In this document: piece by piece, positions 1-64,000 of the stretch
How positions within the stretch are numbered: position 1 is the first letter of the stretch
How the letters are laid out: each line of letters opens with the position of its first letter
From: an uncultured Acidobacteriota bacterium
GTDB lineage: Bacteria > Acidobacteriota > Thermoanaerobaculia > Multivoradales > UBA5704
NCBI GenBank assembly: GCA_963770895.1
Contig: CAVYRF010000001.1
Location: 704,481 to 768,480 of the forward strand
DNA length: 64,000 nt
Reading direction: 5' to 3'
Made by a program: the position numbers and the translations under genes
Notes under the pieces: generated by a model
Database searches by the model: none
Told to the model about the DNA's origin: nothing
Seen by the model: the letters and a program-made list of their open reading frames with translations, nothing else

Positions 1-1026
1 TTCCAGCCGGTCGGGCGAAACCGCGATCTCGTGGAAGCTGGGCAGCGCCTTGTCGCTGTCGGGGAAGCGGCCGGCGTGCGGACCGGTGATGATCGCCGTC
101 AGGTCGCTGTGCACGATCTCGTGGCCGTCGAGCATGGCCAGGATCGGCAGCCCGCTGTGTGCATGACCCTGGGGATACCGCTTGGTGTAGTCGATCTCGG
201 GGAGCTTCGCGGGATCGGGACGCGTGCAGACGCCGTTGTCCCACGTGCTGTCCTTGCTCGCCAGGCACAGGTCTTCGTGGTTCACCTGGCTGCGGTACCA
301 CTCGGCGCCGGCAGGCTCAACGATCAGCGCGCCGAACAGCCCCTGCTGCAGCTGACCGCCGTCGCCGTTGCCGCCGTCGGCCAGGCTGAACGTGTCGCCG
401 GTGCTGTACAGCAGGAATTCCCCTTCTTCCGGGGCATACAGCTGATACGTGATCGGCGGCAGGCCAGGCAGAACCAGGCTGCCGGTGCCCCCGGGCGGGG
501 TGCCCTGGCCGTTCAGGCCGACCCACGATCCGTCGTCGGCCGGCCGGTTGAACCAGTTGAGCCCCTGCACGTGCACGCCGGTGGCGCGGGTGGAGGGCTG
601 GCCGGCTTCGGGCGTCGGCGACACCAGGTTGCGGAACTCCACCTGCAGGCACTGCCCGCGGTTGACCCGCAGCACCATCGGCCGGGCGCGCTTGTACTTT
701 TTCAGCTGCACCTGGCCCGCCTGCCAGGTCGTCCAGTCCGCCGTGTTGGCGTTGGTCGACGTCTTGCTGGACGGTTCGACGTCGCCGGCCAGGGCATAGA
801 TCATTGCGTTGGGGAGGGATGCCCCCAGGCGGTTGGCGGTGATGGTCGCGTCGAGCGCCACCACCCGCGCCGTGACCGTCTCCGTGCACGGCGCGCCGCT
901 CTGCGCCATGGCGCCTGCCGGCACCATCCATGCGGCCAGCATCAAAAGGGCCGCGGGCGCCCACCGCGAAACACTGCAAGCAAAGGTGGGCCAAAGTGTA
1001 CGACGGAGCACTGCCGAGCTCTCCAT
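1..1026 (-). CDS. secreted cupredoxin / multicopper-oxidase-fold protein, partial (3' end runs off the window)
   Basis: Absent from the ORF track because there is no stop inside the window. Hand translation of the minus strand gives ATG at 1026-1024, preceded by GGGAGGAG (complement of 1029-1036). The N-terminus MESSAVLRRTLWPTFACSVSRWAPAALLMLAAWMVPAGAMA-QSG looks like a signal peptide, and the frame stays open to nt 1. VLRVNRGQCLQVEFRNL, ATGVHVQGL and GLFGALIVEP parallel MCO domain-1 motifs. Confidence 0.7.
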   Translation of the reverse strand, partial: MESSAVLRRTLWPTFACSVSRWAPAALLMLAAWMVPAGAMAQSGAPCTETVTARVVALDATITANRLGASLPNAMIYALAGDVEPSSKTSTNANTADWTTWQAGQVQLKKYKRARPMVLRVNRGQCLQVEFRNLVSPTPEAGQPSTRATGVHVQGLNWFNRPADDGSWVGLNGQGTPPGGTGSLVLPGLPPITYQLYAPEEGEFLLYSTGDTFSLADGGNGDGGQLQQGLFGALIVEPAGAEWYRSQVNHEDLCLASKDSTWDNGVCTRPDPAKLPEIDYTKRYPQGHAHSGLPILAMLDGHEIVHSDLTAIITGPHAGRFPDSDKALPSFHEIAVSPDRLE

Positions 1027-1267
1027 ATCTCCTCCCGTTGGCAAGTACTACCAGCCGCTGACCCCTACGCGATCGGCCCATCTTGGAGGTCAGGTCCCCC
1101 CAAAGGCCATGGATCAGAATCGCGGCATAATCACTGTGTTGGCGAGTACTTTAGCACGTGACGAGGCGCACCCGCAACGCCTCGATCACCCCCTCGCGCC
1201 CCCGCCCCGCGCGCCCCCGCGAGCGACGCGCGGGCGCCACAGTGCGCCGCCGCGCCGGAGAAGGCGG

Positions 1268-3724
1268 CTAGGTCAGCAGGCCGAGGCGCTTGATGGCGGC
1301 TTGCAGGGTGTCGATGGTGACGGGCTTGGTGAGGTGGATGGCGAAGCCGGCGGCGCGGCTGCGGCGGAGGTCTTCGTCGCGGCCGTAGCCGGAAAGGGCG
1401 ATGCCGCGCAGGGCGTAGCGGCCGGAGAGGCGGCGCATGAGGTCGTGGCCGTCGCCGTCGGGGAGACCCGGGTCGCTGATCACCAGGTCGATGCCGCCGC
1501 GGTCGGCCGCGCGCACGGCGTCCGCGATGGTGCCCGCGACGCTGACTTGCAGGCCCAGCAGCCGGAGGAGCTGATCGATGGCCTCGGCGGTGTCGGCGTG
1601 ATCTTCGACCAGCAGGATGTGGCCCTGCGGCGCGGCCGGCACGCTGACGGCGGGCGCCGCGCCGGACGTCGCCGTCGCCGGCATCGCCGTCGCCGGCGGC
1701 GCCGTGGCGGCCGCGACCGATGCGACCGATGCGTACGATGCCGACTGTGCGTCCGCGGCAGGCGCGCCGGCGTCCGCGTGCCCGGCGCCCGCCGCGGCGA
1801 AACCGGACGCGGCGTCGAGCAGCGGCAGCAGCACGGTGAAAGTGGCGCCGCCGTCCTGGCCGGGGCTGGCCGCGGTCAGGCTGCCGCCGTGGGCGGCGAC
1901 GATGGCGCGGCTGATGGCGAGCCCCAGGCCCAGGCCGCCGAAGCGCCGGGCGGTGCCGGACCGGCCCTGGTCGAAGGCGTCGAAGATGTGCGGCAGCGCC
2001 TGGGCCTCGATGCCGATGCCGGTGTCGGCGATCTCGATCGCCAGGTTGCGCGGCGGTGGCTGCTGCTGGTGCCGGTGCTCCGGCCGCTCGCGATCGGATG
2101 GGGCGGCGGCGCGGGGGGCGATATCGGAGCCGGGGGCGCCGGGAGCGCCGGCACCGGCGACGGCGGCGTCGGGGGCGGGCGCCGTGGCGACGAAGGTGCG
2201 GATGCGGATGGTGCCGCCGGCGGGAGTGAATTTGACCGCATTGCTCAACAGGTTCCAGAAGACCTGCGCCAGGCGTGCCGGGTCGCCCCAGACCAGGTGC
2301 TCTGCGGCGCCCAGGTCGCTGGTCAGGTTGCGCGCCGCAAGCTCCCGTTCGCCGCAGGTTTCGCAGGCCTGGCGGAGGACCGACCGCAGGTCGGTCGGCT
2401 GGCTGTGCAGCTCCAGCTTGCCGCGCGTGCTGCGGGTCAGGTCCAGCAGGTCGTCGATCAGCCGCGCCTCCAGGTCGATGTTGCGGCGGATGACGGCAAG
2501 GTCGGCCTGCAGCGGCGGCGGCAGCGCGGCGTCGGCCTCCAGCTTGGAGGCGATGGCCAGGACCGGAGTCAGCGGCGTGCGCAGCTCGTGGCTGAGGGTT
2601 GCCAGGAAGTGGTCCTTGGCGTGGTTGGCGGCTTCCAGGTCGCGGTACAGGCGCGCGTTGTCCAGGGCCACGGCGGTGCGCCGGGCCAGCTCGATGGCGA
2701 CCGTCAGGTCCTCGTGCTGGTGGCTGCGGAGGGAGTCGCCATAGACCAGGTGCCAGACCCCCAGGGTGCGGTCGCGTGCCACCAGCGGCAGGCTGACCAG
2801 CGAGCAGGGGGAGAGGGCGGCGACGATCGCCGTGCCGGGACCGGCCGCCAGCGCGGCGGGGATCGCCGCCGCCGATCCGTTGGCGAGCAGCACCGGCTCG
2901 CCCGTGCGCATGACGGCTGCCGCGACCGACCCGTCGTGCCACGCGGGCGGCGTGGACTGCAGCTCGGTGAGCTGGCGCTGGCGCTCGCTGTCGGGCGACT
3001 TGCTGACGACGCGCTGGCCGTTGGAGCCGCGGTCCTTCAACAGGTCGATGACGCACCAATCGGCGAGCCTGGGCACCGCCAGCCGGGCGCCGGTTTCCAG
3101 CGCTTCGCCGGGCCCCAGCCAGGCGGACAGCAGCTCGCCGGCGTCGGCGAGCAGGCGCAGGCCGTCTTCGGCGCGCTTGCGCTCGGTGACGTCTTCGACG
3201 AAAGCGACAAACCCCAGGACTTCGCTGCCATGGACGTGCGGCACGAAGCTGGCGCGCAGGCAGCGCTCACCCAGGTCATTGCCCAGGGGGGCCCAGCGCT
3301 CGCACGAAATCTGGCGCCCGGCGAGCGTCGCGTCGATCGCCTCCTTGAGCACGCCGAAGGCGCCCTCGCCCAGCACCTCCGCCATGGTCCGTCCCGAGAT
3401 CTGGTGCACCGGCATGCCGAACCAGGCCTCGTAACGGCGGCTGTTGAAGCGGTAGCACAGGTCGCGGTCGACGTAGGCGACCAGCGCGGGCAGCGAATCG
3501 GTCACCAGGTGGAGCTGGCGGATGAGGTCGGCGGTATCGAGCGTGTACACCTGCTCGCCGCCGGGCGCAAGCATCACGAACGCATCCACCTCGCCGCGGC
3601 GGATGGCGCTCACCGTCTCTTCGGGCTCGGCCAGGCGCGCCCGCAGCTCGGCAATTTCTACCAGCAGCTCCTGGCGGGATTTGGCGGCGTCGATGGCGTC
3701 GGTGGCGGCGTTGGCGTCGGTCAT
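1268..3724 (-). CDS. hybrid sensor histidine kinase (PAS-GAF-HisKA-HATPase-receiver)
   Basis: 818-aa ORF. It has an H-box (SHELRTPLTPV), a G2 box (GGLGLGLAISRAIVAAHGGSL) and a C-terminal receiver (ILLVEDHADT...DLVISDPGLPDGDG...LTKP). It starts 42 nt downstream of kaiB on the same strand. Confidence 0.9.
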   Translation of the reverse strand: MTDANAATDAIDAAKSRQELLVEIAELRARLAEPEETVSAIRRGEVDAFVMLAPGGEQVYTLDTADLIRQLHLVTDSLPALVAYVDRDLCYRFNSRRYEAWFGMPVHQISGRTMAEVLGEGAFGVLKEAIDATLAGRQISCERWAPLGNDLGERCLRASFVPHVHGSEVLGFVAFVEDVTERKRAEDGLRLLADAGELLSAWLGPGEALETGARLAVPRLADWCVIDLLKDRGSNGQRVVSKSPDSERQRQLTELQSTPPAWHDGSVAAAVMRTGEPVLLANGSAAAIPAALAAGPGTAIVAALSPCSLVSLPLVARDRTLGVWHLVYGDSLRSHQHEDLTVAIELARRTAVALDNARLYRDLEAANHAKDHFLATLSHELRTPLTPVLAIASKLEADAALPPPLQADLAVIRRNIDLEARLIDDLLDLTRSTRGKLELHSQPTDLRSVLRQACETCGERELAARNLTSDLGAAEHLVWGDPARLAQVFWNLLSNAVKFTPAGGTIRIRTFVATAPAPDAAVAGAGAPGAPGSDIAPRAAAPSDRERPEHRHQQQPPPRNLAIEIADTGIGIEAQALPHIFDAFDQGRSGTARRFGGLGLGLAISRAIVAAHGGSLTAASPGQDGGATFTVLLPLLDAASGFAAAGAGHADAGAPAADAQSASYASVASVAAATAPPATAMPATATSGAAPAVSVPAAPQGHILLVEDHADTAEAIDQLLRLLGLQVSVAGTIADAVRAADRGGIDLVISDPGLPDGDGHDLMRRLSGRYALRGIALSGYGRDEDLRRSRAAGFAIHLTKPVTIDTLQAAIKRLGLLT

Positions 3725-3766
3725 AGGTCCAGCGTTGGTATCTCGGGCGGGTCGCTGGACCGCGCA

Positions 3767-4108
3767 TCATCTCCGCGGCAGCACATCCAATCCCACCAGC
3801 ACCCGTTCCGTCTGTGACAGGTCGCCGATGATCTTGCGCATCGGCGCCGGCAGCTTCCTTACCAGGGTCGGGATCGCCAGGATCTGGTCCGCCCGCGCCA
3901 GGTGCGGGTTGGCCATGAGGTCGATCACCTCGACCCGATATCTCCCTGCAAGATGCTCGCCGCAGATCTTTTTGAGGTTGCTGAGCGCCGCCATTGAGCG
4001 CGGGGTCTGGCCGGCGACGTAGAGCCGCAGGTCCCAGGTTCCCTCCTCCTGCTCGGGCGGGAGCGATGGAGGCGATGGAGACGAGGTGGTCTGGTCGTGG
4101 TTGCTCAT
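3767..4108 (-). CDS. kaiB: circadian clock protein KaiB (thioredoxin-like fold)
   Basis: 113 aa starting at internal ATG 4108 of ORF 3767..4930. The sequence [72 protein letters not shown] is classic KaiB. Its ATG overlaps the kaiC stop (ATGA at 4105-4108). Confidence 0.9.
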
Positions 4109-5892
4109 AGCCGTTCCTTCCGAGCCGGCGAGCGGCCGCCGGCCCCCTCTGTCTGGCGCTTTTGCGCCATGTCCTGCCGCAGGCGGGCGTCGTCTTCGCG
4201 GCGGCGTTGCTCGCCGGCGAGCAGCGCCTCCAGGCGCTCCTCCTCGACTTTGAATTCGTGGCGCAGCAGGGCGATGCGGTTTTCCACGTCCTCGCGCTTG
4301 AGCTCCACTTCGCGCCGCCGCCGCTGCACCTCCAGCTGCCAGTCCGCCATCTCTTTGTCCTGTCGCGCCTGCTCCGCGGTGCGCGCCGAGCCGACCAGGA
4401 TGCCGGCAGGACCTACAAAAACCTCCGACAGCCGGATGCCGTGGTCGGTCAGCAGCAGCTCGCGCGTCTGCCGCGAGTGACCCATGCCGCGCGACTTGAA
4501 CAGCGACAGGGTGCGGTTGCGCTCGCCGCCCGCTTCGACGTCGCTCAACACCAGCCAGCTGTCGATCAGCGACGAGACGCCGACCACGGATTCCTGTTCG
4601 TTGCGGTGTGGCGTCGTCAGGCTGGTGTACAGGGCGGTGACGCGGCGCTCCTTCAGGAAGTCCAGCAGCCGCACCAGCAGCGACCGCACGTCGTTGGCGG
4701 AGCTGGTGGACAGGAAGGTGCCGATCGAATCGATCACGACCATCTGGGCGTCGGTGTCGCGCACCGCGCGGTGGATCACCGCCAGATGGCTTTCCAGGCC
4801 GTGCAGCGTCGGCCGCGCCGCGTGGAAGCGCAGCAGCCCCTCGCGCAGTGGGGTTTCCATGTCGAGGCCGATCGATGCCATGTTGCGCACCACCTGGTCG
4901 TGCGACTCCTCGAAGGAGAAATAGAGGCACTTTTCGCCGCGCTTGCAGGCTGCGGCGACGAAGGACGACGCCAGGCTGCTCTTACCGCTGCCGGCAACGC
5001 CGGAGATCAGGACGCTGCTGCCGCGGTAGAAGCCGCCGCCCAGCATGGCGTCCAGGTCCGGCACGCCGCTCGAGATCCGCTCGCGCGACACCTTGTAGTC
5101 GAGGCCGGCGGCGGTGATCGGCAGCACCTCCAGGCCTTCGCTGTCGATCAGGAAGGGGTATTCGTTGGTGCCGTGGGCCGAGCCGCGGTACTTGACGATG
5201 CGCAGGCGGCGCGTCGCGATCTGGTCCACCACCCGATTGTCCAGCAGGATGACGCAGTCCGACACGTACTCTTCGATGCCGAAGCGGGTGAGCGCGCCGT
5301 CGCCGCGTTCGGCGGTGATGATCGCCGTCACGCCGCGGTCCTTGAGCCAGCGGAAGAGTCGCCGCAGCTCGGCGCGCAGGATGGCCTGGTTGGTGAGACC
5401 GCCGAAGAGCGCTTCCAAGGTGTCCAGGACAACCCGTCTGGCGCCGATCGCGTCGATGGCGAAACCCAACCGGATGAACAGCCCCTCCAGGTCGTAGTCG
5501 CCGCTCTCCTGGATCTCGCCGGGTTCGATGTGCACGGTGTCGACGGTCAGCAGGTGCTGCTTCGCCAGGGCGTCCAGGTCGAAGCCCAGCGAGCGGACGT
5601 TGGCGCTCAGCTCGTCGGCGTTCTCCTCGAAGGCCAGGAAGACGCCGGGTTCGCCGCACCGCGTCGCGCCGTGCACCAGGAAGTGCATCGCCAGGAGCGT
5701 CTTGCCGCACCCGGCGCTGCCGCACACCAGGCTGGGCCGGCCGGCCGGCAGGCCGCCGCCGGTGATCTCGTCGAGACCGGCGATGCCGGTGGCGGCCTTG
5801 GGCAGCGCGCCGGCGGCGGTCTGCACGCGGCTGTGGCTGACGGTGGTCGGCGGCGGTGCGGGCCGCTGGTCGCTGTCCGTCGTCTTGCTCAT
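4105..5892 (-). CDS. kaiC: KaiC-family double-RecA ATPase/autokinase with C-terminal coiled-coil extension
   Basis: 595 aa from ATG 5892, which is in frame with ORF 4105..6531. There are two Walker A motifs (GSAGCGKT and GVAGSGKS) and the line [16 protein letters not shown]. The last ~90 aa (about 4108-4380) are Glu/Arg-rich and heptad-like. Confidence 0.92.
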
Positions 5893-5909
5893 GGCGTTGG
5901 TCTGGCGCC

Positions 5910-7796
5910 TTACCCTGACGATAGCGACCCTCGCTGTATCCGGCCGCCGCCTGCCCGTGCCTGCCGCGGGTGGGAAGCGGTCGGAGTATACACCTCCGGC
6001 ATGGTGGCGCCGGGTGACGACAGCATCCCCCTGGCCGCCGCCAGGGCTGCCGCCAGGGGGATGCGGGCGGGGCGGTTGCGGGCGGCGTCGAAGAGGGCCT
6101 GGCTGAGCGGTCCCGCGGGCTGGGAGTGGACCAGCTTTTCGTGGTGGGCAAAGTAGAGGGTGGGCGTGGCGGCGGCTTCGGCCAGGTGGATCGGGGCGCT
6201 GTCGTTGGAGACCAGCAGGCGCGCGCCGGCGACCAGGGCCGCCAGGGCGCCGAAGGAATCCCGGCGGATGACGATGCGGCCGCGGTCGGCGGCGCCGGCC
6301 TGCCCGCGGCGCAGGTGTTGCTCCACCGCGGCGAGCACCGCGGCGTCGCCGGCGCCGCCTTCGATCAGCACGTGCAGGCCGTCGGCCGCCAGGCCCAGCG
6401 CCAGGGCGGCGAACTTGCGCGCCGGCCAGCGGGTCGACGAGCGCGCGCCGGGGGTGAGCACCGCGAAGGGGGCGTCGCCGATCCCGGCGGCGGCGAGCGC
6501 CGCGGCGGCTTCGTCGCGCCAGGCGGCGCACAGCGGCAGCTCGATGCGGCGGTCGACCGAGCCCGCCGGCGCGGCACCGGGCAGCGGATCGAGCGCGTGC
6601 AGCAGCAGGCGCGGGCTGGGCAGGGTGTTCCAGAAAAACCAGGCCTCGTGGGTGAACAGCGGCGACGCCTCGCGGCCGTCGTCCGCCGCGTCGAAGTATT
6701 CCAGGTTGACCCGCCAGGGAATGCCAAGCTGGGCCGCGGTTTCAGCCAGCCACCGTGCCGCCGGGCGCCGCACAAACGCGAACAGTGCGGCGTCGAAGCG
6801 GCGCGCCGCCAGCTGCTGCACCAAAAGCTGCCGGGGGGAGAGCCCGGCCGCGCCGTGCGGATTGACCAGAGGGTCCAGCGGGTCGAGCGGATCCAGCTGT
6901 GCCAGCGGGCTCGCCGCCTCCGGAGGATGCAACGGGTTCACCCGGTCCGGCGGGTTCGCTGGGGTCGGGCTCACGGGCTTCAGCGCGTTCGGAGTGTTCG
7001 GTGTCTTTGGCGATTCCCGTGGGTCCGGCGGCAGGATCAGCAGCTCACCCAGCCGCGGATTGGTTGCCAGCGCCGGCACCGCGCCCGGGGCGGCCAGCAC
7101 GGTGATCCGGACACCGGGCAGCCGGCTGTGCAGCGCGCGCAGCAGCGGCGTCAGCCACAGCGCGTCCCCCAGATGGGAGCGCGCCTGGAAGACCAGCACG
7201 CTGCGGACCGGGGCGGCGGGGCCGGGCGCCGCGGTCAGCCAGTGCGGCGAGTCCGCCGCCAGCGCGGCGGCGAACGCGTCGCCCGCCGCCCGCGCCGCCG
7301 CCCCGTCGGGCAGCCGCCATTGGAAGGCGCGCGGCACCGGCGCCAGCCACCAGCCGGGCCGCCCGGCAATGCGCTCTGCGATGGCGGCGTCGTCGCCCAG
7401 CAGCACGCCGGCGGCGCCCGGCCGGGCGAGGCCGCCGGGGCTCCAGGGCGGTGCCCCTCCGTCGGGCGCCGCGGCGCCGCCGGGGATCCGCGCGACCGCC
7501 GCCGCCGGGAGCAGCGCAAAGGGGGCGTCGGTGGCCAGGGCCGAGCGCAGCCAGACCCGCGTGCGCACCGCGGGCCGCGCCGCCCCCAGCCCCTCGAGCA
7601 GGCCGTACAGGCCGGCGAATTCCAGCCGGTGATGCACCGGCTGCCCGCACACCAGCTCCAGGTCGAAGCCCGCGGCGACCCCCTCCTGTGCCGCGACGGC
7701 GTCCAGGGCGCGCAGCAGGCCGGCGACGGTCGCGGGCAGCACCGGCAGGGGCAAGGTTCCCGCCGGGCGGCGAAGCTGTGGCTGGGGATCGGTCAT
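5910..7796 (-). CDS. glycosyltransferase family 9 (heptosyltransferase-like) with N-terminal unknown domain
   Basis: 628 aa from ATG 7796 inside the long ORF 5910..9320. The C-terminal VSNDSAPIHLAEAAATPTLYF and FQARSHLGDALWLTPLL are GT9 signatures. A Pro-rich insertion lies at about 6880-7020. Confidence 0.75.
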   Translation of the reverse strand: MTDPQPQLRRPAGTLPLPVLPATVAGLLRALDAVAAQEGVAAGFDLELVCGQPVHHRLEFAGLYGLLEGLGAARPAVRTRVWLRSALATDAPFALLPAAAVARIPGGAAAPDGGAPPWSPGGLARPGAAGVLLGDDAAIAERIAGRPGWWLAPVPRAFQWRLPDGAAARAAGDAFAAALAADSPHWLTAAPGPAAPVRSVLVFQARSHLGDALWLTPLLRALHSRLPGVRITVLAAPGAVPALATNPRLGELLILPPDPRESPKTPNTPNALKPVSPTPANPPDRVNPLHPPEAASPLAQLDPLDPLDPLVNPHGAAGLSPRQLLVQQLAARRFDAALFAFVRRPAARWLAETAAQLGIPWRVNLEYFDAADDGREASPLFTHEAWFFWNTLPSPRLLLHALDPLPGAAPAGSVDRRIELPLCAAWRDEAAAALAAAGIGDAPFAVLTPGARSSTRWPARKFAALALGLAADGLHVLIEGGAGDAAVLAAVEQHLRRGQAGAADRGRIVIRRDSFGALAALVAGARLLVSNDSAPIHLAEAAATPTLYFAHHEKLVHSQPAGPLSQALFDAARNRPARIPLAAALAAARGMLSSPGATMPEVYTPTASHPRQARAGGGRIQRGSLSSG

Positions 7797-7897
7797 CAAC
7801 CGGGTTGGAGCAGTCGATCGCGCGCGCCGGCGCCGGCGCGGCTGCCGGCACCCCGGTGCAGTATTATAGTGCCACCTTACAGCCGCCAAACGAATCG

Positions 7898-8572
7898 ATG
7901 GGTCACGGGGCAAACGACGAAACCTGGCTGCGCGAGCGGCTGCGCCAGGTCTACTGGCTGGGGGGCTCGGCCTGCTCGGGCAAGACCGCCGTGGCGCGCC
8001 GCCTTGCCGCGGCGCACGGGCTGGCGGTGTACCACACCGACGACTCCTTCGAGCGCCATCGCCGGCAGGCCGATCCGCGCCGCTACCCGGCGTTCTGCCG
8101 CGTCGGCGACCTGGCCGTCGAAGCGCTGCTGGCGGCGCCGGCTGATGAGCAGGCCAGCGAAATGCTGGCCTTCCACCGCGAGCACCTGGAGCTGGTGATC
8201 GCCGACCTGGCGGCGGCGCCGCCGGACCAGCCTCTGCTGGTCGAAGGAACGTGCCTGCTGCCGGCGCGCGTCGCGCAGCTGGCGGCGGGGCCCGCGCGGA
8301 CCCTGTGGCTGCTGGCGACGCCGCGGTTCCGGCGCCGCAGCTACCGCCGGCGCGGCCCCTGGGTGGAACGCATGCTCGCCGCGTGCGATCAGCCGGCGGC
8401 GGCCTTCGAGCGCTGGATGGCGCGCGACGACGCGCTGGCCGACTGGCGCCGGCAGCAGCTTGCCGCCCTCGGTCTGGCATGGCGCGACGTCGACGGCAGG
8501 CGCCCGCCGGCAGAAGAGGCCGCCGCCGTGGCAGCCCATTTCCAGCTCGCCGTGCCGGCGGGCGTGGGCTGA
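7898..8572 (+). CDS. P-loop NTPase / small-molecule kinase-like protein
   Basis: ATG 7898 is in frame with ORF 7451..8572. There is a Walker A motif, WLGGSACSGKTAVARRLA. Beyond the P-loop, the family is not recognisable by eye. Confidence 0.6.
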   Translation: MGHGANDETWLRERLRQVYWLGGSACSGKTAVARRLAAAHGLAVYHTDDSFERHRRQADPRRYPAFCRVGDLAVEALLAAPADEQASEMLAFHREHLELVIADLAAAPPDQPLLVEGTCLLPARVAQLAAGPARTLWLLATPRFRRRSYRRRGPWVERMLAACDQPAAAFERWMARDDALADWRRQQLAALGLAWRDVDGRRPPAEEAAAVAAHFQLAVPAGVG

Positions 8573-8669
8573 TGAGCGCGCGGCGCGCAGTGGGCGATAC
8601 GCCAGGCCGGCGCGGGCAGTGGGCGATGACGGGCCGGATGCCGCGCCAACCGGGAAGGAGGCAGTGCCG

Positions 8670-9482
8670 ATGGAAGACACCGTAGCGGCGGCGGGCGCCA
8701 CCGACGCCGAGCGCTATTTCTTCGAGGCCAACGGCTACCTGGTGATCCACGACGCCCTGGGGCCGCGCGACCTGGCGCGGGTGTGCGCCGCGGGCGAAGC
8801 CGCCGCCGCGCGCTGGCGGGCCGATCCGGCGCTGCCGGGGCCGCGCCGCGCCGACCTGGAAAGCATCCTGGCGATCGTCGAATACGACCCGGTGTTCCTG
8901 GAGGTGCTGGAAAACCCGCGCGTCCTGCCGGTGGTGCGCGACCTGCTGGGCCCGGATCTCATGCTGGTCGACAACGACTACTTTCTCACCCCGCCCGGCG
9001 CCACGATCCGCCGCGGCTGGCACTACGACGAATCCTTCCCCGGCGTGTATCACCCGCGCTCGCGGCTGCTGGTCAAGGTGTTCTACGTGCTGCAGGACAT
9101 CCCGCCCGGCGGCGGCGCCACGCTGGTGCTGCCCGGCTCGCACTGCTTTGCCGCCGACCTGCGCCTGCCCAACTCCGAGGTGCCCGAAGACCTGCCGGGA
9201 AGCGTGCCGCTCCACCTGCCGGCGGGGGCCGCCTATCTGATGTCCGGGCGCACCTATCACTCGGCCGGCACCAACCGCTCGGCGCTCTACCGCAAGCTGC
9301 TGATCTATACCTATGGGCACAAATGGATGCGCGTCTGGGACAGCTACGAACCCTCGGCGGCGCTGGCGGCGCGCGCCGAGCGGCCGATCACCCGCCAGCT
9401 GCTGGGGCTGACCGATCCCTATGGCGCCAACGCGCCCCTGGCGGCAAGCGACGGCCAGGCGGCCGCCCAGGTGGAAGCGTGA
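8670..9482 (+). CDS. phytanoyl-CoA dioxygenase (PhyH) family Fe(II)/2-oxoglutarate oxygenase, copy 1
   Basis: ATG 8670 lies after GGAAGGAGG (8653-8661). Signature lines are ERYFFEANGYLVIHDAL, WHYDE (HxD) and GATLVLPGSH. Confidence 0.8.
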   Translation: MEDTVAAAGATDAERYFFEANGYLVIHDALGPRDLARVCAAGEAAAARWRADPALPGPRRADLESILAIVEYDPVFLEVLENPRVLPVVRDLLGPDLMLVDNDYFLTPPGATIRRGWHYDESFPGVYHPRSRLLVKVFYVLQDIPPGGGATLVLPGSHCFAADLRLPNSEVPEDLPGSVPLHLPAGAAYLMSGRTYHSAGTNRSALYRKLLIYTYGHKWMRVWDSYEPSAALAARAERPITRQLLGLTDPYGANAPLAASDGQAAAQVEA

Positions 9483-10261
9483 GCGCGGCCACCCTGTGCG
9501 ACGACGAGCGCCTCTTCTTCGAGGCCAACGGCTACCTCATGCTGGAAGGCGCCCTGACCGCCGCCGAAGTCGCCCGCCTGCGCCAGGTCACCGACGAAGC
9601 CGAGCAGCGTTTTCACCGCAACCCCGATCTGCCGGGCTCGCGCCTGCCGGAATTCCTTGAGCTCGAAGCCATCATGGAGTATCACCAGCAGCTCTTCGAT
9701 CTCGTCGAGCACCCCCACGTCTTCCCGCGCGTGCGCCAGGTGCTGGGCCCCGACATCGCCGTGATCGATCACGCCTACTACGTCACCCCGCCGGGCGGCG
9801 TCGTCACCGGCAGCGCCTGGCACACCGACCTGGGCAAGCGCATTCACGGCGTCTACAACCCGCGCTCGATCCTGATGGTGCGGGTGATGTACACCCTGGA
9901 CGACGTCGGTCCGAACGACGGCGCCACCCTGGTGCTGCCGGGCTCGCACCGCTTCACCCCCGACGTCGCGGTGCCGCGCGTCGAAGTGCCCGAGCAGATG
10001 CCCGGCAGCGTGCGCCTGACATGCCCGGCCGGCAGCGCCTACCTGTTCAACGGCAACATCCTGCACTGCCCCGGCAACAACCGCGGCACCCGCAACCGCC
10101 GCATGCTGCTCTACAACTACGGCCACCGCTGGATGCGCATGTGGAAAGGCCACGACCCGTCGCCATGGCTGGCCCAGCGCGCCACCACCCCCATGCGCCG
10201 CCAGCTCCTCGGCCTCGGCCGCCACTACTACGGCGCCGACGCCCCCTGCGAACCCGCCTGA
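9479..10261 (+). CDS. PhyH family Fe(II)/2-oxoglutarate oxygenase, copy 2 (tandem paralogue)
   Basis: GTG 9479 overlaps the stop of copy 1 (GTGA). ERLFFEANGYLMLEGAL, WHTDL and GATLVLPGSH are clearly paralogous to the upstream gene. Confidence 0.8.
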   Translation: MSAATLCDDERLFFEANGYLMLEGALTAAEVARLRQVTDEAEQRFHRNPDLPGSRLPEFLELEAIMEYHQQLFDLVEHPHVFPRVRQVLGPDIAVIDHAYYVTPPGGVVTGSAWHTDLGKRIHGVYNPRSILMVRVMYTLDDVGPNDGATLVLPGSHRFTPDVAVPRVEVPEQMPGSVRLTCPAGSAYLFNGNILHCPGNNRGTRNRRMLLYNYGHRWMRMWKGHDPSPWLAQRATTPMRRQLLGLGRHYYGADAPCEPA

Positions 10262-11409
10262 GCGCCGGTCTCCTCGATCGTTGCCGGACGCTTGCCCGCC
10301 CGGTGGTGCAGCAAGCCGGGAAGATCTCCCAGGGGGGAGGGCGGCGTCAGGCGATGGTAGGAGAGGGCCTGGACGCTGTTGCCCAGCCAGCGCGGCCAGG
10401 CGCGGGCCAGGGCGAAGCCGACTTCGGCGGGCCAGGTGGCGAAGCGCCGGCGGTAGAGCACCTGGTCGCGGTCGACGTCCACCACGCGCAGCTCGTTGCG
10501 GTCGGCCAGCGCGAAGGCGTAGATGCCGCCGGCGATCTGCTGCACGTCGTGCAGCCAGCGGGAGCCGACGGCGAAGCGGTGGGCGATGCGGCCGCCGTCG
10601 TCCAGGACGATCAGGGCGCCGGCGGTGCTGTCGGCAAAGTAGAGGCGGCCGGCGTCGTCGAAGCGGGCACCGTGGCAGCCGACGAAGCCGCGGGTGACCT
10701 CCTCGTAGCGCTCGCGCTGCAGGTCGTAGACCCCGATCGCCCCCTGGATCAGGGTCGATACCGCGATCCAGCGCCCGCTCGCGTCGGGAAAGGCGGCGTT
10801 CACGTGCGCCGCCTGCAGCCGGTCCGGGACGTAGTGGCGGCGCAGGTCCAGCTCCGGGGTCAGCGGATAGGCGCGCGGGTAGACCGTCGCCGGCAGCGGC
10901 AGCCGGCGGACGACCGCGGCGGCGGCGTCGTCGACGACCAGCAGGGCGTCCGCCGCCGAGCACGACAGCACGGCGCCGCCGCCGGGCAGCGGCGCCACGG
11001 TGTGCAGGCCCGCCAGGTGCGGGTCTTCGCAGCGGCCGGCGAGCTCCGGGCGGGCCGCCGCCAGGCGCGTCACCAGGGCGGCGGACCGCCGCAGGCGCCA
11101 GCTCTCCAGGTGGTGCTCGCAGCCCACCAGCAGGTGGTGCGCGTCGACGAAAGCGGCGTGCTGGATGCGGACGCGGCTGCGCAGGGCGCCCAGCGGCAGC
11201 ACCCGGACGCGGCCGCCGTCCTCGACCACGCGATACAGGCTGAGGCCGCCGCTGTACAGGTGCGTCGCCGGCGGCAGGCTGGCCGCGGGCGGCGGGCGGC
11301 GCAGGCGGTCCGCATCGCCGAAGCGGCGCTCCAGGAACTGCGGCGAGCAGCGCTCCAGGTTGGTGCGCCGGCTCGAATGGGTCAGGCAGAGCAGCCCCAG
11401 GATGCGCAT
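10228..11409 (-). CDS. hypothetical protein (possibly beta-propeller-like)
   Basis: 393-aa ORF with normal-looking composition, unlike the Arg/Pro artefact ORFs around it. It sits directly downstream of the FkbM::GT1 gene on the same strand. I recognise no diagnostic motif. Confidence 0.55.
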   Translation of the reverse strand: MRILGLLCLTHSSRRTNLERCSPQFLERRFGDADRLRRPPPAASLPPATHLYSGGLSLYRVVEDGGRVRVLPLGALRSRVRIQHAAFVDAHHLLVGCEHHLESWRLRRSAALVTRLAAARPELAGRCEDPHLAGLHTVAPLPGGGAVLSCSAADALLVVDDAAAAVVRRLPLPATVYPRAYPLTPELDLRRHYVPDRLQAAHVNAAFPDASGRWIAVSTLIQGAIGVYDLQRERYEEVTRGFVGCHGARFDDAGRLYFADSTAGALIVLDDGGRIAHRFAVGSRWLHDVQQIAGGIYAFALADRNELRVVDVDRDQVLYRRRFATWPAEVGFALARAWPRWLGNSVQALSYHRLTPPSPLGDLPGLLHHRAGKRPATIEETGAQAGSQGASAP

Positions 11410-11442
11410 GTGCCGCCGCCGCCGGTGTCTCGCCGCCGCCGT

Positions 11443-13359
11443 TCAGAGCCCGCGGCCGAGCAGGGCGTGGATGCGGTCCAGGTACAGGCCGGCGACCGCC
11501 TCCTGCGAGCACAGCCGCGCCACCTTGCGGCGCAGCGGCGCGCCGACGCCGGGGCCCAGGCGGGCCAGCGCCTGGCGCAGCGATGCGACGTCCGGTTCGC
11601 CGTCGCGGCTGTCGACGAACAGGATCTCGTCGGCGAACACCTGCGGCAGGGCGCCGACGCGGGTGGCGATCACCGGCACCCCCAGCATGCCGGCCTCCAC
11701 GACCACCATCGGAAACCCTTCGCTGGCCGACAGCACGACGACCGCGTCGACGCTGCGCAGCAGCGTGCCGATCGCCATGCCCGGCGGCAGCAGGTGCAAG
11801 CGCTGGGTGGTGCCGTGCGCGGCGGCCAGGGCCGCCAGGCCGGCGCGGGTCTGCTCGGCGGTGTCGATGCCCTGCACGACCAGGTTGCAGTCGAGCTCCG
11901 CCAGGCGCTCGACCAGCCAGGCGGCGCGCTTGAACAGCAGCAGCCTGCCCAGGAAGCCCAGGATCGGGGGATGCCGCGATCGTGCCGTCCGCGCCGCGCC
12001 GCCGGCGAACAGGCGCTGGCCGCTGCCGCGCAGGCGATCGCGTGAGCACGGGTTGGGGATGACCACGGCGTCGTCGATGCGGTCGCGCATCACCGGCGAC
12101 ACGCAGGCGCAGTCGTCGATCACGTGCCGCCAGCGCCGGTGGACGTCGACCTCCTGCTCCTTTTCCGTGTGCACCACGCGCAGCGAGCGCGGCCTGCGGG
12201 TCATCGACGCCAGCGCCCGCGGCACGGCGGGATTGAGCCCGTACCACAGCGCCACGTCCTGGTCCTCCAGGGCCGCCACCAGGTCCTGGCCGGTGGCGGC
12301 CACCGTCGCCGTGCCGAAGCGCGCCACCAGCTCCGGCGCCAGGTCGAAGAGCGGCTGCGGCCGCGCGTCGGCGTTGGGATCGTTGGGATCGCGGCGGGCC
12401 GGCAGCGGCGCGCCGCCCGGCACCTGGTCCAGGACGCAGACGGACACGGCGGCCCGGCGGCGCAAGGCCTCGGCCACCGCGATCATCGCGGTTTCGCCGC
12501 CGCCCAGCTCGCGGTGGGGGAAGACCACGCAGACGCGCGGCCGCGCGTGCCGCCCCCGCCGTCCCTGCCGCAGCGGTGCGAGCGGCGGCCGCTTGGCGCC
12601 GATCCCCGCCTTGCGATGGGCGATGAAGCTCCCCCAGGGGTGGGGACCGCCGGGGTCGAGGTGCACGACGTGGGTGGCGGCCAGGGCGTCGGCGATGCGC
12701 GGCGGATTGAACGGGAAGTGCCATTCGCCGCGAATCCAGCCGACGCGGTGCAGGCGGCCGGCCGCCGCCAGGCGCGCCAGGATCTCGCCCTCCGCGCCCT
12801 CGCAGTCCAGTTTCAACAGGTCGATCTCGGGGTTGCCGTGGCGGTCGAGCAGCTCGATCACGTCCAGCGCATCCACCACCACGGTGGCGGCGGCGCCTTC
12901 GCCGTGCGCCAGCGCCGCGCCCACCTCCTCGACGCGGCTGGCCGCGGCGTTGCCGTCCGCGTTGGCGCCGCCCTGGCGCAGCCGGGTGGTGCGCGCCCCC
13001 GGCCGGCCGAGCACCGCGCCGGCAAACACGCTCACCCCGTCCAGGCCGCCGACGTTGTGCGCCAGCAGGGCGGCGCTTTCGGGGTCCGGCTCGGCGGCGA
13101 TCACCCGCGCCTCGGGCCACAGGCGTTTGACCTTCAGGGTGAAGGCGCCGACGTGGGCGCCGACGTCGAGCACCGTGCGCGGGCGGTCGCCCGCCGCGCA
13201 AAGCGGCGCCAGCTGGTATTCGTCGCCTTCCAGGATGGAGCGCACCACTTCCTCGTCGCAGCGCCGCCCCGGCGGCTGGGCGCGCACCCAGAGCGTGAAG
13301 CCGGCCACTTCGATCGGCGCGGCATCCAGCAACAGGCGGGTGGCGACGACGAGCTGCAA
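11443..13359 (-). CDS. FkbM-family methyltransferase fused to GT1/GT4 glycosyltransferase
   Basis: 638 aa. The N-terminal half (VLDVGAHVGAFTLKV...IAAEPDP...LKLDCEGAEGEIL) is FkbM-like. The C-terminal half (LSASEGFPMVVVEAGMLGVPVIATRVGALPQV) is a GT1 E-x7-E type domain. Confidence 0.8.
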   Translation of the reverse strand: MQLVVATRLLLDAAPIEVAGFTLWVRAQPPGRRCDEEVVRSILEGDEYQLAPLCAAGDRPRTVLDVGAHVGAFTLKVKRLWPEARVIAAEPDPESAALLAHNVGGLDGVSVFAGAVLGRPGARTTRLRQGGANADGNAAASRVEEVGAALAHGEGAAATVVVDALDVIELLDRHGNPEIDLLKLDCEGAEGEILARLAAAGRLHRVGWIRGEWHFPFNPPRIADALAATHVVHLDPGGPHPWGSFIAHRKAGIGAKRPPLAPLRQGRRGRHARPRVCVVFPHRELGGGETAMIAVAEALRRRAAVSVCVLDQVPGGAPLPARRDPNDPNADARPQPLFDLAPELVARFGTATVAATGQDLVAALEDQDVALWYGLNPAVPRALASMTRRPRSLRVVHTEKEQEVDVHRRWRHVIDDCACVSPVMRDRIDDAVVIPNPCSRDRLRGSGQRLFAGGAARTARSRHPPILGFLGRLLLFKRAAWLVERLAELDCNLVVQGIDTAEQTRAGLAALAAAHGTTQRLHLLPPGMAIGTLLRSVDAVVVLSASEGFPMVVVEAGMLGVPVIATRVGALPQVFADEILFVDSRDGEPDVASLRQALARLGPGVGAPLRRKVARLCSQEAVAGLYLDRIHALLGRGL

Positions 13360-13431
13360 GCGGCTCCTCCTTGGTCAGGCCCCGGATCGCGTGGGAGGCT
13401 CGGCCGGCATGGTATATTCTCCGCGCTCTTT

Positions 13432-14088
13432 ATGGAAAGCCTCATCAGGGTGCTCCCATCGGCTCCCCTCGCCATCCACCGCCGGAACGCTCGTGCCGGA
13501 GCTCTGGCGATGCTCCTGCTGGCCGCCTCCTGGGCCGGGGCTCCCGCTGGCGCCGCTGGGGCCGCGGCGGTTCCGGTCGTCGCCTCGGGCGACCTGCGCA
13601 TCCCGGACGTGACGCTGCTCGACCAGGACGGCCGGCCGGTGCGGTTCTGGAGCGACCTGGCGCGGGACAAGGTGGTCGCGGTCAGCTTCGTGTTCACCAC
13701 CTGCACCACCATCTGCCTGCCCATCGGCGCCAACTTCGGGCGCCTGCGCAGCCAGTTGGGCCGCCGCGCCGGCGCCGACGTCCAGCTCATCTCGATCAGC
13801 ATCGATCCCGAAGAGGACACGCCCGCCCGCCTCAAGTCCTGGGCCGCCAGGTTCGGCGGCGGACCGGGCTGGACGCTGCTCACCGGCCCGTCGCGGGACG
13901 TCGATCGTCTGCTGCGCGCGCTGCAAGCGTATACTCCCGATTTCCGCAACCACTCGTCGCTGATCTTGGTTGGAAACGCGGCGACGGGAACCTGGCGGCG
14001 GATCTCTGGCCTGGCGCCGGCGGACCAGATCGCCGCGCAGCTCACCAGCCTGGCGGCGCCGCAACGGCCGGTGCCGCCGGCCCCCTGA
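13432..14088 (+). CDS. SCO1/SenC family copper chaperone / thiol-disulfide protein
   Basis: ATG 13432 is in frame with ORF 12124..14088. There is an N-terminal hydrophobic anchor, a CxxxC motif (FTTCTTIC) and the lines ISIDPEEDTP and WTLLTG. Confidence 0.85.
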   Translation: MESLIRVLPSAPLAIHRRNARAGALAMLLLAASWAGAPAGAAGAAAVPVVASGDLRIPDVTLLDQDGRPVRFWSDLARDKVVAVSFVFTTCTTICLPIGANFGRLRSQLGRRAGADVQLISISIDPEEDTPARLKSWAARFGGGPGWTLLTGPSRDVDRLLRALQAYTPDFRNHSSLILVGNAATGTWRRISGLAPADQIAAQLTSLAAPQRPVPPAP

Positions 14089-14162
14089 CGTTTTCGGTCT
14101 GGCGCCGGTCTTAGGCTGCCAGCCATCGATTTGAGTGTTCGGAGGTTGAGAAGGAGCTGCAG

Positions 14163-14855
14163 ATGAAGTGTCTCATCCGACCCACGCTGGCGGCGCTCTC
14201 CCGGCGCGCCGGCATCGCCTCGGTGCTGGCCGCGATCGCCGCGACCGCGATGGCCGTGATCGTGCTGACCGTCACCGCCGCACCGCTCGGCGCCGCGGTG
14301 GCCTGGACCGACCACCTGACGACGGCCCCTCCCGAACCGCCGCTCGCCCCGCCCGCCGGCCCCGTCTCGCCGGCCCGCAAGTACTTCTCGGACGTGGAGC
14401 TGGTGGACCAGAACGGCCACACCCAGCACCTGTACAGCGACCTGCTGCAAGGTAAAACGGTCGTCGTCGAAGCCTTCTTCACCACCTGCACCGGCGCCTG
14501 TCCGGTGATGGGGCAGAAGCTGGCCGCCCTGCAGGAATGGCTGGGAGACCGCCTCGGCAAGGACGTCTACCTGCTCTCCTTCTCCGTCGATCCGCAGACC
14601 GACACCCCGGCGCGCCTCAAGCAATACGCCCAGCAGCTGGGCGCCCGGCCAGGCTGGTACTTCCTCACCGGCAAGAAGGAAAACGTCGACTGGGCGCTCT
14701 ACAAGCTCGGCGACTACGTCGAGCAGAAGCAGGATCACTCCAACCTGCTGATCTTCGGCAACGAGCCGACCGGTCTGTGGAAAAAAGTCTTCGGTCTGGC
14801 CCAGTCCGAAGACCTGATCCACTCCCTGGATGCGGTGCTGCACGACCGCGGTTAG
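14163..14855 (+). CDS. SCO1/SenC family protein, second copy
   Basis: 230-aa ORF after GAAGGAG (about 14150). It has a membrane anchor, a CxxxC motif (FTTCTGAC) and the lines FSVDPQTDTP, WYFLTG and H at DHSNLL. Confidence 0.88.
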   Translation: MKCLIRPTLAALSRRAGIASVLAAIAATAMAVIVLTVTAAPLGAAVAWTDHLTTAPPEPPLAPPAGPVSPARKYFSDVELVDQNGHTQHLYSDLLQGKTVVVEAFFTTCTGACPVMGQKLAALQEWLGDRLGKDVYLLSFSVDPQTDTPARLKQYAQQLGARPGWYFLTGKKENVDWALYKLGDYVEQKQDHSNLLIFGNEPTGLWKKVFGLAQSEDLIHSLDAVLHDRG

Positions 14856-16980
14856 CCGCCGCCACCGCCGCTGCTCACTGCCAGGCGGACTGCAAGCAGT
14901 TGCCTGGCTGTGGCTCCTGGCCGCGGCGCCCTGTCTGGCCCAGGGCGCCGGCGCCCCGCCTGCCGCCCAGGCGGCGATGGTCGCCGCCGGCAAGCAGATC
15001 TACCGCACCGGCCATGACGCCGCCGGCCCCGAGATCATGGCCGTGCTCGGCGGCCAGCAGGGCGCCGAGGTGACCGCCGCGGCGCTCCCCTGCGCCGGCT
15101 GTCACGGCCGCGACGGCAAGGGGCGCCCGGAAGGCGGCGTCACCCCGTCCGATCTGACCTGGGACGCGCTCAGCCGCCCCTACCAGCTCGCCGAGCCCGG
15201 CAGCCGCCGCCACCCGCCTTACGACGAGCGCACCCTCAAGCGGGCCATCACCCTGGGCATCGACGCCGGCGGCCAGGCGCTCCAGGCCGCCATGCCGCGC
15301 TACCGCCTCACCCAGGAGCAGGCCGACCACCTGATCGCCTACATCAAGACCCTGGGGCGCGAGGCCGACCCCGGCGTTACCCCCGACCGCCTGCGCCTCG
15401 GCATCCTGCTGCCGCCCGAGCCCGAAGCCGCCGCCGTGCGCCGCGCCCTGGACGCCGCCGCCGCCCGTCTCAACGCCACCGGCGGCCTCTATGCCCGCCG
15501 TCTCGACCTGCGGTACCTGCCGCCATTGCCGCAGTCTGCCGCCATGCCGGGGCCGGAATCGACCGCTTTGGCGGCGTCGGGGATGGTTGCTTTGTCCAGG
15601 CCGGAGCTGGTTGTAGTGCGGGTGTCGGCGCCGGACGCCTTGTATCGGCCGGAGGGGGCTGCAATGCGGACACCAGCGCCGGCGGCGTTGGATGCGGCTG
15701 ACGCGGAGTCACCGCAGCGGGCTTCCTCGCCAGGGCCGGAGGCTGCAATGCGGGCACTGGGGCCGGCTACTTTGGCGGCGCCGGAGCCGGCTGACGCGGA
15801 GCCTCCGGAGAGGGTTTCCTCGCAAGGTTCCGGGGCGGCCGACCCTCTCGCCTCCGGCTCGGTTGTGCCGCCGGCTTCGCCGGCGCAGTCGGCCGCCTGG
15901 CGCGCCGCGGTCGAGCGGTTCCTGGACGCCGAGCAGCCCTTTGCCCTGGTGGCGTCGGCCGCCGCCGGCGAGGAGGCGGCGCTGGCATCCCTGGCCGCCG
16001 ACCGCGAGCTGCCCGTGGTGGGCGCCCTGACCGGGGCGCCGCCGCCGGCTTCGTCGCTCGATCGCTATGTTTTCTATCTCCAGCCGGGACTTGCCGAGCA
16101 GGCGCGAGCCCTGGTCGAGGCGGTATCCGCCGGCCTGGGCGGCGTGCCGCGCCACGCCGGCCTGCTGATCGCCGCGGCGCAGCCCGAAGCCGTGGCCGCC
16201 GCCGCCCGCGACCAGTTCGACCGCACGCGCGTTCAACCCTGGGCGGCGACCTGTGCGCCGGGAGACCGCCAACTGGCCGCGCGCATCGTCGAAGCGAATC
16301 AGGCCGGCGTCGACGCCCTGGTCTTTATCGGCGGCGCCCAGGACGCGCACGACCTGCTCGCCGGCGCCGACGCCCTGGGCTGGCATCCGCGCGTCTTCCT
16401 GCTGGCGGCCCTCGCCGCCGGCGCCGTCCTGGACGCGCCCGCTGCCTTCGCCGGCCGCCTCTACCTGGCCGCCCCCGGCCTGCCGTCGGATCTCACCGCA
16501 AAAGGCGCCGCGGCGCTGCTCGCCGCCGGCCTCGCACCCCCTTCGGGAGCGCCCGCGGCAGCCGCACCGCCCGACAACCAGGCCCCCGGCACCGCAGCCA
16601 ACAGCGGCCCGGCGGCCCAGAGCCCTACGGCTACCGCTCCGGCGCCCACCGCCCCGGCAACCCGCGGCCCGGCGTCCGGAGCCTCGGCCGGCGCCCCGGC
16701 GACACAGGCCAAGGAGCTGCCGCGCGCTACGCTCTACGAGCGTCAGGCGCTGGCGGCCTTTGCGACCTTCACCGAGGCGCTGACCCACTGCGGCCGCGAC
16801 CTCAGCCGCGACCGCCTGATCGACGCGCTGGAGGGGATGCACGACTTTGACACCGGCCTGACGCCGCTGCTCACCTTCGGCCCCGAGCGGCACCTGGGGG
16901 CGTTGGGCGCCTACGTCGTCGTCTTCGATCCCGCCCGCGGCGGCCTGGCTCCGGCCGGCGGTTGGGTGGCGCCACGTTGA
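14830..16980 (+). CDS. cytochrome c domain fused to periplasmic solute-binding (Leu/Ile/Val-binding-like) domain
   Basis: 716-aa ORF with a signal-like N-terminus (AVAWLWLLAAAPCLAQG). It has a heme motif (CAGCH, about 15100) with a downstream Met (AAMPRY). The C-terminal ~400 aa resemble type I periplasmic binding proteins. The start is uncertain: ATG 14830 overlaps the upstream gene by 26 nt. Confidence 0.75.
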   Translation: MRCCTTAVSRRHRRCSLPGGLQAVAWLWLLAAAPCLAQGAGAPPAAQAAMVAAGKQIYRTGHDAAGPEIMAVLGGQQGAEVTAAALPCAGCHGRDGKGRPEGGVTPSDLTWDALSRPYQLAEPGSRRHPPYDERTLKRAITLGIDAGGQALQAAMPRYRLTQEQADHLIAYIKTLGREADPGVTPDRLRLGILLPPEPEAAAVRRALDAAAARLNATGGLYARRLDLRYLPPLPQSAAMPGPESTALAASGMVALSRPELVVVRVSAPDALYRPEGAAMRTPAPAALDAADAESPQRASSPGPEAAMRALGPATLAAPEPADAEPPERVSSQGSGAADPLASGSVVPPASPAQSAAWRAAVERFLDAEQPFALVASAAAGEEAALASLAADRELPVVGALTGAPPPASSLDRYVFYLQPGLAEQARALVEAVSAGLGGVPRHAGLLIAAAQPEAVAAAARDQFDRTRVQPWAATCAPGDRQLAARIVEANQAGVDALVFIGGAQDAHDLLAGADALGWHPRVFLLAALAAGAVLDAPAAFAGRLYLAAPGLPSDLTAKGAAALLAAGLAPPSGAPAAAAPPDNQAPGTAANSGPAAQSPTATAPAPTAPATRGPASGASAGAPATQAKELPRATLYERQALAAFATFTEALTHCGRDLSRDRLIDALEGMHDFDTGLTPLLTFGPERHLGALGAYVVVFDPARGGLAPAGGWVAPR
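15657..15830 (+). repeat. degenerate 84-bp (28-aa) tandem duplication in the linker of the cytochrome c fusion gene
   Basis: GGCTGCAATGCGG... starts at 15657 and again at 15741. The two peptide copies are AAMRTPAPAALDAADAESPQRASSPGPE and AAMRALGPATLAAPEPADAEPPERVSSQGS. Confidence 0.5.
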
Positions 16981-17810
16981 TGGGCGCCGCCCCCGCCAGC
17001 GCCGGCGGGCAGGTCGGCGCTGCCTACGACTCGATCGCCGCGGCATACGATGGCTTGGTCAGCGAAGACGCCTGGATGCGCGAGCGGCTCTGGGCGCACC
17101 ACCTGCGGGTGTTTCCCGCCGGCGCGCGAGTGCTGGACGTGGCCTGTGGCACCGGCCTCGACACCCTGCACCTTGCCGCGCGGGGTCGCCGCCTGACCGG
17201 TGTGGACGCCTCGCCGGGGATGCTGGAAGCGCTGCGCGACAAGGCCGCGGCGCTCGGGCTTGCCGGTCAGGTCGCGGTGCGGGCGGGCGACGCCGGTCAG
17301 CTGGACGATTGGGAACCCGCCAGCTTCGACGGCATCCTGTCGTCTTTCGCGGGCCTCAACACCACCGACCTGTCCGCCTTCGCCGCCGCCGCCGGCCGCC
17401 TGGTACGTCCGCGCGGCCGGGTGGTGATCCACCTGCTCGCGCCGGCCGGCATCTGGGAGCGCCTGCGCCTCGCCGCCGCCGGGAGCCCCGGCGCCGCGCT
17501 GCGCCTCGGCCGCCGCCGCCAGCTCACGGTCACCATCGCCGGAAGCGCCGTGACGCACCACCTGCTGCCCGCCGGAGACCTCTATCGCCGCCACTTCCAC
17601 GCCGCCTTCCACCTGCGCCGCTGGTACGGCCTGGGCTGGCTCTGGCCGCGCCAGTTCGGCGCCCGGCTAGGCCCCCGCACCGCCCGGGTGCTGGGCGGGC
17701 TGGACGCCGCCCTGGGCCGCTATGAACCCTGGCGCCGCTGCGCCCGCTTCCTCGTTCTCGACCTGGAGCGCCGCGACGACCAGGCCGGCCCCATCGAACG
17801 GCACGGTTGA
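16980..17810 (+). CDS. class I SAM-dependent methyltransferase
   Basis: ATG 16980 overlaps the upstream stop (TGATG). Motif I is VLDVACGTGLD. The gene ends in LDLERR, like its paralogue at 49396..50385. Confidence 0.8.
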   Translation: MGAAPASAGGQVGAAYDSIAAAYDGLVSEDAWMRERLWAHHLRVFPAGARVLDVACGTGLDTLHLAARGRRLTGVDASPGMLEALRDKAAALGLAGQVAVRAGDAGQLDDWEPASFDGILSSFAGLNTTDLSAFAAAAGRLVRPRGRVVIHLLAPAGIWERLRLAAAGSPGAALRLGRRRQLTVTIAGSAVTHHLLPAGDLYRRHFHAAFHLRRWYGLGWLWPRQFGARLGPRTARVLGGLDAALGRYEPWRRCARFLVLDLERRDDQAGPIERHG

Positions 17811-17916
17811 GCCGGCCGGGCAGCCGCACCCCAATTCCCGCGGCGCCCCCGAAACCTCCCTGGTGGCGGCCCCGTAGGGTTCGGCACGGGCGGAGATGTA
17901 CTCGCGGAGAGGGCGC

Positions 17917-18837
17917 ATGCGCAAGCTGTTGGCGGTGCTGTTGGAGCTGGCGATCGGACTGATCGTCGTGGCGGTGTTGTTCGTCGACGTGCGGGTCCTG
18001 CTGCAAAGCCCAACGTTGATCTATCTGTTCCTGCCGGTCGTCTGCGTGATCACTCTTGGCGTGGGCGCCTGGCGCGGCCGCACCAGCCCGCTCGCTGGTT
18101 GGCAGGTGGTGGCGCTGATCAACCTGCCGACGCTGGTGATCGTTGCTGCGACCGCGGGACGCGCCTGGCTGCAACTGCTCGCGTTGCCGGTTCTAGGGGC
18201 GGCGTGTACCGGTCTGGGATTGGCCGTGGCGCGCGGCCCGGCGGCCCGGCGACCGTGGCGGGCCGTGGTGCCGCTTTTGGCCATCGTGCTGGTTGCCTTG
18301 GGAGCCCTGGGCCCGCGGTTCGCCCGATCGCTGGTGTTCAGCGACGAGCAGCGCCAGCCCGCCGTCGCGTTCCGCTTCACCGACCTGGGCACCGGCGCGG
18401 TCGTCGGTGCGGAGCAGCTGCGCGGCCGCGTCGTGGTGATCGACTTCTGGGCCACCTGGTGCGTGCCCTGCCAGCACGAGCTGCCCGAGCTGGACCGTAT
18501 TGCGCAGCGCTTTGCGGGCGACCGCCGGGTGGCGTTCTACGCCGTGGACGTCCCGATGACCGACACGCCGAACGACCAGGGCGACACTCCCGAGCGGGCG
18601 CGGGCACTGTTCGGCCGCCGCGGGTTTCGCCTGCCGCTCGGTTTCGACGCCGGCGGCAGCGCGGCCGTCGCGCTGCACGCCCACGGCCTGCCGACGCTCA
18701 TCATCCTGGATCGTACAGGCCAGATGCGGCTGCGCCGCGTGGGCTACACCGGTGCCGAGGACCTCGGCGCAATCCTGGACGCCACCCTCGGGAAGCTCCT
18801 GGCCGAAGGCGCCGCGACCCCGCCGAGCCCCTCCTGA
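17917..18837 (+). CDS. membrane-anchored TlpA-family thiol:disulfide oxidoreductase (thioredoxin fold)
   Basis: ATG 17917 lies 5 nt after GGAGAGGG; an alternative in-frame ATG is at 17896. There are about 5 N-terminal hydrophobic segments, then FWATWCVPCQHELPEL (WCxxC). Confidence 0.85.
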   Translation: MRKLLAVLLELAIGLIVVAVLFVDVRVLLQSPTLIYLFLPVVCVITLGVGAWRGRTSPLAGWQVVALINLPTLVIVAATAGRAWLQLLALPVLGAACTGLGLAVARGPAARRPWRAVVPLLAIVLVALGALGPRFARSLVFSDEQRQPAVAFRFTDLGTGAVVGAEQLRGRVVVIDFWATWCVPCQHELPELDRIAQRFAGDRRVAFYAVDVPMTDTPNDQGDTPERARALFGRRGFRLPLGFDAGGSAAVALHAHGLPTLIILDRTGQMRLRRVGYTGAEDLGAILDATLGKLLAEGAATPPSPS

Positions 18838-18886
18838 AGAGCGGCCCCACCGCCTTGCCGCGCCGGAGCCAGGGAGGCGCGCCAAG

Positions 18887-18914
18887 TTGAACGATGTTGG
18901 CTTTTTGATATGTT
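18887..18914 (+). promoter_or_regulatory. putative sigma70-type promoter of the 42-aa peptide gene
   Basis: TTGAAC (18887-18892), a 16-nt spacer, then TATGTT (18909-18914), inside a local AT-rich dip. Pattern match only. Confidence 0.25.
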
Positions 18915-18955
18915 GTAATTGCGGTCAATGTACCAACGGCCCAAGGAGGGCTCCG

Positions 18956-19084
18956 ATGAAGAAAACGCTGATCAAGATTCGTCGTGAGACGCTGATCCCA
19001 CTCGAGGATCAATCCACTTGGCGCATCGCGGTGGTGGGCGCGACGGGCAAGTGCCCTTCCATCAACATCGGGTGCAATCAGTAA
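18956..19084 (+). CDS. 42-aa RiPP-precursor-like peptide (KETL-type leader, Gly-rich junction, 2-Cys C-terminus)
   Basis: ATG 18956 lies 5 nt after AAGGAGGG (18943-18950). The peptide is MKKTLIKIRRETLIPLEDQSTWRIAVVGATGKCPSINIGCNQ. A strong hairpin follows the stop, and the local GC and codon third positions are atypically AT-rich. Confidence 0.55.
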   Translation: MKKTLIKIRRETLIPLEDQSTWRIAVVGATGKCPSINIGCNQ

Positions 19085-19101
19085 AGCCCGAATCGGTATC
19101 G

Positions 19102-19131
19102 TCTGCGGGCGGGTTACAACCTGCCCGCAGA
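19102..19131 (+). terminator. stem-loop directly downstream of the 42-aa peptide gene
   Basis: TCTGCGGGCGGGTT-AC-AACCTGCCCGCAGA gives a stem of about 12 bp (one G-U pair) with a small loop, 18 nt after the TAA. Only a weak T-run follows. Confidence 0.5.
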
Positions 19132-19221
19132 TCCGGCCATTTCACCAATTCGCCCAGGAGCGCCGCCTTCGCGGCTGGTGCCGTTGTTCATCGCTGGGCT
19201 CGCCGAGCACTTGCAAATGAC

Positions 19222-20052
19222 TCATGACGCGAAGATCGCGCTGATCTCGCGCGGGCTGGCGGCCTCCTCGGCATAGGTGAAGGTGCCGTGCTCGCGCATC
19301 TCGCGCGCGGCGCGCAGGAAGGCGCCCAGCGCGGCGCGCGCCAGCGAGCTGCCGATGCTGATCCGCCGCACCCCCATCTCCGCCAGGGCGGCCTGGCTCA
19401 GCTGCACGCCGCGCAGCCCCATCACCACGTTGACCGGCCGGTCCACCGAGCTGATCACCGCCGCGATGTCTTCCCTGGTCGCCAGGCCCGGCGCATACAG
19501 CACGTCGGCGCCCGCCTCCTGGTAGGCCTGCAAGCGGGCAATCGTGTCCTTGATGTCCGGACGGCCGTGCAGGTAATTTTCGGCACGGCCGGTCAGCATG
19601 AAGGGGACGGGGAGCGCCCGCGCCGCCTCCGCCGCGGCGCGCACCCGATCCGCCGCCAGCTCGCGCTCATAGATCGGACTGTCGGCGCGCCCCGTCGCGT
19701 CCTCGATCGAACCGCCGACCACGCCCGCGGCCGCCGCCAGCCGGATCGTCTCGGCAGCCGCCTGGGGGCTGTCGCCGAAGCCGTTTTCCAGGTCGGCGCT
19801 CACCGGCAGATCGGTCGCGTACGCGATCTGCGCCAGGTGTTCCATGATCATTTCGCGGTCGACCGCGTTATCCAGCTTGCCGACCGAAAACGCGAAGCCC
19901 ATGCTGGTCGTAGCCAGCGCTTCGAAGCCAAGGTGGGCCAGCAGCCGCGCGCTGCCGATGTCCCAAGGATTGGGAATGATGAACGCCCCGGCGCGCTCAT
20001 GCAGCGCCCGAAACGCCTGTCCTTTTTCAACTTGCGAAGTCATCGTCGTCAC
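19222..20052 (-). CDS. isocitrate lyase / PEP mutase superfamily enzyme (2-methylisocitrate lyase-like)
   Basis: Signature lines are FIIPNPWDIGSARLL, PVSADLENGFG, GGSIEDA and YAPG. The start is either GTG 20052 or ATG 20043. Confidence 0.85.
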   Translation of the reverse strand: MTTMTSQVEKGQAFRALHERAGAFIIPNPWDIGSARLLAHLGFEALATTSMGFAFSVGKLDNAVDREMIMEHLAQIAYATDLPVSADLENGFGDSPQAAAETIRLAAAAGVVGGSIEDATGRADSPIYERELAADRVRAAAEAARALPVPFMLTGRAENYLHGRPDIKDTIARLQAYQEAGADVLYAPGLATREDIAAVISSVDRPVNVVMGLRGVQLSQAALAEMGVRRISIGSSLARAALGAFLRAAREMREHGTFTYAEEAASPREISAIFAS

Positions 20053-20239
20053 CCGATCTCAAGCGCCTTGCCAGTGAACCGCCAGCAGCGGAGCTCCCGC
20101 CAGCGCCAGCGCCAGCCCAGGCCGCCGCCGTGAGCCCTCAGTATATTGCGCCGGCACCCTCGGCAGTGTGCCGCCGGGTCGGCCGGAAGGTAGCGCGCAA
20201 TGGCGGTGGGCCGGTGCCTGGGCGGCGATGCGCCGGCGA

Positions 20240-20620
20240 GGTGGACCGGCGGGTCGGTCGGTTGGTCGATCGGGCGGCCGAGTGGACCGGTGGACTGTGT
20301 GGTGATCGGTCGGCGGGGCGGACCGGTGGGGCCGGTGGGTCAGTTGGCGATCGGTCGGCGGCTTGGATCGGGGGTCGATGGGTCAGGCGTGCAATCAGGG
20401 CGAAAAAGGTAGCGGGTCGAGGGGGAGGTCGGGTGGTGGACCGGTGCACCGGCGACGATGGTTCGGCGGAGGGGACCGGGCGGGTAAGTCGGTTGGCGAA
20501 GCGATGGAATGATGGGGCTGCGGCGGACCGTTGGGTCGGCCGGCGAAGGGTCGGCGGGGCAATGGAGCGTTGGGCAGGTGGGGTGGTGGGCAGGGGGTGT
20601 GGGATGTGAGTCTGGCCGAT
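20240..20620 (+). other. G-skewed degenerate-repeat intergenic tract with a G-quadruplex-type motif
   Basis: The plus strand is strongly G over C, with recurring GGTCGG, GGACCGGTGG and GATCGG words. GGGTGGTGGGCAGGGGGTGTGGG lies at 20581-20603. ORFs on both strands here have nonsense-like composition. Confidence 0.6.
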
Positions 20621-20637
20621 GGGATAAAATTGCCGCC

Positions 20638-21915
20638 ATGCAGCTTGCATTTCTCACGCTCTTTTTGGGCCTGGTCACAGGCTCGCTGCCGCTGTCGCTC
20701 ACCGCCGGCCCCGACGTCGCCAAGGTCGAGATCGTGCTGGACGGCGCTCCGGTTCAACGCCTGGCCGCGCCGCCCTGGAGCGGCAGGATCGACTTTGGCG
20801 CCGCGTTGCTGCCGCACCACCTGGAGGCGCGCGGCCTGGATGCCCAGGGGCGCGAGGTGGCGCACGCCGAGCAGTGGATCAACGTCCCGCGCGACCCCGC
20901 GGAAGCGCAGATCGTGGTCGAAAAAGCCCAGCCGGGCCAGCCTCGCACCATCCGTCTGGCCTGGCAGAGCATCACCAGCGACGCGCCCACCAAGGTGGCG
21001 CTCACCTTTGACGGCGCGCCGCTCGCCTTCGACAGCCAGTACCGCGCCGTCCTCCCCGCCCTCCACGGCACCGACACGCACGTCGTCGCGGCCGAGCTGC
21101 AATTTGCCGGCGGCGCCACGGCGCGCCACGCCGTCGCTCTCGGCGGCGAATATGACGACGCCGTCGCCAGCGACCTGACCGCGGTCCCCGTCTGGATCGC
21201 GCCGCGCGCCGAGCTGCCGCCGCTCGCCAGCCTGCAGGGGTGGTTTGCCGAAGAGGGCCGCCCGCTCCAGGTGCAGGCTGCCGACGCTGCCGCGCCCTGG
21301 CTCCTCACCGTGCGCGACGCCGCGGCCATGAAACTGCTCCGCCTCAGTTGGATGGCCCGCGACCGCTTCCGCTTCAAGCTGCCGCCGGGCAGCCGCATGC
21401 GCTTCATCTGGCCCCAGGCCAAGCGCCATGAAGCCTCGGGCCTGCCTTCCGAGATCTTCGACAGCAGCACCTACGCCATGGACGTGGCGCGCGACAGCAT
21501 CCCCTGGCTGCTCACCCGCGTCCAGCAGCCCGGCGCGGACCATCCCCGCCTGGCCGACGCCGCCGCCGCCTCAGGCCTGGCGCTGGCCGCCGCCGCCGGC
21601 CCCCGCGCCCTGATCGTCGTCCTGGATCCCGACACCAAGGACTACAGCCACCTCGACAGCGCCACCGTCCGCCGCTACCTGGAAGCCATCCACATCCCCC
21701 TGTTCGTGTGGGCAGTCGGCCCCCCCTCCGCCGACCTGACCGCCACCTGGGGCCACGTCACCAACATCTCCGTCGAATCCGGCATGGAATCCGCCTTCGC
21801 CGCCCTGCGCCAGGTCCTGGACCGCCAGCGCATCGTCTGGCTCGCCGGCCACCACCTTCCCCAACGCATCGCCCTGACCCCAGCCGCCGCCGGCCTCCAG
21901 CTCACCCCGCCCTGA
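20638..21915 (+). CDS. hypothetical secreted/membrane-anchored protein
   Basis: ATG 20638 is in frame with ORF 20509..21915. The N-terminus MQLAFLTLFLGLVTGSLPLSLTAG is signal-like and the composition is ordinary. I recognise no family motif. Confidence 0.65.
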   Translation: MQLAFLTLFLGLVTGSLPLSLTAGPDVAKVEIVLDGAPVQRLAAPPWSGRIDFGAALLPHHLEARGLDAQGREVAHAEQWINVPRDPAEAQIVVEKAQPGQPRTIRLAWQSITSDAPTKVALTFDGAPLAFDSQYRAVLPALHGTDTHVVAAELQFAGGATARHAVALGGEYDDAVASDLTAVPVWIAPRAELPPLASLQGWFAEEGRPLQVQAADAAAPWLLTVRDAAAMKLLRLSWMARDRFRFKLPPGSRMRFIWPQAKRHEASGLPSEIFDSSTYAMDVARDSIPWLLTRVQQPGADHPRLADAAAASGLALAAAAGPRALIVVLDPDTKDYSHLDSATVRRYLEAIHIPLFVWAVGPPSADLTATWGHVTNISVESGMESAFAALRQVLDRQRIVWLAGHHLPQRIALTPAAAGLQLTPP

Positions 21916-22103
21916 CGGCCCCCCGCCGGCGGCGTTCACCGGATCAGCAAGGTTTTTGCGCCCGGCGACCGCCCGCAGCGGGCGCATCGCGCGGCATGCG
22001 CCGGCGATTTAGCTTCTTCGCCGCGATTCATCGATCTGCATACTGCGATTCGATAGCGCCCCGCGGCCGCCCCGGTGGTCCGCCGGTCGGCACCTACTAG
22101 GGT

Positions 22104-25100
22104 GTGTCTGACAGCGAGCACCCTTTCGCCGCGCGCGGAGCTGGCGCGGCTCCGCAGGACCTCGCGCCGGCCGGCGATCTGGACGGCGGGGACGGCCGTG
22201 ACGCGATGCTGCGGGCGGCCGGGCCGGAAGAGCGGGCCGCCCTGGCGCTGGCCTGGCTGCGGCGCCAGGCGGCGGCCACCCTCGACCGGGACGCCGCGCA
22301 GCTCCCCGCGGACCGTTCGCTGGTGGCCCTGGGATTGGACTCGCTGGCGGCGGCCGAGCTCTCGGGCGCCGTCGAAAACATCCTGAAAGTGCCGCTCGGT
22401 GTAGCCGACCTCCTGGCCGGCGCCAGCCTCGCGGAGCTGGCCGGCGACATCGCCCGCAATCTCGATGAGGCTGCGGCGGCGTCGCACGCCGGCCAAGCCG
22501 GCGGTACGGTCCACGCCGGGGACGACGGCCGCCAGGTGGTCGTGCCGGAGCCCCACCGCGCCGGCGCGCCGCCCCCCGCCGCGCCGTCGCCCCGCACCGC
22601 CCTGTCGTGGGGCCAGCGCGCCCTGTGGCTGGTGGACCGCATGGCGCCGGGCAACCCGGCCTACATCCTGGCCGGCGCCGCGCACGTCGGGGTTGGCGCC
22701 GCGCGCGGCGGCGACCTCGACGTGGCGCGGTTGTGTCAGGCCATTACCGCCCTGGTCGCTCGCCATGCGGCCTTGCGCATGCGGTGCGAGCAGGGGAGCG
22801 ATGGAGAGGTGGTGCAGGTGGTGGGCGACCAGCCGCTGTTCGGCTGGCTTGAGGTGGATGCCGGCGTCCTGAGCGAGCAAGGGTTGCACGAGCTGGTGGC
22901 AGAGGAGGCTTGGCGGCCGTTCGACCTCGCCCGCGGGCCGCTGCTGCGAGTGGCTCTGTTCCGCGGTGGCGGCCGGGCGCCGCTGCTGGTGCTCGCGGTG
23001 CATCACATCGTCGCCGACTTCTGGTCGCTCGGCGTGATGATCGACCAGCTGGGTGCGCTCTACCAGGGGCGCCTCCTGGCGCCGCTCGCGGCGACGCATG
23101 GCGAGCACGCGCGGCGCCAGGCGGAGCGGTTGGCGGGACCCGAGGGGGAGGCCCTGGCGGCCTGGTGGCGCGCCGCGCTGCCGCCGGGGGCGCCGGCGCT
23201 CGAGCTGCCGACCGACCGGCCGCGGCCGCCGGTGCAGGGATTCCGCGGTGGCGCGCGGACGCGCTGGTGGGAGCGGGAGCTGGTAGGGGAGCTCGACCGG
23301 CTGGGCCGGCGGGCCGGGGCCACGCCGTTCATGACCCTGCTGGCCGCCTACATGACGCTGCTGCACCGCTACACCGGCCAGCCGGAGCTGCGGGTGGGGA
23401 CGCCAGCGTCCGGCCGTGGCGCGCCGGACCTCTCGGGCCTGGTGGGCTACTTCGTCAATCCGCTGGTGGTGCGCGGCGAGCTGGCCGGCAACCCCGGCTT
23501 CGAGCAGCTGCTGAGCCGGGTGCGGCAGGCCGTGCTCGCGGTGTTTGCCCACCAGGACTTCCCGTTTGCGCTGCTCGCCGAGCTGCTGGGCGGCGCCCGC
23601 GATCCCAGCCGGCCGCCGGTGTTCCAGGCGATGTTCGTGTTCTACAGCGAGCGGCGCGCCGGCGAGCGCGGGATGAGCGGTTTCGCGCTGGGCGAGGCGG
23701 GCGCGCGGCTCGATCTTGGCGGCCTCACGCTCGAATCGGTGCGGCTGCCGCGGCGCGGCGCGCAGGTCGATCTGACGTTGCTGGCGGCCGATCGCGACGA
23801 TCGCGACCAGCGCGCCGAGCGCGAGGGTGCGCGGGCGGTCTCGTTGCAGTTCGACAGCGTGCTCTTCGACGGCGCCACGGCGGAGCGGATGCTGGGTCAC
23901 CTGTGCGCGCTGGCCGCCGCCGCGGTCGCCGATCCGGGGTGCGGCATCCGCGACCTGCCGCTGCTCACCGCCGGCGAGCGCCAGCAGGTGGCGGAGTGGA
24001 ACGCCACCGCCGTCGCCTGGCCTGGCGACCTGCGCCTGCACCAGCTTTTCGAAGAGCAGGCGCGCCGCACCCCGGACGCGGTGGCCGTGGTGGTCGACGC
24101 CGCTACCGACGCCGACGCCGACGCCGACGCTGATACCGGCGCCGACACCGCCGGCGCCGGGTCCCGTCGCGGCCCCGCACCGCCGGCGGCCGGCCGCGCG
24201 GTGGCTTCCGCCGCGTGCTGGACCTACCGCGGCCTCGACCGGCGCGCCGACCGGCTGGCGCGAAGGCTGCGGCAGGCCGGCGTCGGGCCGGAATCCGTGG
24301 TGGCGATCCTGGCCGAGCGCTCGGCCGCCATGGTCGCCGGCCTGCTCGCCATCCTCAAGGCGGGCGGCGCCTACCTGCCGCTCGATCCCGACCACCCCGC
24401 CGAGCGCCTGCGCCAGATGCTGCACGACTCAGGCGCCGGCGTGCTCCTGGCACAGCGCCGGCTGCTGCCGCGGCTGGGCGAGCCGGACGCGCCGCCTGTC
24501 GTCGCGGCCGCGGTGCTGGTGCTCGACGATCCCGACCGGGACGATTCCGCCCAGGACGAGCAGGACGATCCCGCCACCGGCGGTGCCGCGTTCGGCGCTG
24601 CCGCTCTTGCGCTGGCGCCCGACGGCCGGCCGGAGCGTGCGCCGCCGCCGCTGGAGCGCGCCGTCCACCCGGATAGCCTGGCGTACGTGATCTATACCTC
24701 GGGCTCGACCGGCCGGCCCAAAGGCACCATGAACACGCACCGGGGCATCGTCAACCGGCTGCTCTGGATGCAGCAGCAGTACCGATTGGCGGCCGACGAC
24801 CGGGTGTTGCAGAAGACGCCGCTGTCCTTCGACGTGTCGGTCTGGGAGCTGTTCTGGCCGCTCGCGACGGGGGCGTGCCTGGTGATGGCCCGTCCGGGCG
24901 GGCACCGCGACAGCGGCTACCTGCTGGCGGCGCTGGCGGCGCACCAGATCACCACCGTGCATTTCGTGCCGGCGATGCTGAGCGATCTTCTCGCGGCCCT
25001 GCCGCCGCGGGGCGATGCAAGCTCGGGCGCCGGCCCGTGGGACGCCGCGCCGGCAGGGCTGCGCCGGGTCGTGGCAAGCGGCGAGGCGCTGCCCTACGGT

Positions 25101-28100
25101 CTCCAGCAGCGCTATTACGCGGCGCTCGCGGCGCCGCTGCACAACCTCTACGGCCCTACCGAAGCCGCGGTCGACGTCACCCATTGGGCGACCGACCCGG
25201 ACGCCGATCGGCGGCTGGTGCCGATCGGGCGGCCGGTGGCCAACACCTGGATCCGGCTGGTCGACCGCCAGGGCGGGCTGGTGCCGATCGGTGTACCGGG
25301 CGAGCTGTGCATCGGCGGCGTGCAGCTGGCGCGCGGCTACCTGGGCCGCCCGGCGCTGACCGCCGAAAGGTTCGTGCCCGATCCGCTGGGCGACGCGGCA
25401 GGAGCGCGCCTCTACCGCACCGGCGACCTGGCGCGCTACCTGCCGGACGGTGCCATCGACTACCTGGGCCGCCTGGACCACCAGGTGAAGATCCGCGGCG
25501 TGCGCATCGAGCTCGGCGAGATCGAAGCTGCCCTGCTGCGCCATCCGGCCGTGCGCGAAGCGGTCGTCACCGTGGCCGCCGTGGCGGACCACGCCTCGCC
25601 GGCCGGCGCCGACCCGCGGCTGGCGGCCTACCTGGTGACGCGCGGGGCGGCCGCGCCGCCGCGGGCGGGAGAGCCGGCGGCTGGGGAGCCGGCCGCGCCG
25701 CCTGCTGCGCCGGCCGCCGCGCCGCCGTCCGACCTGGCCGACGACCTCCGCCGCCTGCTGCGTCAGAGCCTGCCGGAGGCGATGATCCCGGCGGCCTTCG
25801 TGGTGCTGCCCGCGCTGCCGCTGTCGGCCAACGGCAAGGTGGACCGCCGGGCGCTGCCGGCGCCGCGGTGGGGCGCCGCCGCGGTCGCGGGCACGCCGCC
25901 GCGCACTGCCGACCAGGAGATCCTGGCCGGCCTGTTCGCGGAGCTGCTGGGGCTCACGGTCGCTGGCGACCGCAGCGGCGACAGCAGCGGCAACGGCGGC
26001 AGCAGAGCTAGCGGCGACAGCAGCGACGACGGCGAAAGCAGCGGCAACGGCGGAAGCAGCGGCAACGGCGGAAGCAGAGGCAGCGTCGACAGCGGAGGCA
26101 GCGGCGCCGCGGCCGGCGGGTGGGTGGCTGGAACACAGGGGGGCGAAGCCGCGGACGCGCGCGGCGTCGCGGCGGCGAGCGGTGGGGAGCAAGGCGGCGG
26201 CCTTGGCATCGACCAGAGTTTTTTCGATCTCGGCGGCCATTCGCTGCTGGCGACCCGCCTGCTGGCGCGGGTGCGCCAGGTGTTCGCGGTGGAGCTGCCG
26301 CTGCGGCAGGTGTTCGAGGCGCCGACGGTGGCCAGGCTCGCCGCGGCGATCGCGGCGGCGCGGCGGGGCGACCTGGCGGCGGCGCCGCCGCTCGTGCCGC
26401 TGCCGCCCGCGGCTCGCCAGGGGCCGCTGGCGCTCAGCTTCGCGCAGGAGCGCATGTGGTTTCTCGACCAGCTGGAGGGCGGCGGTGCCACCTACAACAT
26501 GCCCGGCGTGCTGCGCCTCGCGGGCCCGCTGCAGGTGGCGGCGCTGCGCGCCGGGCTGGCGGAGGTGTGCCGCCGCCACGAGGTGCTGCGCACGACGTTC
26601 ACCGTGCGCGATGGCGCCGCGGGGCCGGTCGCCCGCGTCGCCCGGCCGGCCGCCGCTCCGGGGCCGCCGCTGCCGCTGGTGGATCTGTCCGGGCTGGCGG
26701 CCGGCTGCCGACAGGCGGTCGCCTCGCGGCTCGCCGCCCTGGAGGCGCGGCGCCCGTTCGACCTCGTCGCGGGCCCCGTGCTGCGCGCCGTGCTGCTGCG
26801 CCTGAGCGGCGGGCCGCCCGCGGCGGCGCAGGCGCTCCACCTGCTGCTGCTCACGCTGCACCACATCGCCGCCGATGCCGAGTCGGTCGAGGTGCTGGCG
26901 CGCGAGCTGGCCGCCCTCTATACCGCGGGTGCGACCGGCAGGCCGCCAGACGCGGCGGCGCTGCCGCCGCTCCCCGTCCAGTATGCCGACTTCGCCGCCT
27001 GGCAGCGGGCGGCGCTCAGCGGCGACCGGCGCGCGGCCGAGGTGGCTTTCTGGCGCGAGCAGCTTGCCGGCGCGCGCGGCGCACCGCCGGTGCTCGAGCT
27101 GCCCTGCGATCGGCCGCGCGGCACGGTGAGCGGCCGGCGCGGGGCGCGGCGCCCCGTGGTGCTGCCCGCCGCGCTGGCCGGCAGGCTCGCGGCGGTGGCG
27201 CGGGACCACCGCGCCACCCTGTTCATCGCCTTGCTGGCGGCCTTCGACACCCTGCTGGGCCGTTACGGCGGCCAGGACGACGTCGCGGTGGGCGTGCCGG
27301 TCGCCAATCGCGACCGCGCCCAGATCCAGCCGCTGATCGGGCTGTTCGTCAACACGCTGGTGCTGCGCCTCGACCTGTCGGGCGACCCCACCTTTGGCGA
27401 GCTCCTGGGGCGCGCGCGGCAGACGGCGCTGGCCGCCTACGGCCACCAGGAGATGCCGTTCGAGCAGCTGGTCGCCCACCTGCAGCCGCGGCGCGCAGCG
27501 GGCGAAAGCCCGTTCTTCCAGGTGGTCCTGGCGCTCCAGCCCGGCCTGGCGGCGCCGGCGATGGCGGGCCTGGCGGTCGAGCTCGCCCCCGGCGACACCG
27601 GCACCGCCAAGTTCGACCTGTCTTTGGCGCTCGACGTCGCGCCCGACGGCAGCCTTGCCGGCACCTGGACCTGGCGCGCCGGCCTGTTCGACCCGGCGAC
27701 GATCGAGCGGCTTTCGGTGCAGCTGCGGCAGCTGCTCGCGGCGGTCGCCGCGGGCGAACCGGGACCGGCGGGCCGCCTCTCCGAGCTGCCGCTGCTCGGC
27801 CCGGCCGAGCGCCACCAGCTGCAGCGGGAATGGAACGACGTCTGGCAGCCGGGCGGCGGCGACCTGCTGCATGCGGCGTTCGAGCGGCGGGCGGCGCAGG
27901 TGCCCGACGCGGTGGCGGCGGTGGAGGCCGGCCACGACGGCCTGATGGGGCGCAGCCTCACCTACGGCGAGCTGGCGGCGCGCGCCGGCCGGCTGGCGTG
28001 CCGGCTGGCGGCGCTGGGAGTCGCGCCGGAGCGGATCGTCGGCGTCTCGCTCCCGCCGTCGCTCGACCTGCTGGTGGCGCTGCTCGGCATCCTCAAGGCG

Positions 28101-31100
28101 GGCGGCGCCTACCTGGCGCTCGATCCGGCGCAGCCGCGGGAGCGCCGGGCGCAGATCCTGGCCGAGTCGTCGGCACTCCTGGTCGTCGCCGCGAGTCCTG
28201 CGGCGCCCACCGCTCCGGTTACCGCCGCCACCGCCGCCGCCTCCTCCTCCGTCATCGCGGCCACCACCGCCGCCGCCGCCGCGCGCCCGTCCGCGGTCGA
28301 GGGCCTGATGCTGCTCGGCCCGGACGGGCGCGCGGCGGCGCTGGGCGCCGCGGCCGGCGCCACCCCCCGGCGCACCCCGTTCCCCCCGGCCCCGGATCCG
28401 GACCCCGACAACGCCGCCTACGTCCTCTACACCTCCGGCTCCGGCGGCGCGCCCAAGGGCGTCGTGGTCAGCCATCGCGCCGTCGTCAACCGTCTGCGCT
28501 ACCAGGTTGCCGCCGACCTCGCGCCCGACTCGCGGGTGCTGCAACGGGCGCGCCTCGCCTTCGACGTCTCGGTGCTGGAGCTGTTCGCGCCGCTCTGGGC
28601 GGGCGCCGCGGTGGTGCTGATCGATGCCGCCCGCCAGCAGGACGCCGGCTACCTGGCCCGCGTCGTGGCCGCGCAGCAGGTCACCAACTTCAACGCGCCG
28701 CCGGCGTTGCTCCCGGCCCTGCTGGCCGAAGACGAGCTCCGCCGCTGCCGCGCGCTGCGCCGCGTGGTGCTGGGCGGCGAGCGGGTGCCGGTCGACCTCG
28801 CTCACCGATTCGCGACGATGATGGCGGCTGGGCCTGGGGCGGCGCCGTTGCTGCTGTCGCGCTACGGTCCGACCGAGGCCACCATCTCGGTGACCGAATG
28901 GCACTGCCGCCCCGCGCCGGCCGCGCCTGCCGGTTCGGCCGGACCGCTCGGCTGGCCGATCGCCGGCGCTCGCCTCCACCTGCTGGACCGCCATGGCCGC
29001 GAGGTGCCGCCCTCGGCTCCGGGCGAGCTCTGCATCGGCGGCATCTGCCTGGCGCGCGCCTATCTCGCCCGGCCCGACCTGACCGCCGCGGCGTTCATCC
29101 CGGACCCCTTCGCGGCGCCGGGCGAAGAGGCGGGCAGCCGCCTCTACCGCACCGGCGACCTGGCGCGCCGGCGCGCCGGCGGCGAGCTGGAATTCCTCGG
29201 CCGCATCGACCGCCAGGTCAAGATCCGCGGCTTCCGCGTCGAGCTGGGCGACGTCGAGGCGGCGCTCGCCCGCCACCCCGGTGTGCGCGAAACGGCGGTG
29301 GTGGACCGCGACGAGCCGGCGACCGGCGGCAGGCGCCTGGTGGCCTACGTGGTGCCCCGCCAGGCGGATGCCGGCGGGCTCGAGCCGCAGGCGCTACGGT
29401 CTTTCGTCGCGGAGCACCTGCCGCCCTACATGCTGCCCGCCGCCTGGGTCCTGCTGGACTGCCTGCCGCTCACCGCCAACGGCAAGCTGGACCGGCGGGC
29501 GCTGCCCGAGCCGGCCGACCTGTCGCCGGCGGCGGACGCGGCGGAGCCGGCTGCGCTGGACGGGGCGAGCGGCCGCCGCGGCGCCGCCCCCCGCACCCCG
29601 GCCGAAGAGCTGCTGGCGGGGATCTGGTGCCAGCTCCTGGGCGTCCGGCAGGTATCCATCGGGGACGACTTTTTTCACCTGGGCGGCCATTCGCTGCTCG
29701 CCACCCAGCTGGTGTCCCGGCTGAGCGCGACGCTGGCGGTCGACCTTCCCCTGGCCAAGGTTTTCGAGCACCCCACCCTGGCGGCGATGGCGTCGGCGAT
29801 CGAGCAGGCGCGCGGCCTGGGCGGCGCGGAGCCCACCGTCGCCGGGCTCGCCGGCCGTCTGACGCCGGCGCACGAAGCCGGCGGCGGCGCCGGCCGGGGC
29901 GACGGCGCGCGGCCGGTGCCGCTACCGCTCCTGCCGCGGCAGGCGGGCGGCGCCGCGGCGCAGCTGCCGCTGTCGTTTGCCCAGCAGCGGCTCTGGTTCC
30001 TGGACCGCCTGGCGCCCGGCTCGCCGGCCTACAACATGCCGCTGGCGGTGCGGCTCTCCGGCGACCTGGACATCCCCGCCCTGGCTGCCGGCGTCGCCGC
30101 CCTGGTGGCGCGGCACGAGACCCTGCGCACCACCTTCCACGAGACCGCGGGCGAGCCCTGGCAGCGGATCGCGCCGCCGCTCGCCGCCGGTGCCAGCTCC
30201 GGCGCCGGCGCCGGCGCGGCCGCCACAAGCGCGCTGCCGGTCGTCGACCTGCGGGCGCTGGTGGACGCCGGTGAACCGGACGGCGAGCCGGGCGGTGGGC
30301 CGGGGCTGGATGCCGGCTGGCCAGGTCAGCCGGATGGTTTCGCGCCGCTGCCGCTGCCGCGGCGCGCGCTCGCCGCGGCGCTCGACCTGGCCGCGGCCGC
30401 GGCGCGGCGGCCCTTCGACCTGGCGCGCGGCCCGCTCTTCCGGCCCCTCCTGCTGCGGTTGACCGGGCGCGAGCACCTCTGGCTGGGGACCATGCACCAC
30501 ATCGTCTCCGACGGCTGGTCGCTGGGCGTCCTGGTGCGCGAGCTGACCGCCGTCTACGCCGCGCTGGCGGCCGGCCGGGAGCCCCGTCTGCCGGCCCTGC
30601 CGGTGCAGTACGCCGACTACGCCGCCTGGCAGCGCCAGCGCCTGTCCGGCGACCTCTTGGCGGCGCAGATCGCCCACTGGCGCGAGCGCCTGGCGGGCCT
30701 GCCGGCGCGGCTCGACCTGCCGGTGGACCGGCCGCGCCCGGCCGTCGAAACCGTCGCCGGCGCCCAGCGGCGCTGGCGCCTGGCCGGCGACGTGGCCGGC
30801 CGGCTGCGCCAGCTGGCGGCAGCGTCGGGGGCGACCCCGTTCATGGTCCTGGTCGCCGCCTTCCAGGCGCTCCTGGGGCGCTGGTCCGGTCAACAGGACC
30901 TGGCGGTTGGCACGCCGATCGCCGGCCGCAACCGCATCGAGATCGAAGGCCTGATCGGCTTCTTCGTCAACACCCTGGTGCTGCGCGCCGATCTCTCCAG
31001 CGGGCCGCGGCGCCTGGCGTTCGACCAGCTGCTGGCCCGCACCCGCGAGGCGACCCTGGCCGCGTACGCCCATCAGGAGCTGCCGTTCGAACGGCTGGTC

Positions 31101-34100
31101 GAAGAGCTGGCCCTGCCCCGCGACCTCGCCTCGACGCCGCTGTTTCAAGTCATGTTCGCGCTGCAGAACGCGCCCGCGGGGGGCCTCGAGCTGCCGGGCC
31201 TCCGCCTGGCGCCCGTCGCGGTCGGCTCGCGCACCGCCAAGTTCGACCTCACCCTGTCGCTGTCCGAATCCGCCGCGTTCGCTGCTGCGCTCGCACCGGC
31301 GCCGGACCAGGCGGCAACCTTTGCCGGCTGGCTCGAATACAAGACCGACCTGTTCGACGGCGCCACCGCCGAGCGCCTGCTGGACCACTTCGCCGCCCTG
31401 CTCGAGCGCGTCACCGCCGACCCCTCGGCGCCGCTCGCGGACCTCGACCTGCTGGGCGCCGCCCAGCGCCACCAGCTGCTCGTGGAATGGGGGCACGGCC
31501 CGGCGCTCGATACCGCCGGCGCGGCCGTCACCCTCGACCAGTATTTCGAAGCCTCCGTCGACCGCGCCCCCGACGCGGTGGCGCTGGTCTGCGAGCACGC
31601 CAGCCTCACCTACGGTCAGCTCGACCGGCGGGCCAACCGCCTCGCCCATCACCTGCGCCGCCTGGGAGTCGGGCCGGAGACCCCCGTCGCCCTCTGCCTC
31701 GAACGCTCGCTCGACATGGTGGTCGCCATCCTCGCCATCGTCAAGGCAGGAGGCGCCTACGTGCCGCTAGACCCCAGCTATCCGCAAGAGCGCCTGCGTT
31801 TCATCGCCGCCGACGCCCTGGCCGCCGCCAGGCGTCCGGTCCTGGTCACCCGCAGCGGCCTCGCCGGCCGCTTCGTCCGTCTACTGGGTGGGGGCGGTGG
31901 GGAAGGGGAGGGGGTCGGGACCGCCAGCACGCCCTTCCAGCTGGTCCTGGTCGACGCCCACCAGCGGCGCATCGCCCGCGCCCGCGCCAGCGCCCGCCGC
32001 CCGCGCGCCGGCGTGCCGTCCGCCGGTCTGGCCTATGTCATCTATACCTCCGGCTCGACCGGCCGCCCCAAGGGGACGATGAACACCCACCGCGGCATCC
32101 TCAACCGCGTGCTATGGATGCAGGGCGCCCACCCCCTGACCCCCGGCGACCGGGTGATGCAGAAGACCCCCATGTCCTTCGACGTCTCGGTGGGCGAGCT
32201 CTTCTGGCCCCTGCTGGCCGGAGGCTGCCTGGTCCTGGCCCGCCCCGAGGGGCACAAGGACGCCGCCTACCTGGTGCGCCTGGTCTGCGAGCAGGCCATC
32301 TCCATCCTGCACTTCGTGCCGGCCCTGCTCGACCTCTTCCTCGACCAGCCGCAGGTGGCGCAATGCCGCAGCATGCGCCAGCTGGTGGTGGGCGGCGAAG
32401 TGCTCTCGGCCGAGCTGCGAGACCGCTTTCGGGCTCGCCTCCCGCACTGCGAGCTGCACAACCACTACGGCCCCACGGAAGCCGCCATCGACGTTTCGGC
32501 GTGGACCTGCCGGCACGCCGGCGAGCAGGCGCCGGTGCCCATCGGCCGGCCGGTCGCCAACACCTGGCTCTACGTCCTCGACCGCGACCTGCGCCCGCTG
32601 CCGGCGGGGGTGCCCGGCGAGCTGCTCATCGGCGGCGTCCAGCTCGCCCGCGGCTACCTCGGGCGCCCCGACCTGACCGCCGAGCGCTTTGTCCCCGACG
32701 CCTGGAGCGCCGGCGGGCGCCTCTACCGCACCGGCGACCTTGCCCGCCACCGGTCGGACGGCGCCCTGGAATACCTCGGCCGCCTGGACCACCAGGTGAA
32801 GCTGCGCGGCTTCCGCATCGAGCTCGGCGAGATCGAGACGGTGCTCGCCGGACACCCGGCCGTGCGCCAGGCAGCGGTGCTCCTGGTGGATGCGCCGCCG
32901 GCAGGCGCTCAGCTGGTGGCCTGCGTGGTGGCACAACCGGGCGCCGGCACCGGCGCCGAGGCTGCCGCGATCTGGCCGGAGCTGCGCGCCTTCCTCGCCG
33001 CGCGGCTGCCCGACCACATGGTGCCGGCGGCGGTGGTCTGGAGCGCGGCGCTGCCCACCACGCCCAACGGCAAGATCGACCGCCGCGTCCTCACACAGCA
33101 GGCCGCCGACGCCGCGGCGGCGGTACGCGGCACCGCCCTGCCTGCCGCCGCCCCGCCCCGCGATGCCGTCGAAGCCGCCCTGACCGCGATCTGGTCCGAG
33201 ATCCTGGGCCGCGGCACGCTCGACCGCGACGACAACTTCTTCGACCTGGGCGGCCACTCGCTGCTCGCCGTCCGCCTGATGGCCAGGATTCGCCAGCGCT
33301 TCGGCCGCGAGCTGCCCCTGCAGACCCTGTTCCGCGCTGCCACCGTGGGGCAACAGGCGGCGTTGCTGCGAGCCGGCGCGGCGACCGCCGGCCGCTCCAT
33401 CCTGGTCGAGCTGACCCCCATGGCCAGCACCGCCGCCAACGCCGGCACCTCCACCAGCGCCGGCACGCCCACCAACGCCGGCACCTCCGCCGACGCCGGC
33501 ACCTCCGTCAAGGCTGGCAGCCCCGCCGCATCGGAGCCCGCAGCCCGCCCGTTCTTCTGCGTCCACCCCGCCGGCGGCAACGTCCTCTGCTACGCCGAGC
33601 TGGCGCGGTCGCTGGGAGCGGACCAACCCTTCTACGGCCTGCAACTGCCCGACCTGCGAGACCTGCCGCCCGACGCCACGGTCGAGGCGCTCGCCTCCCG
33701 CTACGTGACCGCCCTTCAAGCCGTGGCCCCCAACGGTCCCTATGCCCTGGGCGGCTGGTCGCTCGGCGGAGCCATCGCCTACGAGATGGCCCATCAGCTG
33801 CGCCTGGCCGGCGAACAGGTCGACCTGCTGGCCCTGATCGACCCCTCGCCGCTTTCCGTCACCCACCCGCAGTCGCCGGAACCGGAAGATCCTGAAACCT
33901 CGGCCGCAAGTCCGGCGACGACTGCCAGTGCCGGGATGCCGGCTGCGGAACCGGAAGATGGGAACCACGGCGCCGACGCGCAGCTCGCCGCCGCCTTTGC
34001 CTACGACCTGGCCGCCCTGAGCGGCCACGACGCTGCGCAGCTGGCCGCGGCGCACGCGTCGCTGCACCTCGATCCAACCCGCCCGCTGCCCGACCTGCTG

Positions 34101-34448
34101 GCGGCCGGCCGCGCCGCCGGCCTGCTGCCAGCCGACCTGGCAACCGACGACGTGGAGCGGCTCTTTGACCTCTTCCGTACGACCTGGCAAGCCTTCCGCC
34201 GCTATCGCCCCGAGCCCTACCCAGGCCGCCTAACCCTCCTGCGTGCCGCCCACCGCCGATCGTCCGCCAACGGCCATCCGCCGACAGAGCCCGCCGCCGC
34301 CTGGGCCGCGCTAGCCCGCCAAGGCGCCGACATCGAAACCCTGGCCGGCGACCACTACTCGATCGTCCGCCCACCCGCCGTCGATCGCCTGGCCCAAGCC
34401 CTCCGCCGCCGTCTGACCGCAACCAGCCGCGGCTCCGGCCCCAAGTGA
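22104..34448 (+). CDS. non-ribosomal peptide synthetase, T-C-A-T-C-A-T-C-A-T-TE
   Basis: 4114 aa with a GTG start at 22104. Carrier serines are at 22341 (LGLDSL), 26241, 29691 and 33258 (all GGHSL). C-domain HHxxxD motifs are at 23001, 26859 and 30495. A-domain cores YTSGSTGRPKG are near 24690 and 32045, with YTSGSGGAPKG near 28430. A10 motifs are NGKVDRRAL, NGKLDRRAL and NGKIDRRVL. The TE GWSLGG serine is at 33759. I recognised no E, MT or reductase domain. Confidence 0.97.
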   Translation: MSDSEHPFAARGAGAAPQDLAPAGDLDGGDGRDAMLRAAGPEERAALALAWLRRQAAATLDRDAAQLPADRSLVALGLDSLAAAELSGAVENILKVPLGVADLLAGASLAELAGDIARNLDEAAAASHAGQAGGTVHAGDDGRQVVVPEPHRAGAPPPAAPSPRTALSWGQRALWLVDRMAPGNPAYILAGAAHVGVGAARGGDLDVARLCQAITALVARHAALRMRCEQGSDGEVVQVVGDQPLFGWLEVDAGVLSEQGLHELVAEEAWRPFDLARGPLLRVALFRGGGRAPLLVLAVHHIVADFWSLGVMIDQLGALYQGRLLAPLAATHGEHARRQAERLAGPEGEALAAWWRAALPPGAPALELPTDRPRPPVQGFRGGARTRWWERELVGELDRLGRRAGATPFMTLLAAYMTLLHRYTGQPELRVGTPASGRGAPDLSGLVGYFVNPLVVRGELAGNPGFEQLLSRVRQAVLAVFAHQDFPFALLAELLGGARDPSRPPVFQAMFVFYSERRAGERGMSGFALGEAGARLDLGGLTLESVRLPRRGAQVDLTLLAADRDDRDQRAEREGARAVSLQFDSVLFDGATAERMLGHLCALAAAAVADPGCGIRDLPLLTAGERQQVAEWNATAVAWPGDLRLHQLFEEQARRTPDAVAVVVDAATDADADADADTGADTAGAGSRRGPAPPAAGRAVASAACWTYRGLDRRADRLARRLRQAGVGPESVVAILAERSAAMVAGLLAILKAGGAYLPLDPDHPAERLRQMLHDSGAGVLLAQRRLLPRLGEPDAPPVVAAAVLVLDDPDRDDSAQDEQDDPATGGAAFGAAALALAPDGRPERAPPPLERAVHPDSLAYVIYTSGSTGRPKGTMNTHRGIVNRLLWMQQQYRLAADDRVLQKTPLSFDVSVWELFWPLATGACLVMARPGGHRDSGYLLAALAAHQITTVHFVPAMLSDLLAALPPRGDASSGAGPWDAAPAGLRRVVASGEALPYGLQQRYYAALAAPLHNLYGPTEAAVDVTHWATDPDADRRLVPIGRPVANTWIRLVDRQGGLVPIGVPGELCIGGVQLARGYLGRPALTAERFVPDPLGDAAGARLYRTGDLARYLPDGAIDYLGRLDHQVKIRGVRIELGEIEAALLRHPAVREAVVTVAAVADHASPAGADPRLAAYLVTRGAAAPPRAGEPAAGEPAAPPAAPAAAPPSDLADDLRRLLRQSLPEAMIPAAFVVLPALPLSANGKVDRRALPAPRWGAAAVAGTPPRTADQEILAGLFAELLGLTVAGDRSGDSSGNGGSRASGDSSDDGESSGNGGSSGNGGSRGSVDSGGSGAAAGGWVAGTQGGEAADARGVAAASGGEQGGGLGIDQSFFDLGGHSLLATRLLARVRQVFAVELPLRQVFEAPTVARLAAAIAAARRGDLAAAPPLVPLPPAARQGPLALSFAQERMWFLDQLEGGGATYNMPGVLRLAGPLQVAALRAGLAEVCRRHEVLRTTFTVRDGAAGPVARVARPAAAPGPPLPLVDLSGLAAGCRQAVASRLAALEARRPFDLVAGPVLRAVLLRLSGGPPAAAQALHLLLLTLHHIAADAESVEVLARELAALYTAGATGRPPDAAALPPLPVQYADFAAWQRAALSGDRRAAEVAFWREQLAGARGAPPVLELPCDRPRGTVSGRRGARRPVVLPAALAGRLAAVARDHRATLFIALLAAFDTLLGRYGGQDDVAVGVPVANRDRAQIQPLIGLFVNTLVLRLDLSGDPTFGELLGRARQTALAAYGHQEMPFEQLVAHLQPRRAAGESPFFQVVLALQPGLAAPAMAGLAVELAPGDTGTAKFDLSLALDVAPDGSLAGTWTWRAGLFDPATIERLSVQLRQLLAAVAAGEPGPAGRLSELPLLGPAERHQLQREWNDVWQPGGGDLLHAAFERRAAQVPDAVAAVEAGHDGLMGRSLTYGELAARAGRLACRLAALGVAPERIVGVSLPPSLDLLVALLGILKAGGAYLALDPAQPRERRAQILAESSALLVVAASPAAPTAPVTAATAAASSSVIAATTAAAAARPSAVEGLMLLGPDGRAAALGAAAGATPRRTPFPPAPDPDPDNAAYVLYTSGSGGAPKGVVVSHRAVVNRLRYQVAADLAPDSRVLQRARLAFDVSVLELFAPLWAGAAVVLIDAARQQDAGYLARVVAAQQVTNFNAPPALLPALLAEDELRRCRALRRVVLGGERVPVDLAHRFATMMAAGPGAAPLLLSRYGPTEATISVTEWHCRPAPAAPAGSAGPLGWPIAGARLHLLDRHGREVPPSAPGELCIGGICLARAYLARPDLTAAAFIPDPFAAPGEEAGSRLYRTGDLARRRAGGELEFLGRIDRQVKIRGFRVELGDVEAALARHPGVRETAVVDRDEPATGGRRLVAYVVPRQADAGGLEPQALRSFVAEHLPPYMLPAAWVLLDCLPLTANGKLDRRALPEPADLSPAADAAEPAALDGASGRRGAAPRTPAEELLAGIWCQLLGVRQVSIGDDFFHLGGHSLLATQLVSRLSATLAVDLPLAKVFEHPTLAAMASAIEQARGLGGAEPTVAGLAGRLTPAHEAGGGAGRGDGARPVPLPLLPRQAGGAAAQLPLSFAQQRLWFLDRLAPGSPAYNMPLAVRLSGDLDIPALAAGVAALVARHETLRTTFHETAGEPWQRIAPPLAAGASSGAGAGAAATSALPVVDLRALVDAGEPDGEPGGGPGLDAGWPGQPDGFAPLPLPRRALAAALDLAAAAARRPFDLARGPLFRPLLLRLTGREHLWLGTMHHIVSDGWSLGVLVRELTAVYAALAAGREPRLPALPVQYADYAAWQRQRLSGDLLAAQIAHWRERLAGLPARLDLPVDRPRPAVETVAGAQRRWRLAGDVAGRLRQLAAASGATPFMVLVAAFQALLGRWSGQQDLAVGTPIAGRNRIEIEGLIGFFVNTLVLRADLSSGPRRLAFDQLLARTREATLAAYAHQELPFERLVEELALPRDLASTPLFQVMFALQNAPAGGLELPGLRLAPVAVGSRTAKFDLTLSLSESAAFAAALAPAPDQAATFAGWLEYKTDLFDGATAERLLDHFAALLERVTADPSAPLADLDLLGAAQRHQLLVEWGHGPALDTAGAAVTLDQYFEASVDRAPDAVALVCEHASLTYGQLDRRANRLAHHLRRLGVGPETPVALCLERSLDMVVAILAIVKAGGAYVPLDPSYPQERLRFIAADALAAARRPVLVTRSGLAGRFVRLLGGGGGEGEGVGTASTPFQLVLVDAHQRRIARARASARRPRAGVPSAGLAYVIYTSGSTGRPKGTMNTHRGILNRVLWMQGAHPLTPGDRVMQKTPMSFDVSVGELFWPLLAGGCLVLARPEGHKDAAYLVRLVCEQAISILHFVPALLDLFLDQPQVAQCRSMRQLVVGGEVLSAELRDRFRARLPHCELHNHYGPTEAAIDVSAWTCRHAGEQAPVPIGRPVANTWLYVLDRDLRPLPAGVPGELLIGGVQLARGYLGRPDLTAERFVPDAWSAGGRLYRTGDLARHRSDGALEYLGRLDHQVKLRGFRIELGEIETVLAGHPAVRQAAVLLVDAPPAGAQLVACVVAQPGAGTGAEAAAIWPELRAFLAARLPDHMVPAAVVWSAALPTTPNGKIDRRVLTQQAADAAAAVRGTALPAAAPPRDAVEAALTAIWSEILGRGTLDRDDNFFDLGGHSLLAVRLMARIRQRFGRELPLQTLFRAATVGQQAALLRAGAATAGRSILVELTPMASTAANAGTSTSAGTPTNAGTSADAGTSVKAGSPAASEPAARPFFCVHPAGGNVLCYAELARSLGADQPFYGLQLPDLRDLPPDATVEALASRYVTALQAVAPNGPYALGGWSLGGAIAYEMAHQLRLAGEQVDLLALIDPSPLSVTHPQSPEPEDPETSAASPATTASAGMPAAEPEDGNHGADAQLAAAFAYDLAALSGHDAAQLAAAHASLHLDPTRPLPDLLAAGRAAGLLPADLATDDVERLFDLFRTTWQAFRRYRPEPYPGRLTLLRAAHRRSSANGHPPTEPAAAWAALARQGADIETLAGDHYSIVRPPAVDRLAQALRRRLTATSRGSGPK
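25965..26200 (+). repeat. in-frame Ser/Gly/Asp low-complexity insertion with short tandem repeats inside NRPS carrier domain 1
   Basis: AGCAGCGGCAACGGCGG recurs at about 25983, 26037 and 26055. The peptide is GDRSGDSSGNGGSRASGDSSDDGESSGNGGSSGNGGSRGSVDSGGSG...GGEQGGG. It lies between EILAGLFAELLGL and GIDQSFFDLGGHSL. Confidence 0.7.
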
Positions 34449-34474
34449 GCGCCAAGCCCAGCGGGCGCGCATAT

Positions 34475-34717
34475 TCAATCGCTCAGCGACCTCTTCTCAC
34501 CCAGCAGATCCTCGATCTCCGCGAGCAGGTCATCAGCCTTTCCAGCGTATGCCCGCGCGAGACCCGCGTCAGTCTCCCGGCGACGCTTTGCTGAAAAATA
34601 GGTTTTGACAGCTGAGCTGATAAAGGCCGAACGACCCTTTTGTTGGGTTTCTGGATCGTCGTCGATCCGTCGCAGCAGCTCTTGATCCAGCCAGATCCTT
34701 ATGGGGCGAGTTGTCAT
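34475..34717 (-). CDS. ribbon-helix-helix (CopG/antitoxin-like) DNA-binding protein, orphan
   Basis: 80 aa from ATG 34717. The N-terminus (MTTRPIRIWLDQELLRRIDDD...RSAFISSAVKTY) fits an RHH beta-strand plus helices. The segment is noticeably lower in GC, and no toxin-like partner is adjacent. Confidence 0.6.
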   Translation of the reverse strand: MTTRPIRIWLDQELLRRIDDDPETQQKGRSAFISSAVKTYFSAKRRRETDAGLARAYAGKADDLLAEIEDLLGEKRSLSD

Positions 34718-34779
34718 GTTGTGATTATGCAATACAAGTTTGTGTTGTCGGGTCATCAAGTCGCGCGCGGCGCGCGGCG

Positions 34780-35196
34780 TCAGCCGGCGCGGAGCAGCAG
34801 GACGGGGACGTTGACGCTGTGCTGGACGCGGTTGGCGGTGACGCCCAGGAAGAGGTCGGCCAGGAAGCGGTGGCCGTGGGTGCTCATGGCGACCAGGTCG
34901 CAGCCGCGTTCGCGGACCCAGCGGACGATTTCGGTGGCGGGGTCGCCGTAGGCCAGCTCGGCCTGGGCGGGGATGCCCAGGGCCTCGAATTCGACGCGGA
35001 CGGCTTCCAGGTAGGCGGTGTCGTCGCGGATCTCGGGGCTCACGGCGTCGGGGCCGAAGGTGCGGGCGGCCCAGCCGGTGGCGACGTGCAACAGGACGAT
35101 GCGGGCCTGGGTGAGCTGGGCCAGGGGCTTGACGTGCTCGATGATGGCGCGATCGCTCCTGGTGGTGTCGAGGGTGACGAGAATGCACTGATACAT
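34780..35196 (-). CDS. universal stress protein (UspA family)
   Basis: 138 aa from ATG 35196 after GGAGG (complement of 35201-35205). Signature lines are MYQCILVTLD, DLVAMSTHGHRFLADLFLGVTANRVQHSVNVPVLLL. Confidence 0.85.
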   Translation of the reverse strand: MYQCILVTLDTTRSDRAIIEHVKPLAQLTQARIVLLHVATGWAARTFGPDAVSPEIRDDTAYLEAVRVEFEALGIPAQAELAYGDPATEIVRWVRERGCDLVAMSTHGHRFLADLFLGVTANRVQHSVNVPVLLLRAG

Positions 35197-35216
35197 CGCC
35201 CCTCCTGCGCAGCCGT

Positions 35217-35382
35217 TAGTGGCCTGTCCTGGAGAATTCGAAAGCGGATGGCGCCGGCAATCGGCGGCGGGGGCCAGGCGCGCCGACGCAGGCATAGTCG
35301 GAACTATGTCGAGGAGGCGCAACGCCGCACCCGCCGTCGAGGGCAAGCCAGGCGCTTTCGAATTCTCCAGGACAGGCCACTA
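35217..35382. repeat. perfect 30-bp inverted repeat flanking a 106-nt core (MITE-like element or long-stem RNA)
   Basis: 35217-35246 (TAGTGGCCTGTCCTGGAGAATTCGAAAGCG) is the exact reverse complement of 35353-35382. The element lies in the 206-nt gap between the mntH stop and the usp start. The outermost TA could be a TA target duplication. Confidence 0.8.
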
Positions 35383-35402
35383 GTGTGCCGCCGCCATGGG
35401 AA

Positions 35403-36812
35403 TCAACCGGTGGGGCCGCCGGCGACGACCTGCCAGGCGGTCCTGAGGGCGTCGGGCAGGCCGTACAGGTCCATGGCGGTGATCAGCAGGGCGCTGGCCC
35501 AGCCGGCGCCGGTCAGCAGCCAACCGGTGCGCCAGGCGCCCATGCGCTGGCGCGAGGCGGTGAACCAGAGCAGCGGGAACATGGCGAAGGGCAGCTGCAG
35601 GGCCAGCACGACCTGGCTCAGGGTGAGCAGGTCGGTGACGCTGCGGTCGCCGTGCCAGGCGATGACTGCGACGGCGGGGACGATCGCGGCGCAGCGGGTG
35701 ATCAGGCGCCGCAGCCAGGGCGACAGGCGCCAGTGCATGAAGCCTTCCATCACCACCTGGCCCGCCAGGGTGCCGGTGATGGTGCTGCTCTGGCCGCTGG
35801 CAAGCAGGGCGATGGCAAAGAGCGCGCTGGCGGCGAAGGTGCCCAAGAGCGGCGCCAGGGTGAGGAAGGCGATGCGGATCCAATCGCTGTCGGGGCGGAA
35901 GGCGACGACCTGGCCGCCGGCCAGGGTGACGCTGGCCTTGCCGAAAAAGACGGTGGCCGCCAGGACCAGGATGGCGGCGTTGACCAGGAACGCGACGCCC
36001 AGCGCCGCGGTCGAATCCAGGGTGTTGAAGCGAATCGCCTGCCGCATGGAGGCCTTGTCGCGCTGCAGCCGCCGGCTCTGCACCAGCGCCGAATGCAGGT
36101 AGAGATTGTGCGGCATGACGGTGGCGCCGATGATGCCGATGGCGACGTAGAGCATACCGCGCTGGCGCAGGCCGGGCGCCGCCAGGGCGCGTCCCATCTC
36201 CAGGAACTGGGGCCGCGTCGCGGGGAGCACGAAGATCTCGGTGAAATAGCAGATGCCGATGGTCGCCACCAGGACCAGGACCACCGCTTCGATGGTGCGC
36301 ATGCCGAAGCGTTGCAGGCCGAGCAGCAGCAGGACGTCCAGGCCGGTGATCACCACGGCCCACAGCAGCGGCAGGTGAAACAGCAGGTTGATCGCCACGG
36401 CGCTGCCCAGCACCTCGGCCAGGTCGCAGGCGGCGATCGCCACTTCGCAGAACAGCCAGTTGGGCCAGCGGGTCCAGGGGGGGAGCCAGTCGCGGCTGCA
36501 CTGCGCCAGGTCCTTGCCGGTGACGACGCCCAGGCGGGCGGCGATGACCTGCAGGAAGATCGCCATGACGCTGGCCAGGGCGACGACCCACAGCAGGCCG
36601 TACTTGAACTGCGCGCCGCCCTGCAGGTCGGTGCCCCAATTGCCGGGATCCATGTAGCCGACGCTGACCAGCAGCGCCGGTCCCGCGAACGCCCGCCAGT
36701 GCCGCCAGAAGCCCTGGTCGGCGCGCGGCACCGCGACGCTCGAATGGACCTCCTGCAACGATTGCGTGGCGGAGGGCGCCGAGGCGGGGCTCATGTCGGA
36801 TGTTTTGAGCAC
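35403..36812 (-). CDS. mntH: Nramp-family divalent metal (Mn2+/Fe2+):proton symporter
   Basis: Signature lines are GPALLVSVGYMDPGNWGTDLQGGAQFKYGLLWVV and ATVMPHNLYLHSALV, with about 11 hydrophobic segments. The start is either GTG 36812 or ATG 36794. Confidence 0.92.
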   Translation of the reverse strand: MLKTSDMSPASAPSATQSLQEVHSSVAVPRADQGFWRHWRAFAGPALLVSVGYMDPGNWGTDLQGGAQFKYGLLWVVALASVMAIFLQVIAARLGVVTGKDLAQCSRDWLPPWTRWPNWLFCEVAIAACDLAEVLGSAVAINLLFHLPLLWAVVITGLDVLLLLGLQRFGMRTIEAVVLVLVATIGICYFTEIFVLPATRPQFLEMGRALAAPGLRQRGMLYVAIGIIGATVMPHNLYLHSALVQSRRLQRDKASMRQAIRFNTLDSTAALGVAFLVNAAILVLAATVFFGKASVTLAGGQVVAFRPDSDWIRIAFLTLAPLLGTFAASALFAIALLASGQSSTITGTLAGQVVMEGFMHWRLSPWLRRLITRCAAIVPAVAVIAWHGDRSVTDLLTLSQVVLALQLPFAMFPLLWFTASRQRMGAWRTGWLLTGAGWASALLITAMDLYGLPDALRTAWQVVAGGPTG

Positions 36813-36819
36813 TCAAAGT

Positions 36820-36849
36820 ATTGAATCACAGGTACCCGAATTGTGTCAA
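36820..36849 (-). promoter_or_regulatory. putative mntH promoter with an embedded imperfect dyad (possible metalloregulator operator)
   Basis: On the minus strand: TTGACA (complement of 36844-36849), an 18-nt spacer, then TTCAAT (complement of 36820-36825). The spacer contains CACAATTCGGGTACCTGTG, with CACA/TGTG arms around GGTACC. Pattern match only. Confidence 0.3.
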
Positions 36850-37036
36850 AGCCCAGGTAGCAGGATGGTGACAGCTGCGCTTTCGGCGCTCGCCGCGCTC
36901 GCGCCGCGCCCGCCATCGTCTAGGATACGGGGCCTGGGCTTGTCGGGCAGCAAGGCCCGCCATCATGCGCTCCGCCCGGCGCGGCTTGCGCGCCGTCGCG
37001 GCAGCCTCAGATCGACCCGATCAAGGAGAGAAAATC

Positions 37037-37417
37037 ATGGGAAACCCGTTCTGCCACGTTGAGCTGACCACGACCGACATGGACAAGGCCAAGAGCTTCT
37101 ACACCGGCCTGTTCGATTGGAATCTCCAGGACGTGCCGATGGGTCCTGGCGGCAGCTACACCTTGATCGGCGTGGGCAAGGACAAGGCCGGCTGCGGTGG
37201 CGGCATGATGTCGATGCCGGGCGCCCCGACGGCGTGGATGGCCTACGTGCTGGTGGACGACGTCAAGGCGTCCACCGAAAAGGCCCGCTCGCTCGGTGCC
37301 ACCATCGTCAAGGATGTGATGGAGGTGCCGGGCGCCGGCTGGATGAGCATCATCACCGATCCGGGTGGTGCCACGCTCGGTCTCTGGGAAGCGAACCCGA
37401 ACGCCCAGCAGTCCTGA
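37037..37417 (+). CDS. VOC (glyoxalase/bleomycin-resistance/dioxygenase) family protein
   Basis: ATG 37037 lies after AAGGAGAG (37023-37030). The 126-aa protein has FCHVELTTTDMDKAKSFYTGLFDW near the start and ends ...DPGGATLGLWE. Confidence 0.85.
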   Translation: MGNPFCHVELTTTDMDKAKSFYTGLFDWNLQDVPMGPGGSYTLIGVGKDKAGCGGGMMSMPGAPTAWMAYVLVDDVKASTEKARSLGATIVKDVMEVPGAGWMSIITDPGGATLGLWEANPNAQQS

Positions 37418-37605
37418 TCGCCCAACCTGCCGCCGGCGTGGCTAGTGAGCCGCCTGTACCCGGCGGCCGCGGACAAGCCAGAGCTGGTCGAGGGCAGGCC
37501 CGGCGCCAGCGGTTTTGCTGGTACAGGTCCCTGGTGCCCCGGTCGTCGGGGCACCGGGCGCCCGGTGGGCGGGGTCGGCCGCGGGGCGGGGCCGGCGGCG
37601 CGGTT

Positions 37606-38271
37606 TCAACCGGCGCTGCTGGCGTGGATGCGGCGGGCGGCGGCGGTGCCGACGACGACGGCCGGGTGGCCGGCGGCGCGCAGGGTCACGGCGTCGGCCA
37701 CCGGGTCCAGGCGCTCGACCACCACCTTGCGGCCCGGCACCAGGCCGTGCTCTTCGGCAAAGCGCAGAAACTGGCCGTCTTCGGATTCGACGCGCGCCAC
37801 CTGCACTTCGCACCCCGGCTCGTAGTCGGCCAGGGTGCGGACGCGCAGCTGGACGACTTCCCCCGCGGCGTCGGGGATCGGGTCGCCGTGCGGGTCGGCG
37901 GTGGGGAAGTCCAGCACTTCGTCGATCCGCCGCAGGACCTTTTCGGAAACCGCGTGCTCGAGCACTTCGGCTTCTTCGTGCACTTCGCTCCAGTCGAGGC
38001 CCAGCACCCGCACCAGGAACAGCTCCAGCAGGCGGTGGCGGCGCAGCACGTGCAGGGCGAGCTTTTCGCCGCTGCGCGTCAGCCGCACGCCGGTGCGCGG
38101 TTCGTAATAGACCAGGCGCGCTTCGTCGAGCGCCTTGACCATGCTGGTCACGGTGCCCGGCACGACTCCCATGAGGGTCGCCAGGCGGCCCAGCGGCACC
38201 AGGCGCTCGGGACAGCGCTGCTGTTCCATGTACAGGCGCTTGACGTAGTCCTCGACCGTGCTGGTGGGCAT
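37606..38271 (-). CDS. DtxR/IdeR/MntR-family metal-dependent transcriptional regulator with C-terminal FeoA/SH3-like domain
   Basis: 221 aa. Signature lines are EDYVKRLY, the HTH LATLMGVVPGTVTSMVKALDEARLV, the metal-site region HRLLELFL...EVHEEAEVLEH, and a C-terminal SH3-like part. Confidence 0.88.
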   Translation of the reverse strand: MPTSTVEDYVKRLYMEQQRCPERLVPLGRLATLMGVVPGTVTSMVKALDEARLVYYEPRTGVRLTRSGEKLALHVLRRHRLLELFLVRVLGLDWSEVHEEAEVLEHAVSEKVLRRIDEVLDFPTADPHGDPIPDAAGEVVQLRVRTLADYEPGCEVQVARVESEDGQFLRFAEEHGLVPGRKVVVERLDPVADAVTLRAAGHPAVVVGTAAARRIHASSAG

Positions 38272-38468
38272 TGCGGGGGGAGTCTACCAGGTAGGGTGGG
38301 AGTCGATTGCGTGCTTTCGAACGGTGCGGCAGGCGGGGACATGGTATCATTTGCGCACATTCGACGGCCAGGTATTTGTCGCCGCCGAGCCGCTGTAGTA
38401 CCTTAGTACCCAATGGCGAAAATGCTGGTGCCTCGGTGGGTCGTGCGACGGGTCAAGGTCACCGCGCA

Positions 38469-39227
38469 ATGAAGACCGTGTCCCGCCTGCTGTCCGTCGC
38501 CGCCTACGGCCTGGTGCGACCGTGGATGCGGCGCCGGGTGGGCCGGACGGTGCTCGAATCGATCGATGGCGTGCCGCTGGTGGTGTTGCCCCAGGTGCTC
38601 AACCCGCGCGTCTTCCGCACCGGCGCCTGGCTGGCGCAGGCGGTGCCGCCGGCTGCCGCGCCGGCGGCCACCCGCCGCGCTCTCGACATGGGCACCGGCT
38701 CGGGCATCGGCGCCATCTTCGCCGCCCGCCGCGGCTATCGCGTGACGGCGCTCGACATCAATCCCCACGCCGTCCGGTGCGCTCGCGTGAACGCCCTGCT
38801 CAACGGCCTGGACCAGCAGATCGACGTGCGGCAGAGCGACCTGTTCGACGCCGTCGCCGGCGAACGCTTCGACCTGGTGCTGTTCAATCCGCCATTTTTC
38901 CCCGGCACGCCGCGCGATCCGCTGGACGCGGCCTGGCGCAGCCACGACGTCATCGAGCGCTTCACCGCCGGCCTGCCCGCGGCGCTGGCGCCGGGAGGGT
39001 CGGCCCTGCTGCTGCTGTCCAGCGCCGGCGGCTCCGACAGCAAGCTCCTGGCCCACGTCCCCGCCCAGCTGCGCGTCGCGCCGGTCTTCCGCCGCGGCTT
39101 TGCCGGCGAAACGATCACGCTCTTTGCCGCCACCTGGGTCCCCGCCGCCAGCGCCAGCGCGGCCCAGGCCGGCGCCGCCCGGCCGCTGGCGGCGCCCGCG
39201 CTGTCCTCCGTGGAGGTGATGCGATGA
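38469..39227 (+). CDS. HemK/PrmC-like (NPPF motif) SAM-dependent methyltransferase
   Basis: ATG 38469. Motif I is LDMGTGSGIGAIFAA and motif IV is LVLFNPPFFPG. Its stop overlaps the next start (ATGA at 39224). Confidence 0.75.
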   Translation: MKTVSRLLSVAAYGLVRPWMRRRVGRTVLESIDGVPLVVLPQVLNPRVFRTGAWLAQAVPPAAAPAATRRALDMGTGSGIGAIFAARRGYRVTALDINPHAVRCARVNALLNGLDQQIDVRQSDLFDAVAGERFDLVLFNPPFFPGTPRDPLDAAWRSHDVIERFTAGLPAALAPGGSALLLLSSAGGSDSKLLAHVPAQLRVAPVFRRGFAGETITLFAATWVPAASASAAQAGAARPLAAPALSSVEVMR

Positions 39228-40816
39228 GCGCCAGCGTTGCCTCGGCAGGCGTGTCGGGCGCGGCGGCGGGCCGCCAGCGGGTGCTGCTGGTCAATCCGCG
39301 CATGTGCTCGCGCCGCTCGATGCGCCTGCCGCTGTCGCTGCTGTCGCTGGGTTCGGTCCTGGAAGGGCGCTACGACTACCAGCTGATCGACGGCAATGTC
39401 GATCCCGACGCCATCGGCACCGCGCTCGCCGCGCTGGCGCAAGGCGACCATGCAATGGTGGGGGTGAGCGTCATGCCGGGGCCGCAGGTGGGGCCGGCGA
39501 TCGCGCTGTCCACCGCGGTGCGCGCGCACTTCCCGCAGGTGCCGATCGCCTGGGGCGGGTACTTCCCGACCCTCTACCCGGATTCGGCGATCAACGCTTC
39601 GTACGTCGACTACGTGGTGCGCGGCCAGGGCGAAGAAACCCTGCTGGAGCTGCTGGCGCGGCTGCCCGACGCCGGGCCGCCGGCGCCGCCATCCGACTCG
39701 GCTGCCGACGCCGGCGCCCTGGCCGGCCTGGCGGGCCTGACCTTCAAGCACGACGCCGAAGTGCGGCACAACGCCGACCGCCACTTCAAGCCGCCGGACG
39801 ACCTGCCGCCGCTGCCCTACCAGCGCCTGGCCGACGTCACGCCCTACCTGCGCCCGACGTTCATGGGGGCGCGCACCGGCGTGCACCAGGCGGCCCTGGG
39901 CTGCCGCTATCGCTGCAGCTTCTGCGGCGTCGTCACGATGTTCAACGGCGTCACCCGCCTGCAGGGAGCGTCGCGCCTGGCGCAGGCGGTGACGACGCTG
40001 CGCGACAAGTACGGCGCCGACTCGATGCAGTACTACGACAACAATTTCTTCGACCGCGAAGAGAGCAGCGTGCCGCTGCTCGAAGAGCTCGCCCGCCTGC
40101 AATCGCCCTGGTGGTGCTATGCGCGCGCCGACACCATGGCGGGCTTTTCGACCCGCACCTGGGAGCTCATCCGCCAGAGCCGCATGCGCATGGCCTACAT
40201 CGGCGCCGAAGCGGGGAGCGACGCGGCGCTGCGCCAGATGAAAAAGGGGTCGCGCGTCGAAGACACGTTGGAGGTCGCGCGCCTGTGCCGCGCCTACGGC
40301 GTGGTGCCCGAGCTGTCGTTCGTGCTCGGCGGCCCCGACGATCCCGAAGGCGAGGTCGAGCACACCCTGAGCTTCATCAAGCGCATCAAGCAGATCCACC
40401 CCACCTGCGAAGTCGTGCTGTACTTCTACAGCCCGACGCCGCGGCGGGAAGCCGCGTCAGAGGCGACGCGGGCCAGCGGCCTGCGCCTGCCGGTGATGGA
40501 CAACTACGGCCCGGACGGCCCGCCGCTGCCGACGACGCCGCTCGAATGGACCGAGCGCAAGTGGATCGACTACGTGTGCCACCAGGACGCGCCCTGGCTG
40601 TCGCCGCGCCTGCGCCGCCGCGTGCGCGACTTCGCGACCGTGCTCGGCTGCCGTTTCCCGACCGTGCAGGACGCCAAGACCCCGGACTGGGGCAAGGCGA
40701 TCCTGCGCAACCTGTCCCGCTGGCGCTACAGCAGCGGCCTCTACGGCAGCCCCTGGGAGCTGGAGCTGGCCCGGCGCCTGGTGCCCTTGCGCCAGCCGCA
40801 GCGCGAAAGCCTGTGA
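39224..40816 (+). CDS. class B (cobalamin-binding-domain type) radical SAM enzyme, copy 1
   Basis: 530 aa. An N-terminal alpha/beta domain (VLLVNP...PLSLLSLGS...) is followed by GCRYRCSFC (CxxxCxxC). It is a paralogue of the 46896..48320 gene, sharing N-terminal and C-terminal motifs. Confidence 0.88.
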   Translation: MSASVASAGVSGAAAGRQRVLLVNPRMCSRRSMRLPLSLLSLGSVLEGRYDYQLIDGNVDPDAIGTALAALAQGDHAMVGVSVMPGPQVGPAIALSTAVRAHFPQVPIAWGGYFPTLYPDSAINASYVDYVVRGQGEETLLELLARLPDAGPPAPPSDSAADAGALAGLAGLTFKHDAEVRHNADRHFKPPDDLPPLPYQRLADVTPYLRPTFMGARTGVHQAALGCRYRCSFCGVVTMFNGVTRLQGASRLAQAVTTLRDKYGADSMQYYDNNFFDREESSVPLLEELARLQSPWWCYARADTMAGFSTRTWELIRQSRMRMAYIGAEAGSDAALRQMKKGSRVEDTLEVARLCRAYGVVPELSFVLGGPDDPEGEVEHTLSFIKRIKQIHPTCEVVLYFYSPTPRREAASEATRASGLRLPVMDNYGPDGPPLPTTPLEWTERKWIDYVCHQDAPWLSPRLRRRVRDFATVLGCRFPTVQDAKTPDWGKAILRNLSRWRYSSGLYGSPWELELARRLVPLRQPQRESL

Positions 40817-42537
40817 CGGACACCCAGCCCGACAGGCTGCCGGCAGCGAAGCTGCCGCTGCGGCACGGCGCCTATGCGTGGCAGACGCGCTGGCGCCCCG
40901 GCGAGCTCGCCACCGCCCGCTTCATGCCCATGGGCCTCCACCTGGAGCTGGTCACCAACAGCCCGCCCCTCCTGGCTGCCGCCCGCCAGTGCTTCGGCGG
41001 CTACGGCGAGCCGGCGCCAGACCGCCCCGTCGATCTCACCCTGAGGCTCTACCAGCACTCCGTCGACGCGCCGGCGCCAGGCGCTGGCGTCGCTACGACC
41101 GCCGCTACGTCCGGCCACCTCGCCACGGCAACGGCCGCCGCCGCCAACCCGGCCGGCACCGCCGGCCTCCCCGACCTGGCCAACACCGCCAACCCCGCCG
41201 ACCAGGGGTTCAACGGGGGCAGCGTCGCGGCGATCCACCCAGTGAGGGCGGCTGCCCTCCCGGAGGCCGGGCCGCCCGGCGCCGCCACGTCCGGCAGCTG
41301 TGTCGCCGCAACCGCCGCCGGCGCCACCCCCGGCTCCGTCGCTGCAACCGCCATCCACGCCTCGACGACCGGCAACGCCGCTGCTGCAACCGCCATCGGC
41401 GCCGCCATGTCTGGCAGCTCTAGCGCAGCAACCGCTGCCGACGCTACGACCGGCAACTCCGCTGCTGCAGCCGCCATCGGCGCCGCCATGTCTGGCAGCT
41501 CTAGCGCAGCAACCGCTGCCGACGCTACGACCGGCAACTCCGCTGCTGCAGCCGCCATCGGCGCCGCCATGTCTGGCAGCTCCGTCGCCGCAACCGCTGC
41601 CGACGCTACGACCGGCAGCTCCAGTGCCGCAACCGCTGCCGACGCTACGACCGGCAGCTCTAGTGCAGCAACCGCTGGCGACGCCACGACCGGCAGCTCC
41701 GTCGCCGCCACCTCACCTGTCGCCGCGATGGCTGGTGCCGCCGCCGGCGGCCGGGACGTGCATTTCTTTGACGGCGGCGCCGCCGGCGCGCCGCTGTCCG
41801 CGCCGATCCTGCGCTGCGAGGGTCCGTATCTCTACCAGGCCAGCGGGTCTGACACGGTGATGGTGGCCGACCGCGGCGCCGGGGTCACCTTCGGCTACCT
41901 GGCCGCAGCGACCGTGGCCGATGCAGCGCACCTCACCTGGCACTACCTGTGGCCGGCGGTTTCCTATCACCTGGAATGCCGCGGTTTTGCCGGAGTGCAC
42001 GCCGCCGCCATCGCGCGGCGAGGCCGCGGGCTGCTGCTGCGCGGCCGCAGCGGCCAGGGCAAGACGACGCTCACCTATGCGGCCACCCGTCGCGGCTGGC
42101 AGGCCGTCAGCGAAGACATCGTATGGGTGGACGCCCGCGGCGCCACCTGGTGGGGCTCGCCCTGGACCTTCCACCTGCTGCCGGACGCCCGCCAGCTCTT
42201 TTCCGAGTTGAGCGGGCGCGGCGTCGCCCTGCAGCCCAACGGCGAAGTCAAAGTGGTGGTCGACATGGAATCCCTCTGGCCCGGCAGCACCCTGCCCAAG
42301 GCCGCGGCCGGCCCGGTGGTCATCCTGGAGCGCCGCCATGGCGGCACCAGCAGCCTGGTCACCCTCGACCCGGCCACAGCGCACCACGAATGGCTGGACG
42401 GCTGCGCCCGCCACGAGCGCCAGGCCCCCGGCTACGACCAGACGGTGGCGGACCTGCTCAGCAGAGGTTGCCACCGCCTCCACCTGGGAGACGACCTGGA
42501 CGGCGCCCTGGACCTGTTGGAGCCGCTCCTGCCATGA
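40813..42537 (+). CDS. HPr-kinase-related P-loop kinase with long internal low-complexity repeat region
   Basis: GTG 40813 overlaps the upstream stop (GTGA). The C-terminal domain is GFAGVHAAAIARRGRGLLLRGRSGQGKTTLTYAATRRGWQAVSEDIVWV, which matches the HprK C-terminal-like P-loop pattern. An Ala/Thr/Ser-rich stretch of about 190 aa separates the N- and C-terminal domains. Confidence 0.7.
   Translation: MTDTQPDRLPAAKLPLRHGAYAWQTRWRPGELATARFMPMGLHLELVTNSPPLLAAARQCFGGYGEPAPDRPVDLTLRLYQHSVDAPAPGAGVATTAATSGHLATATAAAANPAGTAGLPDLANTANPADQGFNGGSVAAIHPVRAAALPEAGPPGAATSGSCVAATAAGATPGSVAATAIHASTTGNAAAATAIGAAMSGSSSAATAADATTGNSAAAAAIGAAMSGSSSAATAADATTGNSAAAAAIGAAMSGSSVAATAADATTGSSSAATAADATTGSSSAATAGDATTGSSVAATSPVAAMAGAAAGGRDVHFFDGGAAGAPLSAPILRCEGPYLYQASGSDTVMVADRGAGVTFGYLAAATVADAAHLTWHYLWPAVSYHLECRGFAGVHAAAIARRGRGLLLRGRSGQGKTTLTYAATRRGWQAVSEDIVWVDARGATWWGSPWTFHLLPDARQLFSELSGRGVALQPNGEVKVVVDMESLWPGSTLPKAAAGPVVILERRHGGTSSLVTLDPATAHHEWLDGCARHERQAPGYDQTVADLLSRGCHRLHLGDDLDGALDLLEPLLP
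41380..41703 (+). repeat. in-frame tandem repeats (81 bp x about 2.6, then 36 bp x about 3) inside the kinase gene
   Basis: Units start at 41380, 41461 and 41542 (GCTGCTGCARCCGCCATCGGCGCCGCCATGTCTGGCAGCTC...). They encode AAATAIGAAMSGSSSAATAADATTGNS, followed by AATAADATTGSS repeats. Confidence 0.85.
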
Positions 42538-43721
42538 CGCTCGAAGCAATCGCGGACCAGGAGGCTACACCGCCTGCCGCCGCCGCCGCTGCCGGCGGGT
42601 CGCCTTCCGCCGCCGTCGCCGGTGGCGAGCCGCCACCCGGCGCTGCAGGAGACGCCGGGCGTCTGGCGTGGATGTGCGAGCGGCTGGCCGTTTGGGTGGT
42701 CGCCCCGCCGCCGCAGCCGCCGCCGGCGTGGCCGGCCGCGGCGTGGGAGGACTTTCGTGCCGCCACGCAGGTCCACGGCGTCGGCCCGCTGCTGGGGCGG
42801 CGCCTGGGCGACCGCCAGCCATGGTCGCAGGCGGCAGCCTGGCTTGGCGCCGAGCATGCCGCCAACCGCTTGCGCGTCGAGCGTCTGCACCAGGACTTGC
42901 GCGCGATCCTGGCGCGCTTTGCCGCCGCGGACGTGCCGCTCATGCCGCTCAAGGGCGCGGTGCTGGGGCCGCTCTATTATTCCGACCCCGCGGAGCGGCC
43001 AATGGCCGACCTGGACCTGCTGGTGCGCGCCGAAACGCTGGCGCAGAGCGCCCAGCTGCTGGTCGACATCGGCTATGAGGTGGTCTTTGAAGGCCGCAAA
43101 CACGTCAAGCTGGCGCCGCGCGGCGGCCGTCGCCGCCCGGTCAGCGACGCCGGCGGCGCCAGCGACGGCGACGTTGGCGCCGACGCCGGTGGTAGCCCCG
43201 GCCCCGGCCCCGGCGACCACGAGGCGGCCGGCGAGCACCCCGACAACCCGCGCTGGGTCGAGCTGCATCCGGCCTGCGGCGAATGGCTGGGGGACGAGCG
43301 CATCGATCTGACCGGCCCGATCTGGGCCGGCGCCCGCCGGCAGCCGCTGCTGGGCGAGCCGGCCTGGCTGCCCGACCCGGCGACCCATTGGCTCTACCTG
43401 TTGGTGCATGCCACCCACCACATCCTGATCAATCGCTTCCGTCTCATCCAGCTGCTCGACCTGCTGCTGCTTTGCCCGACGGACCTGTTGGGCGCCGCCC
43501 TCCAGGTCGAGCCGCCCGCCGCCGCGGCCGCCATGGCGCGCGCCCTGTACCCGCCTCTCGCGCTCCTCCAACGGTACTTCCCGGCGGGCGCCACCGCCGC
43601 CGCGACGGCCCTGCGCCAGGACTTGCGCGCGCGGCTGGCGCCCGGCTACGCGGCCTGGGCCGACGGCCTGGACCTGTTCCAGGCTTGCTATCTCGACGCC
43701 GCGCCGTGGAGGGCGCCATGA
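42534..43721 (+). CDS. uncharacterised nucleotidyltransferase family protein (PF14907-like)
   Basis: ATG 42534 overlaps the upstream stop (ATGA). VPLMPLKGAVLGPLYYSDPAERPMADLDLLVR and LYLLVHATHH resemble the NTP_transf_5 family signature as I remember it. Confidence 0.7.
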   Translation: MTLEAIADQEATPPAAAAAAGGSPSAAVAGGEPPPGAAGDAGRLAWMCERLAVWVVAPPPQPPPAWPAAAWEDFRAATQVHGVGPLLGRRLGDRQPWSQAAAWLGAEHAANRLRVERLHQDLRAILARFAAADVPLMPLKGAVLGPLYYSDPAERPMADLDLLVRAETLAQSAQLLVDIGYEVVFEGRKHVKLAPRGGRRRPVSDAGGASDGDVGADAGGSPGPGPGDHEAAGEHPDNPRWVELHPACGEWLGDERIDLTGPIWAGARRQPLLGEPAWLPDPATHWLYLLVHATHHILINRFRLIQLLDLLLLCPTDLLGAALQVEPPAAAAAMARALYPPLALLQRYFPAGATAAATALRQDLRARLAPGYAAWADGLDLFQACYLDAAPWRAP

Positions 43722-45148
43722 GCGAGCCTGGCGCCGTCAGCGAGCCGGGCACCGTCGGCGAGCAGGGTGCCGTCAGCGAGCCGGGCGCCGCCAGCGAGCC
43801 GGGCACCGTCAGCGAGCAGGGCGCCGTCAGCGGGCCGGGCGCGGTCAGAGCGCGGGGCGCCGTCAGTGGGCCGCGCGGCATGAGCGGTCAAGGCGCCATG
43901 AGCGAGCGCCCGGTGGTGGTGGTGGTGGGCGACGCCGTGGCGCCCACCGGCTTCGCGCGCGTGCTGCACAGCATTCTGGGGCGGCTCGCCGACCGTTACG
44001 AGTTCCATCACCTGGGGGTCAACTACGGCGGCCAGCCGCACGAGCACGCCTGGCAGATCTATCCCGCGGACGGCGGCGGCGACCTGCACGGCGTGCGGCG
44101 CGTGCGCGACCTGGTGGAAAAGGTGCGGCCCCGCCTCGTCTTCCTGCTCAACGACCCCTGGCTGATGGGCGGCTACCTCGACGCCTTGGGCGATTGCCGC
44201 GCCGGCATCAAGGTGATCGCCTACGCGCCGGTCGACGCCGGCCCGCTGGAGGCGGAGCTGGTGGCGCCGCTCACCGGCCTGGATCACCTGGTGCTCTATA
44301 CCCGCTACGGCCTGCAGGAAATGGAGGCGTCGGCGGCGCAGCTGCGCCGCCTGCGCCCCGACGCGGCCGCCTTCCCGGCGCTGTCGGTCGTGCCGCACGG
44401 CGTCGATTCGGACCTCTTCCGCCCGCTCGCCGGCCCGCCCACGGCGGCGGCGCCCGGCGACTTTGCCGCCTCCCGCGCCGCGGCGCGCCGCCAGCTGTTC
44501 GTCGACCCGGCGCTGCACGACGCCTGGATCGTCTTGAACGCCAACCGCAACCAGCCGCGCAAGCGCATCGACGCGACGATCAAGGGCTTCGCGCTCTTTG
44601 CGCGCGACAAGCCGCCCAACGTCCGCCTCTACCTGCACATGGGGATGGTCGATTGCGGCTGGAACGTGGTCGCCCTGGCGCGCCGTCACGGCATCGAAGA
44701 CCGGCTCATCCTGACCGCCGAGGAGCACTTCCTGCCGGCGGTCGCCGACGATCTGCTCAACCAGATCTACAACGCCTGCGACGTGGGCATCAACACCTCC
44801 CTGGGCGAGGGCTGGGGCCTGGTCAACCTGGAGCACGCCGCCACCGGCGCCGCCCAGGTGGTGCCCCGCCACAGCGCCTGCGCCGAGATCTGGGACGGCG
44901 CCGCCGAGCTCGTCGAGCCCGTCGCCAGCCTCACCATGGAAGGCCTGCTGACCGAAGGCCGCCTGGTCGGCCCCGAAGGGGTCGCCCGCGCCCTCGATCG
45001 CCTGTACACCGATCCCTCCCACCTGCGCCGGCTGTCCGCCGCCGCCTACCAGGTCGCCACCCGCCCCGAATACCGCTGGGACGACGTCGCCCGCCGCTGG
45101 GACGATCTCTTCCAGCAGATGCTGGCGGCCACCCCCACTGCCGTCTGA
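43718..45148 (+). CDS. GT1/GT4-family glycosyltransferase with repeat-encoded N-terminal extension
   Basis: ATG 43718 overlaps the upstream stop (ATGA); alternative in-frame ATGs are at 43880 and 43898. The catalytic part starts at ERPVVVVVGDAV, and the GT1 core includes NTSLGEGWGLVNLEHAATGAAQVV. Confidence 0.85.
   Translation: MSEPGAVSEPGTVGEQGAVSEPGAASEPGTVSEQGAVSGPGAVRARGAVSGPRGMSGQGAMSERPVVVVVGDAVAPTGFARVLHSILGRLADRYEFHHLGVNYGGQPHEHAWQIYPADGGGDLHGVRRVRDLVEKVRPRLVFLLNDPWLMGGYLDALGDCRAGIKVIAYAPVDAGPLEAELVAPLTGLDHLVLYTRYGLQEMEASAAQLRRLRPDAAAFPALSVVPHGVDSDLFRPLAGPPTAAAPGDFAASRAAARRQLFVDPALHDAWIVLNANRNQPRKRIDATIKGFALFARDKPPNVRLYLHMGMVDCGWNVVALARRHGIEDRLILTAEEHFLPAVADDLLNQIYNACDVGINTSLGEGWGLVNLEHAATGAAQVVPRHSACAEIWDGAAELVEPVASLTMEGLLTEGRLVGPEGVARALDRLYTDPSHLRRLSAAAYQVATRPEYRWDDVARRWDDLFQQMLAATPTAV
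43721..43900 (+). repeat. 18-bp in-frame tandem repeat x about 10 at the 5' end of the GT1 gene
   Basis: Units AGCGAGCCGGGCGCCGTC (SEPGAV and variants) run from 43721. The context GCGCCATGAGCGAGC occurs at both ends, at 43714-43728 and 43894-43908. Confidence 0.85.
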
Positions 45149-45283
45149 GAAAATCGCCGTTGATCTGACCCGCTACCACCGCCCCAGACCACTAGACGTG
45201 CGATCGGGGGGCGTGGTATCTTCTAAAACAAGCAGACCAATGTCGTCCTTCGATCCTGTTTGGATGGGGGAGAGGAGGTAAGC

Positions 45284-45589
45284 GTGGCGATTACGGTTGT
45301 CAATCAGTCGGTCGGTGCTCTGTCCTATACCGTGTTCGGCGGCTCGACTTCGGGTTCGGGCACGGGCGGGTCGGGCAGCAAGGGTTCGGGAACCACGGGC
45401 TCCGGTACCCACGGCTCGGGCGGCGGCTCGGGTGTCGTGGCTTCGGGCGTCGTCGGTCCGGGTGGCACCGCGTCCGGGATCCAGGTGGGTGCAGGCTCCT
45501 ATACCGTGGTCTTCGGGTGGAAAACCTTCCCCAGCTACACGGTTTCGGCCTCGGGTGTGGTCAAGGTGACGACGACCGTCCAGCCGTAG
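45284..45589 (+). CDS. 101-aa Gly/Ser/Thr-rich small protein (candidate modification substrate or scaffold)
   Basis: GTG 45284 lies 5 nt after GGAGG (45274-45278); an alternative TTG is at 45260. The sequence is VAITVVNQSVGALSYTVFGGSTSGSGTGGSGSKGSGTTGSGTHGSGGGSGVVASGVVGPGGTASGIQVGAGSYTVVFGWKTFPSYTVSASGVVKVTTTVQP. Codon third positions are less GC-biased than in the neighbours, and an AT-richer gap precedes it. Confidence 0.6.
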   Translation: MAITVVNQSVGALSYTVFGGSTSGSGTGGSGSKGSGTTGSGTHGSGGGSGVVASGVVGPGGTASGIQVGAGSYTVVFGWKTFPSYTVSASGVVKVTTTVQP

Positions 45590-45621
45590 CGCGTTCCGAA
45601 CGGTTGCCAGCGCGGCGCGGC

Positions 45622-46656
45622 GTGTCCAGACCTTCGCTGTTCGTCGTCTCGCTGCCGCGCTCTCTTTCGACGCTGCTCTACCACGCGATCCGCCAATCGC
45701 TGGCGTTGCGTGAGCCGCAGTGGACGACGGACGGGGAGATCCTCAACGTCCGTCGCTTTGCCTTTCTGGCGGAGGAGGGCGCGGTCGAGGGGGTGCGCTA
45801 CGTCCAGCGCGATCACGACGGGCCGCGCTTCGCGAAGCTCCTGGCCTTCCTCGACCAGGTGACCCAGGCTCAAGGCTTTGCCTACAAAGACGTCATCCAG
45901 CCCTTCGTCGTCGGCGAATGGCTGGCGCGCCAGAGCGCTCCGCCGGTGGGCGTGAACCGGCCCGCTGCAGCGGCCTCCTCCTCAGCCGCTGCCGAAGGCG
46001 CCACCGCCGCTGCGGCCGCCGCCGAGCGGCGCCGCTCGGCGTCATCGCCGAACAGCCCCGCACGCCCCACACCAGCGGCGCCAGCCCCCGCGGCCGTCTC
46101 TGCCTCCAGCGCTGCGGCACCCGCCCCGCGCGTCCTGGTCATCGACCGGCCGGTGCCTGACGTGGCCGCCTCGTTGCTCGATCGCGGCTGGCTGTATCCA
46201 GCGCTGGCCGCCGACGGCGCGGCGGCGCTTCCAGAGGCCGCGCGCGCGGTGGTCGCCGGTGCCCACACCGCCGACCTGTCGGCATTCCTCCCGCCCGACC
46301 AGGTGGAACGGGCGCTGGTGTCCGGCTTGCTGCGCGCCCGCCGGACCCTGGCCCGCCTGGCGGACCCGCCCCCGGCATGCGCCAGCCGGTGGGTGGTCTA
46401 CGACCAGCTGATCCACGACGAAGCGCCCTTGCATCAGGCCTTGCAGGCGCTCTACGGCGAAGACGTCCCGCCGCCCGCCTATCTGGACGACGAGTTCTGT
46501 CGCCAGCGCGATCAGGTGCTGCGCCGCCGCGCCAGCCCGCTCTACCAGCGCCTGCAGGCGCTCAGCGACGAGCTGGCGACCACGATGCTGGCCGCGCCGC
46601 CGGCCGCCGCCATCGGCGCCGGCGTCGCCGCGGCGCCACGGCGCCGCACGCAGTAG
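45622..46656 (+). CDS. sulfotransferase-like protein (tentative)
   Basis: GTG 45622 (or TTG 45604). The N-terminal FVVSLPRSLSTLLYH resembles the PAPS 5'-phosphosulfate-binding loop (LPRSGSTLL) of bacterial sulfotransferases, but with Gly replaced by Leu. An Ala/Ser/Pro low-complexity insertion lies at about 45960-46130. Confidence 0.45.
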   Translation: MSRPSLFVVSLPRSLSTLLYHAIRQSLALREPQWTTDGEILNVRRFAFLAEEGAVEGVRYVQRDHDGPRFAKLLAFLDQVTQAQGFAYKDVIQPFVVGEWLARQSAPPVGVNRPAAAASSSAAAEGATAAAAAAERRRSASSPNSPARPTPAAPAPAAVSASSAAAPAPRVLVIDRPVPDVAASLLDRGWLYPALAADGAAALPEAARAVVAGAHTADLSAFLPPDQVERALVSGLLRARRTLARLADPPPACASRWVVYDQLIHDEAPLHQALQALYGEDVPPPAYLDDEFCRQRDQVLRRRASPLYQRLQALSDELATTMLAAPPAAAIGAGVAAAPRRRTQ

Positions 46657-46680
46657 CCACCTGCAACACGCTCCGCTCAC

Positions 46681-46861
46681 CGCTCGCCTTCACGGCTCGC
46701 GGTTCGCCACCTGCCTCTTGCGGTTCGCCGCTCGCCCTTCACGGCCCGCGGTTCGCCACCCGCCTCTTGCGGTTCGCCGCTCGCCTTCACGGCTCGCGGT
46801 TCGCCACCCGCCGGTTGCGGTTCGCCGTTGCCGCGGCTCGCGGTTCGCCACCCGCCGGCGG
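46681..46861. repeat. 48/49-bp tandem repeat x about 3.7 in the convergent intergenic spacer
   Basis: Units run 46681-46728, 46729-46777 and 46778-46825, with a partial fourth unit to 46861. The word GCGGTTCGCC occurs 7 times. It lies between the stops at 46656 (+) and 46896 (-). Confidence 0.85.
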
Positions 46862-46895
46862 CCTTCGACTGGCGGCCTGAGAGGGCGCCGGCGGA

Positions 46896-48320
46896 TCAGG
46901 ACAGGCGTTGTGCCGGGCGCAGGAAGTTGGCGACCTGCTTTTCGATCGGGGCGGCGTAAAAGTCGCGGTCGCAGCGCCAGCGGGCCAGCGCGCGCAGCGG
47001 CCGGCTCCAGGGTCGGCCGGAATCCCAGGCCAGCTGCTGGAAGAATTTGAAGCGCTCGATCAGCCGGTACTTTTCGGGCGACACCCACGGACCGATCGAG
47101 CCCACGAAGTCAAATTCGCTCCATTCGTCCAGCGTGCAGGGGAGGGTGAAGCCGGCGGCCACCGCGTTCTGGGTGATCGAGGTGCCGGGATAGGGTTTGA
47201 AATAGAAAATCGGCGTCTGGAAGTCGGGGCTCATGGCGCGCAGCCGCTTGACCACCTGCAGGGTGGCGCGCACGTTGTCCTCGGTCTCTTCCGGGAAGCC
47301 GACGATGAAGGGGAAGTTGACCGCCACGCCGAACTTGCGACAGCGCTCGGCGACAAAAAAGACCTGCTCCAGCTTGATGTCTTTTTTGATGCGATCCATC
47401 ATTTCCTGCGAGCCCGATTCGACGCCGACCAGCAGGCGGCGCAGCCCCGAGCGCTTGCACTTGGCGAAGACCTCTTCGCTCATGCGCTGGCCCTGGTCGG
47501 CGCGCATGGTGGCGGCCCAGGTGATGGGGAGCTTGCGGCGGATGAGCTCTTCGGCGACCGCTTCGACGCGCTGGGCGTAGGTGAAAAAGGTTTCGTCCTG
47601 GAAGTTCACGTCGTCGTAGCGCGAGCGGTGCCACAGCGCTTCGAGCTCTTCGCCCATGCGCTCGGGCGACAGGCCGGTCCACTTGCGCTGGTAGACGAAC
47701 GGATCGGCGCAAAAGGCGCAGCGGAAAGCGCACCCCTGCGACGAGATGTAATCCAGCTGGCGCTTGCCCTTGAGGCGATAGTACGGTTCGATGTCGATCA
47801 GGCCGTAGTTGTGGACCGCCAGGGTGTTGACGTCGGCCAGCGGGCGGGCCGTGTTCACCTGCGCGGCGCCGTCCTCGCGGTAGGTGCAACCCTGGCAGCC
47901 GGTCAGTGGCCGCCCTTCAGCCAGGCGCTCGACGATCTCGGCAAAGGTGATTTCCCCCTGGCCTTGCACGGTCACGTCGACGCTCGGTTCCGCCAGGCAT
48001 TCGCGGCCGAACATCGACGGGTGCCAGCCGCCCCAGACGACCGGCAGGTCGGCGCGGCTGGCCTTGGCGGCGCGGCTGGCCGCAACCGCGTCGGCGATCG
48101 GCGCCCCGGTGAGCACCGTGACGCCCAGGCAGAGCGCGCCTTCCAGCTCCGCCACCAGGGCGCGGTGTGCCGCTTCGGGGTTTTTGGCCAACCGGGCGTC
48201 CACGACCACCACCTGGTAGCGCTCGGGATCGAGGTGCGATCCGATGGTGAGCAGCGCCAGCGGCATGGTGTAAAAGACCGCGGTCGGGTTGTACAGCACG
48301 ATTTTGTGGCGGCGACTCAT
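46896..48320 (-). CDS. class B radical SAM enzyme, copy 2 (paralogue of 39224..40816)
   Basis: 474 aa from ATG 48320, overlapping the upstream stop (ATGA). Signature lines are IVLYNP...PLALLTIGS and GCAFRCAFC. Confidence 0.9.
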   Translation of the reverse strand: MSRRHKIVLYNPTAVFYTMPLALLTIGSHLDPERYQVVVVDARLAKNPEAAHRALVAELEGALCLGVTVLTGAPIADAVAASRAAKASRADLPVVWGGWHPSMFGRECLAEPSVDVTVQGQGEITFAEIVERLAEGRPLTGCQGCTYREDGAAQVNTARPLADVNTLAVHNYGLIDIEPYYRLKGKRQLDYISSQGCAFRCAFCADPFVYQRKWTGLSPERMGEELEALWHRSRYDDVNFQDETFFTYAQRVEAVAEELIRRKLPITWAATMRADQGQRMSEEVFAKCKRSGLRRLLVGVESGSQEMMDRIKKDIKLEQVFFVAERCRKFGVAVNFPFIVGFPEETEDNVRATLQVVKRLRAMSPDFQTPIFYFKPYPGTSITQNAVAAGFTLPCTLDEWSEFDFVGSIGPWVSPEKYRLIERFKFFQQLAWDSGRPWSRPLRALARWRCDRDFYAAPIEKQVANFLRPAQRLS

Positions 48321-49399
48321 AAGGGCTCCGGGGTCAATGCCAGCGTGCAGACGCATTTGCGACAGATCGCATCGCGGTCGGTGTCCAGGCCGCGGCGCCA
48401 GGCGAGCGCCTGCGGCGAATTGACGATCGCGTCCAGGCTTGCCGCCTGCCGCAGGTTGCCGAGCGGCGGCTGGAAGAAGCACGGCCGCACCGTGCCGTCG
48501 GCTTCGATCACCGTCGACACCCACGGCGCGTTGCAGCGATGCGGCGGAAAATCGCCGTGGCCGCACAGTGCGGCGTAGTAGTCGTAGAGCCGCGCCCGCA
48601 GCTTCGCCGCGCCCTCGACGATGAAGCCGGATGCGAAGTCGGCCGCGTGCTCGCGTTCCAGGGCGTCCAGCTCGCCGGCCAGCCGCGGCAGCTCCTCTTC
48701 GAGCAGCGCCACCTGGCCGGCGCGCGCCGCTTCCCAGGGCTGCGGCCGGTTGAAGGCGTCGCTGCTGACGTCGGCGGCCAGCAGGCTCAACCAGTTCAGG
48801 CCGATCGCGCGGGCCGCCGTGACGGTGCCGCGCAGGTGGGCGAAGTTGGCCCGCTGGACGGTGCAGCGCCCGCCGATCGTCAGCTGAGGCGCGGCTTGGC
48901 GCACCGCCGCCACCCCGTCGGCCAGCTTGGCGAAAGCGCGCGGCAGGTTGCGGATGTGATCGTGCACGGGCTGCGGCCCGTCCAGGCTGACGATCACTTC
49001 GGAGCAGTAGGCGGCGACCTGGGTCGCGTCGCGCCGCAGCAGCAGACCGGTGGACAGCAGGGTGATCGCGATGCCGGCGCGCCGCAGGTGCTCGCACATC
49101 TCCCACAGGTTGCGGTGCAGCAGCGCTTCGCCGCCCGACAGCGCGACCTGGCGCACCCCCATGCGCTGCCATTCGGCAACCCACTGTGCCACCTCGGCCG
49201 CGCCCAGCTCCTGCTTGCCCGGATCGCGCCAGATGTCGCACATCAGGCAGCGGCAGTTGCAGCGGCTGTGCGGGAACAGGATGACGATCGGCAGCCGCTC
49301 GACCGGTTGGGGCCGCGGCAACCCGTCGGCCGCCCCGCCGCTCCACGCGTTGGCCGGCAGCTCGGCGGCCGGCAGCACCGGAAGCACGGTCGAGCTCAC
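48317..49399 (-). CDS. radical SAM enzyme with Cys-rich SPASM/twitch-like C-terminal domain
   Basis: 360 aa from GTG 49399, overlapping the upstream stop (GTGA). It has RCNCRCLMCDIW (CxxxCxxC). The C-terminus has CNAPW...CFF...ICRKCVC. Confidence 0.85.
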   Translation of the reverse strand: MSSTVLPVLPAAELPANAWSGGAADGLPRPQPVERLPIVILFPHSRCNCRCLMCDIWRDPGKQELGAAEVAQWVAEWQRMGVRQVALSGGEALLHRNLWEMCEHLRRAGIAITLLSTGLLLRRDATQVAAYCSEVIVSLDGPQPVHDHIRNLPRAFAKLADGVAAVRQAAPQLTIGGRCTVQRANFAHLRGTVTAARAIGLNWLSLLAADVSSDAFNRPQPWEAARAGQVALLEEELPRLAGELDALEREHAADFASGFIVEGAAKLRARLYDYYAALCGHGDFPPHRCNAPWVSTVIEADGTVRPCFFQPPLGNLRQAASLDAIVNSPQALAWRRGLDTDRDAICRKCVCTLALTPEPL

Positions 49400-50385
49400 C
49401 GCCGCTCCAACTCCAGCAGGTAATGGTCGGCCAGCCAGGGCAGCGGCGGCCAGGTTTCGGCACGCCGCTCCCAGCGCCCGAGCAGACGCAGCAGGCGCGG
49501 GTGGCGCGCCGCCCAGCCTTCGGCGTAGGTGGGCGGCAGCAGCGCGCCGACCGCCGCGCGCCGGCGCAGGCGGAAGGCGGGACCGAACAGGCGCCGCAGC
49601 GCGCCGACCGACGGATAGCGGATGGTCAGGCCGCGCCAGCGCGTGCCGCCCGGCCGCAGCCGGCGAAAGGCGCGCCCCGGCTGCGCGTGGCCCAGGTACC
49701 AGGCCCACTCCCACGGCACCAGCGGGCCCATCACGCAAACGACCGCCATGGCGCCCGGCCGCAGGTTTGCCGCCAGCCAGCCCGCCAGCTGCCGCAGGTC
49801 GGCTGGCGCCACGCAGTTGAGGCCGCCGAAGTTGGACAGCACCCCGTCGAACGGCCGCGGCGCCGCCGGTGTGGCGCCGGCAGCAGGTGCGGCAGCGGGT
49901 ACAGGCGCGGTGGCGAGTACAGACGCGACCGCGGGCATAGGCGCAGCGGCGGGTACAGACGCGGGCGCGGGTGCCGGGTCCGCCGGCGGTGATTGCTGGG
50001 GGTGCCAGGGTTGCCGGGGCTGCCGGGTCAGCTGTTCGATGGTCTGGTGGCGCAGATCGACCCGATCGCCCAGGCCGGCGCTCGCGATCTTGTCGCCGGC
50101 GCGTTCCAGCATGCCGGCGGCGGCGTCGATGGCGGTGACGCGCACGCCGCGGCGAGCCAGGTACAGGGCGTCTTCGCCGGTGCCGCAGTTGAGCTCCAGC
50201 ACGTGGCTGCCGGGGGCGAAGCAGGCGTCCAGCCGCCGCCAGACCGCCTGGCGCATCTGCGTGCCGATGGCGCTGCCGGTGAAGCTGGCGTCGTAGGACG
50301 CGGCCATGCGGTCGAACGCGGTGGCACCCGTGGCGTCGCCATCGCGGCGCGCCGGCAGCACGGGGAGGACGGCCGGTTCGGTCAT
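49396..50385 (-). CDS. class I SAM-dependent methyltransferase (paralogue of 16980..17810)
   Basis: 329 aa from ATG 50385. Motif I is VLELNCGTGEDALYLA. There is a Pro/Ala-rich insertion at about 49850-50000, and the gene ends LELERR. Confidence 0.8.
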   Translation of the reverse strand: MTEPAVLPVLPARRDGDATGATAFDRMAASYDASFTGSAIGTQMRQAVWRRLDACFAPGSHVLELNCGTGEDALYLARRGVRVTAIDAAAGMLERAGDKIASAGLGDRVDLRHQTIEQLTRQPRQPWHPQQSPPADPAPAPASVPAAAPMPAVASVLATAPVPAAAPAAGATPAAPRPFDGVLSNFGGLNCVAPADLRQLAGWLAANLRPGAMAVVCVMGPLVPWEWAWYLGHAQPGRAFRRLRPGGTRWRGLTIRYPSVGALRRLFGPAFRLRRRAAVGALLPPTYAEGWAARHPRLLRLLGRWERRAETWPPLPWLADHYLLELERR

Positions 50386-50387
50386 CG

Positions 50388-51785
50388 TCACGGCGCCGCC
50401 GGCGACTCCTCGGGCCAGGAGAGCAGCGCCTGGTGCGCCGCTTCCGCCATCTGCAGCTTTTCGGCGGCGTCCGCCGGGTTGTCGGACTGCAGGCGGGCGG
50501 CGGCGACGCTGTTGCGCAGCCACCGGTCGGCCTGTTCGTAGTAGGCGCGCGAGCGCTGGCCGCGCAGCCGGTAGTCGCGGTCGGTGGCGGTATCCCAGCT
50601 CTTGTCGAGCTGCACGCGGTCGGCCACCTGGCGGAAGTAGGCGGTGTTCTTGATCGGGTAGGCGACGGTGGTGAAGAAGATGTTGGGGTTGGCCTTTTTG
50701 ACGTGCTCGACGGTGGCTTCGATGTCGGCCAGCGTTTCGCCCTGGTAGCCCCACATCAGGAACATGCCGACTTCGATGCCGTGGCGCTGGGCGGCGTGGG
50801 TCGCCCACTGCACCTGCTCGGCGGTGACGCCCCGATCCATGGCGTCCAGGATGCGCTGGCTGCCGCTTTCAGAGCCGATCCAGATGCGGTAGCAGCCCAT
50901 TTCGGCGAGCGTCGCGATCACTTCGTCCTTGAGCAGCCGATCGGCGCGCGAAATGGTTTCGAAAGGGCGCACCAAGCCGCGCTTCTTGAGCAGGCCGGCG
51001 AACTCGAAGAGCCAGCGGTGGTGGATGGTGAACACGTCGTCGGCGTACCACAGCTGTTCGGGCTGGTAGGCTTCGACGATGTGCGCCACTTCGTCGGCGC
51101 AGTCGAGCGCGCTGCGCCGGCGATGGGTGTAGCCGAACACGGCGTGCGAGCACCATTTGCAGCGATACGGGCAGCCGCGCGCGGTGATCAGGTTGACGCT
51201 GCCCATGCCGTGGTGGGTGTGCCAAACGTCGACGTAGCGGGCGATGTCGATCTGCTCGCGATCGGGCCAGGGGAGGCTGTCCAGGTCGGCGATCTGTTCG
51301 CGGTCCGGATTGGTGACGACCTCCCCTTCTTCGTCGCGGAAGACCGTGCCGTGCAGGCCGTGCAGACGGTGCGGACCGCGCAGGGCGAGCGCCGGCAGCA
51401 GTTCCGCGAGCGTCGCTTCGCCTTCGCCCACCACCACGACGTCGGCGCCGTGGGCCAGGTATTCGGCCGGGTAGTTGGCCGATTCGGGGCCGCCGAGCAC
51501 CACCGTCCAGCCGTGCTGCCGCGCGGCGGCGATGATGGCGAGGATCGACGCGCGGGTCATCAGGTTGGTGTAGATCCCCACCACGCCGCCGGGAGTGGCG
51601 GCAAGGCGCTGGCGCAGCGCGGCGCGCTCGGCGAACGTGGAATCGAAGATCTCGACGCTGAAACCGGCGCGACGCAGATACGAAGAGATGTAGAGCAGCC
51701 CCAGCGTCGGGTAGGGCTTCATGATCTGCAGCTCTTTGGGATCTTCGTGCAGGAAGTAGCCGTGGGTCAGCAGGATGTCGGCCAT
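50388..51785 (-). CDS. class B radical SAM enzyme, copy 3
   Basis: 465-aa ORF. Signature lines are MADILLTHGYFLHEDPKELQIMKPYPTLGLLYISSYL and GCPYRCKWC. It is a paralogue of the upstream gene. Confidence 0.9.
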   Translation of the reverse strand: MADILLTHGYFLHEDPKELQIMKPYPTLGLLYISSYLRRAGFSVEIFDSTFAERAALRQRLAATPGGVVGIYTNLMTRASILAIIAAARQHGWTVVLGGPESANYPAEYLAHGADVVVVGEGEATLAELLPALALRGPHRLHGLHGTVFRDEEGEVVTNPDREQIADLDSLPWPDREQIDIARYVDVWHTHHGMGSVNLITARGCPYRCKWCSHAVFGYTHRRRSALDCADEVAHIVEAYQPEQLWYADDVFTIHHRWLFEFAGLLKKRGLVRPFETISRADRLLKDEVIATLAEMGCYRIWIGSESGSQRILDAMDRGVTAEQVQWATHAAQRHGIEVGMFLMWGYQGETLADIEATVEHVKKANPNIFFTTVAYPIKNTAYFRQVADRVQLDKSWDTATDRDYRLRGQRSRAYYEQADRWLRNSVAAARLQSDNPADAAEKLQMAEAAHQALLSWPEESPAAP

Positions 51786-51786
51786 A

Positions 51787-53367
51787 TCAGTTCCAGCTCT
51801 TGCTCAGGTCGGGCATCGCCGGCGTCGTGTAATCTTTTCGAATCGCCGTCGGCCGTTCGCTGCGGCTGCACGCTTCAAGCCGCCCCAGCTCCAGCCAGGC
51901 GCTGCACAGCTGATCCAGCTCCTGCCGGATCTCCGCATCGGACGCGCCGTCTACAGCCGCAGGCGCGCCGGCGGCGGCGTTTGCAGGCAGGGCGGGCGGG
52001 GCAGGGGCAGCGCCCCGGGACCTGTCGCGCAGGCGCTGGCGGACCAGCAGATCGCGGTGCAGCAGGCGATGCAGGTGGCGATAGAAAGGCGTCTGATAGG
52101 TGCCCTGAAACATCATCGCCAGGTCGTTGCTGTCCTGCCAATGATCCTGCCCGTTGAGCTGGGCCTTGACCATCTCATGGAAGCGCGTGCCGGGCAGCGG
52201 GTAGCTGACGCTGATGCCGATCTCGTCGGGCAGCGTGTCGCGCACCAGCTGCACCGTCTGCTCGATGTCTTCAAAGGTTTCACCGGCGTAGCCGAACTGC
52301 AGGAAATAGCAGGCGCGGATGCCGGCGTCGCGCAGACGCTCGCGCACCACCGGGATCTGGCGCGCGTCGGTGCCCTTGTCCATGGCGTCCAGGATCTTCT
52401 GGCTGCCGCTTTCGACCCCCAGCCAGACCTCGTGGCAGCCGGCCTTGGCCAGGCCGGCCACGGCTTTTTCCGTCATGAGGTCGATGCGCGACTGGATCTT
52501 GAACGGGATCGAGCCGTCGAGCGCCGTCACCCGGTCGGCAAATTCGGCGACCCAGCGCGGCTGCAGGCCGAAGATGTCGTCGGCAAACCAGATCAGGTCG
52601 GGCTTCAGGCTGCGCTTCAGCAGCGCCATCTCTTCGGCCACGCTGGCCGGCGAGCGCATGGCGTAGCGCTGCCCCCAGATCGGTTTTGCGCACCAGTTGC
52701 AGTGGAAGGGGCAGCCGCGGGTGCTCACCATGTTGAGGCTGAAGTAGCCGTGGGCGCCGCGCCAGGCATTGCGGTAGCGTTCCACGTCGAGCAGGTCCCA
52801 GGCCGGCAGCGGAAAGACGTCGGGGTGGCGCTCGACGGCGCGCGAGCAGGTGCGCTGCACCCCGTCCGGCGCCGCCGGATCGGGGATCGCGAGGCCGGCC
52901 ACTTCGTTCACGCACCGGCCGTTGGCGCGGCCGGCAAGGATGTCGACCAGCTCGCCCAGGGTGTGATCGGCTTCGCCGGCCAGCACGTATTGCACGCCCT
53001 CGCGGAAGTACACCTCGGGATGATCGGACGCGTCGGAGCCGGCGGCGATCACCGTGGCGCCGGCGGCGCGCGCGTGCCGGCTCATGTTGCAGCCGGCGCG
53101 GCGGCTGTGCGCCAGACACATCTTATTGAGAAAGTTGAATTGATCTTCGTAAAGGGCGACGATAGCCGGTTGCGTTTCGGCCAGGAGCCGTTCGAACTCC
53201 TCTTCGCCATCGGCCAGCATGGCGTCGAACAGCGCCACCGAATAGCCGCGCCGCCGCAGTTCGCTGGCCGCGTACAGCGTGCCGAGCGGCGCGTAGGGCG
53301 ACATCTTTTCGATCTGCTTCGGATCATTCTTCAGAAAGAACGAATGGGCGAGGAGGATGTCGGTCAT
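51787..53367 (-). CDS. class B radical SAM enzyme, copy 4
   Basis: 526-aa ORF. Signature lines are MTDILLAHSFFLKNDPKQIEKMSPYAPLGTLYAASEL and GCPFHCNWC. This is the first gene of the minus-strand operon, with a 1-nt gap to the next gene. Confidence 0.9.
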   Translation of the reverse strand: MTDILLAHSFFLKNDPKQIEKMSPYAPLGTLYAASELRRRGYSVALFDAMLADGEEEFERLLAETQPAIVALYEDQFNFLNKMCLAHSRRAGCNMSRHARAAGATVIAAGSDASDHPEVYFREGVQYVLAGEADHTLGELVDILAGRANGRCVNEVAGLAIPDPAAPDGVQRTCSRAVERHPDVFPLPAWDLLDVERYRNAWRGAHGYFSLNMVSTRGCPFHCNWCAKPIWGQRYAMRSPASVAEEMALLKRSLKPDLIWFADDIFGLQPRWVAEFADRVTALDGSIPFKIQSRIDLMTEKAVAGLAKAGCHEVWLGVESGSQKILDAMDKGTDARQIPVVRERLRDAGIRACYFLQFGYAGETFEDIEQTVQLVRDTLPDEIGISVSYPLPGTRFHEMVKAQLNGQDHWQDSNDLAMMFQGTYQTPFYRHLHRLLHRDLLVRQRLRDRSRGAAPAPPALPANAAAGAPAAVDGASDAEIRQELDQLCSAWLELGRLEACSRSERPTAIRKDYTTPAMPDLSKSWN

Positions 53368-53474
53368 TCGATCCCCTACTCAAGGCCGCTGGCGATGGCG
53401 AGCGGCGGCAATGCTCAACTTTCGATCGTTGGCGGCGCGCCCGAGCCGACGAACTGATCTCCTAAGACCTCGTG

Positions 53475-53503
53475 AGAATACTTCTATCCTGCACGGTCGT
53501 CAA
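53475..53503 (-). promoter_or_regulatory. putative sigma70-type promoter of the radical SAM operon
   Basis: On the minus strand: TTGACG (complement of 53498-53503), a 17-nt spacer, then TATTCT (complement of 53475-53480). It sits in the AT-richest part of the 286-nt upstream region, about 108 nt before ATG 53367. Pattern match only. Confidence 0.3.
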
Positions 53504-53535
53504 CGCCAAAGTCAATGTCGGCACCGCGCGCGCCA

Positions 53536-53601
53536 GATCGGGGCCGCGCGCCGCCAGACGGCCAGCCCGATCCGGGCCGCGCGCCGCCAGGCGGCCAGCC
53601 C
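53536..53601. repeat. 33-bp direct repeat x 2 upstream of the radical SAM operon promoter
   Basis: GATCGGGGCCGCGCGCCGCCAGACGGCCAGCCC (53536-53568) and GATCCGGGCCGCGCGCCGCCAGGCGGCCAGCCC (53569-53601) differ at 2 positions. Confidence 0.8.
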
Positions 53602-53653
53602 GCATGCCGCCTGGCGAGAGGTGCCGGAGAGACAGCGGGGAACCGGCCTTCCT

Positions 53654-54916
53654 TCAGGGTGAAGGCGGCGTGCCGGCGGCGGCGCTCAGCGGCAGAAAGC
53701 GCGGCTCCGACACGACGCCCTTGTCGACGTTGCGCAGCACCAGCCCGGAGCCGCCGGCGGTGGCGGCACAGCCGGACAGCAAGACCCAGCTGTCCGCGGC
53801 CGGCACCAGCACCTGCGTCACCGGCAGGCGCTCGCCGTTTTTCGACACCACGTCGGCAGGCGCCTGGGCGACCTGCGCCCACGCGCCGTGCGGGTTCAGG
53901 CGTGTCAACACCACCTGTTCGGCGGCCGGCGAGCGGCGGTCGTACCACACCATCTGCAGGGCCCCGCGGCGATCGGCAAGCGGCAGGTCGATGCCGTACT
54001 CGGTGCCCTGCCGCCACATGCCGGTGGTGTCGCCGCCGCCCCACGGCGTCCAGGCGGAGCGCCGCCAGCTCTTGCCCAGGTCGGACGACAGGTAAGCCAC
54101 GCCGTCGGCCGAGATGTACGCGGCGTCGTTGCCGCCCAGGGCCAGGATCTGGCCGCGCCGGTCTGCTGTCACGCCCGGCAGCCCCTTGACCCAGGTTTCG
54201 GGCGGCGCGCCGGCGCTGAACAGGCCGGTGCCCGAGACCACGCCGTCCGCCTGCTGCGGCGCCGGCGTCACCTGCGGCTGGCCGACCGCCGTCACCTCCA
54301 GGCCGCCGTGCGATTTCCACTCGCGCCCTTCCAGGCGGTAGGCCCACGCCTGGTAGAGGCCCGGCTTGGTGCCCGCGGCATGCGCCATCAGCCACGGGGC
54401 GCCGCCCTCGTCATAGGTGCCGGCCAGGGTGGCCCCCGCCGGCAGGGTCACCGCTTCGCCGAGCGGCTGCCAGCCGCCGTGGTCCCAGCGCACCGGCTGC
54501 ACGCATTGCGCGCCGCAGGGCTCGACCGCGACCACCGGCCCCGGCCCGATCGAGCCGCCGTAGCGGCCGGAGGGGCGCTCGGGAAACGCTCGCGCTTCGT
54601 GCCCGCTGCCGTCCAGCTGCACCGTCCAGCCGCCGCTGCCGCCGCTGTCGCCGTTGTCGTCGGTCAGCGAGAACAGCATCAGGCCCGAGCGGGTGTCCAT
54701 GCCGATCAGCGTCAACGCCGACGCGGCGTCGCACGCCGGTCCGCCGCCCGCGGCATTGCCGGCGCGCCCTTGCACACGCTCGGGGGGCGGCGCCGCTGCC
54801 AGGCGGGGCGCGCCGGCCAGCAGCGCGGTCATCGCGACGATCAGCAGCGCCGCCGGGGCAGTGGTGAAGAGCGCCGCGGTAGCGGCGGGGCGTGAGATCG
54901 CGGCGCTTCGTTTCAT
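53654..54916 (-). CDS. secreted BNR/Asp-box (sialidase-like beta-propeller) protein
   Basis: 420 aa from ATG 54916, overlapping the upstream stop (ATGA). The signal-like N-terminus is MKRSAAISRPAATAALFTTAPAALLIVAMTALLAGA. It has an Asp-box-like SSDLGKSW. Confidence 0.6.
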   Translation of the reverse strand: MKRSAAISRPAATAALFTTAPAALLIVAMTALLAGAPRLAAAPPPERVQGRAGNAAGGGPACDAASALTLIGMDTRSGLMLFSLTDDNGDSGGSGGWTVQLDGSGHEARAFPERPSGRYGGSIGPGPVVAVEPCGAQCVQPVRWDHGGWQPLGEAVTLPAGATLAGTYDEGGAPWLMAHAAGTKPGLYQAWAYRLEGREWKSHGGLEVTAVGQPQVTPAPQQADGVVSGTGLFSAGAPPETWVKGLPGVTADRRGQILALGGNDAAYISADGVAYLSSDLGKSWRRSAWTPWGGGDTTGMWRQGTEYGIDLPLADRRGALQMVWYDRRSPAAEQVVLTRLNPHGAWAQVAQAPADVVSKNGERLPVTQVLVPAADSWVLLSGCAATAGGSGLVLRNVDKGVVSEPRFLPLSAAAGTPPSP

Positions 54917-55953
54917 CTTGAGGTCTCCCGGCCGCCTGGGCCGCCTGAATGATTGGGCTGCTGAGCCATCCCCACCCGCACCGGCCGCGCCGGCACGCCC
55001 GCCACCGTGACGCCGGCGGCCACGTCGTCCACCACCACGGCGCCGGCGGCGACCGTCGCATCGTCGCCGACGTGGACGCCGCCCAACACCAGCGCGCCGG
55101 CGCCGATGGTGACCCGGTCGCCGACCCGCGGGTAGTCCAGCTCGTCGAAACGGGCTTCCCCCAGCGTGACGCCGTGCAGCAGCGTGCAATCCTGTCCGAT
55201 CACCGTGTAGCCGCCGATCACCAGGCCGACGCCATGGGCGATGATGCAGCCGCCGCCGATCTGGGCGCGCGGCAGGATGTCGACGCCGCAGGCGCCGATC
55301 GCCCAGCGGCGGCAGGCCGCGGGCAGCGCCGGCACCCGCCACCGCAGCAGTGTATGCGCCATCCGGTAGGCCAGCAGCGCCTGAAACCCGGAATCGAACA
55401 CCAGGGCATCCAGCAAGGCCACCAGGAAGCTACGCCCCTTGACTTGGCGCAGCCGATGAAAATCTCGTGCCAGCGGCTGCCAGAACCGGGCCGCCGCCAG
55501 CCGGGGCGGTGGTGTCGTCGTGCCTCGCCGCACTCCCGTTGGGCGGTTGTCGGCCGCGGCTGGATCGCTCCCCGTCGGTGCGGGCTCGACCGCCGCGGGT
55601 GCGGGTTCGACCGCCGTGGGTGTGGGCTCGACCGCCGTGGGTGCGGGTTCGACCGCCGCGGGTGCGGGCTCGACCGCCGCGGGTGTGGGCTCGACCGCCG
55701 GGGGTGCGGGTTCGACCGCCGTGGGTGCGGGTTCGACCGCCGCGGGTGTGGGCTCGACCGCCGGGGGTGGGGAAGGCCGCGGTGCGGCGCCGGACGGCGT
55801 CGTGTCGAGCGCCTCCGGCCGGCGCGCCGGTTCGGCGCCGGCAGGCGCCGCCCCTGGACCGGATCGCCCGGCTTCCGTGGGTGCCTCAGGTGGGTTGTCC
55901 CGCGCTGACGGCTGACCGGCCGGCCCGGTGGCGTTTGGGTCGGCGGCGCTCAT
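54913..55953 (-). CDS. serine-O-acetyltransferase-like hexapeptide-repeat acyltransferase with repeat-rich N-terminus
   Basis: 346 aa from ATG 55953. The C-terminal part GGCIIAHGVGLVIGGYTVIGQDCTLLHGVTLG...RVGDRVTIGAGALVLGGVHVGDDATVAAGAVV is a left-handed beta-helix. Confidence 0.8.
   Translation of the reverse strand: MSAADPNATGPAGQPSARDNPPEAPTEAGRSGPGAAPAGAEPARRPEALDTTPSGAAPRPSPPPAVEPTPAAVEPAPTAVEPAPPAVEPTPAAVEPAPAAVEPAPTAVEPTPTAVEPAPAAVEPAPTGSDPAAADNRPTGVRRGTTTPPPRLAAARFWQPLARDFHRLRQVKGRSFLVALLDALVFDSGFQALLAYRMAHTLLRWRVPALPAACRRWAIGACGVDILPRAQIGGGCIIAHGVGLVIGGYTVIGQDCTLLHGVTLGEARFDELDYPRVGDRVTIGAGALVLGGVHVGDDATVAAGAVVVDDVAAGVTVAGVPARPVRVGMAQQPNHSGGPGGRETSR
55578..55766 (-). repeat. 21-bp in-frame tandem repeat x 9 (AVEPxPx) in the acetyltransferase gene
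   Basis: Plus-strand units GTGYGGGYTCGACCGCCGNGG run from 55578 with a period of exactly 21 nt. They encode AVEPTPA, AVEPAPT and similar heptads. Confidence 0.85.
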
Positions 55954-56831
55954 CGGGGATCTCCGGCGGCTGGCCGATGGCGGCCGGGGGCGGGCCGCGC
56001 GCGGCGGCGCAGGGCGCGCAGCAGGCCCAGGCGGGGCAGGCGGCTCCACCAGGGGTAGGCGCCGCTCGCCTTGAGCAGCAGCTCGAAGCGGCTGTCGCCG
56101 GGGTTGACGGCGAAGCGGGGTACTGCAAATGGATCGCCGGCGCGGCTGGATGCGCCGGCGTGGGCAGTGGCGGCGGTGGCGGCGGTGGCGACAATACCGT
56201 GGATGGCGGCGGCGGCCAGGTAGCCGGCGGCGGCCACGGCGGCGCGGGTGCGGGAGTTGTAGGCGCCGTAGGGGTAGCAGAAGGTGGCGACCGGTTGGCC
56301 GACCGCCGCCGCCAGGTCCTCGCGCGAACCGGCGATCTCGGCGGCCAGGCCGGCTTCGTCGCAGGTGGTCAGGTCGCGATGGTGCCGGCTGTGCGAGCCG
56401 ATCTCGATGCCGGCCGCGGCCAGCCGGCGCAGCGCCGCCGCGTCCAGCAGCTCTTCGCGGCGCTCGGCCGGTCCCCGCGGCGGCCGGTCCCAGGCGTTGG
56501 TGCCGCCCAGCTCGCCGCTGACCGCGAACAACGTTGCAGTCATGCCGCGTGCGGCCAGCGCCGGCGCCGCGTGGTCGCGGAAGCAGCGGCAGCCGTCGTC
56601 GAAGGTGAGCACCACCGGCCGCCGCGGCAGCGGCCGCCCGTCGCGCTGCCGCGCCATGGCGTCCGCCAGCGTCAGCGTCGTGCAGCCGCGCGCGGCCAGG
56701 GCGTCCAGCGCCGCGTCGAACTGCCCCTGCGCCAGGTAGCTGTCGGGGTGCATCGGCGGCGGTTCCAGCTCGCCCGCCGGCACCGCCTCGACATGGTGAA
56801 ACATCAGCACCGGCAGCACCCGACGGATCAT
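55950..56831 (-). CDS. polysaccharide deacetylase (NodB homology domain)
   Basis: 293 aa from ATG 56831. Signature lines are VVLTFDDGCR and IGSHSRHH. There are ATGA overlaps at both ends. Confidence 0.85.
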   Translation of the reverse strand: MIRRVLPVLMFHHVEAVPAGELEPPPMHPDSYLAQGQFDAALDALAARGCTTLTLADAMARQRDGRPLPRRPVVLTFDDGCRCFRDHAAPALAARGMTATLFAVSGELGGTNAWDRPPRGPAERREELLDAAALRRLAAAGIEIGSHSRHHRDLTTCDEAGLAAEIAGSREDLAAAVGQPVATFCYPYGAYNSRTRAAVAAAGYLAAAAIHGIVATAATAATAHAGASSRAGDPFAVPRFAVNPGDSRFELLLKASGAYPWWSRLPRLGLLRALRRRARPAPGRHRPAAGDPR

Positions 56832-58363
56832 GACGTGGGCCGCCGCGCCGGAGACGCCGCCGGCTGCGCCGGCTCCGGCATCGCTGGCGCGACAGCGGCC
56901 GTGGCGGCCTTGGTGGTCGTGGCGCGATCCAGGAGGGTCCCGCCCGGCTCGTCGCCGGCGCGGTCCGGCGGTGTTCCGGCGGCGCCTGCGCCGGCGGCCG
57001 GCGACGGCGGCGTCACGGCAGGCAGCGGCGACGGCGGCGTCACGGTCGGCGGCGGCTGCGGCGTCACGGTCGGCGGCGGCTGCGGCGTCACGGTCGGCGG
57101 CGGCGGCGGCGTGGCAAGCCCCGGCGCCTGGGGCCGCGAAGCCAGGGAGGTCAGCAACTGGGCGTAGGCTTGCACCATGGCTTCGATCGGAAAGGATGCG
57201 GCCCGCTGCCTGGGTAGCTCGCCCCAGTCGCGCGCCAGCGCGCTGCCCAGGGCCTGCGCATAGGCGTCGGGATCGGCGACGTCGCAGAACACCCCGGCGG
57301 CGCCGATCACTTCGTGCCGCACCGCGTCGTCCGGCGCGACCACCGGCAGGCCGCAGGCCAGCGCTTCCAGGTAGACCAGGCCGAACGACTCCGTGCGCGA
57401 CGGTAGCGTAAAGCAATCGGCAGCCCCATACCAGGCGGGCATCTCGCCGCGCGGCACCACCCGCCGCAGGTAGCGGCCGGCGCCCAGGCGCTCACCCGCC
57501 AGCCGATCGAGCGCCGCGGCCTCGGGTCCGTCGCCCAGCACCACCAAGCTGCCACCGCCGGCACTACCGCCGCCGGCCTTACCGCCCCCGCCGCTCCCGC
57601 CGCCGCTACTACCGCCGCCGGCCAATCGCGCCACCGCCTCGACCGCCAGGTGCATCCGCTTGTGTGCATCGACCGCCCCCACCGCCAGCACGCGCGGATG
57701 CGGCAGCGCATCCAGCTCCGCTGGGGGAGCCCCGGCCGGCGCCGGCGGCGCCGCCGCGGCGTCGTGCGCCGGGCCATCCATCGGCGGCCGGTGGGCCGGA
57801 GGGCGGAAGAGCGCCAGGTCCACGCCGTGCGGGATCACCACGACGTGGGCGCCGGGGGCGCGCTGGCGCAGCATCGCGGCGGCGGCGGCGGTGAAGGTGA
57901 CGACGCGATCGGGGCGCTGGCGCGCAAAGGCGCCTTCCCACTTGGGGTCCAGGCCGTGCGCGATGTCCACGAACGGCACGCCGCGCACGCGCCGCAGCAG
58001 GCGGCACAGCCAGGCGCCCACCAGGCCGCCCTCCATCACCACGACGTCGAAGCCGCCGCGCCACAGGTGGGGCAGGGCCGCCAGGGCGGCGCTGTACCAT
58101 TCCAGGCTCAGCGGATCCAGAAACAGGGTGTCCAGCGCCTTCTTCCCCAGGCGCGTGGCGCGGTAGGCGGCCACCACCCAGCGCTGGTCGCGCGGCAGGG
58201 CGCGGATGCGGCTGTGCGGCACCGTCGCCGGCGCCGGGCCGCGGCTGAACAGCCGCACCTCCCAGCCGGGCAGCGCCGCCAGCCGCTCGCACAGCTCGAC
58301 CACGAACGCCTCGGCGCCGCGCCGCTCGATCCCGACGCCGGGCATGACAAAGCCAACCCGCAT
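56828..58363 (-). CDS. GT4-family glycosyltransferase with Gly/Ser insertion and Pro-rich C-terminal repeats
   Basis: 511-aa ORF. The core has PSRTESFGLVYLEALACGLPVVA (EX7E). The insertion is GGGSSGGGSGGGGKAGGGSAGGGS. The C-terminus has TVTPQPPP x 3. Confidence 0.85.
   Translation of the reverse strand: MRVGFVMPGVGIERRGAEAFVVELCERLAALPGWEVRLFSRGPAPATVPHSRIRALPRDQRWVVAAYRATRLGKKALDTLFLDPLSLEWYSAALAALPHLWRGGFDVVVMEGGLVGAWLCRLLRRVRGVPFVDIAHGLDPKWEGAFARQRPDRVVTFTAAAAAMLRQRAPGAHVVVIPHGVDLALFRPPAHRPPMDGPAHDAAAAPPAPAGAPPAELDALPHPRVLAVGAVDAHKRMHLAVEAVARLAGGGSSGGGSGGGGKAGGGSAGGGSLVVLGDGPEAAALDRLAGERLGAGRYLRRVVPRGEMPAWYGAADCFTLPSRTESFGLVYLEALACGLPVVAPDDAVRHEVIGAAGVFCDVADPDAYAQALGSALARDWGELPRQRAASFPIEAMVQAYAQLLTSLASRPQAPGLATPPPPPTVTPQPPPTVTPQPPPTVTPPSPLPAVTPPSPAAGAGAAGTPPDRAGDEPGGTLLDRATTTKAATAAVAPAMPEPAQPAASPARRPTS
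57005..57110 (-). repeat. 24-bp in-frame tandem repeat x about 3-4 (TVTPQPPP) at the 3' end of the GT4 gene
   Basis: GGCGTCACGG recurs at about 57008, 57036, 57059 and 57083 on the plus strand. Confidence 0.6.
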
Positions 58364-58536
58364 CAGGTCTCCGGCCCCTCTCCCGCCCCCGCTCCAGCTC
58401 CCGGCCCCGCCCCCGGCGGCGCCCAGCGGCCCTGGGACCGGCGGTTCGCAAAGCTGCGGCGGCGGTGCGGCCAGCGCCGCCGCGCCAGGGAGCGCACCAA
58501 GCCGGGGGAAGGACGGGATGTCTCCATCACGTCACC

Positions 58537-60066
58537 TCAACGGTCCGTCAGCGGCAGCGCCGCGTCGCCGGGCAGCGCCGCCTGCTCGCCCGCCAGGGCG
58601 GCCGCCCACGCCGCCGGCGGCGGCTCGGGAGCGGCGGCGAAGAAGCCGCGGAAGGGCCTGCCGAAACGCAGCAGGTAGAGGCCGCAGGCCGCGACTGCGG
58701 CGGGCACCGAGGCCGCCAGGCGCCCCCAGCTGGCGGCGGGCTGCCACCAGGCGACCAGGGCGAACAGCGGCAGCGGCGCCAGGTAGACGTAGGCCAGGTC
58801 GAGCGCCAGGCGGCCGAACTCGGCGCCGCCGCAGATGCGGTAGATGCGCCAGCCCATCAGCAGGCCGCCCAGCAGCAGGTAGTTCGCCCAGGCCATGCCG
58901 ATGGTGCCGAGGTGGGTGGTGAGCAGGACCCCGAAGGCGGCCAGCGACACCATGTTCAGCGCCACGACGGCGAACCAGTCGCGATCGTGGCCCTCGGTTT
59001 TGAGCAGCTCGCCGCCGAGCGGCGAAAAGGGATCGGCGAGCGGCGCAAAGCAGAGCACCTGCACCAGCGGCACCGCCTTGACCCACTGCGGGCCGATCAG
59101 GATGCGCACCAGGACGATCTGGGCGTTGAACGACAGGAAGTAGGCGCCCAGGGTCTGCAGGCCCAGGAGAGTCACCGTCCCCATCCGGTAGGCGCCCAGG
59201 TAGCGCGCGCGGTCGCCGCGCCGGCGGTAGTCGATGAGCGCCGGATAGAGCACCCGCGCCACCGCCGGCAGCACCAGTTCCTGCAGGCGGAAGCCCCATT
59301 CGCGCGCCTTGCTGTATTGCGCCGCCCAAAAGGCGCCGGCTGCCACTCCCAGGCCGGAGCCGACGATGAGGTTGCTGACCTGCGGCACCGGCAGCGCCGC
59401 CAGGGCGATCAGAAACAGAAACGAGCTGCCGGCGATCATGCGCGGCAGCAGGCGCAGGTCGGCCGCCGTCAGGGCGAGCGGTACCCGCCCCCAGGCGCGG
59501 CGCCACAGCAACACGGCGAACAGCGCGGCGCCGGCGAGCTGACCGGCGACCAGGCTCCAGACGCCTGCCCCGGCCGCGGCCATGGCGATCGAAACCGCCG
59601 CCACCGCCGCGCCGCGCGCGATCTCGGGCGCCACCAGCCGGCCGACTGCCAGCTCGCATTCGAAGTAGACGCGCGGCACGACCGCCAGCCCGTCGAGCAG
59701 CACCCACCAGGCATAGACGCCGAGCACCGCCGGCAGCTCCCGGCTGAGCCCGGCGCTCCACGGCGCCGCCAGCGCCAGACCGGCGGAGAGCACGACGCCC
59801 GCCCCCACCTCCCAGGCCAGGACCGCGCCGTACGGCCGGCGCGGGTGCCGCACCAGCTCGTAGGGGAGCCCCAGGTCGCGCACGATGCCGACGATCACCG
59901 TGAACGCCAGCGCCAGCGCGTAGACGCCGAAGGCGTCGGGCAGGATGATGCGGGCCAGGGCCAGGTCGCTGGCGGCACGGATCAGCACCCGCGCCAGCTG
60001 GCTGCCGTAGGCCGCCAGGGTGGACTGCAGGAATCGCCGCTCGCTGTCCCGCATGTGGCGGCTCAT
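58537..60066 (-). CDS. MOP/Wzx-type polysaccharide (oligosaccharide) flippase
   Basis: 509 aa from ATG 60066, in frame with ORF 58537..60144. There are about 12-14 hydrophobic segments, and the N-terminal YGSQLARVLIRAASDLALARIILPDAFGVYALA is typical of polysaccharide biosynthesis protein family members. Confidence 0.8.
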   Translation of the reverse strand: MSRHMRDSERRFLQSTLAAYGSQLARVLIRAASDLALARIILPDAFGVYALALAFTVIVGIVRDLGLPYELVRHPRRPYGAVLAWEVGAGVVLSAGLALAAPWSAGLSRELPAVLGVYAWWVLLDGLAVVPRVYFECELAVGRLVAPEIARGAAVAAVSIAMAAAGAGVWSLVAGQLAGAALFAVLLWRRAWGRVPLALTAADLRLLPRMIAGSSFLFLIALAALPVPQVSNLIVGSGLGVAAGAFWAAQYSKAREWGFRLQELVLPAVARVLYPALIDYRRRGDRARYLGAYRMGTVTLLGLQTLGAYFLSFNAQIVLVRILIGPQWVKAVPLVQVLCFAPLADPFSPLGGELLKTEGHDRDWFAVVALNMVSLAAFGVLLTTHLGTIGMAWANYLLLGGLLMGWRIYRICGGAEFGRLALDLAYVYLAPLPLFALVAWWQPAASWGRLAASVPAAVAACGLYLLRFGRPFRGFFAAAPEPPPAAWAAALAGEQAALPGDAALPLTDR

Positions 60067-60172
60067 TGTGTCACCACCGGCCGCGCGCTTGGCACCCAGC
60101 GCCGCCGCCCGGCGCCGCCAGCGGTGGCGATCCGCCGTCGCCACCCTCGCCGCCGGCGCGCGGCGCGCTGGT

Positions 60173-61063
60173 TCACGGCTCCGGCCAGCTGGCCAGGATG
60201 GCGCGGTACCAGGCCAGCCGGAAGGCGGCGACCGCCGGCAGCGACCGCCAGCAGGGGAGCAGCATCGGGTGGCGAAGAAAGATCGACGCGGCGCCGATCC
60301 ACGCCTTGAGCGGCGCCGCCAGGCGCAGGCGGCGGCGGGTCGCCCAGGTGGCGCCGGTGGCGAAGGCGCCGGGGTGGCGGGCCAGGAACTCCCGGAAGTG
60401 CCGGCCGTACCAGGCGGCGTGCCCTTCGAGATCGCGGCGGCTGGCGCGCACGGCGGCGTGCTCGACGACGGCGCCGGGCACGAAGGCGGTGGCCAGGCCG
60501 GCGGCGCGGGCGCGCAGCACCCAATCGTGGTCTTCGCTGGTCGGCAGCGCTTCGTCGAACGGCCCGACGCGCTCCCAGGCGTCGCGGCGGACCGCCAGGT
60601 TGAGGCTGCCCAGCGGGCGCCGCGTGTCGGCCTCCGCCGGGCGGTCGGGCAGCAGCGGGTGAAACGAGGCGATGTTGTCGGCCAGCGCCCAGCGCGCGGC
60701 GCCGCGGCGGGCGTCGCGTCCGCGGGCGAAGGTGACGGCGCCGCCGGCGATCGGCGCGCCGGCCAGCGCCGCCGCCAGCTCGCTCACCCAGCCGGCGGCG
60801 GGGCGGCAGTCCGCGTCGGTGAACAGCAGCAGGTCGCCGCGCGCCGCCACGACGCCGCGGTTGCGCGCCGCCGCCGGGTTGAGCCGCTCCGGCGTTTCGA
60901 CGAAGCGCACCGCCCCGTCGCGCGGCACCGCCCCCGGCGCGTCGCGCCCCACCACCACCACCTCCACCCCCTGGCCCGGCGCCCCCTGCGCGGCGAGCGC
61001 CGCGAGGGTCGCGCCGACCAGCGGCGAATCCAGGTTGGGCACCACGACGCTGATCAGGGGCAT
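60173..61063 (-). CDS. GT2-family glycosyltransferase
   Basis: 296-aa ORF. Signature lines are ISVVVPNLDS, NRGVVAARGDLLLFTDADC (DxD) and SEDHDWVLR. Confidence 0.85.
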   Translation of the reverse strand: MPLISVVVPNLDSPLVGATLAALAAQGAPGQGVEVVVVGRDAPGAVPRDGAVRFVETPERLNPAAARNRGVVAARGDLLLFTDADCRPAAGWVSELAAALAGAPIAGGAVTFARGRDARRGAARWALADNIASFHPLLPDRPAEADTRRPLGSLNLAVRRDAWERVGPFDEALPTSEDHDWVLRARAAGLATAFVPGAVVEHAAVRASRRDLEGHAAWYGRHFREFLARHPGAFATGATWATRRRLRLAAPLKAWIGAASIFLRHPMLLPCWRSLPAVAAFRLAWYRAILASWPEP

Positions 61064-61190
61064 GTCCGGTTCGAGTCGATAGCGCCTGGCGGGTGGGGCG
61101 CGATCCGCGAGCGATGGGTCCAGGGCCGGCCGCCTGCGCTGACCGGTGCCGGACCAGGCGGCCGCCGCGGTGGACCGCGGCGGCGGCGCG

Positions 61191-62294
<1,104 letters not shown>

Positions 62295-62545
62295 CGGCTC
62301 CCTTTCTGAAGCACGCTCGCCGGCGCGCCCCGGCTGCTGCTGGCCGCGCCGCGGCTGAATGGTAAAGGACCTGGACCTGGACGCGGAGCCCGCACCGACG
62401 AGAACCCGGCAGCCCGCCGGGCTGGGTCGGGAGGGATCGATGCCGGGCACTGCAGACCGCCACCTGATGCCCCTCCCTGGAAGGGCGAACTGCGGCGAAG
62501 TGTAGCCCAGCCGGTCAGGCGCGGCAACGCCGGGGGACTATGCGC

Positions 62546-63646
62546 TCAGGACGTGGGAGCGGCCACGGCCGGGGGAGCGGCGCCGGCGCCGCCGCCCAGC
62601 TCGGCCAGCAGCATCGCGGCCAGGATGAGGGCGCCGCCGAAGGTCAGCGCGGGCGTCCACGACTCGCGGCCGACGGCGACCGAAAAGACGGCGGCGACGA
62701 CCGGCTCGGCGGCCAGCAGCAGCACCGTGTCGGTCGCGGGCAGGTGGCGCTGGGCGTACAGCTGGCACAGGTAGGCCAGCACCGTGCCGGCGAGCGCCGT
62801 CAAGCCGATGGCGAACAGGGCGAAGGGCGTCGCCTCGCCGGCGCGCGGCGGCGCCAGCAGCAGCGACGGCGCGGCGAGCAGCGCGACCACCGCGAACTGC
62901 GCCACCGCCAGGGCGGTCAGCGACATGGCGCCGCGGCGCAGCACGCGCTCGATGCCGACGATGTGCAGCGAAAACGCCAGGGTGCCGGCCAGGGTCAGGG
63001 CGTCGCCGCGCCCGAAGGTCCAGTCGCCGTGCAGCCCCGCCGGCCGGTACAGCAGGTAGAGGCCGGCGGCGGCGCACAGCACCCCGGCGGCCGGTCCGGC
63101 CCGCCGGCGCGGCGCGGCGCCGACAGCGGCCGCCAGGCCGGCGCCGCGTCCCATCCGCAGGGAGAGCCAGGCGAGCGGCGGCACCAGGACGACGGCAAGG
63201 CCGGTCAAAAAAGCCGAACGCGACGGAGTGGTCCACAGCAGGCCGCTCGTCTGCAGCGCGAAGCCGGCGAACAGCAGCAAACCCAGGATGGCGCCCTGGG
63301 TCAGCAGCTCCTTGGCCGGACCAGCGCCGCCCGCCCTGGGGCCGGGTTCCAGGGCGCCGCCGGCACGGCGGGCGAGCGCCACCGGCAGCAGCAGCAGGGT
63401 CGCCAGGCTGAAGCGGTACGCCAGGAAGTGAAAGATCTGCACGTCGGCCAGGGCGCGCTGCACGACGGTGAACGAGGTGCCCCAGATCACCGTCGCGCCG
63501 AACAGGGCCAACCGCGCCAGCAGCCGCGCGTGCGCCGCCGGCGCCGCCGTGCGCGCCCCGCCCGTGGCGCCGGCCGCGGGCGCCGCGCCGCCCAGGTCCC
63601 CCGCCCCCGCTCCTGCCTCCGCCCCCTCCCCCTCCCCCTCTGACAT
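62546..63646 (-). CDS. DMT superfamily (EamA-like) transporter
   Basis: About 10 hydrophobic segments, with FGATVIWGTSFTVVQ near the start. A low-complexity N-terminal extension makes the exact start uncertain. Confidence 0.8.
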   Translation of the reverse strand: MSEGEGEGAEAGAGAGDLGGAAPAAGATGGARTAAPAAHARLLARLALFGATVIWGTSFTVVQRALADVQIFHFLAYRFSLATLLLLPVALARRAGGALEPGPRAGGAGPAKELLTQGAILGLLLFAGFALQTSGLLWTTPSRSAFLTGLAVVLVPPLAWLSLRMGRGAGLAAAVGAAPRRRAGPAAGVLCAAAGLYLLYRPAGLHGDWTFGRGDALTLAGTLAFSLHIVGIERVLRRGAMSLTALAVAQFAVVALLAAPSLLLAPPRAGEATPFALFAIGLTALAGTVLAYLCQLYAQRHLPATDTVLLLAAEPVVAAVFSVAVGRESWTPALTFGGALILAAMLLAELGGGAGAAPPAVAAPTS

Positions 63647-63655
63647 CGCGACGGC

Positions 63656-64000
63656 TCAGAGCTTGCCCAGGGCGGCCAGGACCTCGGCGTCGTGGCCGTC
63701 CACGTTGACGCGCTTCCAGACCTTGCTCACCCGGCCCTGGCGATCGATGAGGAAGGTCGAGCGCTGGATGCCCATCGACTTCTTGCCGTACATGTTCTTT
63801 TCGCGCCAGGCGCCGTAGGCGTCCGCGACGTGATGGTCGGGGTCCGCCAGCAGCGGGAAGTTGAGGCTGAACTTGTCGCGGAACTTGCCGTGGCTCGCGG
63901 TGTCGTCCGGCGAGACGCCCAACACGACGGCGCCGTGCGCCGCCAGGTCCGATTTGCGGTCGCGGAAGGCGCACGCCTCGCGGGTGCACCCCGGCGTGTC
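63656..64000 (-). CDS. bcp: thioredoxin-dependent peroxiredoxin Bcp, partial (5' end beyond the window)
   Basis: Hand translation from nt 64000 downward gives DTPGCTREACAFRDRKSDLAAHGAVVLGVSPDDTASHGKFRDKFSLNFPLLADPDHHVADAYGAW...STFLIDRQGRV. TPGCT is the peroxidatic Cys motif. The ORF track shows only the part from an internal Met. Confidence 0.85.
   Translation of the reverse strand, partial: DTPGCTREACAFRDRKSDLAAHGAVVLGVSPDDTASHGKFRDKFSLNFPLLADPDHHVADAYGAWREKNMYGKKSMGIQRSTFLIDRQGRVSKVWKRVNVDGHDAEVLAALGKL

What the first reader, a model, noticed from the sequence alone, without database searches (positions are those of the whole stretch)
40813..43721. HprK-like kinase plus PF14907-like nucleotidyltransferase pair without the usual lasso or PqqD partners
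Seen: the two genes are translationally coupled (ATGA at 42534). The kinase P-loop GRSGQGKTT lies at about 42043-42069. The nucleotidyltransferase has PLKGAVLGPLYYSDPAERPMADLDLLV. Established: this pairing is known from lasso-peptide-type loci, where the HprK homologue phosphorylates a precursor Ser. It is also known from HprK-related/PqqD-related gene sets of unknown function. Inference: no PqqD-like recognition domain, cyclase or leader protease is recognisable anywhere in the 64 kb. Substrate recognition must therefore work differently, possibly through the kinase N-terminal domain of about 170 aa.
Basis: partly seen in the sequence, partly recalled or inferred. Interest (0 to 1): 0.55.

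Follow-up and report, generated by a model that had tools for sequence, protein, structure and literature searches.

The report
Glycan-linked kinase–nucleotidyltransferase gene pair
The kinase and nucleotidyltransferase genes are real and truly lack peptide-recognition (PqqD) or lasso partners, but that is normal for their large, unstudied, sugar-pathway-associated family, and here they sit in a conserved seven-gene cassette with a small glycine/serine-repeat protein that may be their target.

Summary
An HprK/PEPCK-fold kinase (40813-42537) and a PF14907 nucleotidyltransferase (42534-43721) overlap by ATGA. The P-loop and NTase motif lie exactly where stated. No PqqD/RRE, lasso cyclase or leader protease was detected in 41 called genes or in the cluster gaps.

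- The extra N-terminal length is a recent, disordered tandem-repeat insert of 233 aa. An 88%-identical homologue lacks it, so it is not a recognition domain.
- The pair is not an orphan. It belongs to a cassette conserved in 9 Acidobacteriota loci: methyltransferase, B12-radical-SAM, kinase, NTase, GT4, a 101-aa Gly/Ser-repeat protein and a sulfotransferase-fold protein.
- The pair alone recurs in 12 further loci (11 Chloroflexota, 1 Thermoanaerobaculia).
- The kinase belongs to a large unnamed clade (397 clusters at E<=1e-30). It is distinct from HprK-related A/B and ScmC.
- All five wider-clade contexts sampled are glycan-type (Wzy, flippase, GT2/GT4, PMT, sugar ABC transporter). None has PqqD.

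The best mechanism, by analogy with lasso PsmK/PsmN, is phosphorylation of a hydroxyl followed by NTase-dependent decoration of the phosphate and extension by the glycosyltransferase. The acceptor is unproven. It may be the small repeat protein or a glycan. I rate this a new variant of a known kind, of moderate interest.

The parts
38469..39227 (+). A: HemK/MTS-type class I methyltransferase, first gene of the cassette
   Evidence: Pfam MTS E=5e-16. NCBIfam HemK2/MTQ2-like hit is below cut-off. Conserved upstream of the B12-rSAM gene in locus groups 1 and 3.
39224..40816 (+). B: B12-binding radical SAM enzyme; its start overlaps the stop of A
   Evidence: Pfam B12-binding + Radical_SAM. No NCBIfam equivalog reached. 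63-80% identical in related loci. Gene call identical to the source record.
40813..42537 (+). C: HprK/PEPCK-fold P-loop kinase, 574 aa
   Evidence: GTGA overlap with B. Invariant H396, K417, T419 and D435 in 30 homologues. Foldseek hits PEPCK E 7e-9 and HprK/P E 1e-6. NCBIfam HprK_rel_B 30.8, HprK_rel_A 29.2 and ScmC 20.7 bits, all far below cut-offs.
41086..41784 (+). Lineage-specific low-complexity insert inside the kinase (aa 92-324; 79% A/T/S/G/P), containing an 81-bp x 4.2 in-frame tandem repeat
   Evidence: TRF: 41365-41701, period 81, 89% matches. pLDDT <50 over 92-172 and 174-324. Absent from P0002, which is 88% identical and 376 aa, and from most homologues.
42043..42069 (+). Kinase Walker-A / P-loop GRSGQGKTT
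   Evidence: Coordinates verified. Aligns to the HprK P-loop in 3tqf.
42534..43721 (+). D: PF14907 (NTP_transf_5) Pol-beta-type nucleotidyltransferase, 395 aa
   Evidence: ATGA overlap with C. Pfam E=8e-31, near full length. K140, G141, R155, D159, D161 and H190 are invariant in 18 loci.
43008..43016 (+). NTase catalytic D159-L-D161 motif
   Evidence: Invariant in 18 of 18 loci. The analogous D134/D136 pair is essential in PsmN (PMC6993621).
43718..45148 (+). E: GT4-family glycosyltransferase with an N-terminal GAVSEP x 9 repeat
   Evidence: ATGA overlap with D. Pfam Glyco_trans_1_4 / Glycos_transf_1. 18-bp x 9.3 repeat at 43711-43877. Orthologue follows the NTase in all 9 group-1 loci.
45284..45589 (+). 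F: 101-aa Gly/Ser-repeat small protein, the candidate acceptor
   Evidence: GGAGG Shine-Dalgarno sequence 6 nt before the GTG start. Same call in the source record. 37 homologous clusters of 82-101 aa with 62% mean column identity. Always directly after the GT4 gene. The central 54 aa are 76% G/S/T, with 12 Ser and 6 Thr. No Pfam or PDB relative.
45622..46656 (+). G: divergent sulfotransferase-fold protein with an internal A/P/S-rich insert
46896..48320 (-). H: second B12-binding radical SAM enzyme (accessory block)
   Evidence: Pfam. Conserved in L001, L005 and L019 but absent from L033 and L034.
48317..49426 (-). I: radical SAM / SPASM enzyme (accessory block); the start is approximate
   Evidence: Pfam Radical_SAM + SPASM. 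ScmE reaches only 57 bits against a cut-off of 400.
49396..50391 (-). J: class I methyltransferase (accessory block)
   Evidence: Pfam Methyltransf_25/11.
50388..51785 (-). K: third B12-binding radical SAM enzyme (accessory block)
   Evidence: Pfam. NCBIfam hits all below cut-off.
51787..53367 (-). L: fourth B12-binding radical SAM enzyme (accessory block)
   Evidence: Pfam. NCBIfam hits all below cut-off.
54913..61063 (-). Adjacent polysaccharide-type genes: hexapeptide O-acetyltransferase, polysaccharide deacetylase, GT4, Polysacc_synt_3 flippase and GT2
   Evidence: Pfam. EpsC-like hit of 130 bits against a cut-off of 150. Not seen in the visible flanks of related loci, but the same gene types flank wider-clade kinases.

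Best explanation
The two genes form a conserved two-enzyme module that works in a glycoconjugate pathway. They are not a lasso/RiPP tailoring pair that has lost its partners.

Shown:
- C is an intact ATP-type P-loop kinase of the HprK/PEPCK fold.
- D is an intact Pol-beta-type nucleotidyltransferase of family PF14907.
- They are translationally coupled and co-inherited across Acidobacteriota and Chloroflexota.
- In this lineage they sit in a fixed cassette: methyltransferase, B12-rSAM, kinase, NTase, GT4, small Gly/Ser-repeat protein F, sulfotransferase-fold protein G.

Inferred, by analogy with the only characterised pair of this type (PsmK/PsmN of pseudomycoidin):
- The kinase puts a phosphate on a hydroxyl group of the acceptor.
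- The NTase uses a nucleotide-activated donor to convert that phosphomonoester into a phosphodiester-linked sugar or nucleotidyl substituent.
- The co-encoded GT4 extends it.
- G and the methyltransferase and radical SAM enzymes add sulfate and methyl decorations.

In this cassette the most likely acceptor is the Ser/Thr-rich central loop of F. This is inference from strict gene adjacency only. No RRE is needed. Kinases of this type already work without one in lasso systems, and F is a small protein conserved along its whole length rather than a leader-core peptide.
For: - Catalytic intactness. P-loop K417/T419, H396 and D435 are invariant in 30 kinase homologues. They align to the HprK H...GxGKS...DD motifs. 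The PEPCK/HprK fold is supported by Foldseek. NTase K140, G141, D159 and D161 are invariant in 18 loci.
- Coupling. GTGA/ATGA overlaps link the adjacent pairs B-C, C-D and D-E.
- Co-inheritance. Kinase and NTase co-occur in 9 of 9 group-1 loci and 12 of 13 group-2 loci. They are adjacent in 3 of 5 wider-clade loci.
- Cassette order. The order is identical in the window, L001, L004, L005, L012, L017, L019, L033 and L034.
- Glycan theme in every locus type. GT4 lies next to the pair in groups 1 and 2. GT-A-like fusions occur in group 3. Wzy_C, flippase, Wzz, Bac_transf, PMT, GT2 and a sugar ABC transporter occur in the wider clade. A flippase, GT2, GT4, deacetylase and acetyltransferase lie in the window.
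- Precedent. PsmK phosphorylates Ser. PsmN is required for one or two hexoses on the phosphate, and its DxD mutant is dead (PMC6993621). Sulfotransferase genes accompany such pairs in Firmicutes (PMC8498205). G has a sulfotransferase fold.
- F as acceptor. It has a strong Shine-Dalgarno sequence. It is always next to the GT4 gene. The motif FGGS(A/T)SGSG is invariant and is followed by a variable number of GSG-type repeats.
Against: - There is no biochemical evidence for any step.
- F has no homologue in the Chloroflexota or wider-clade loci that still carry the pair. So F cannot be the universal acceptor.
- In those loci the neighbours are polysaccharide genes, which fits a glycan or lipid-linked acceptor at least as well.
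- F has no signal peptide and no C-terminal Ser, the site used by lasso kinases.
- PsmN's chemistry is itself only inferred from in vivo mass shifts.
- Group-3 loci keep the kinase with the methyltransferase and B12-rSAM genes but have no NTase. So the kinase can work without it.
- The wider-clade sample is only five contexts.
Confidence: 0.45

Rival explanations
1. The pair acts on a carbohydrate: a nucleotide-sugar, a lipid-linked oligosaccharide or a growing polysaccharide. It installs phosphodiester-linked substituents on a cell-surface glycan. The whole 38-61 kb island then makes a methylated, sulfated and phosphorylated polysaccharide. F is a regulator, chaperone or primer rather than the acceptor.
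For: - Glycan genes are the only partners shared by all locus types.
- The window carries a flippase, GT2, GT4, deacetylase and O-acetyltransferase just downstream.
- The Chloroflexota and wider-clade loci lack F and any peptide-like gene.
- The closest structural match of the kinase is PEPCK, a small-molecule kinase.
- The rSAM enzymes give weak hits to sugar-modifying families such as BlsE and AprD4.
Against: - The characterised sequence relatives (HprK, lasso kinases) phosphorylate protein or peptide Ser.
- F is strictly retained between the GT4 and sulfotransferase-like genes in all 9 cassettes.
- The best structural matches of G include tyrosyl-protein sulfotransferases.
- The window's flippase/GT2 block is not seen next to the cassette in related loci.
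Confidence: 0.3
2. The cassette is a conventional RiPP pathway. F is a precursor peptide: N-terminal MAITIVNQSVG..YTIFGG acts as a leader with a Gly-Gly cleavage site. A cryptic RRE is hidden inside one of the enzymes. The kinase and NTase are tailoring enzymes as in lasso clusters. The four B12-rSAM enzymes and the SPASM enzyme are the class-defining maturases.
For: - Five radical SAM enzymes and two methyltransferases surround a small ORF. This recalls proteusin-type clusters.
- The B12-rSAMs give partial hits to RiPP C-methyltransferase models (rSAM_ocin_1, ApyD), all below cut-off.
- RREs are often too divergent for PF05402.
- L001 has an extra 54-aa Cys-rich, leader-like ORF upstream of the methyltransferase.
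Against: - No PqqD/RRE hit at E<=10 in any cluster protein or gap.
- No peptidase or peptide exporter is present in the cassette or the window.
- F is conserved along its whole length, including both termini. It has no helical leader-like segment.
- The H-L radical SAM block is dispensable: it is absent from L033 and L034.
- The 54-aa ORF of L001 is absent from the window.
- The wider kinase clade never shows peptide genes.
Confidence: 0.12
3. The HprK-like protein is a regulatory kinase/phosphorylase, or a pseudo-enzyme, that controls polysaccharide or transporter activity, as HprK/P controls carbon metabolism. It is not a biosynthetic enzyme. The NTase would be a nucleotide-signalling or toxin-antitoxin-type partner.
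For: - HprK/P itself is regulatory.
- One wider-clade pair sits behind a sugar-type ABC transporter and next to a GntR regulator.
- Polysaccharide loci commonly use P-loop kinases such as Wzc for control. This point rests on my own knowledge.
Against: - No HPr-like gene was found in the window.
- The kinase is translationally coupled inside a biosynthetic operon, between an rSAM enzyme and an NTase/GT4.
- The only tested NTase of this family acts biosynthetically.
- The catalytic residues are invariant, so it is not a pseudo-enzyme.
Confidence: 0.08

Closest known systems
PsmK/PsmN of the pseudomycoidin lasso peptide cluster, and PadeK of paeninodin
   Same: An HprK-homologous P-loop kinase is paired with an 'uncharacterised nucleotidyltransferase' that has an essential DxD motif. 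The kinase makes phospho-Ser and the NTase is required for hexose(s) on the phosphate. Sulfotransferase genes can accompany such pairs.
   Different: There is no lasso cyclase, no B1 (PqqD), no B2 protease and no ABC exporter here. The candidate acceptor is a 101-aa protein with internal Ser-Gly repeats and no C-terminal Ser. A dedicated GT4 is present. The phyla differ (Acidobacteriota and Chloroflexota rather than Firmicutes). Direct sequence comparison with PsmK or PadeK could not be run, because no reference sequence was available.
HprK-related kinase A / B systems (NCBIfam TIGR04352, TIGR04355; the A system is paired with a PqqD-family protein)
   Same: HprK-like P-loop core. PF14907 genes and unknown function. 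That PqqD is the defining partner of the A system is from my own knowledge.
   Different: The window kinase scores 29.2 and 30.8 bits against cut-offs of 200, and only over about 50 residues around the P-loop. Ten wider-clade members also fail, at 70 bits or less. No PqqD was found.
SynChlorMet cassette protein ScmC (TIGR04249 / Pfam PF27840)
   Same: The precomputed Pfam label for the homologues is PF27840 'ScmC' (weak). The HprK-like P-loop is shared. Radical SAM/SPASM genes lie nearby.
   Different: TIGR04249 gives 20.7 bits against a cut-off of 125. The SPASM enzyme I scores 57 bits against 400 for ScmE and 44 against 400 for ScmF. No PqqD homologue is present. PF27840 is not in the local Pfam copy, so no score could be computed here.
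HPr kinase/phosphorylase (HprK/P) and ATP-dependent PEP carboxykinase
   Same: The fold matches (Foldseek E 1e-6 and 7e-9). The H...GxxGxGK[ST]...[DE]D motif arrangement is shared.
   Different: The Pfam hit is below the gathering cut-off and covers only about 50 residues. No HPr gene is present. The N-terminal lobe and the genomic context differ.
Eukaryotic O-mannose glycan pathway (POMT, then POMK kinase, then fukutin/FKRP NTase-fold phosphotransferases, then glycosyltransferases), and Ser-Gly-repeat proteoglycan cores such as serglycin. This is an analogy only, from my own knowledge.
   Same: The logic is a kinase, then an NTase-fold phosphodiester-forming transferase, then glycosyltransferases acting on a glycan or Ser-rich acceptor. 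PMT-family GT-C genes flank some clade members.
   Different: No homology was tested or claimed. The resemblance is purely conceptual.

Membership tests
PF14907 NTP_transf_5 (uncharacterised nucleotidyltransferase) | Pfam profile match above the gathering score over the full domain | tested here: met
   107.9 bits against a cut-off of 31.2, E=8e-31, profile positions 2-248 of 249.
PF14907 NTP_transf_5 (uncharacterised nucleotidyltransferase) | Pol-beta-type catalytic motif hG[GS]...DxD | tested here: met
   K140-G141 and D159-L-D161 are invariant in 18 of 18 loci. The equivalent D134/D136 pair is essential in PsmN.
HPr kinase/phosphorylase (PF07475, TIGR00679) | Profile match above the curated cut-off | tested here: not met
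   PF07475 gives 18.5-19.4 bits against 33.3, over aa 395-445 only. TIGR00679 was not reported for the window protein.
HPr kinase/phosphorylase (PF07475, TIGR00679) | PEPCK-like fold with Walker A and the catalytic acidic residue | tested here: met
   Foldseek: PEPCK E 7e-9, HprK/P E 1e-6. H396, K417, T419 and D435 are invariant.
HPr kinase/phosphorylase (PF07475, TIGR00679) | An HPr/Crh substrate gene in the genome or operon | tested here: not met
   No HPr-like family was found among 41 window proteins. The rest of the genome was not available.
HprK-related kinase A system (TIGR04352 plus a PqqD-family partner) | TIGR04352 score at or above 200 | tested here: not met
   29.2 bits.
HprK-related kinase A system (TIGR04352 plus a PqqD-family partner) | Adjacent PqqD-family protein | tested here: not met
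   No PF05402 hit at E<=10 in 11 proteins of the 38.4-55.4 kb stretch (C, D, F, G, H-L and the two downstream genes), nor in the gap ORFs. A, B and E were scanned at E<=0.01. The other window proteins were scanned at E<=1e-3.
HprK-related kinase B (TIGR04355) | TIGR04355 score at or above 200 | tested here: not met
   30.8 bits.
SynChlorMet cassette (ScmC with ScmE/ScmF and a PqqD homologue) | ScmC model at or above its cut-off | tested here: not met
   TIGR04249 gives 20.7 bits against 125. The PF27840 label is only 'weak' or 'faint' in precomputed data.
SynChlorMet cassette (ScmC with ScmE/ScmF and a PqqD homologue) | Two cassette-specific radical SAM/SPASM proteins | tested here: not met
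   There is only one SPASM protein. It scores 57 bits for ScmE and 44 for ScmF, against cut-offs of 400.
Lasso peptide cluster with kinase/NTase tailoring | Lasso cyclase (Asn-synthase-like C protein), B1 RRE and B2 transglutaminase-type protease | tested here: not met
   None of these families was found in 41 window proteins.
Lasso peptide cluster with kinase/NTase tailoring | Short precursor ending in Ser (the kinase target) | tested here: not met
   The only conserved small ORF, F, ends in QP, KP, QT or KK in 29 homologues.
Lasso peptide cluster with kinase/NTase tailoring | Kinase orthologous to PadeK/PsmK | not testable with these tools
   No reference sequences of PadeK or PsmK could be retrieved.
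RiPP pathway (generic) | Leader-core precursor, RRE or other leader-binding element, leader peptidase or exporter | tested here: inconclusive
   A conserved small ORF exists (F), but it is conserved end to end. No RRE, peptidase or exporter was detected by profile search. Structure-based RRE detection was not run.
Sulfotransferase fold (for neighbour G) | Structural similarity to PAPS-dependent sulfotransferases | tested here: met
Sulfotransferase fold (for neighbour G) | Pfam Sulfotransfer_1/3 profile match and canonical PAPS-binding motifs | tested here: not met
   Only 1 of 29 homologues gives a hit, at E=0.014. The loop reads LPRSLSS rather than PRSGS/T. P0107 carries a separate genuine Sulfotransfer_3 domain fused to a G-like part.

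The most novel reading that the evidence does not exclude
The seven-gene cassette builds a bacterial 'proteoglycan-like' conjugate. The 101-aa cytoplasmic protein F serves as a ribosomally made scaffold. Its invariant FGGSxSGSG motif and variable GSG repeats are serially Ser-phosphorylated by the HprK-fold kinase. They are then phospho-glycosylated by the PF14907 enzyme, extended by the GT4, and sulfated and methylated. This would be an RRE-independent, leaderless, protein-templated phosphoglycan not described in any RiPP or glycoprotein class. It would also give the first function to a clade of several hundred HprK-like kinases.
Probability: 0.15. Interest if true: 0.8.

Novelty: new variant of a known kind. 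Interest (0 to 1): 0.5.

Why it matters
HprK-type kinase plus PF14907 nucleotidyltransferase pairs have been studied only as lasso-peptide tailoring enzymes. The chemistry of the PF14907 partner (hexose on a phosphate) is still known only from in vivo mass shifts.

This locus shows the same pair in a different setting:
- It belongs to a large, unnamed kinase clade: 397 clusters at 50% identity with E<=1e-30.
- The neighbours in that clade are glycan-pathway genes.
- The pair operates without PqqD, cyclase or protease.
- In one lineage it is locked to a GT4, a sulfotransferase-fold protein and a small Ser-Gly-repeat protein.

If the proposed mechanism holds, phospho-glycosylation by this enzyme pair is a general bacterial glycoconjugate reaction rather than a lasso curiosity. 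The cassette also offers a compact, testable system for working it out: three enzymes plus a 101-aa candidate acceptor. If the acceptor is instead a polysaccharide, the result still assigns a pathway context to two large families of unknown function.

Tried and rejected
1. **Kinase N-terminal '170-aa domain' as recognition module: rejected.** Residues 92-324 are a disordered tandem-repeat insert, absent from an 88%-identical homologue.
2. **Cryptic PqqD/RRE: not found.**
   - Pfam at E<=10 on 11 proteins of the 38.4-55.4 kb stretch and on the gap ORFs gave nothing.
   - Pfam at E<=1e-3 on the other window proteins gave nothing. A, B and E were scanned at E<=0.01.
   - A masked six-frame translation of 38200-47000 was prepared but not submitted.
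3. **L001's 54-aa Cys-rich leader-like ORF as the precursor: rejected for the window.** There is no counterpart upstream of gene A.
4. **Link to the DtxR/Nramp/Usp genes upstream: rejected.** It is shared only with the close relative L001.
5. **Link to the 4114-aa NRPS: rejected.** It is not present in L001 or any related locus.
6. **Membership in HprK-related A/B, ScmC or true HprK: rejected** on curated cut-offs.
7. **Annotated plasmid relatives of the NTase: uninformative.** The one weak partial hit, in a Deinococcus megaplasmid, told nothing.
8. **Promoter and terminator scan of 38200-47000: nothing above the shuffled expectation**.
9. **AFDB50 fold search: unavailable**.
10. **Literature: nothing on this cassette.** 'SynChlorMet' gave 0 papers. 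PF14907 gave one passing mention in phosphonate clusters. All papers linking HPr kinase to RiPPs concern lasso peptides.
11. **F against Pfam and PDB: only low-complexity noise**.

Full report
**1. What is at the coordinates**

The window is about 73% G+C, so raw ORF lists are uninformative. Codon-position GC and a codon-usage gene caller give a + strand operon whose adjacent genes A-B, B-C, C-D and D-E each overlap start on stop:
- A 38469-39227
- B 39224-40816
- C 40813-42537
- D 42534-43721
- E 43718-45148
- then F 45284-45589 and G 45622-46656

The overlaps GTGA at 40813, ATGA at 42534 and ATGA at 43718 were read directly. The products of B to G are identical to genes called in the public source record.

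The P-loop GRSGQGKTT is at nt 42043-42069. The NTase motif is at 42945-43025.

**2. The two proteins**

D is a clear PF14907 member (E=8e-31, near full length). It has no NCBIfam name. Its K-G...R-P-M-A-D-L-D motif is invariant in 18 related loci.

C matches Hpr_kinase_C and the NCBIfam models HprK-related A, HprK-related B and ScmC only over about 50 residues around the P-loop. All scores are far below the curated cut-offs.
- An alignment of 30 homologues (A1) shows invariant H396, K417, T419 and D435.
- These align to the H...GxGKS...DD motifs of a solved HprK.
- The AlphaFold model is confident (pLDDT >90) for residues 25-88 and 325-574.
- It matches ATP-dependent PEP carboxykinases (E 7e-9) and HprK/P (E 1e-6).

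So C is an intact kinase of the HprK/PEPCK fold, but not a member of any named HprK-like family.

**3. The 'N-terminal domain'**

The P-loop begins at residue 411, not about 170. Residues 92-324 are 79% Ala/Thr/Ser/Gly/Pro.
- They contain an in-frame 81-bp x 4.2 tandem repeat.
- They are disordered in the model.
- They are missing from most homologues, which are 300-400 aa. This includes P0002, which is 88% identical and 376 aa long.

This is a recent, dispensable insertion at a variable linker. The real pre-P-loop lobe is about 65 + 65 residues and is conserved across the whole clade.

Similar low-complexity repeats decorate the NTase, the GT4 (GAVSEP x 9), G and other genes of this genome.

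**4. Search for PqqD, cyclase and protease**

Pfam scans were run at three stringencies:
- 11 proteins of the 38.4-55.4 kb stretch (C, D, F, G, H-L and the two downstream genes) at E<=10;
- A, B and E at E<=0.01;
- the other window proteins at E<=1e-3.

None gave PqqD, an Asn-synthase-type cyclase, a transglutaminase-type protease, a peptidase or a peptide exporter.

The cassette is tightly packed. ORFs in its few gaps give no Pfam hit at E<=10. A very divergent RRE fused to an enzyme cannot be excluded without structure-based tools.

**5. Conserved context**

*Group 1, nine loci.* These are the window, L001, L004, L005, L012, L017, L019, L033 and L034. Those with an organism label are Acidobacteriota, mostly Thermoanaerobaculia MAGs. 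All carry the same order:
- methyltransferase, B12-rSAM, kinase, NTase, GT4, F, G.
- A reverse block of three more B12-rSAM enzymes, one SPASM rSAM and a methyltransferase (H to L, 46896-53367) is present in the window, L001, L005 and L019.
- That block is absent from L033 and L034, so it is accessory.

*Group 2, 12 loci.* Eleven are Chloroflexota and one (L006) is labelled Thermoanaerobaculia. They keep only kinase plus NTase. These are adjacent, or separated by one or two unrelated genes. A different GT4, GT-C/PMT-like membrane proteins or a flippase are often next to them.

*Group 3, Holophagales and other Acidobacteriota.* These keep the kinase with the methyltransferase and B12-rSAM genes but lack the NTase. 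Instead they carry a roughly 95-aa 'GGxF' repeat domain, free or fused to GT-A-like proteins.

**6. The small protein F and protein G**

F (101 aa) has a GGAGG Shine-Dalgarno sequence.
- It has 37 homologous clusters of 82-101 aa with 62% mean column identity.
- N7-Q8-S9 is invariant.
- An FGGS(A/T)SGSG motif is invariant and is followed by a variable number of GSG-type repeats.
- The C-terminal YTVVFGW..P.Y.VSASG is conserved.
- The central 54 residues are 76% Gly/Ser/Thr.
- It has no relative in Pfam or the PDB.
- It occurs only in group 1, always between the GT4 and G.

**7. The wider kinase clade**

A full-library profile search with A1 found 397 representatives at E<=1e-30 and 2,244 at E<=1e-10. 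Most are full-length matches. Ten sampled members all fail the HprK-related A/B and ScmC cut-offs.

The five contexts that could be read are all glycan-type:
- flippase, Wzy_C, GT4, GT2 and YfhO;
- Wzy_C, NTP_transf_5, Bac_transf and Wzz;
- sugar-type ABC transporter, kinase, NTP_transf_5 and GntR;
- GT4, kinase, an NTP_transf_5-MFS fusion, GT4 and two Wzy_C genes;
- PIG-L, kinase, PMT_2, PMT, GT2 and an epimerase.

None has PqqD or peptide genes.

The window itself has a hexapeptide O-acetyltransferase, a polysaccharide deacetylase, a GT4, a flippase and a GT2 at 54.9-61.1 kb.

So absence of PqqD and lasso partners is the rule for this clade, not an anomaly.

**8. Mechanism**

The only experimentally studied pair of this kind is PsmK/PsmN.
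- The kinase phosphorylates a Ser.
- The NTase, through its DxD motif, is required for one or two hexoses on the phosphate (PMC6993621).
[quoted passage not shown] The RRE serves the protease (PMC8498205). Lack of an RRE therefore does not by itself call for a new recognition mode.

By analogy I propose three steps: phosphorylation of an acceptor hydroxyl by C, conversion to a phosphodiester-linked substituent by D, and extension by the GT4. G and the methylating enzymes add further decoration.

What is shown: catalytic intactness, coupling, co-inheritance and the glycan context. The chemistry and the acceptor are inferred.

F is the best candidate acceptor in this cassette, from its adjacency and Ser-rich repeats. 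It cannot be the acceptor in loci that lack it. A glycan acceptor is a serious rival.

**9. Comparison and novelty**

The system works like the PsmK/PsmN tailoring pair. It is not a lasso system, not an HprK-related A/B system, and not a SynChlorMet cassette. Defining features of each were tested and not met.

No paper in the searchable library describes this cassette or clade.

I rate it a new variant of a known kind and moderately interesting. The most novel reading still open is a protein-templated phosphoglycan built on F.

Noticed in passing
window 41283-41712, 43711-43877, 55577-55769, 25972-26106, 56977-57134: In-frame tandem repeats and low-complexity Ala/Pro/Ser/Thr/Gly inserts occur in many coding genes of this genome. 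They are seen in the kinase, at the GT4 N-terminus (GAVSEP x 9), in the NRPS and in a second GT4. A 21-bp x 9.2 array probably encodes an AVEPAPx N-terminal extension of the acetyltransferase at 54913-55422. An 88%-identical homologue of the kinase lacks the insert, so these repeats expand quickly.
   Followed up: partly
window 46680-46856: A non-coding 48-bp x 3.8 tandem repeat (90% matches) fills the gap between the convergent genes G and H.
   Followed up: no
L001 7517-7681: A 54-aa ORF lies directly upstream of the cassette methyltransferase. It has a classic leader-like N-terminus and a Cys-rich tail (MRKSVKKLVLHRESLRLL...AAAGG NYTAPLSCETICGLICPQPQRTQDC). It looks like a radical-SAM/SPASM peptide precursor but has no counterpart in the window.
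   Followed up: partly
L003 11033-11335; L020-L027; L021 7978-9180: Group-3 loci carry a conserved domain of about 95 aa made of GGxF(W/R) pentad-like repeats immediately after the kinase. The same domain is fused to the N- or C-terminus of GT-A-like proteins of about 300 aa with a DxD motif. Its function is unknown.
   Followed up: partly
L013 5697-6257, L014 5748-6308, L016 4808-5299, L018 3876-4463: Chloroflexota loci share a 165-196 aa ORF 4-5 kb upstream of the kinase. It has one transmembrane helix, a Thr/Pro-rich mucin-like stretch and a Gly/Asp/His-rich tail. It could be a glycosylation target.
   Followed up: no
window 1268-5892: KaiB (3767-4108) and KaiC (4105-5892) homologues sit next to a PAS/GAF hybrid histidine kinase (1268-3724). 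This is a circadian-clock-like module in a non-cyanobacterial genome.
   Followed up: no
window 22104-34448: A single 4114-aa NRPS has four condensation domains, three adenylation domains, four carrier domains and a thioesterase. It is not present in the syntenic relative L001.
   Followed up: no
window 5910-13359 and 19222-20052: A second glycan-type island carries a GT9, two PhyH dioxygenases and an FkbM-methyltransferase/GT4 fusion. Separately there is a PEP-mutase-family gene. One paper notes PF14907 genes next to PEP mutase in phosphonate clusters (PMC8942020). Here the two are 22 kb apart.
   Followed up: no
P0210, P0215, P0219, P0230, P0239-P0241 and others; L038 7001-9088: Some wider-clade members are about 690 aa, and the family profile matches them in two separate stretches. 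They look like tandem duplications of the whole kinase module. The one whose context was read (P0210, L038) is followed by a PF14907 gene.
   Followed up: partly
L041 8013-10463: A PF14907 nucleotidyltransferase is fused to an MFS transporter (816 aa), next to a clade kinase and two Wzy_C genes. This suggests the NTase product or substrate crosses the membrane.
   Followed up: no
L033 10999-13518; L034 10996-13649: In two cassette loci, a TonB-dependent receptor and a DedA/VTT membrane protein directly follow the sulfotransferase-like gene. This hints at envelope trafficking of the product.
   Followed up: no

Follow-up and report, generated by a model that had tools for sequence, protein, structure and literature searches.

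How does a run of 18-bp repeats come to lie between the start codon of a glycosyltransferase (GT) gene and its conserved core, and does the cell make any use of it? In the window analysed here (the whole 64-kb stretch of DNA), such an array occupies the junction between two genes of an operon. The original prediction held that the array arose by amplification of the GT gene's own start-codon region, and that its length either tunes translation or coupling of the GT or represents neutral, VNTR-like variation.

Architecture of the array and its operon junction

The array consists of ten units of 18 nt (60 codons) in codon register at positions 43718–43897 of the forward strand, encoding in order MSEPGA, VSEPGT, VGEQGA, VSEPGA, ASEPGT, VSEQGA, VSGPGA, VRARGA, VSGPRG and MSGQGA, and is followed directly, from 43898, by MSERPVVVVVGD. 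The approximately ten consecutive units previously noted in a SEPGAV register from 43721 are thus present as claimed. TRF describes the array with a period of 18 (9.3 copies, 81% matches, 0% indels, score 208) and also with a 54-nt super-period (2.9 copies, 86% matches, score 230), units 1–3 and 4–6 matching at 48 of 54 positions; when the whole window was shuffled 15 times with dinucleotides preserved, the highest array score was 78. With 9.3–10 copies, set against a definition of at least three head-to-tail copies of a 10–100 nt unit beyond chance expectation, the array is a minisatellite by copy number. The units carry approximately 19% substitutions and zero indels (TRF), and their identity to the consensus, which for units 1–10 is 17, 17, 15, 17, 17, 17, 16, 15, 12 and 12 out of 18, is lowest in the last two, bearing out the predicted greater divergence of the 3'-ward units. 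Exact repeats of 18–19 nt are left within the array at 36- and 54-nt spacing, and an exact 16-mer, GGCGCCATGAGCGAGC, occurs at both edges (43712 and 43892), 180 nt apart. A shared edge string had also been predicted; this is found at both edges, although its coordinates were off by one, the 15-mer GCGCCATGAGCGAGC lying at 43713–43727 and 43893–43907. The 5' edge copy, an ancestral-type 18-nt unit (AGGGCGCCATGAGCGAGC, 43710–43727, forward strand), adjoins unique sequence on its upstream side and agrees with the junction that relatives have in single copy, while the 3' edge copy (AAGGCGCCATGAGCGAGC, 43890–43907, forward strand) matches the ancestral unit at 17 of 18 positions and contains ATG 43898, one of two in-frame ATGs (the other at 43880) that were correctly foreseen.

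Immediately upstream lies the gene for an uncharacterised nucleotidyltransferase (NTP_transf_5; Pfam PF14907, E = 8.5e-31; 42534–43721, forward strand), the product of which is 54% identical to its orthologue in the relative L018. This gene ends TGG AGG GCG CCA TGA, and so contributes both a Shine-Dalgarno (SD) site and a stop codon overlapping the GT start. The GGAGG site (43707–43711, forward strand) is 6 nt upstream of ATG 43718, with only its last two bases falling within the repeated unit, and TGA 43719–43721 overlaps ATG 43718–43720 to give the ATGA overlap (43718–43721, forward strand) to which coupling had been attributed, and which is the most likely site of GT translation initiation. 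The operon's four successive gene junctions each have this same 4-nt overlap.

The conserved GT core (43898–45148, forward strand; Pfam Glycos_transf_1/Glyco_trans_1_4) is 87% identical to its closest homologue, P0002, and scores above the cut-offs for PF13692 (32 bits) and PF00534 (31 bits); its best solved relative is the GT4 enzyme of PDB 3oy2 (E = 1.8e-26). The AlphaFold model (pTM 0.84) has alternating beta/alpha elements, with pLDDT >90 from residue ~66 onward. On the evidence of the family models and of the two-Rossmann-domain fold predicted, the protein is a GT-B glycosyltransferase, CAZy GT4-like. Residues 1–59 are modelled at pLDDT <50 and without secondary structure, a low confidence due in part to there being no aligned homologues in this region, and no Pfam family covers residues 1–60. 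This predicted 60-residue tail is rich in Gly, Ala, Ser, Val, Pro and Glu, with a pI of 4.5, and is included in the public gene call, which is the 476-residue form.

Origin of the array

In three relatives (87, 81 and 70% identical) the junction is single-copy, with the same GGAGG ribosome-binding site (RBS) and a 4-nt ATGA or GTGA stop/start overlap. The L002 junction reads ..CCGTGGAGGGCACCGTGAGCGAGCGGCCG.., those of L003 and L018 being alike, and the -4 overlap (GTGA in L002 and L003, ATGA in L018) is shared by a further relative, L020 (ATGA). Aligned to L002, L003 and L018, the array is a clean 180-nt insertion with colinear flanks, its units copied from the 18-mer that lies across the stop/start overlap. 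Because the relatives carry a single junction and the array is a clean insertion into it, sequence comparison supports the proposed origin by local amplification of the start-codon region. A unit belonging to a dispersed repeat family was considered and rejected: elsewhere in the 64-kb window there are three weak matches (at most 3 mismatches) against approximately 1.5 expected by chance, which leaves the array as the unit's one site in the window.

Homologues identify ATG 43898 (MSERP...) as the ancestral GT start, as judged from their N-termini. That of P0002 reads MSERPAVVVVGD, with an MSERP start, many homologues begin MS.ERP, and approximately 118 of 120 are without an N-terminal extension of comparable length. 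None of the collections searched contained a relative closer than 87% or one with the array, and one scan each of genome and metagenome contigs recovered only relatives at ≤49% identity.

These comparisons show how the array formed. The ancestor possessed a single junction, ..TGG AGG GCG CC ATGA GCG AGC GCC CGG.., in which the nucleotidyltransferase stop overlapped the glycosyltransferase start. Tandem duplication of the 18-nt segment AGGGCGCC-ATG-AGCGAGC across this overlap was then followed by amplification, the version amplified being an internal variant in which GTC replaces ATG, partly in 54-nt steps, with the outcome that ten extra units (180 nt) separate the overlap from the old start.

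Probable translation of the array

The array contains no in-frame stop and is fused to the GT open reading frame, and GC3 shifts to the GT frame at ~43700. The calculated anti-SD duplex at the SD of ATG 43718 (-9.8 kcal/mol) is among the top ~2% of 20-mers in the window and takes the same value in L002 and L003, against -3.4 kcal/mol before both ATG 43880 and ATG 43898, where the background mean is -3.3, in an argument that presumes a canonical anti-SD. For a coding minisatellite, the 18-nt period and open frame, together with GC3, the SD and the ATGA overlap, point at the sequence level to initiation at 43718. Since a strong SD accompanied by ATGA occurs at the first array copy only, and since the units have accumulated substitutions without indels, translation most likely begins at 43718 and renders the array as an acidic tail of 60 residues. 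With the strong site confined to that copy, coupling would be unchanged and the array simply read through: ribosomes would start within the 5'-most copy, which holds both RBS and overlap, and the product would bear an acidic, disordered tail at the N-terminus of the conserved GT-B enzyme. The upstream protein would be left unaltered, because every extra copy falls after its stop codon.

Variation in this part of the protein is seen elsewhere in the family. Homologues have between 1 and ~70 residues ahead of the conserved ..VVVGD.. strand, with tails of ~20–35 residues before the GD motif in P0012, P0006, P0122 and P0123. In L020 (70% identical; protein P0008) an unrelated Pro/Arg-rich insertion of ~55 residues occupies the same place behind the same ATGA overlap; as it contains no internal start, long N-terminal tails are evidently made and tolerated in this GT family.

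Alternative explanations

The array might instead be an untranslated spacer, or the gene might have a dual start, with the GT beginning at the ancestral ATG 43898 (or at 43880) and the array serving as an uncoupling 180-nt leader, or long and short forms being made together, such that repeat number would set spacing and GT dosage. The ancestral N-terminus, MSERP, is kept, and ATG 43898 with its preceding 9 nt is intact although neighbouring units have drifted to 12–13 of 18 positions relative to the ancestral unit; a rough binomial estimate gives P ~0.02–0.05 for such preservation of the 3' edge copy if it were drifting freely, so that continued use of the old start is conceivable. Two of the four coupled junctions of the operon, moreover, do without a strong SD. 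However, neither internal ATG has an SD, duplex energies there being at the background mean, and translational coupling drops sharply over distances <20 nt (PMC12548453), so that initiation 180 nt beyond the stop of the upstream gene, far past that range, would be uncoupled. Ribosomes initiating at the strong coupled site at 43718 would also meet no stop and continue in frame, the lack of indels suggests selection on the reading frame, and there is no RNA structure signal able to expose or mask a start site, all of which make a spacer or a dual start unlikely. That the array itself, or its length, is an artefact of mis-assembled repetitive reads is very improbable indeed. Assemblers are known to make errors at tandem repeats, but nearly every unit here is distinguishable from its neighbours, the array is just 180 nt and fits within one read, and its flanks are colinear with those of relatives. 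The gene occurs in just one other assembly, made separately by Logan from run ERR11571140, and there its product is identical at 476 residues, though this run is possibly the source of the genome itself.

A role as a contingency or tunable locus would require a hypermutable VNTR, its copy number varying in the population so as to modulate GT activity, localisation or operon stoichiometry. In Neisseria, Haemophilus and Campylobacter, the genes classically subject to repeat-mediated phase variation include those for glycosyltransferases, and substrates for slippage or precise excision remain in the exact repeats within the array and in the 16-nt repeat at its edges. Against this, an 18-nt unit makes frameshift switching impossible, and the degeneracy of the units, together with the 6 of 54 sites at which the 54-nt super-units differ, indicates an old, stable array rather than one in active turnover. 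Similar arrays are also present in unrelated genes across the window, and length variants are equally wanting: the Logan protein is the same length, none turned up in a collection of 15 billion proteins, and a protein search with the first 120 residues (the array and the beginning of the core) gave five matches, all core-only, although this search missed P0001 itself and its sensitivity is doubtful. We accordingly consider a contingency locus rather improbable. Less credence still is given to a more elaborate, length-adjustable element, in which a long form from ATG 43718 and a short form from the unusually well-preserved ATG 43898 would both be made, and 18- or 54-nt steps or 16-nt-repeat excision would tune GT ratio or activity relative to its partners in the radical-SAM peptide-modification cluster, in a high-GC lineage that would be making new protein by amplifying gene boundaries and translating the final codons of the upstream gene in a different frame.

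Role of the array

Between the two functions originally envisaged, neutral VNTR-like variation is favoured, and a tunable translation or coupling element is disfavoured by the restriction of the SD to the first copy, the degenerate units, the lack of a fold signal and the many similar arrays. Differences between units fall on codon positions 1, 2 and 3 in the ratio 6:10:9, and the codon changes comprise 17 that are nonsynonymous and 4 that are synonymous; these counts suggest no visible amino-acid constraint, in what is a weak test of ten short units sharing ancestry. The segment 43690–43930 is no stabler than its shuffles (z = +1.09) and the window contains no Rfam match; an RNA element was rejected on these grounds.

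The window is rich in comparable repeats. There are 24 TRF rows scoring at least 80, compared with 0 in 15 shuffles, their periods being nearly all multiples of 3; a stricter, SATFIND-like exact-decamer count finds 4 loci in the 64 kb and leaves out the GT array, so that comparison with published densities is indicative only. Relative to L018, the HprK-like gene two genes upstream of the GT contains an array insertion of ~225 residues and the nucleotidyltransferase gene an insertion of 25 residues, both specific to the lineage, and L003 and L020 likewise carry arrays in their HprK-like/nucleotidyltransferase genes. We infer that in-frame tandem arrays arise in this genome with unusual frequency.

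The array is therefore probably best regarded as a lineage-specific, near-neutral coding minisatellite at a permissive site, likely adding a disordered tail to the enzyme, and as a harmless by-product of the genome's proneness to repeats rather than a means of regulation. The tail would have no specific function, and its persistence would reflect both the tolerance of insertions between the coupled start and the first beta-strand and the readiness with which in-frame arrays form. Relatives with insertions of independent origin at this position are consistent with such tolerance, and the locus illustrates that an insertion does no harm to a tightly coupled operon so long as it lies between the stop of the upstream gene and the first strand of the downstream fold. 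It also provides a clean case of coding sequence whose birth is legible in the DNA itself: as it is the stop/start overlap that was amplified, the last codons of the upstream gene, read in a different frame, supply part of the new peptide, and what was once the start codon has become an internal Met or Val. For annotation, the 476-residue call is probably right, with the conserved enzyme starting at residue 61. Understanding of glycosyltransferases and of translational coupling is unaffected by the array, and the more interesting lead is how very densely this part of the genome is populated with in-frame tandem arrays.

Comparison with known systems

Our search of the literature for tandem duplication of start codons found nothing specific, and the closest parallels come from better-known repeat classes. 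The array resembles bacterial coding minisatellites or VNTRs in having head-to-tail units, a multiple of 3 in length, which lie within an open reading frame and derive from slippage or unequal recombination, residues being gained or lost while the frame is kept. Typical coding minisatellites are found inside surface or cell-wall proteins, whereas the GT array lies at the extreme N-terminus of a cytoplasmic-type GT-B enzyme, and its unit originated where two genes meet, combining 8 nt from the 3' end of the upstream gene with the start codon and the initial 7 nt of the GT. In a survey of satellites across prokaryotes, those with long units were mostly multiples of 3 and located in genes (PMC6749651). 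The name VNTR implies polymorphism, and the GT array is known here by one length.

MIRUs are tandem units placed at start codons or intercistronic operon junctions, where the -4 stop/start overlap and coupling are preserved (PMC12548453). The GT array is similarly placed at an operon junction and retains ATGA 43718–43721 at its first unit. It differs in that MIRUs, with units of 46–101 bp, are dispersed and apparently mobile, whereas the GT unit is 18 nt, local and, within the 64-kb window, confined to the array; a MIRU also has its own small ORF ending at the downstream start, in contrast to a stop-free array fused in frame to the GT. In the phase-variable loci of Neisseria lgt, Haemophilus lic/lex and Campylobacter GT genes, the repeat tract lies in the 5' coding region just after the start codon, and the present array likewise lies right behind a glycosyltransferase start. 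Those tracts, however, are perfect, consist of 1–7 nt units of a length not divisible by 3, and turn expression on and off by frameshift, unlike an array of 18-nt units with 81% matches that is always in frame and outside the promoter. A further comparison is with the variable N-terminal tails of the GT family itself, in which P0008 of L020, like the GT described here, carries an insertion, of independent origin, at the same position; of these tails, just the one in the window can be recognised as a tandem array and still betrays its origin.

Structure of the tandem array

Divided into 18-nt steps, the sequence over 43400-44300 contains ten tandem 18-nt units, extending from ATG 43718 through 43897 at the 5' end of the glycosyltransferase (GT) gene, which in codon register read MSEPGA, VSEPGT, VGEQGA, VSEPGA, ASEPGT, VSEQGA, VSGPGA, VRARGA, VSGPRG and MSGQGA and are followed directly, from 43898, by MSERPVVVVVGD. 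Tandem Repeats Finder (TRF) detected this array both at period 18 (9.3 copies, 81% matches, 0 indels, score 208) and as a 54-nt super-period (2.9 copies, 86% matches, score 230), whereas no array scoring >78 arose in 15 dinucleotide-preserving shuffles of the whole window, establishing that the repeat claimed in the original prediction is real. The greater divergence of units towards the 3' end described there is likewise apparent, identity to the consensus unit running, 5' to 3', 17, 17, 15, 17, 17, 17, 16, 15, 12 and 12 of 18, and both of the expected in-frame ATG codons, 43880 within the array and 43898 after it, are present. The 15-mer proposed to lie at both edges is found there too, albeit one base away from the positions suggested (at 43713-43727 and 43893-43907), and the match is actually an exact 16-nt repeat, GGCGCCATGAGCGAGC, at 43712 and 43892 with a spacing of exactly 180 nt.

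Units 1-3 and 4-6 are identical at 48 of 54 positions, with the pattern P/P/Q and A/T/A in both, and the internal units carry GTC (GCC once) at the position where the edge copies have ATG. Besides the edge repeat, exact 18-19-nt repeats persist in the array at 36- and 54-nt spacing; judged from the sequence, all of these should remain substrates for slippage, and a single event between the 16-nt edges could excise the whole array precisely.

Origin of the array

The window's 476-residue GT protein is present in a public protein collection (P0001). Nearly all of its best 120 homologues start about 1-30 residues (most 6-17) ahead of the conserved ..VVVGD.. strand. P0002, the closest at 87% identity, has the N-terminus MSERPAVVVVGD, and many others begin MS.ERP. 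Homologues with a named source belong to Acidobacteriota, chiefly Thermoanaerobaculia. In the DNA of three relatives (L002, L003 and L018) the junction is single-copy (CCGTGGAGGGCACCGTGAGCGAGCGGCCG, CCGTGGAGGGCGGAGTGAGCGGCGAGCGG and CCCTGGAGGGCGGAATGAGCGCC, respectively), each time with GGAGG ahead of the ATGA or GTGA overlap, and a four-way alignment with the window contains one clean 180-nt insertion in the window between colinear flanks. In the register AGGGCGCC-ATG-AGCGAGC, at 43710-43727, 8 nt of the unit come from the 3' end of the upstream gene, 3 from the start codon and 7 from the beginning of the GT; the copy at the 3' edge (43890-43907) agrees with it at 17 of the 18 bases, and the unit has no occurrences beyond chance outside the array within the 64-kb window. 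Because the junction is single-copy in relatives, the edge copies match and the unit is confined to the array, the originally predicted origin, by local tandem amplification of the region around the start codon, is well supported by these comparisons. The GTC of the internal units, together with the resemblance of units 1-3 to units 4-6, suggests that after the first duplication a variant unit (GTC for ATG) would have been amplified, partly by 54-nt steps.

Scans of genomes and metagenome contigs returned no relative closer than 49% identity, and no length variants of the GT were found in protein searches. The gene is present in just one other assembly, a 5-kb Logan contig (run ERR11571140) that encodes an identical 476-residue protein; the run is possibly the source sample itself.

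Operon context and choice of start codon

The GT ORF, which matches Glycos_transf_1 and Glyco_trans_1_4, is the last gene of an operon (38307-45148) encoding in order a methyltransferase, a B12-binding radical SAM protein, an HPr-kinase-like protein, a nucleotidyltransferase (ORF 42534-43721; NTP_transf_5, E = 8.5e-31) and the GT, with 4-nt stop/start overlaps at the four successive junctions (39224, 40813, 42534 and 43718). This gene order is repeated in the metagenomic relatives L003, L018, L019 and L020, in which the operon adjoins further radical-SAM/SPASM genes and small ORFs; these neighbours suggest a putative peptide-modification (RiPP-like) cluster.

At the GT junction the upstream TGA (43719-43721) shares bases with ATG 43718, so that the ATGA overlap, used at every operon junction, is retained at the first array copy. 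The predicted duplex with the anti-Shine-Dalgarno (anti-SD) sequence before 43718 is -9.8 kcal/mol, a value that places it among the strongest ~2% of 20-mers in the window and is shared by L002 and L003. A start 180 nt downstream would be uncoupled, because coupling efficiency, according to a review of the subject, falls substantially with distance increases of <20 nt (PMC12548453). The array combines ~19% substitutions with 0 indels and its reading frame is open, as expected of translated sequence, and near 43700 the GC3 signal passes from the frame of the upstream gene to that of the GT. In L020, whose GT (P0008) is 70% identical, an unrelated, barely repetitive Pro/Arg-rich insertion of ~55 residues (L020 5001-5190) occupies the same site, preceded by the same ATGA overlap and followed by the conserved core, and on sequence grounds appears to be a second, independent insertion; it contains no internal start codon before the core, and this GT family thus produces and tolerates long N-terminal tails. 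Shorter extra tails occur in L019, P0006, P0122 and P0123.

It is nevertheless conceivable that the ancestral start, ATG 43898, is still used. The 3' edge copy that carries it is better preserved (17/18) than the neighbouring units (12-13/18), and whilst part of this copy encodes the conserved Ser-Glu-Arg-Pro, such coding leaves unexplained the intact GGCGCCATG, the probability of which under free drift is a few percent by rough estimate; a strong SD site is, moreover, missing at two of the four coupled operon junctions. However, the SD duplexes before both 43898 and 43880 are only at background level (-3.4, against a mean of -3.3), and we consider it probable that GT translation begins at 43718.

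The probable N-terminal extension

AlphaFold2 modelling with 43 homologues placed the GT-B core from residue ~66 with high confidence (pLDDT >90, pTM 0.84), its nearest solved relative being the GT4 enzyme 3oy2 (E = 1.8e-26), whereas residues 1-59 had pLDDT <50 and no secondary structure, the shallow alignment over this tail adding to the low confidence. With a pI of 4.5 the tail is acidic; Gly, Ala, Ser, Val, Pro and Glu are abundant in it, and it is covered by no Pfam model. Departures from the consensus unit are spread 6:10:9 over codon positions 1, 2 and 3, and the changed codons comprise 17 nonsynonymous and 4 synonymous, so that these counts give no sign of amino-acid constraint, although the test is weak as the units share ancestry. 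Folding of the RNA over 43690-43930 was no better than that of shuffles (z = +1.09), and Rfam gave zero matches in the whole window. The most likely consequence of the array is a near-neutral, disordered N-terminal extension of the GT.

A possible repeat-prone genome

The window as a whole is densely populated with tandem arrays, yielding 24 TRF rows scoring >=80, against none in 15 shuffles; the periods are almost all multiples of 3 (15, 18, 21, 24, 33, 36, 39, 48, 54, 63, 81), and most arrays can be placed in high-GC3 ORFs. Within the operon, the HPr-kinase-like gene two genes upstream of the GT (40813-42537, + strand) contains a large in-frame array at 41283-41712 (81 nt x 4.2, 89% matches; 39 nt x 10.8); with this array insertion its product gains ~225 residues, after the N-terminal segment and ahead of the P-loop domain, when compared with the 331-residue L018 orthologue. 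L003 too has an array near this position, but a different one with a 42-nt period. The nucleotidyltransferase likewise carries a 25-residue low-complexity Gly/Asp/Ala/Pro-rich insertion (43128-43215) absent from its L018 orthologue, with 6-nt periodic stretches detected by TRF at 43144-43173 and 43195-43214. Both L003 and L020 have arrays of their own in these operon genes; the single L018 array scoring >=60 lies outside them.

Elsewhere in the window, convergent genes (ORF 45517-46656 and a radical-SAM gene ending at 46896) flank an apparently non-coding array at 46680-46856, with 3.8 copies of a 48-nt unit at 90% matches and with some indels; RNA folding of this array gave no signal (z = -0.18), and its unit is absent from the rest of the window. 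The best-preserved array, at 55577-55769 (21 nt x 9.2, 63-nt super-period, 95% matches), is overlapped by several open frames. At least two 18-nt arrays, at 25972-26106 and 33423-33527, lie within a giant ORF at 22101-34448 (+ strand, 4116 codons, GC3 0.92), along with further repeats at 28224-28296 and 30356-30432.

In a survey of prokaryotic satellites the majority of those with long units were genic and multiples of 3, and only 18 bacterial species exceeded 4 per Mb (PMC6749651); a rough re-implementation of its SATFIND-like criterion gave 4 loci in the 64-kb window, or ~60 per Mb, and this lineage may have an exceptional propensity for minisatellites. On the simplest interpretation, the GT array is one among many products of a repeat-prone genome, kept at a permissive site. 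The abundance of in-frame arrays is a more promising lead than the GT array itself, which is of modest interest.

Comparison with known repeat systems

The GT array is a fresh example of an already known repeat class, working like, and probably qualifying as, an in-frame coding minisatellite. A phase-variation tract can be rejected, as the unit is 18 nt long, degenerate and always in frame. MIRUs resemble the array in occupying an operon start-codon position with the -4 overlap kept (PMC12548453), but form a dispersed family, as the array's unit does not within the 64-kb window, and have a unit with its own terminating ORF, which the array lacks.

What the first reader, a model, noticed from the sequence alone, without database searches (positions are those of the whole stretch)
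45149..45621. 101-aa protein with a (G-S-G-T)n hydroxyl-rich tract between SYTV beta-strand motifs: candidate substrate of the kinase/NTase/GT/sulfotransferase set
Seen: GTG 45284 lies 5 nt after GGAGG. The 135 nt upstream are the AT-richest part of the operon and hold a weak TAGACG-18-TATCTT promoter-like match at 45193-45222. Codon third positions use many T-ending codons, unlike the neighbours. The protein has three SYTV motifs (LSYTVFGG, GSYTVVFG, PSYTVSAS). These flank a 30-aa tract, STSGSGTGGSGSKGSGTTGSGTHGSGGGSG, in which 14 residues are Ser or Thr. There is no Cys and no signal peptide. Inference: a dense array of hydroxyl acceptors sits between a glycosyltransferase and a sulfotransferase-like gene and downstream of a Ser-kinase homologue. 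That placement is what one would expect for a multiply O-modified substrate. The alternative is that the tract is just another low-complexity insertion like those in neighbouring enzymes, and the core is a small beta-rich protein of about 60 aa with unrelated function.
Basis: partly seen in the sequence, partly recalled or inferred. Interest (0 to 1): 0.7.

Follow-up and report, generated by a model that had tools for sequence, protein, structure and literature searches.

The report
Ser-Gly repeat mini-protein in modification cassette
A real, conserved but unnamed 101-residue protein carries an expandable loop of Gly-Ser-Gly repeats and always sits inside the same six-gene enzyme set (kinase-like, nucleotidyltransferase-like, glycosyltransferase, B12 radical SAM, sulfotransferase-fold), so it is probably the protein those enzymes decorate, though no modification has been shown.

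Summary
The ORF at 45284-45589 is a genuine gene. It has 37 close homologues of 82-101 aa and pairwise dN/dS of 0.14-0.53. All 11 loci examined keep the same start codon and a purine-rich Shine-Dalgarno site. No Pfam, NCBIfam or PADLOC family matches it. An exhaustive HMM search of 1.84 billion representatives found only 19 hits.

AlphaFold gives a generic seven-strand Ig-like/transthyretin-like beta-sandwich of moderate confidence. Residues 22-48 form a disordered loop. That loop is present across the family and is built of tandem G-S-G-x-x units, from about 2 to 12 copies. It is therefore not a lineage-specific low-complexity insert, unlike the inserts in the neighbouring enzymes.

Every locus with enough flank has the fixed order B12-rSAM, HprK-like P-loop protein, PF14907 nucleotidyltransferase, GT4, small protein, sulfotransferase-fold protein.

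Published work on pseudomycoidin and the LPP peptides shows that HprK-like kinases phosphorylate Ser on ribosomal peptides. It also shows that a nucleotidyltransferase-family protein (PsmN) is needed to add hexose onto that phosphate.

Best reading (confidence about 0.45): a folded scaffold presenting a multi-site Ser acceptor array for phospho-glycosylation and further decoration.

Main rival (about 0.3): a non-substrate accessory protein of a glycan or small-molecule pathway.

No chemistry has been demonstrated.

The parts
45149..45283 (+). AT-rich 135-nt leader upstream of the small gene, carrying the Shine-Dalgarno site GGAGG at 45274-45278. The TAGACG-18-TATCTT promoter-like match at 45193-45222 is weak.
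   Evidence: GC is 0.56, the lowest in the operon. The promoter scan found nothing at its threshold. The predicted RNA fold is only marginal, z = -1.96. A purine-rich SD 5-10 nt upstream of the start is present in all 11 loci examined.
45284..45589 (+). Gene for the 101-aa Ser-Gly repeat mini-protein (GTG start, TAG stop).
   Evidence: Translation. 37 homologues and alignment A1. dN/dS 0.14-0.53. No Pfam, NCBIfam or PADLOC family.
45284..45343 (+). N-terminal conserved beta-hairpin, residues 1-20: (M/V)AITxVNQSV...Y(T/S)xFGG.
   Evidence: Invariant I3, T4, N7, Q8, S9, V10, Y15, F18, G19, G20. AlphaFold strands 2-7 and 13-19 with pLDDT 72-76.
45344..45433 (+). Disordered tandem (G-S-G-x-x)n loop, residues 21-50. 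This copy has six GSG cores.
   Evidence: pLDDT below 50 for residues 22-48. Loop length and copy number vary across the family, from about 2 to 12 GSG. GSG is enriched 160 observed against 63 expected, and 80% of loop Ser are followed by Gly. Only a weak 15-nt DNA periodicity here, 73% matches.
45434..45586 (+). C-terminal conserved five-strand part of the beta-sandwich, residues 51-101: ASGV..., (Y/F)TVVFxW, PxYxVSxSG.
39224..40816 (+). B12-binding radical SAM enzyme, first gene of the six-gene core that is conserved in all loci.
   Evidence: PF02310 and PF04055. All NCBIfam hits are far below their cutoffs. Same position in all loci.
40813..42537 (+). HprK-like P-loop protein (putative Ser kinase). 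It carries a roughly 240-aa low-complexity insert at about 41100-41830 that is specific to this lineage.
   Evidence: Hpr_kinase_C E = 0.0016. HprK_rel_B, HprK_rel_A and ScmC hits at E 1e-7 to 2e-4, all below cutoff. Invariant GxGK(S/T)T and ED motifs (A3).
42534..43721 (+). PF14907 nucleotidyltransferase-fold protein.
   Evidence: PF14907 E = 8e-31, 107.9 bits against a cutoff of 31.2. Invariant KG...RPMADLD motif.
43718..45148 (+). GT4-family glycosyltransferase, immediately upstream of the small gene.
   Evidence: PF13692 and PF00534 above cutoff. The best PDB sequence match of the L001 orthologue is chlorovirus GT4 B736L, E = 5.6e-10.
45622..46656 (+). Sulfotransferase-fold / P-loop-kinase-fold protein, immediately downstream of the small gene. 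It has a lineage-specific low-complexity insert at about 45960-46060.
38469..39227 (+). HemK/MTS-type SAM methyltransferase, first gene of the 4-nt-overlap operon. A class I methyltransferase occupies this position in most loci but is of a different type (UbiE-like) in group B.
   Evidence: PF05175 E = 4.8e-16. Operon overlaps. Group B annotation.
46896..53367 (-). Convergent five-gene operon: three B12 radical SAM enzymes, one radical SAM/SPASM enzyme and one methyltransferase. It is found only in the group A loci and is probably a separate RiPP pathway.
   Evidence: Pfam. Present in L001 and L011 but absent from group B loci. In L001 and L011 it is accompanied by Cys-rich leader-type peptides.

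Best explanation
The small protein is the dedicated substrate of the cassette. It would be a ribosomally made scaffold of about 60 folded residues forming an Ig-like beta-sandwich. This scaffold stands in for a leader peptide as the recognition handle. Between strands 2 and 3 it displays a disordered, evolutionarily expandable array of G-S-G-x-x units.

Inferred order of events:
1. The HprK-like P-loop enzyme phosphorylates the Ser of the GSG units.
2. The PF14907 enzyme adds a hexose (or a nucleotide) to the phosphate.
3. The GT4 extends the glycan.
4. The sulfotransferase-fold protein, the B12 radical SAM enzyme and the methyltransferase decorate the glycan or the peptide.

The product would be a small, polyanionic, phosphodiester-linked glycoprotein.

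Shown here: the gene is real and selected; the loop is family-wide and repeat-built; the gene is tightly linked to the cassette; the P-loop and nucleotidyltransferase motifs are intact.

Shown elsewhere, on other peptides: HprK-like kinases phosphorylate Ser of ribosomal peptides, and PsmN (described as a putative NTP transferase of an uncharacterised nucleotidyltransferase family) is required for hexose addition onto that phosphate.

Inferred only: that this protein is the acceptor, which residues are modified, the order of steps, and every chemical detail.
For: 1. Strict linkage. All 11 distinct loci with enough flank show B12-rSAM, HprK-like, PF14907, GT4, small protein, sulfotransferase-fold on one strand in the same order. 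These are the window, L001, L002, L003, L005, L006, L008, L011, L014, L015 and L021. Shorter contigs always show GT4 upstream and the sulfotransferase-fold gene downstream.

2. Reverse test. Among 63 loci found with the kinase profile, only close orthologues (E below 1e-120) belong to the cassette. The one of these with downstream sequence (L021) carries the small gene.

3. The small protein is the only non-enzyme in the conserved core.

4. The loop looks like a tandem array of acceptor sites.
- GSG cores are conserved while the spacers vary in length and chemistry (GSGTG, GSGTN, PSGSGVI, GSGVGSSK).
- Copy number runs from about 2 to 12.
- GSG is 2.5-fold enriched over composition shuffles.
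- L021 carries a recent 15-nt expansion, 6.7 copies at 90% identity.

5. The flanking sandwich is far more conserved than the loop, with 28 invariant columns. This is expected if several enzymes must recognise it.

6. Catalytic motifs are intact: GxGK(S/T)T and ED in the kinase-like protein, and KG...DLD in the PF14907 protein.

7. Precedent in the literature.
- PsmK phosphorylates Ser, and PsmN is required for hexose on the phosphate (PMC6993621).
- LppK polyphosphorylates Ser3 of a 45-aa core, with an uncharacterised NTP transferase in the same conserved gene set (PMC13381572).

8. Expression signals. A strong SD is conserved in all loci examined, and in this window the gene has its own AT-rich leader.
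Against: - No modification has been observed.
- The protein lacks a leader/core layout. Both ends are conserved and it is predicted to fold, although the model is only moderately confident (mean pLDDT 61.5, pTM 0.53).
- No RRE/PqqD domain, leader peptidase or exporter is conserved with the cassette.
- Known HprK-like peptide kinases stack phosphates on a single Ser rather than modifying many sites.
- Distant homologues of the kinase-like protein lie among polysaccharide-export and sugar genes without any such protein.
- Distant homologues of the sulfotransferase-fold protein also occur outside the cassette.
- Similarity of the kinase-like protein to HprK families is confined to the P-loop region and is below every curated cutoff.
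- A Gly/Ser-rich loop could simply be a flexible tether.
Confidence: 0.45

Rival explanations
1. The small protein is an accessory, non-substrate component. The cassette builds a non-protein glycoconjugate or small molecule, such as a phosphorylated, methylated or sulfated sugar, lipid or nucleoside derivative. The beta-sandwich would then be an adaptor, product-binding, regulatory or chaperone subunit, and its Gly/Ser loop merely a flexible lid or tether.
For: - Distant HprK-like homologues sit with a Wza-like exporter, GT1, amidohydrolase, methyltransferase, B12-rSAM and GTP cyclohydrolase II, and have no small-protein homologue.
- Distant sulfotransferase-fold homologues lie next to SIS, epimerase, GT2 and LPG-synthase genes.
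- Group B loci add further GT4, GT2 and FkbM-type methyltransferases and a DedA/VTT protein weakly like the undecaprenyl-phosphate transporter UptA.
- No peptidase, RRE or exporter is present.
- The fold resembles carbohydrate-binding and adhesin beta-sandwiches.
Against: - A passive tether would not be expected to keep phase-locked GSG cores while the spacers change, nor to expand to 12 units.
- The loop lies within a single domain, not between domains.
- The small protein is lost in every context where the enzymes have diverged, which fits a substrate-enzyme pairing at least as well.
Confidence: 0.3
2. The small protein is a self-assembling structural protein. The N-terminal hairpin, tethered by the flexible Gly/Ser linker, would insert into the incomplete sandwich of a neighbouring subunit by domain or strand swapping. 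This would build fibres or a matrix, which the adjacent enzymes may or may not glycosylate.
For: - The best structural neighbours are pilins, adhesin CnaB-type domains and transthyretin-like folds.
- The linker separates a two-strand hairpin from a five-strand body.
- The profile weakly matches Ig-like repeats of large bacterial surface proteins.
Against: - There is no signal peptide, sortase motif, usher or secretion gene in the conserved core.
- This reading does not explain the conserved GSG cores or the strict linkage to a kinase-like and a nucleotidyltransferase gene.
Confidence: 0.1
3. In this subgroup the cassette tailors a conventional Cys-rich leader-type RiPP peptide, and the Ser-Gly protein is not the target.
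For: - L001 encodes MKKSVKKLVLHRESLRLL... immediately upstream of the methyltransferase gene.
- L011 encodes MKRNKPRKIVLNRETLRPLEV... between the GT4 gene and the small gene.
- A similar ORF lies at window 18960-19084.
- In lasso and LPP clusters the HprK-like kinase and the nucleotidyltransferase are tailoring enzymes for such peptides.
Against: - No such peptide is encoded in any group B locus, yet the cassette and the Ser-Gly protein are intact there.
- In this window the nearest such ORF is 26 kb away.
- These peptides co-vary with the group A radical SAM/SPASM operon, not with the cassette.
Confidence: 0.07
4. The ORF is a spurious product of a GC-rich, low-complexity stretch, or the tract is a lineage-specific insert with no function.
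For: This genome inserts low-complexity tracts into many enzymes, and high-GC DNA yields many long chance ORFs.
Against: - 37 homologues share the same start and stop.
- dN/dS is 0.14-0.53, and L002 against L003 shows four synonymous and no non-synonymous differences.
- The SD is conserved.
- The loop is present in every member across two cassette architectures.
Confidence: 0.01

Closest known systems
Tailoring of ribosomal peptides by an HprK-like kinase plus a nucleotidyltransferase-family protein: paeninodin/pseudomycoidin-type lasso peptides and linear polyphosphorylated peptides (LPPs)
   Same: An HprK-superfamily P-loop protein and a nucleotidyltransferase-family protein (PF14907 here) are encoded next to a small ribosomal product that has candidate Ser acceptors. 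Glycosyltransferases lie nearby. The chemistry has precedent: Ser phosphorylation followed by hexose on the phosphate (PMC6993621, PMC13381572).
   Different: - No RRE, no B2 or SpI-type leader peptidase, no macrolactam synthetase and no ABC exporter are conserved here.
- There is no YxxP/WxxP leader motif.
- The candidate substrate is a predicted folded beta-sandwich with many internal acceptor units, not a leader-core peptide with one terminal or near-terminal Ser.
- The kinase-like protein matches HprK models only around the P-loop and below cutoffs.
- A B12 radical SAM enzyme and a sulfotransferase-fold protein are obligatory partners.
- The taxa differ: Acidobacteriota MAGs here, against Bacillota for the LPP BGCs.
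NCBIfam HprK-related kinase A/B systems and the SynChlorMet cassette protein ScmC (TIGR04352, TIGR04355, TIGR04249; PF27840)
   Same: These are the best-scoring curated families for the kinase-like protein. From my own recollection of the model descriptions, not checked here, they are uncharacterised HprK-like proteins placed in putative peptide-modification cassettes.
   Different: Scores are 21-35 bits against cutoffs of 125-200 bits. No PqqD homologue is encoded in the cassette. I recall PqqD and paired SPASM radical SAM genes as the hallmarks of those systems, but that recollection was not checked here.
Serine-rich repeat glycoproteins of Gram-positive bacteria, modified by the GtfA/GtfB GT4 pair (own knowledge, not tested)
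   Same: A cytoplasmic GT4-family enzyme is encoded beside a protein with a disordered Ser-rich repeat region.
   Different: Those proteins are very large, have signal peptides and LPXTG anchors, and use an accessory Sec system. They have no kinase, nucleotidyltransferase, radical SAM or sulfotransferase-fold partner. Their repeat unit is different.
Eukaryotic Ser-Gly and phospho-Ser glycoconjugates: serglycin-type proteoglycan cores, Leishmania proteophosphoglycans (own knowledge, functional analogy only)
   Same: Tandem Ser-Gly or Ser-rich units serve as multiple glycan attachment sites. In proteophosphoglycans the sugar is linked through a phosphodiester to Ser. In proteoglycans the glycan is sulfated.
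   Different: There is no homology. The enzymes and cell compartment are entirely different. This is an analogy for how the system might work, not a claim of membership.
PAPS-dependent sulfotransferases (olefin-synthase ST domain, TPST1/2, mycobacterial Stf enzymes), for the downstream partner only

Membership tests
RiPP precursor tailored by an HprK-like kinase and a nucleotidyltransferase (lasso/LPP type) | An HprK-like kinase is encoded in the cluster | tested here: inconclusive
   The P-loop region matches Hpr_kinase_C (E = 0.0016) and HprK_rel_A/B (E 1e-7 to 1e-8), but far below curated cutoffs. The Walker A and ED motifs are invariant. No significant match to solved HprK structures: E = 0.24 for the window protein alone and 0.77 for the A3 profile.
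RiPP precursor tailored by an HprK-like kinase and a nucleotidyltransferase (lasso/LPP type) | A PF14907 nucleotidyltransferase is encoded in the cluster | tested here: met
   PF14907 at 107.9 bits against a cutoff of 31.2. KG...DLD motif invariant. That the published PsmN/LppN proteins belong to PF14907 is my own assumption; the papers call them uncharacterised NTP transferases.
RiPP precursor tailored by an HprK-like kinase and a nucleotidyltransferase (lasso/LPP type) | A discrete or fused RRE (PqqD-like) domain that binds a leader motif | tested here: not met
   No PqqD/RRE hit in any cassette protein of the window or in the precomputed Pfam annotation of the related loci. A cryptic RRE inside the kinase N-terminal domain was not excluded structurally.
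RiPP precursor tailored by an HprK-like kinase and a nucleotidyltransferase (lasso/LPP type) | Leader-core architecture with a conserved leader (YxxP/WxxP) and a variable core, plus a leader peptidase and an exporter | tested here: not met
   Both termini are conserved and only the internal loop varies. There is no YxxP motif. No peptidase or ABC exporter is conserved across loci.
RiPP precursor tailored by an HprK-like kinase and a nucleotidyltransferase (lasso/LPP type) | The peptide is actually phosphorylated or glycosylated | not testable with these tools
   This needs mass spectrometry or an in vitro assay.
HprK-related kinase A/B and ScmC families (NCBIfam) | Score at or above the curated cutoff of the family model | tested here: not met
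   Scores are 21-35 bits against cutoffs of 125-200 bits.
PAPS sulfotransferase superfamily (downstream partner) | Sulfotransferase fold | tested here: met
PAPS sulfotransferase superfamily (downstream partner) | Canonical 5'-PSB loop (PKxGTT / PRSG[ST]T) and 3'-PB motif, with a sequence-model match | tested here: inconclusive
Ig-like / prealbumin-like beta-sandwich domains (fold of the small protein) | Seven-strand sandwich topology | tested here: inconclusive
Known anti-phage defence systems | A match to a PADLOC model | tested here: not met
   Only two marginal hits, AbiEii at E = 3e-4 and an orphan methyltransferase at E = 2e-4.

The most novel reading that the evidence does not exclude
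This would be a new kind of ribosomal natural product, or bacterial glycoprotein. A folded Ig-like mini-protein, rather than a leader peptide, presents an evolutionarily expandable tandem array of Gly-Ser-Gly acceptor sites. These sites would be iteratively phosphorylated, phosphoglycosylated, sulfated (or further phosphorylated) and radical-methylated. The result would be in effect a bacterial 'proteophosphoglycan', with copy number of the acceptor unit tuning the load. A further speculative layer is a role of the polyanionic array in cation binding, suggested by the MntR/MntH genes beside the group A loci. That link is weak. The TonB receptor of group B looks most like a B12 receptor, which would simply feed the B12 enzyme.
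Probability: 0.2. Interest if true: 0.8.

Novelty: new variant of a known kind. Interest (0 to 1): 0.6.

Why it matters
If the small protein is the acceptor, the cassette would extend the HprK-kinase plus nucleotidyltransferase tailoring logic. That logic is known only from lasso peptides and the recently described linear polyphosphorylated peptides. The extension would be to a folded scaffold with many equivalent sites, in poorly studied Acidobacteriota.

It would give a compact, genetically defined system of six genes and a substrate of about 90 residues. That system could be used to work out what PF14907 enzymes really transfer, which is still unresolved in the published systems. It could also assign functions to an unassigned B12 radical SAM subfamily and to a divergent sulfotransferase-fold family.

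A natural tandem array of acceptor sites with tunable copy number could also be useful for engineering multiply phosphorylated or glycosylated tags.

If instead the protein is only an accessory subunit, the finding is still an unannotated, tightly linked family that marks a new biosynthetic cassette.

Tried and rejected
- Family scans. Pfam, NCBIfam and PADLOC scans of the small protein gave nothing useful. Neither did Pfam scans of all 38 family members at E up to 1.
- PDB sequence searches. The kinase-like, nucleotidyltransferase and sulfotransferase-fold proteins gave no significant match. Only the GT4 matched, weakly, chlorovirus B736L.
- Promoter and terminator scan around the gene. No site reached threshold.
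- RNA structure. The folds of the upstream leader and the downstream spacer were not convincing, z = -1.96 and +1.40.
- Rfam scan of seven related loci. No hit, so there is no cobalamin riboswitch or other known RNA in them. The window itself was never scanned; the one call that included it failed on the size limit.
- MntR/DtxR operator. I looked for a conserved palindrome in the divergent promoter region shared by the window, L001 and L011. None was found. L001 and L011 share a block that the window does not clearly keep.
- Metal link. MntR plus MntH form a self-contained Mn-uptake pair. The group B TonB receptor best matches the B12 receptor model. I therefore down-weighted a metallophore reading.
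- Literature. Searches for PF14907, SynChlorMet, HprK-like kinases and Acidobacteria RiPPs found nothing describing this family.
- Source organism. It could not be named. The identical proteins sit on a 2.24-Mb NCBI contig without an organism label in the tools. Relatives come from Acidobacteriota and Thermoanaerobaculia MAGs.
- AlphaFold database fold search. The library was not available.
- Complex prediction with the kinase-like protein was not possible with the tools.
- Tyr sulfation of the conserved SYTV tyrosines, prompted by the TPST-like fold of the downstream protein, was considered and set aside. Those Tyr lie in predicted strands and lack any acidic context.
Full report
**The observation**

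- GGAGG lies at 45274-45278, followed by 5 nt and then GTG at 45284.
- The ORF 45284-45589 translates to the 101-residue protein quoted. It has the three SYTV motifs, no Cys, and a 30-residue tract holding 14 Ser/Thr and 14 Gly.
- The 135-nt region upstream has GC 0.56 against 0.73 for the operon. It contains the lowest-GC 135-nt window of the whole operon.
- T-ending codons make up 18% of this gene against 3-9% in the five neighbours.
- The TAGACG-18-TATCTT match exists, but it is 8 of 12 consensus positions. A consensus scan reported no promoter or terminator in 44900-47000.

**Gene map**

GC3 frame plots and start-codon inspection give one operon whose genes overlap by 4 nt.

| Coordinates | Product |
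|---|---|
| 38469-39227 | HemK/MTS-type methyltransferase |
| 39224-40816 | B12-binding radical SAM |
| 40813-42537 | HprK-like P-loop protein |
| 42534-43721 | PF14907 nucleotidyltransferase |
| 43718-45148 | GT4 glycosyltransferase |
| 45149-45283 | 135-nt gap |
| 45284-45589 | the small gene |
| 45590-45621 | 32-nt gap |
| 45622-46656 | 344-aa protein with no family hit |

A convergent operon at 53367-46896 encodes three B12 radical SAM enzymes, a radical SAM/SPASM enzyme and a methyltransferase. Upstream lie MntH (35403-36812, minus strand), a VOC-family protein, and an MntR/DtxR-type regulator (37606-38271, minus strand) that is divergent from the operon.

**Is it a real gene?**

Yes.
- A search of 5.8 billion proteins returned 37 homologues of 82-101 aa, with E-values from 2e-47 to 4e-14. 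All are unannotated.
- They align end to end, with 28 invariant columns concentrated at the two ends (A1).
- Pairwise dN/dS over ten loci is 0.14-0.53.
- Two contigs that encode the identical protein differ by four substitutions, all synonymous.
- In all 11 loci examined the start codon is at the same position and is preceded by a purine-rich Shine-Dalgarno site.
- The family is rare. A filter-free HMM search of 1.84 billion cluster representatives gave 19 hits. Several of these are large surface proteins whose Ig-like repeats match weakly.
- No Pfam, NCBIfam or PADLOC model matches any member.

**Anatomy of the protein**

AlphaFold2 with the 38-sequence alignment predicts seven strands: 2-7, 13-19, 50-57, 62-67, 72-77, 84-88 and 91-95. 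The strands have pLDDT 65-78. Residues 22-48 fall below 50. Overall the model has mean pLDDT 61.5 and pTM 0.53.

The disordered segment is the informative part.
- It is present in every member but varies in length.
- It is built of tandem units with a conserved G-S-G core and variable spacers. Examples are GSGTG, GSGTN, GSGSK, PSGSGVI and GSGVGSSK.
- The metagenomic member in L021 has 12 GSG cores in a 129-aa protein. They are encoded by a 15-nt DNA repeat with 6.7 copies at 90% identity.
- The window's array of six cores shows only 73% DNA periodicity, so it is older and is kept at the protein level.
- Across the family, GSG occurs 160 times in the loops against 63 expected from composition-preserving shuffles. 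80% of loop Ser are followed by Gly. The sequences are related, so this is descriptive and not an independent test.

The inserts in the kinase-like protein (about 240 aa) and in the downstream protein (about 35 aa) are unique to this window's lineage. The GSG loop is family-wide.

**Context in other genomes**

In every locus with enough flanking DNA the order is B12-rSAM, HprK-like, PF14907, GT4, small gene, downstream protein, all on one strand. This holds for the window, L001, L002, L003, L005, L006, L008, L011, L014, L015 and L021. Short contigs always show GT4 before and the downstream protein after the small gene.

Two architectures exist.
- Group A (window, L001, L011) has MntR and MntH upstream and the convergent radical SAM operon downstream.
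- Group B (L002, L003, L005, L006, L008) has a TonB-dependent receptor and a DedA/VTT protein downstream, and extra GT4, GT2 and FkbM-type methyltransferase genes upstream. L014 and L015, the MAGs labelled Acidobacteriota and Thermoanaerobaculia, carry the six-gene core, but their flanks were not annotated.

For the reverse test, a metagenome scan with a profile of the kinase-like protein returned 63 loci. Only the three close orthologues (E below 1e-120) belong to the cassette. The one with downstream sequence carries the small gene. The 60 distant homologues (24-41% identity) do not.

**The partners**

*Kinase-like protein.* It keeps an invariant GxGK(S/T)T Walker A motif and an ED pair. It resembles HprK families only around the P-loop and far below curated cutoffs.

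*PF14907 protein.* It scores well above the Pfam cutoff and keeps an invariant KG...RPMADLD motif.

*Broader families.* More distant members of the downstream protein's family occur outside the cassette, once beside sugar and lipid genes. One distant kinase homologue (L048) lies among a Wza-like exporter, GT1, amidohydrolase, methyltransferases, a B12-rSAM and GTP cyclohydrolase II. These enzyme superfamilies are thus not restricted to peptide substrates.

**Precedent**

In the pseudomycoidin lasso cluster the HprK-type kinase PsmK phosphorylates the C-terminal Ser. PsmN, annotated there as an uncharacterised NTP transferase, is required to add one or two hexoses onto the phosphate (PMC6993621).

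A 2026 paper defines linear polyphosphorylated peptides. Their conserved gene set is an RRE, an SpI-type peptidase, an HprK-like kinase, an uncharacterised NTP transferase and an exporter. LppK places several phosphates on Ser3 of the core. The role of the transferase remained unresolved (PMC13381572).

No paper found describes the present family.

**Most likely mechanism**

I commit to the substrate reading at about 0.45.
- The sandwich is the recognition handle.
- The (G-S-G-x-x)n loop is a multi-site acceptor.
- The HprK-like enzyme phosphorylates the Ser residues.
- The PF14907 enzyme and the GT4 build a phosphodiester-linked glycan.
- The sulfotransferase-fold protein, the B12 radical SAM enzyme and the methyltransferase decorate it.

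Shown here: the reality of the gene, its selection, the repeat anatomy, the strict linkage and the intact motifs. Shown elsewhere: the Ser-phosphate-hexose chemistry on other peptides. Inferred: everything about this protein being the acceptor.

Against this reading:
- There is no RRE, peptidase or exporter.
- The layout is not leader-core.
- Known peptide kinases of this type stack phosphates on one Ser rather than modifying many sites.
- The enzyme superfamilies also occur in sugar pathways.

**Rivals**

1. An accessory, non-substrate subunit of a glycan or small-molecule pathway (about 0.3).
2. A strand-swapping structural protein (about 0.1).
3. In group A only, the cassette tailors Cys-rich leader-type peptides. 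These are found in L001 (3613-3777), in L011 (9675-9866) and, 26 kb away, in the window (18960-19084). No group B locus has such a peptide, and they track the radical SAM/SPASM operon rather than the cassette (about 0.07).
4. A spurious ORF. This is effectively excluded.

**Metal link**

MntR and MntH form a self-contained Mn-uptake pair that is conserved beside group A loci. No shared operator could be found. The group B TonB receptor best matches the B12 receptor model, below cutoff. That would simply supply the B12 enzyme. No riboswitch was detected in the related loci. I therefore treat a metal-related function as speculation only.

**Verdict**

The family is unannotated, rare and tightly bound to a distinctive six-gene cassette.

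Measured against known systems, it is best placed as a new variant of HprK-kinase/nucleotidyltransferase tailoring of ribosomal products. It has three unusual features: a folded scaffold, a tandem acceptor array, and obligatory B12-rSAM and sulfotransferase-fold partners.

Interest is 0.6. It would be higher if mass spectrometry shows multi-site modification.

Noticed in passing
window 18960-19084 (+): A small ORF, MKKTLIKIRRETLIPLEDQSTWRIAVVGATGKCPSINIGCNQ, has a leader of the type seen in many RiPP precursors and two Cys in a short core. It lies just after a membrane TlpA/redoxin-like gene (17878-18837). Similar leader-type Cys-rich ORFs sit inside the related loci: L001 3613-3777 and L011 9675-9866.
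   Followed up: partly
window 22101-34448 (+): A single 4115-aa ORF encodes a three-module non-ribosomal peptide synthetase: 4 condensation, 3 adenylation and 4 carrier domains plus a terminal thioesterase. It ends about 1 kb before the MntH gene.
   Followed up: partly
window ~41100-41830 (kinase-like gene); ~45960-46060 (sulfotransferase-fold gene); 43718-43900 (GT4 N-terminus); 49396-50385 (-); 54913-56049 (-); 56828-58531 (-): This genome inserts long low-complexity tracts into otherwise conserved enzymes. Examples are a roughly 240-aa Ala/Thr/Ser/Gly repeat in the kinase-like protein, SEPGAV repeats in the GT4, Pro/Ala tracts in a methyltransferase, (AVEPxP)n in a hexapeptide transferase and a GGGS-rich tract in another GT4. 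Orthologues in other loci lack them. They disturb the GC3 frame plot around 41300-41600.
   Followed up: partly
window 46896-53367 (-); L001 11262-20244; L011 11012-20261: A convergent operon of three B12 radical SAM enzymes, one radical SAM/SPASM enzyme and a methyltransferase occurs only in the group A loci. In L001 it is joined by a 2OG-Fe(II) oxygenase weakly like the cyclophane-peptide enzyme YhhC and by a polysaccharide pyruvyl transferase. In L011 it is joined by a trypsin-like protease. It looks like a separate RiPP pathway whose precursor is not adjacent in this window.
   Followed up: partly
L037-L054 (for example L048 6707-17781): Distant HprK-like homologues (24-30% identity) recur in a different conserved neighbourhood: a Wza-like polysaccharide exporter, a GT1 (UDPGT-type), an amidohydrolase, two methyltransferases, a B12 radical SAM enzyme and GTP cyclohydrolase II. 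This appears to be an uncharacterised pathway of its own.
   Followed up: partly
window 35403-38271; L001 1153-3390; L011 1-3598: An MntH (NRAMP) and MntR/DtxR-type regulator pair lies directly upstream of the cassette in all three group A loci, with the regulator divergent from the cassette operon. No shared operator-like palindrome was found in the divergent region.
   Followed up: partly
L002 10999-13518; L005 10996-13649; L006 10990-13590; L008 14860-17552: In group B a TonB-dependent receptor that best matches the vitamin B12 receptor model (below cutoff) and a DedA/VTT protein weakly like the undecaprenyl-phosphate transporter UptA follow the cassette. No cobalamin riboswitch was detected.
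   Followed up: partly
L015 4695-4925: The Thermoanaerobaculia MAG copy of the small protein lacks the (Y/F)TVVFxW...PxY segment (77 aa, an internal deletion of about 13 residues). P0038 (61 aa) lacks almost the whole loop. These may be assembly errors, decaying copies or tolerated variants.
   Followed up: no
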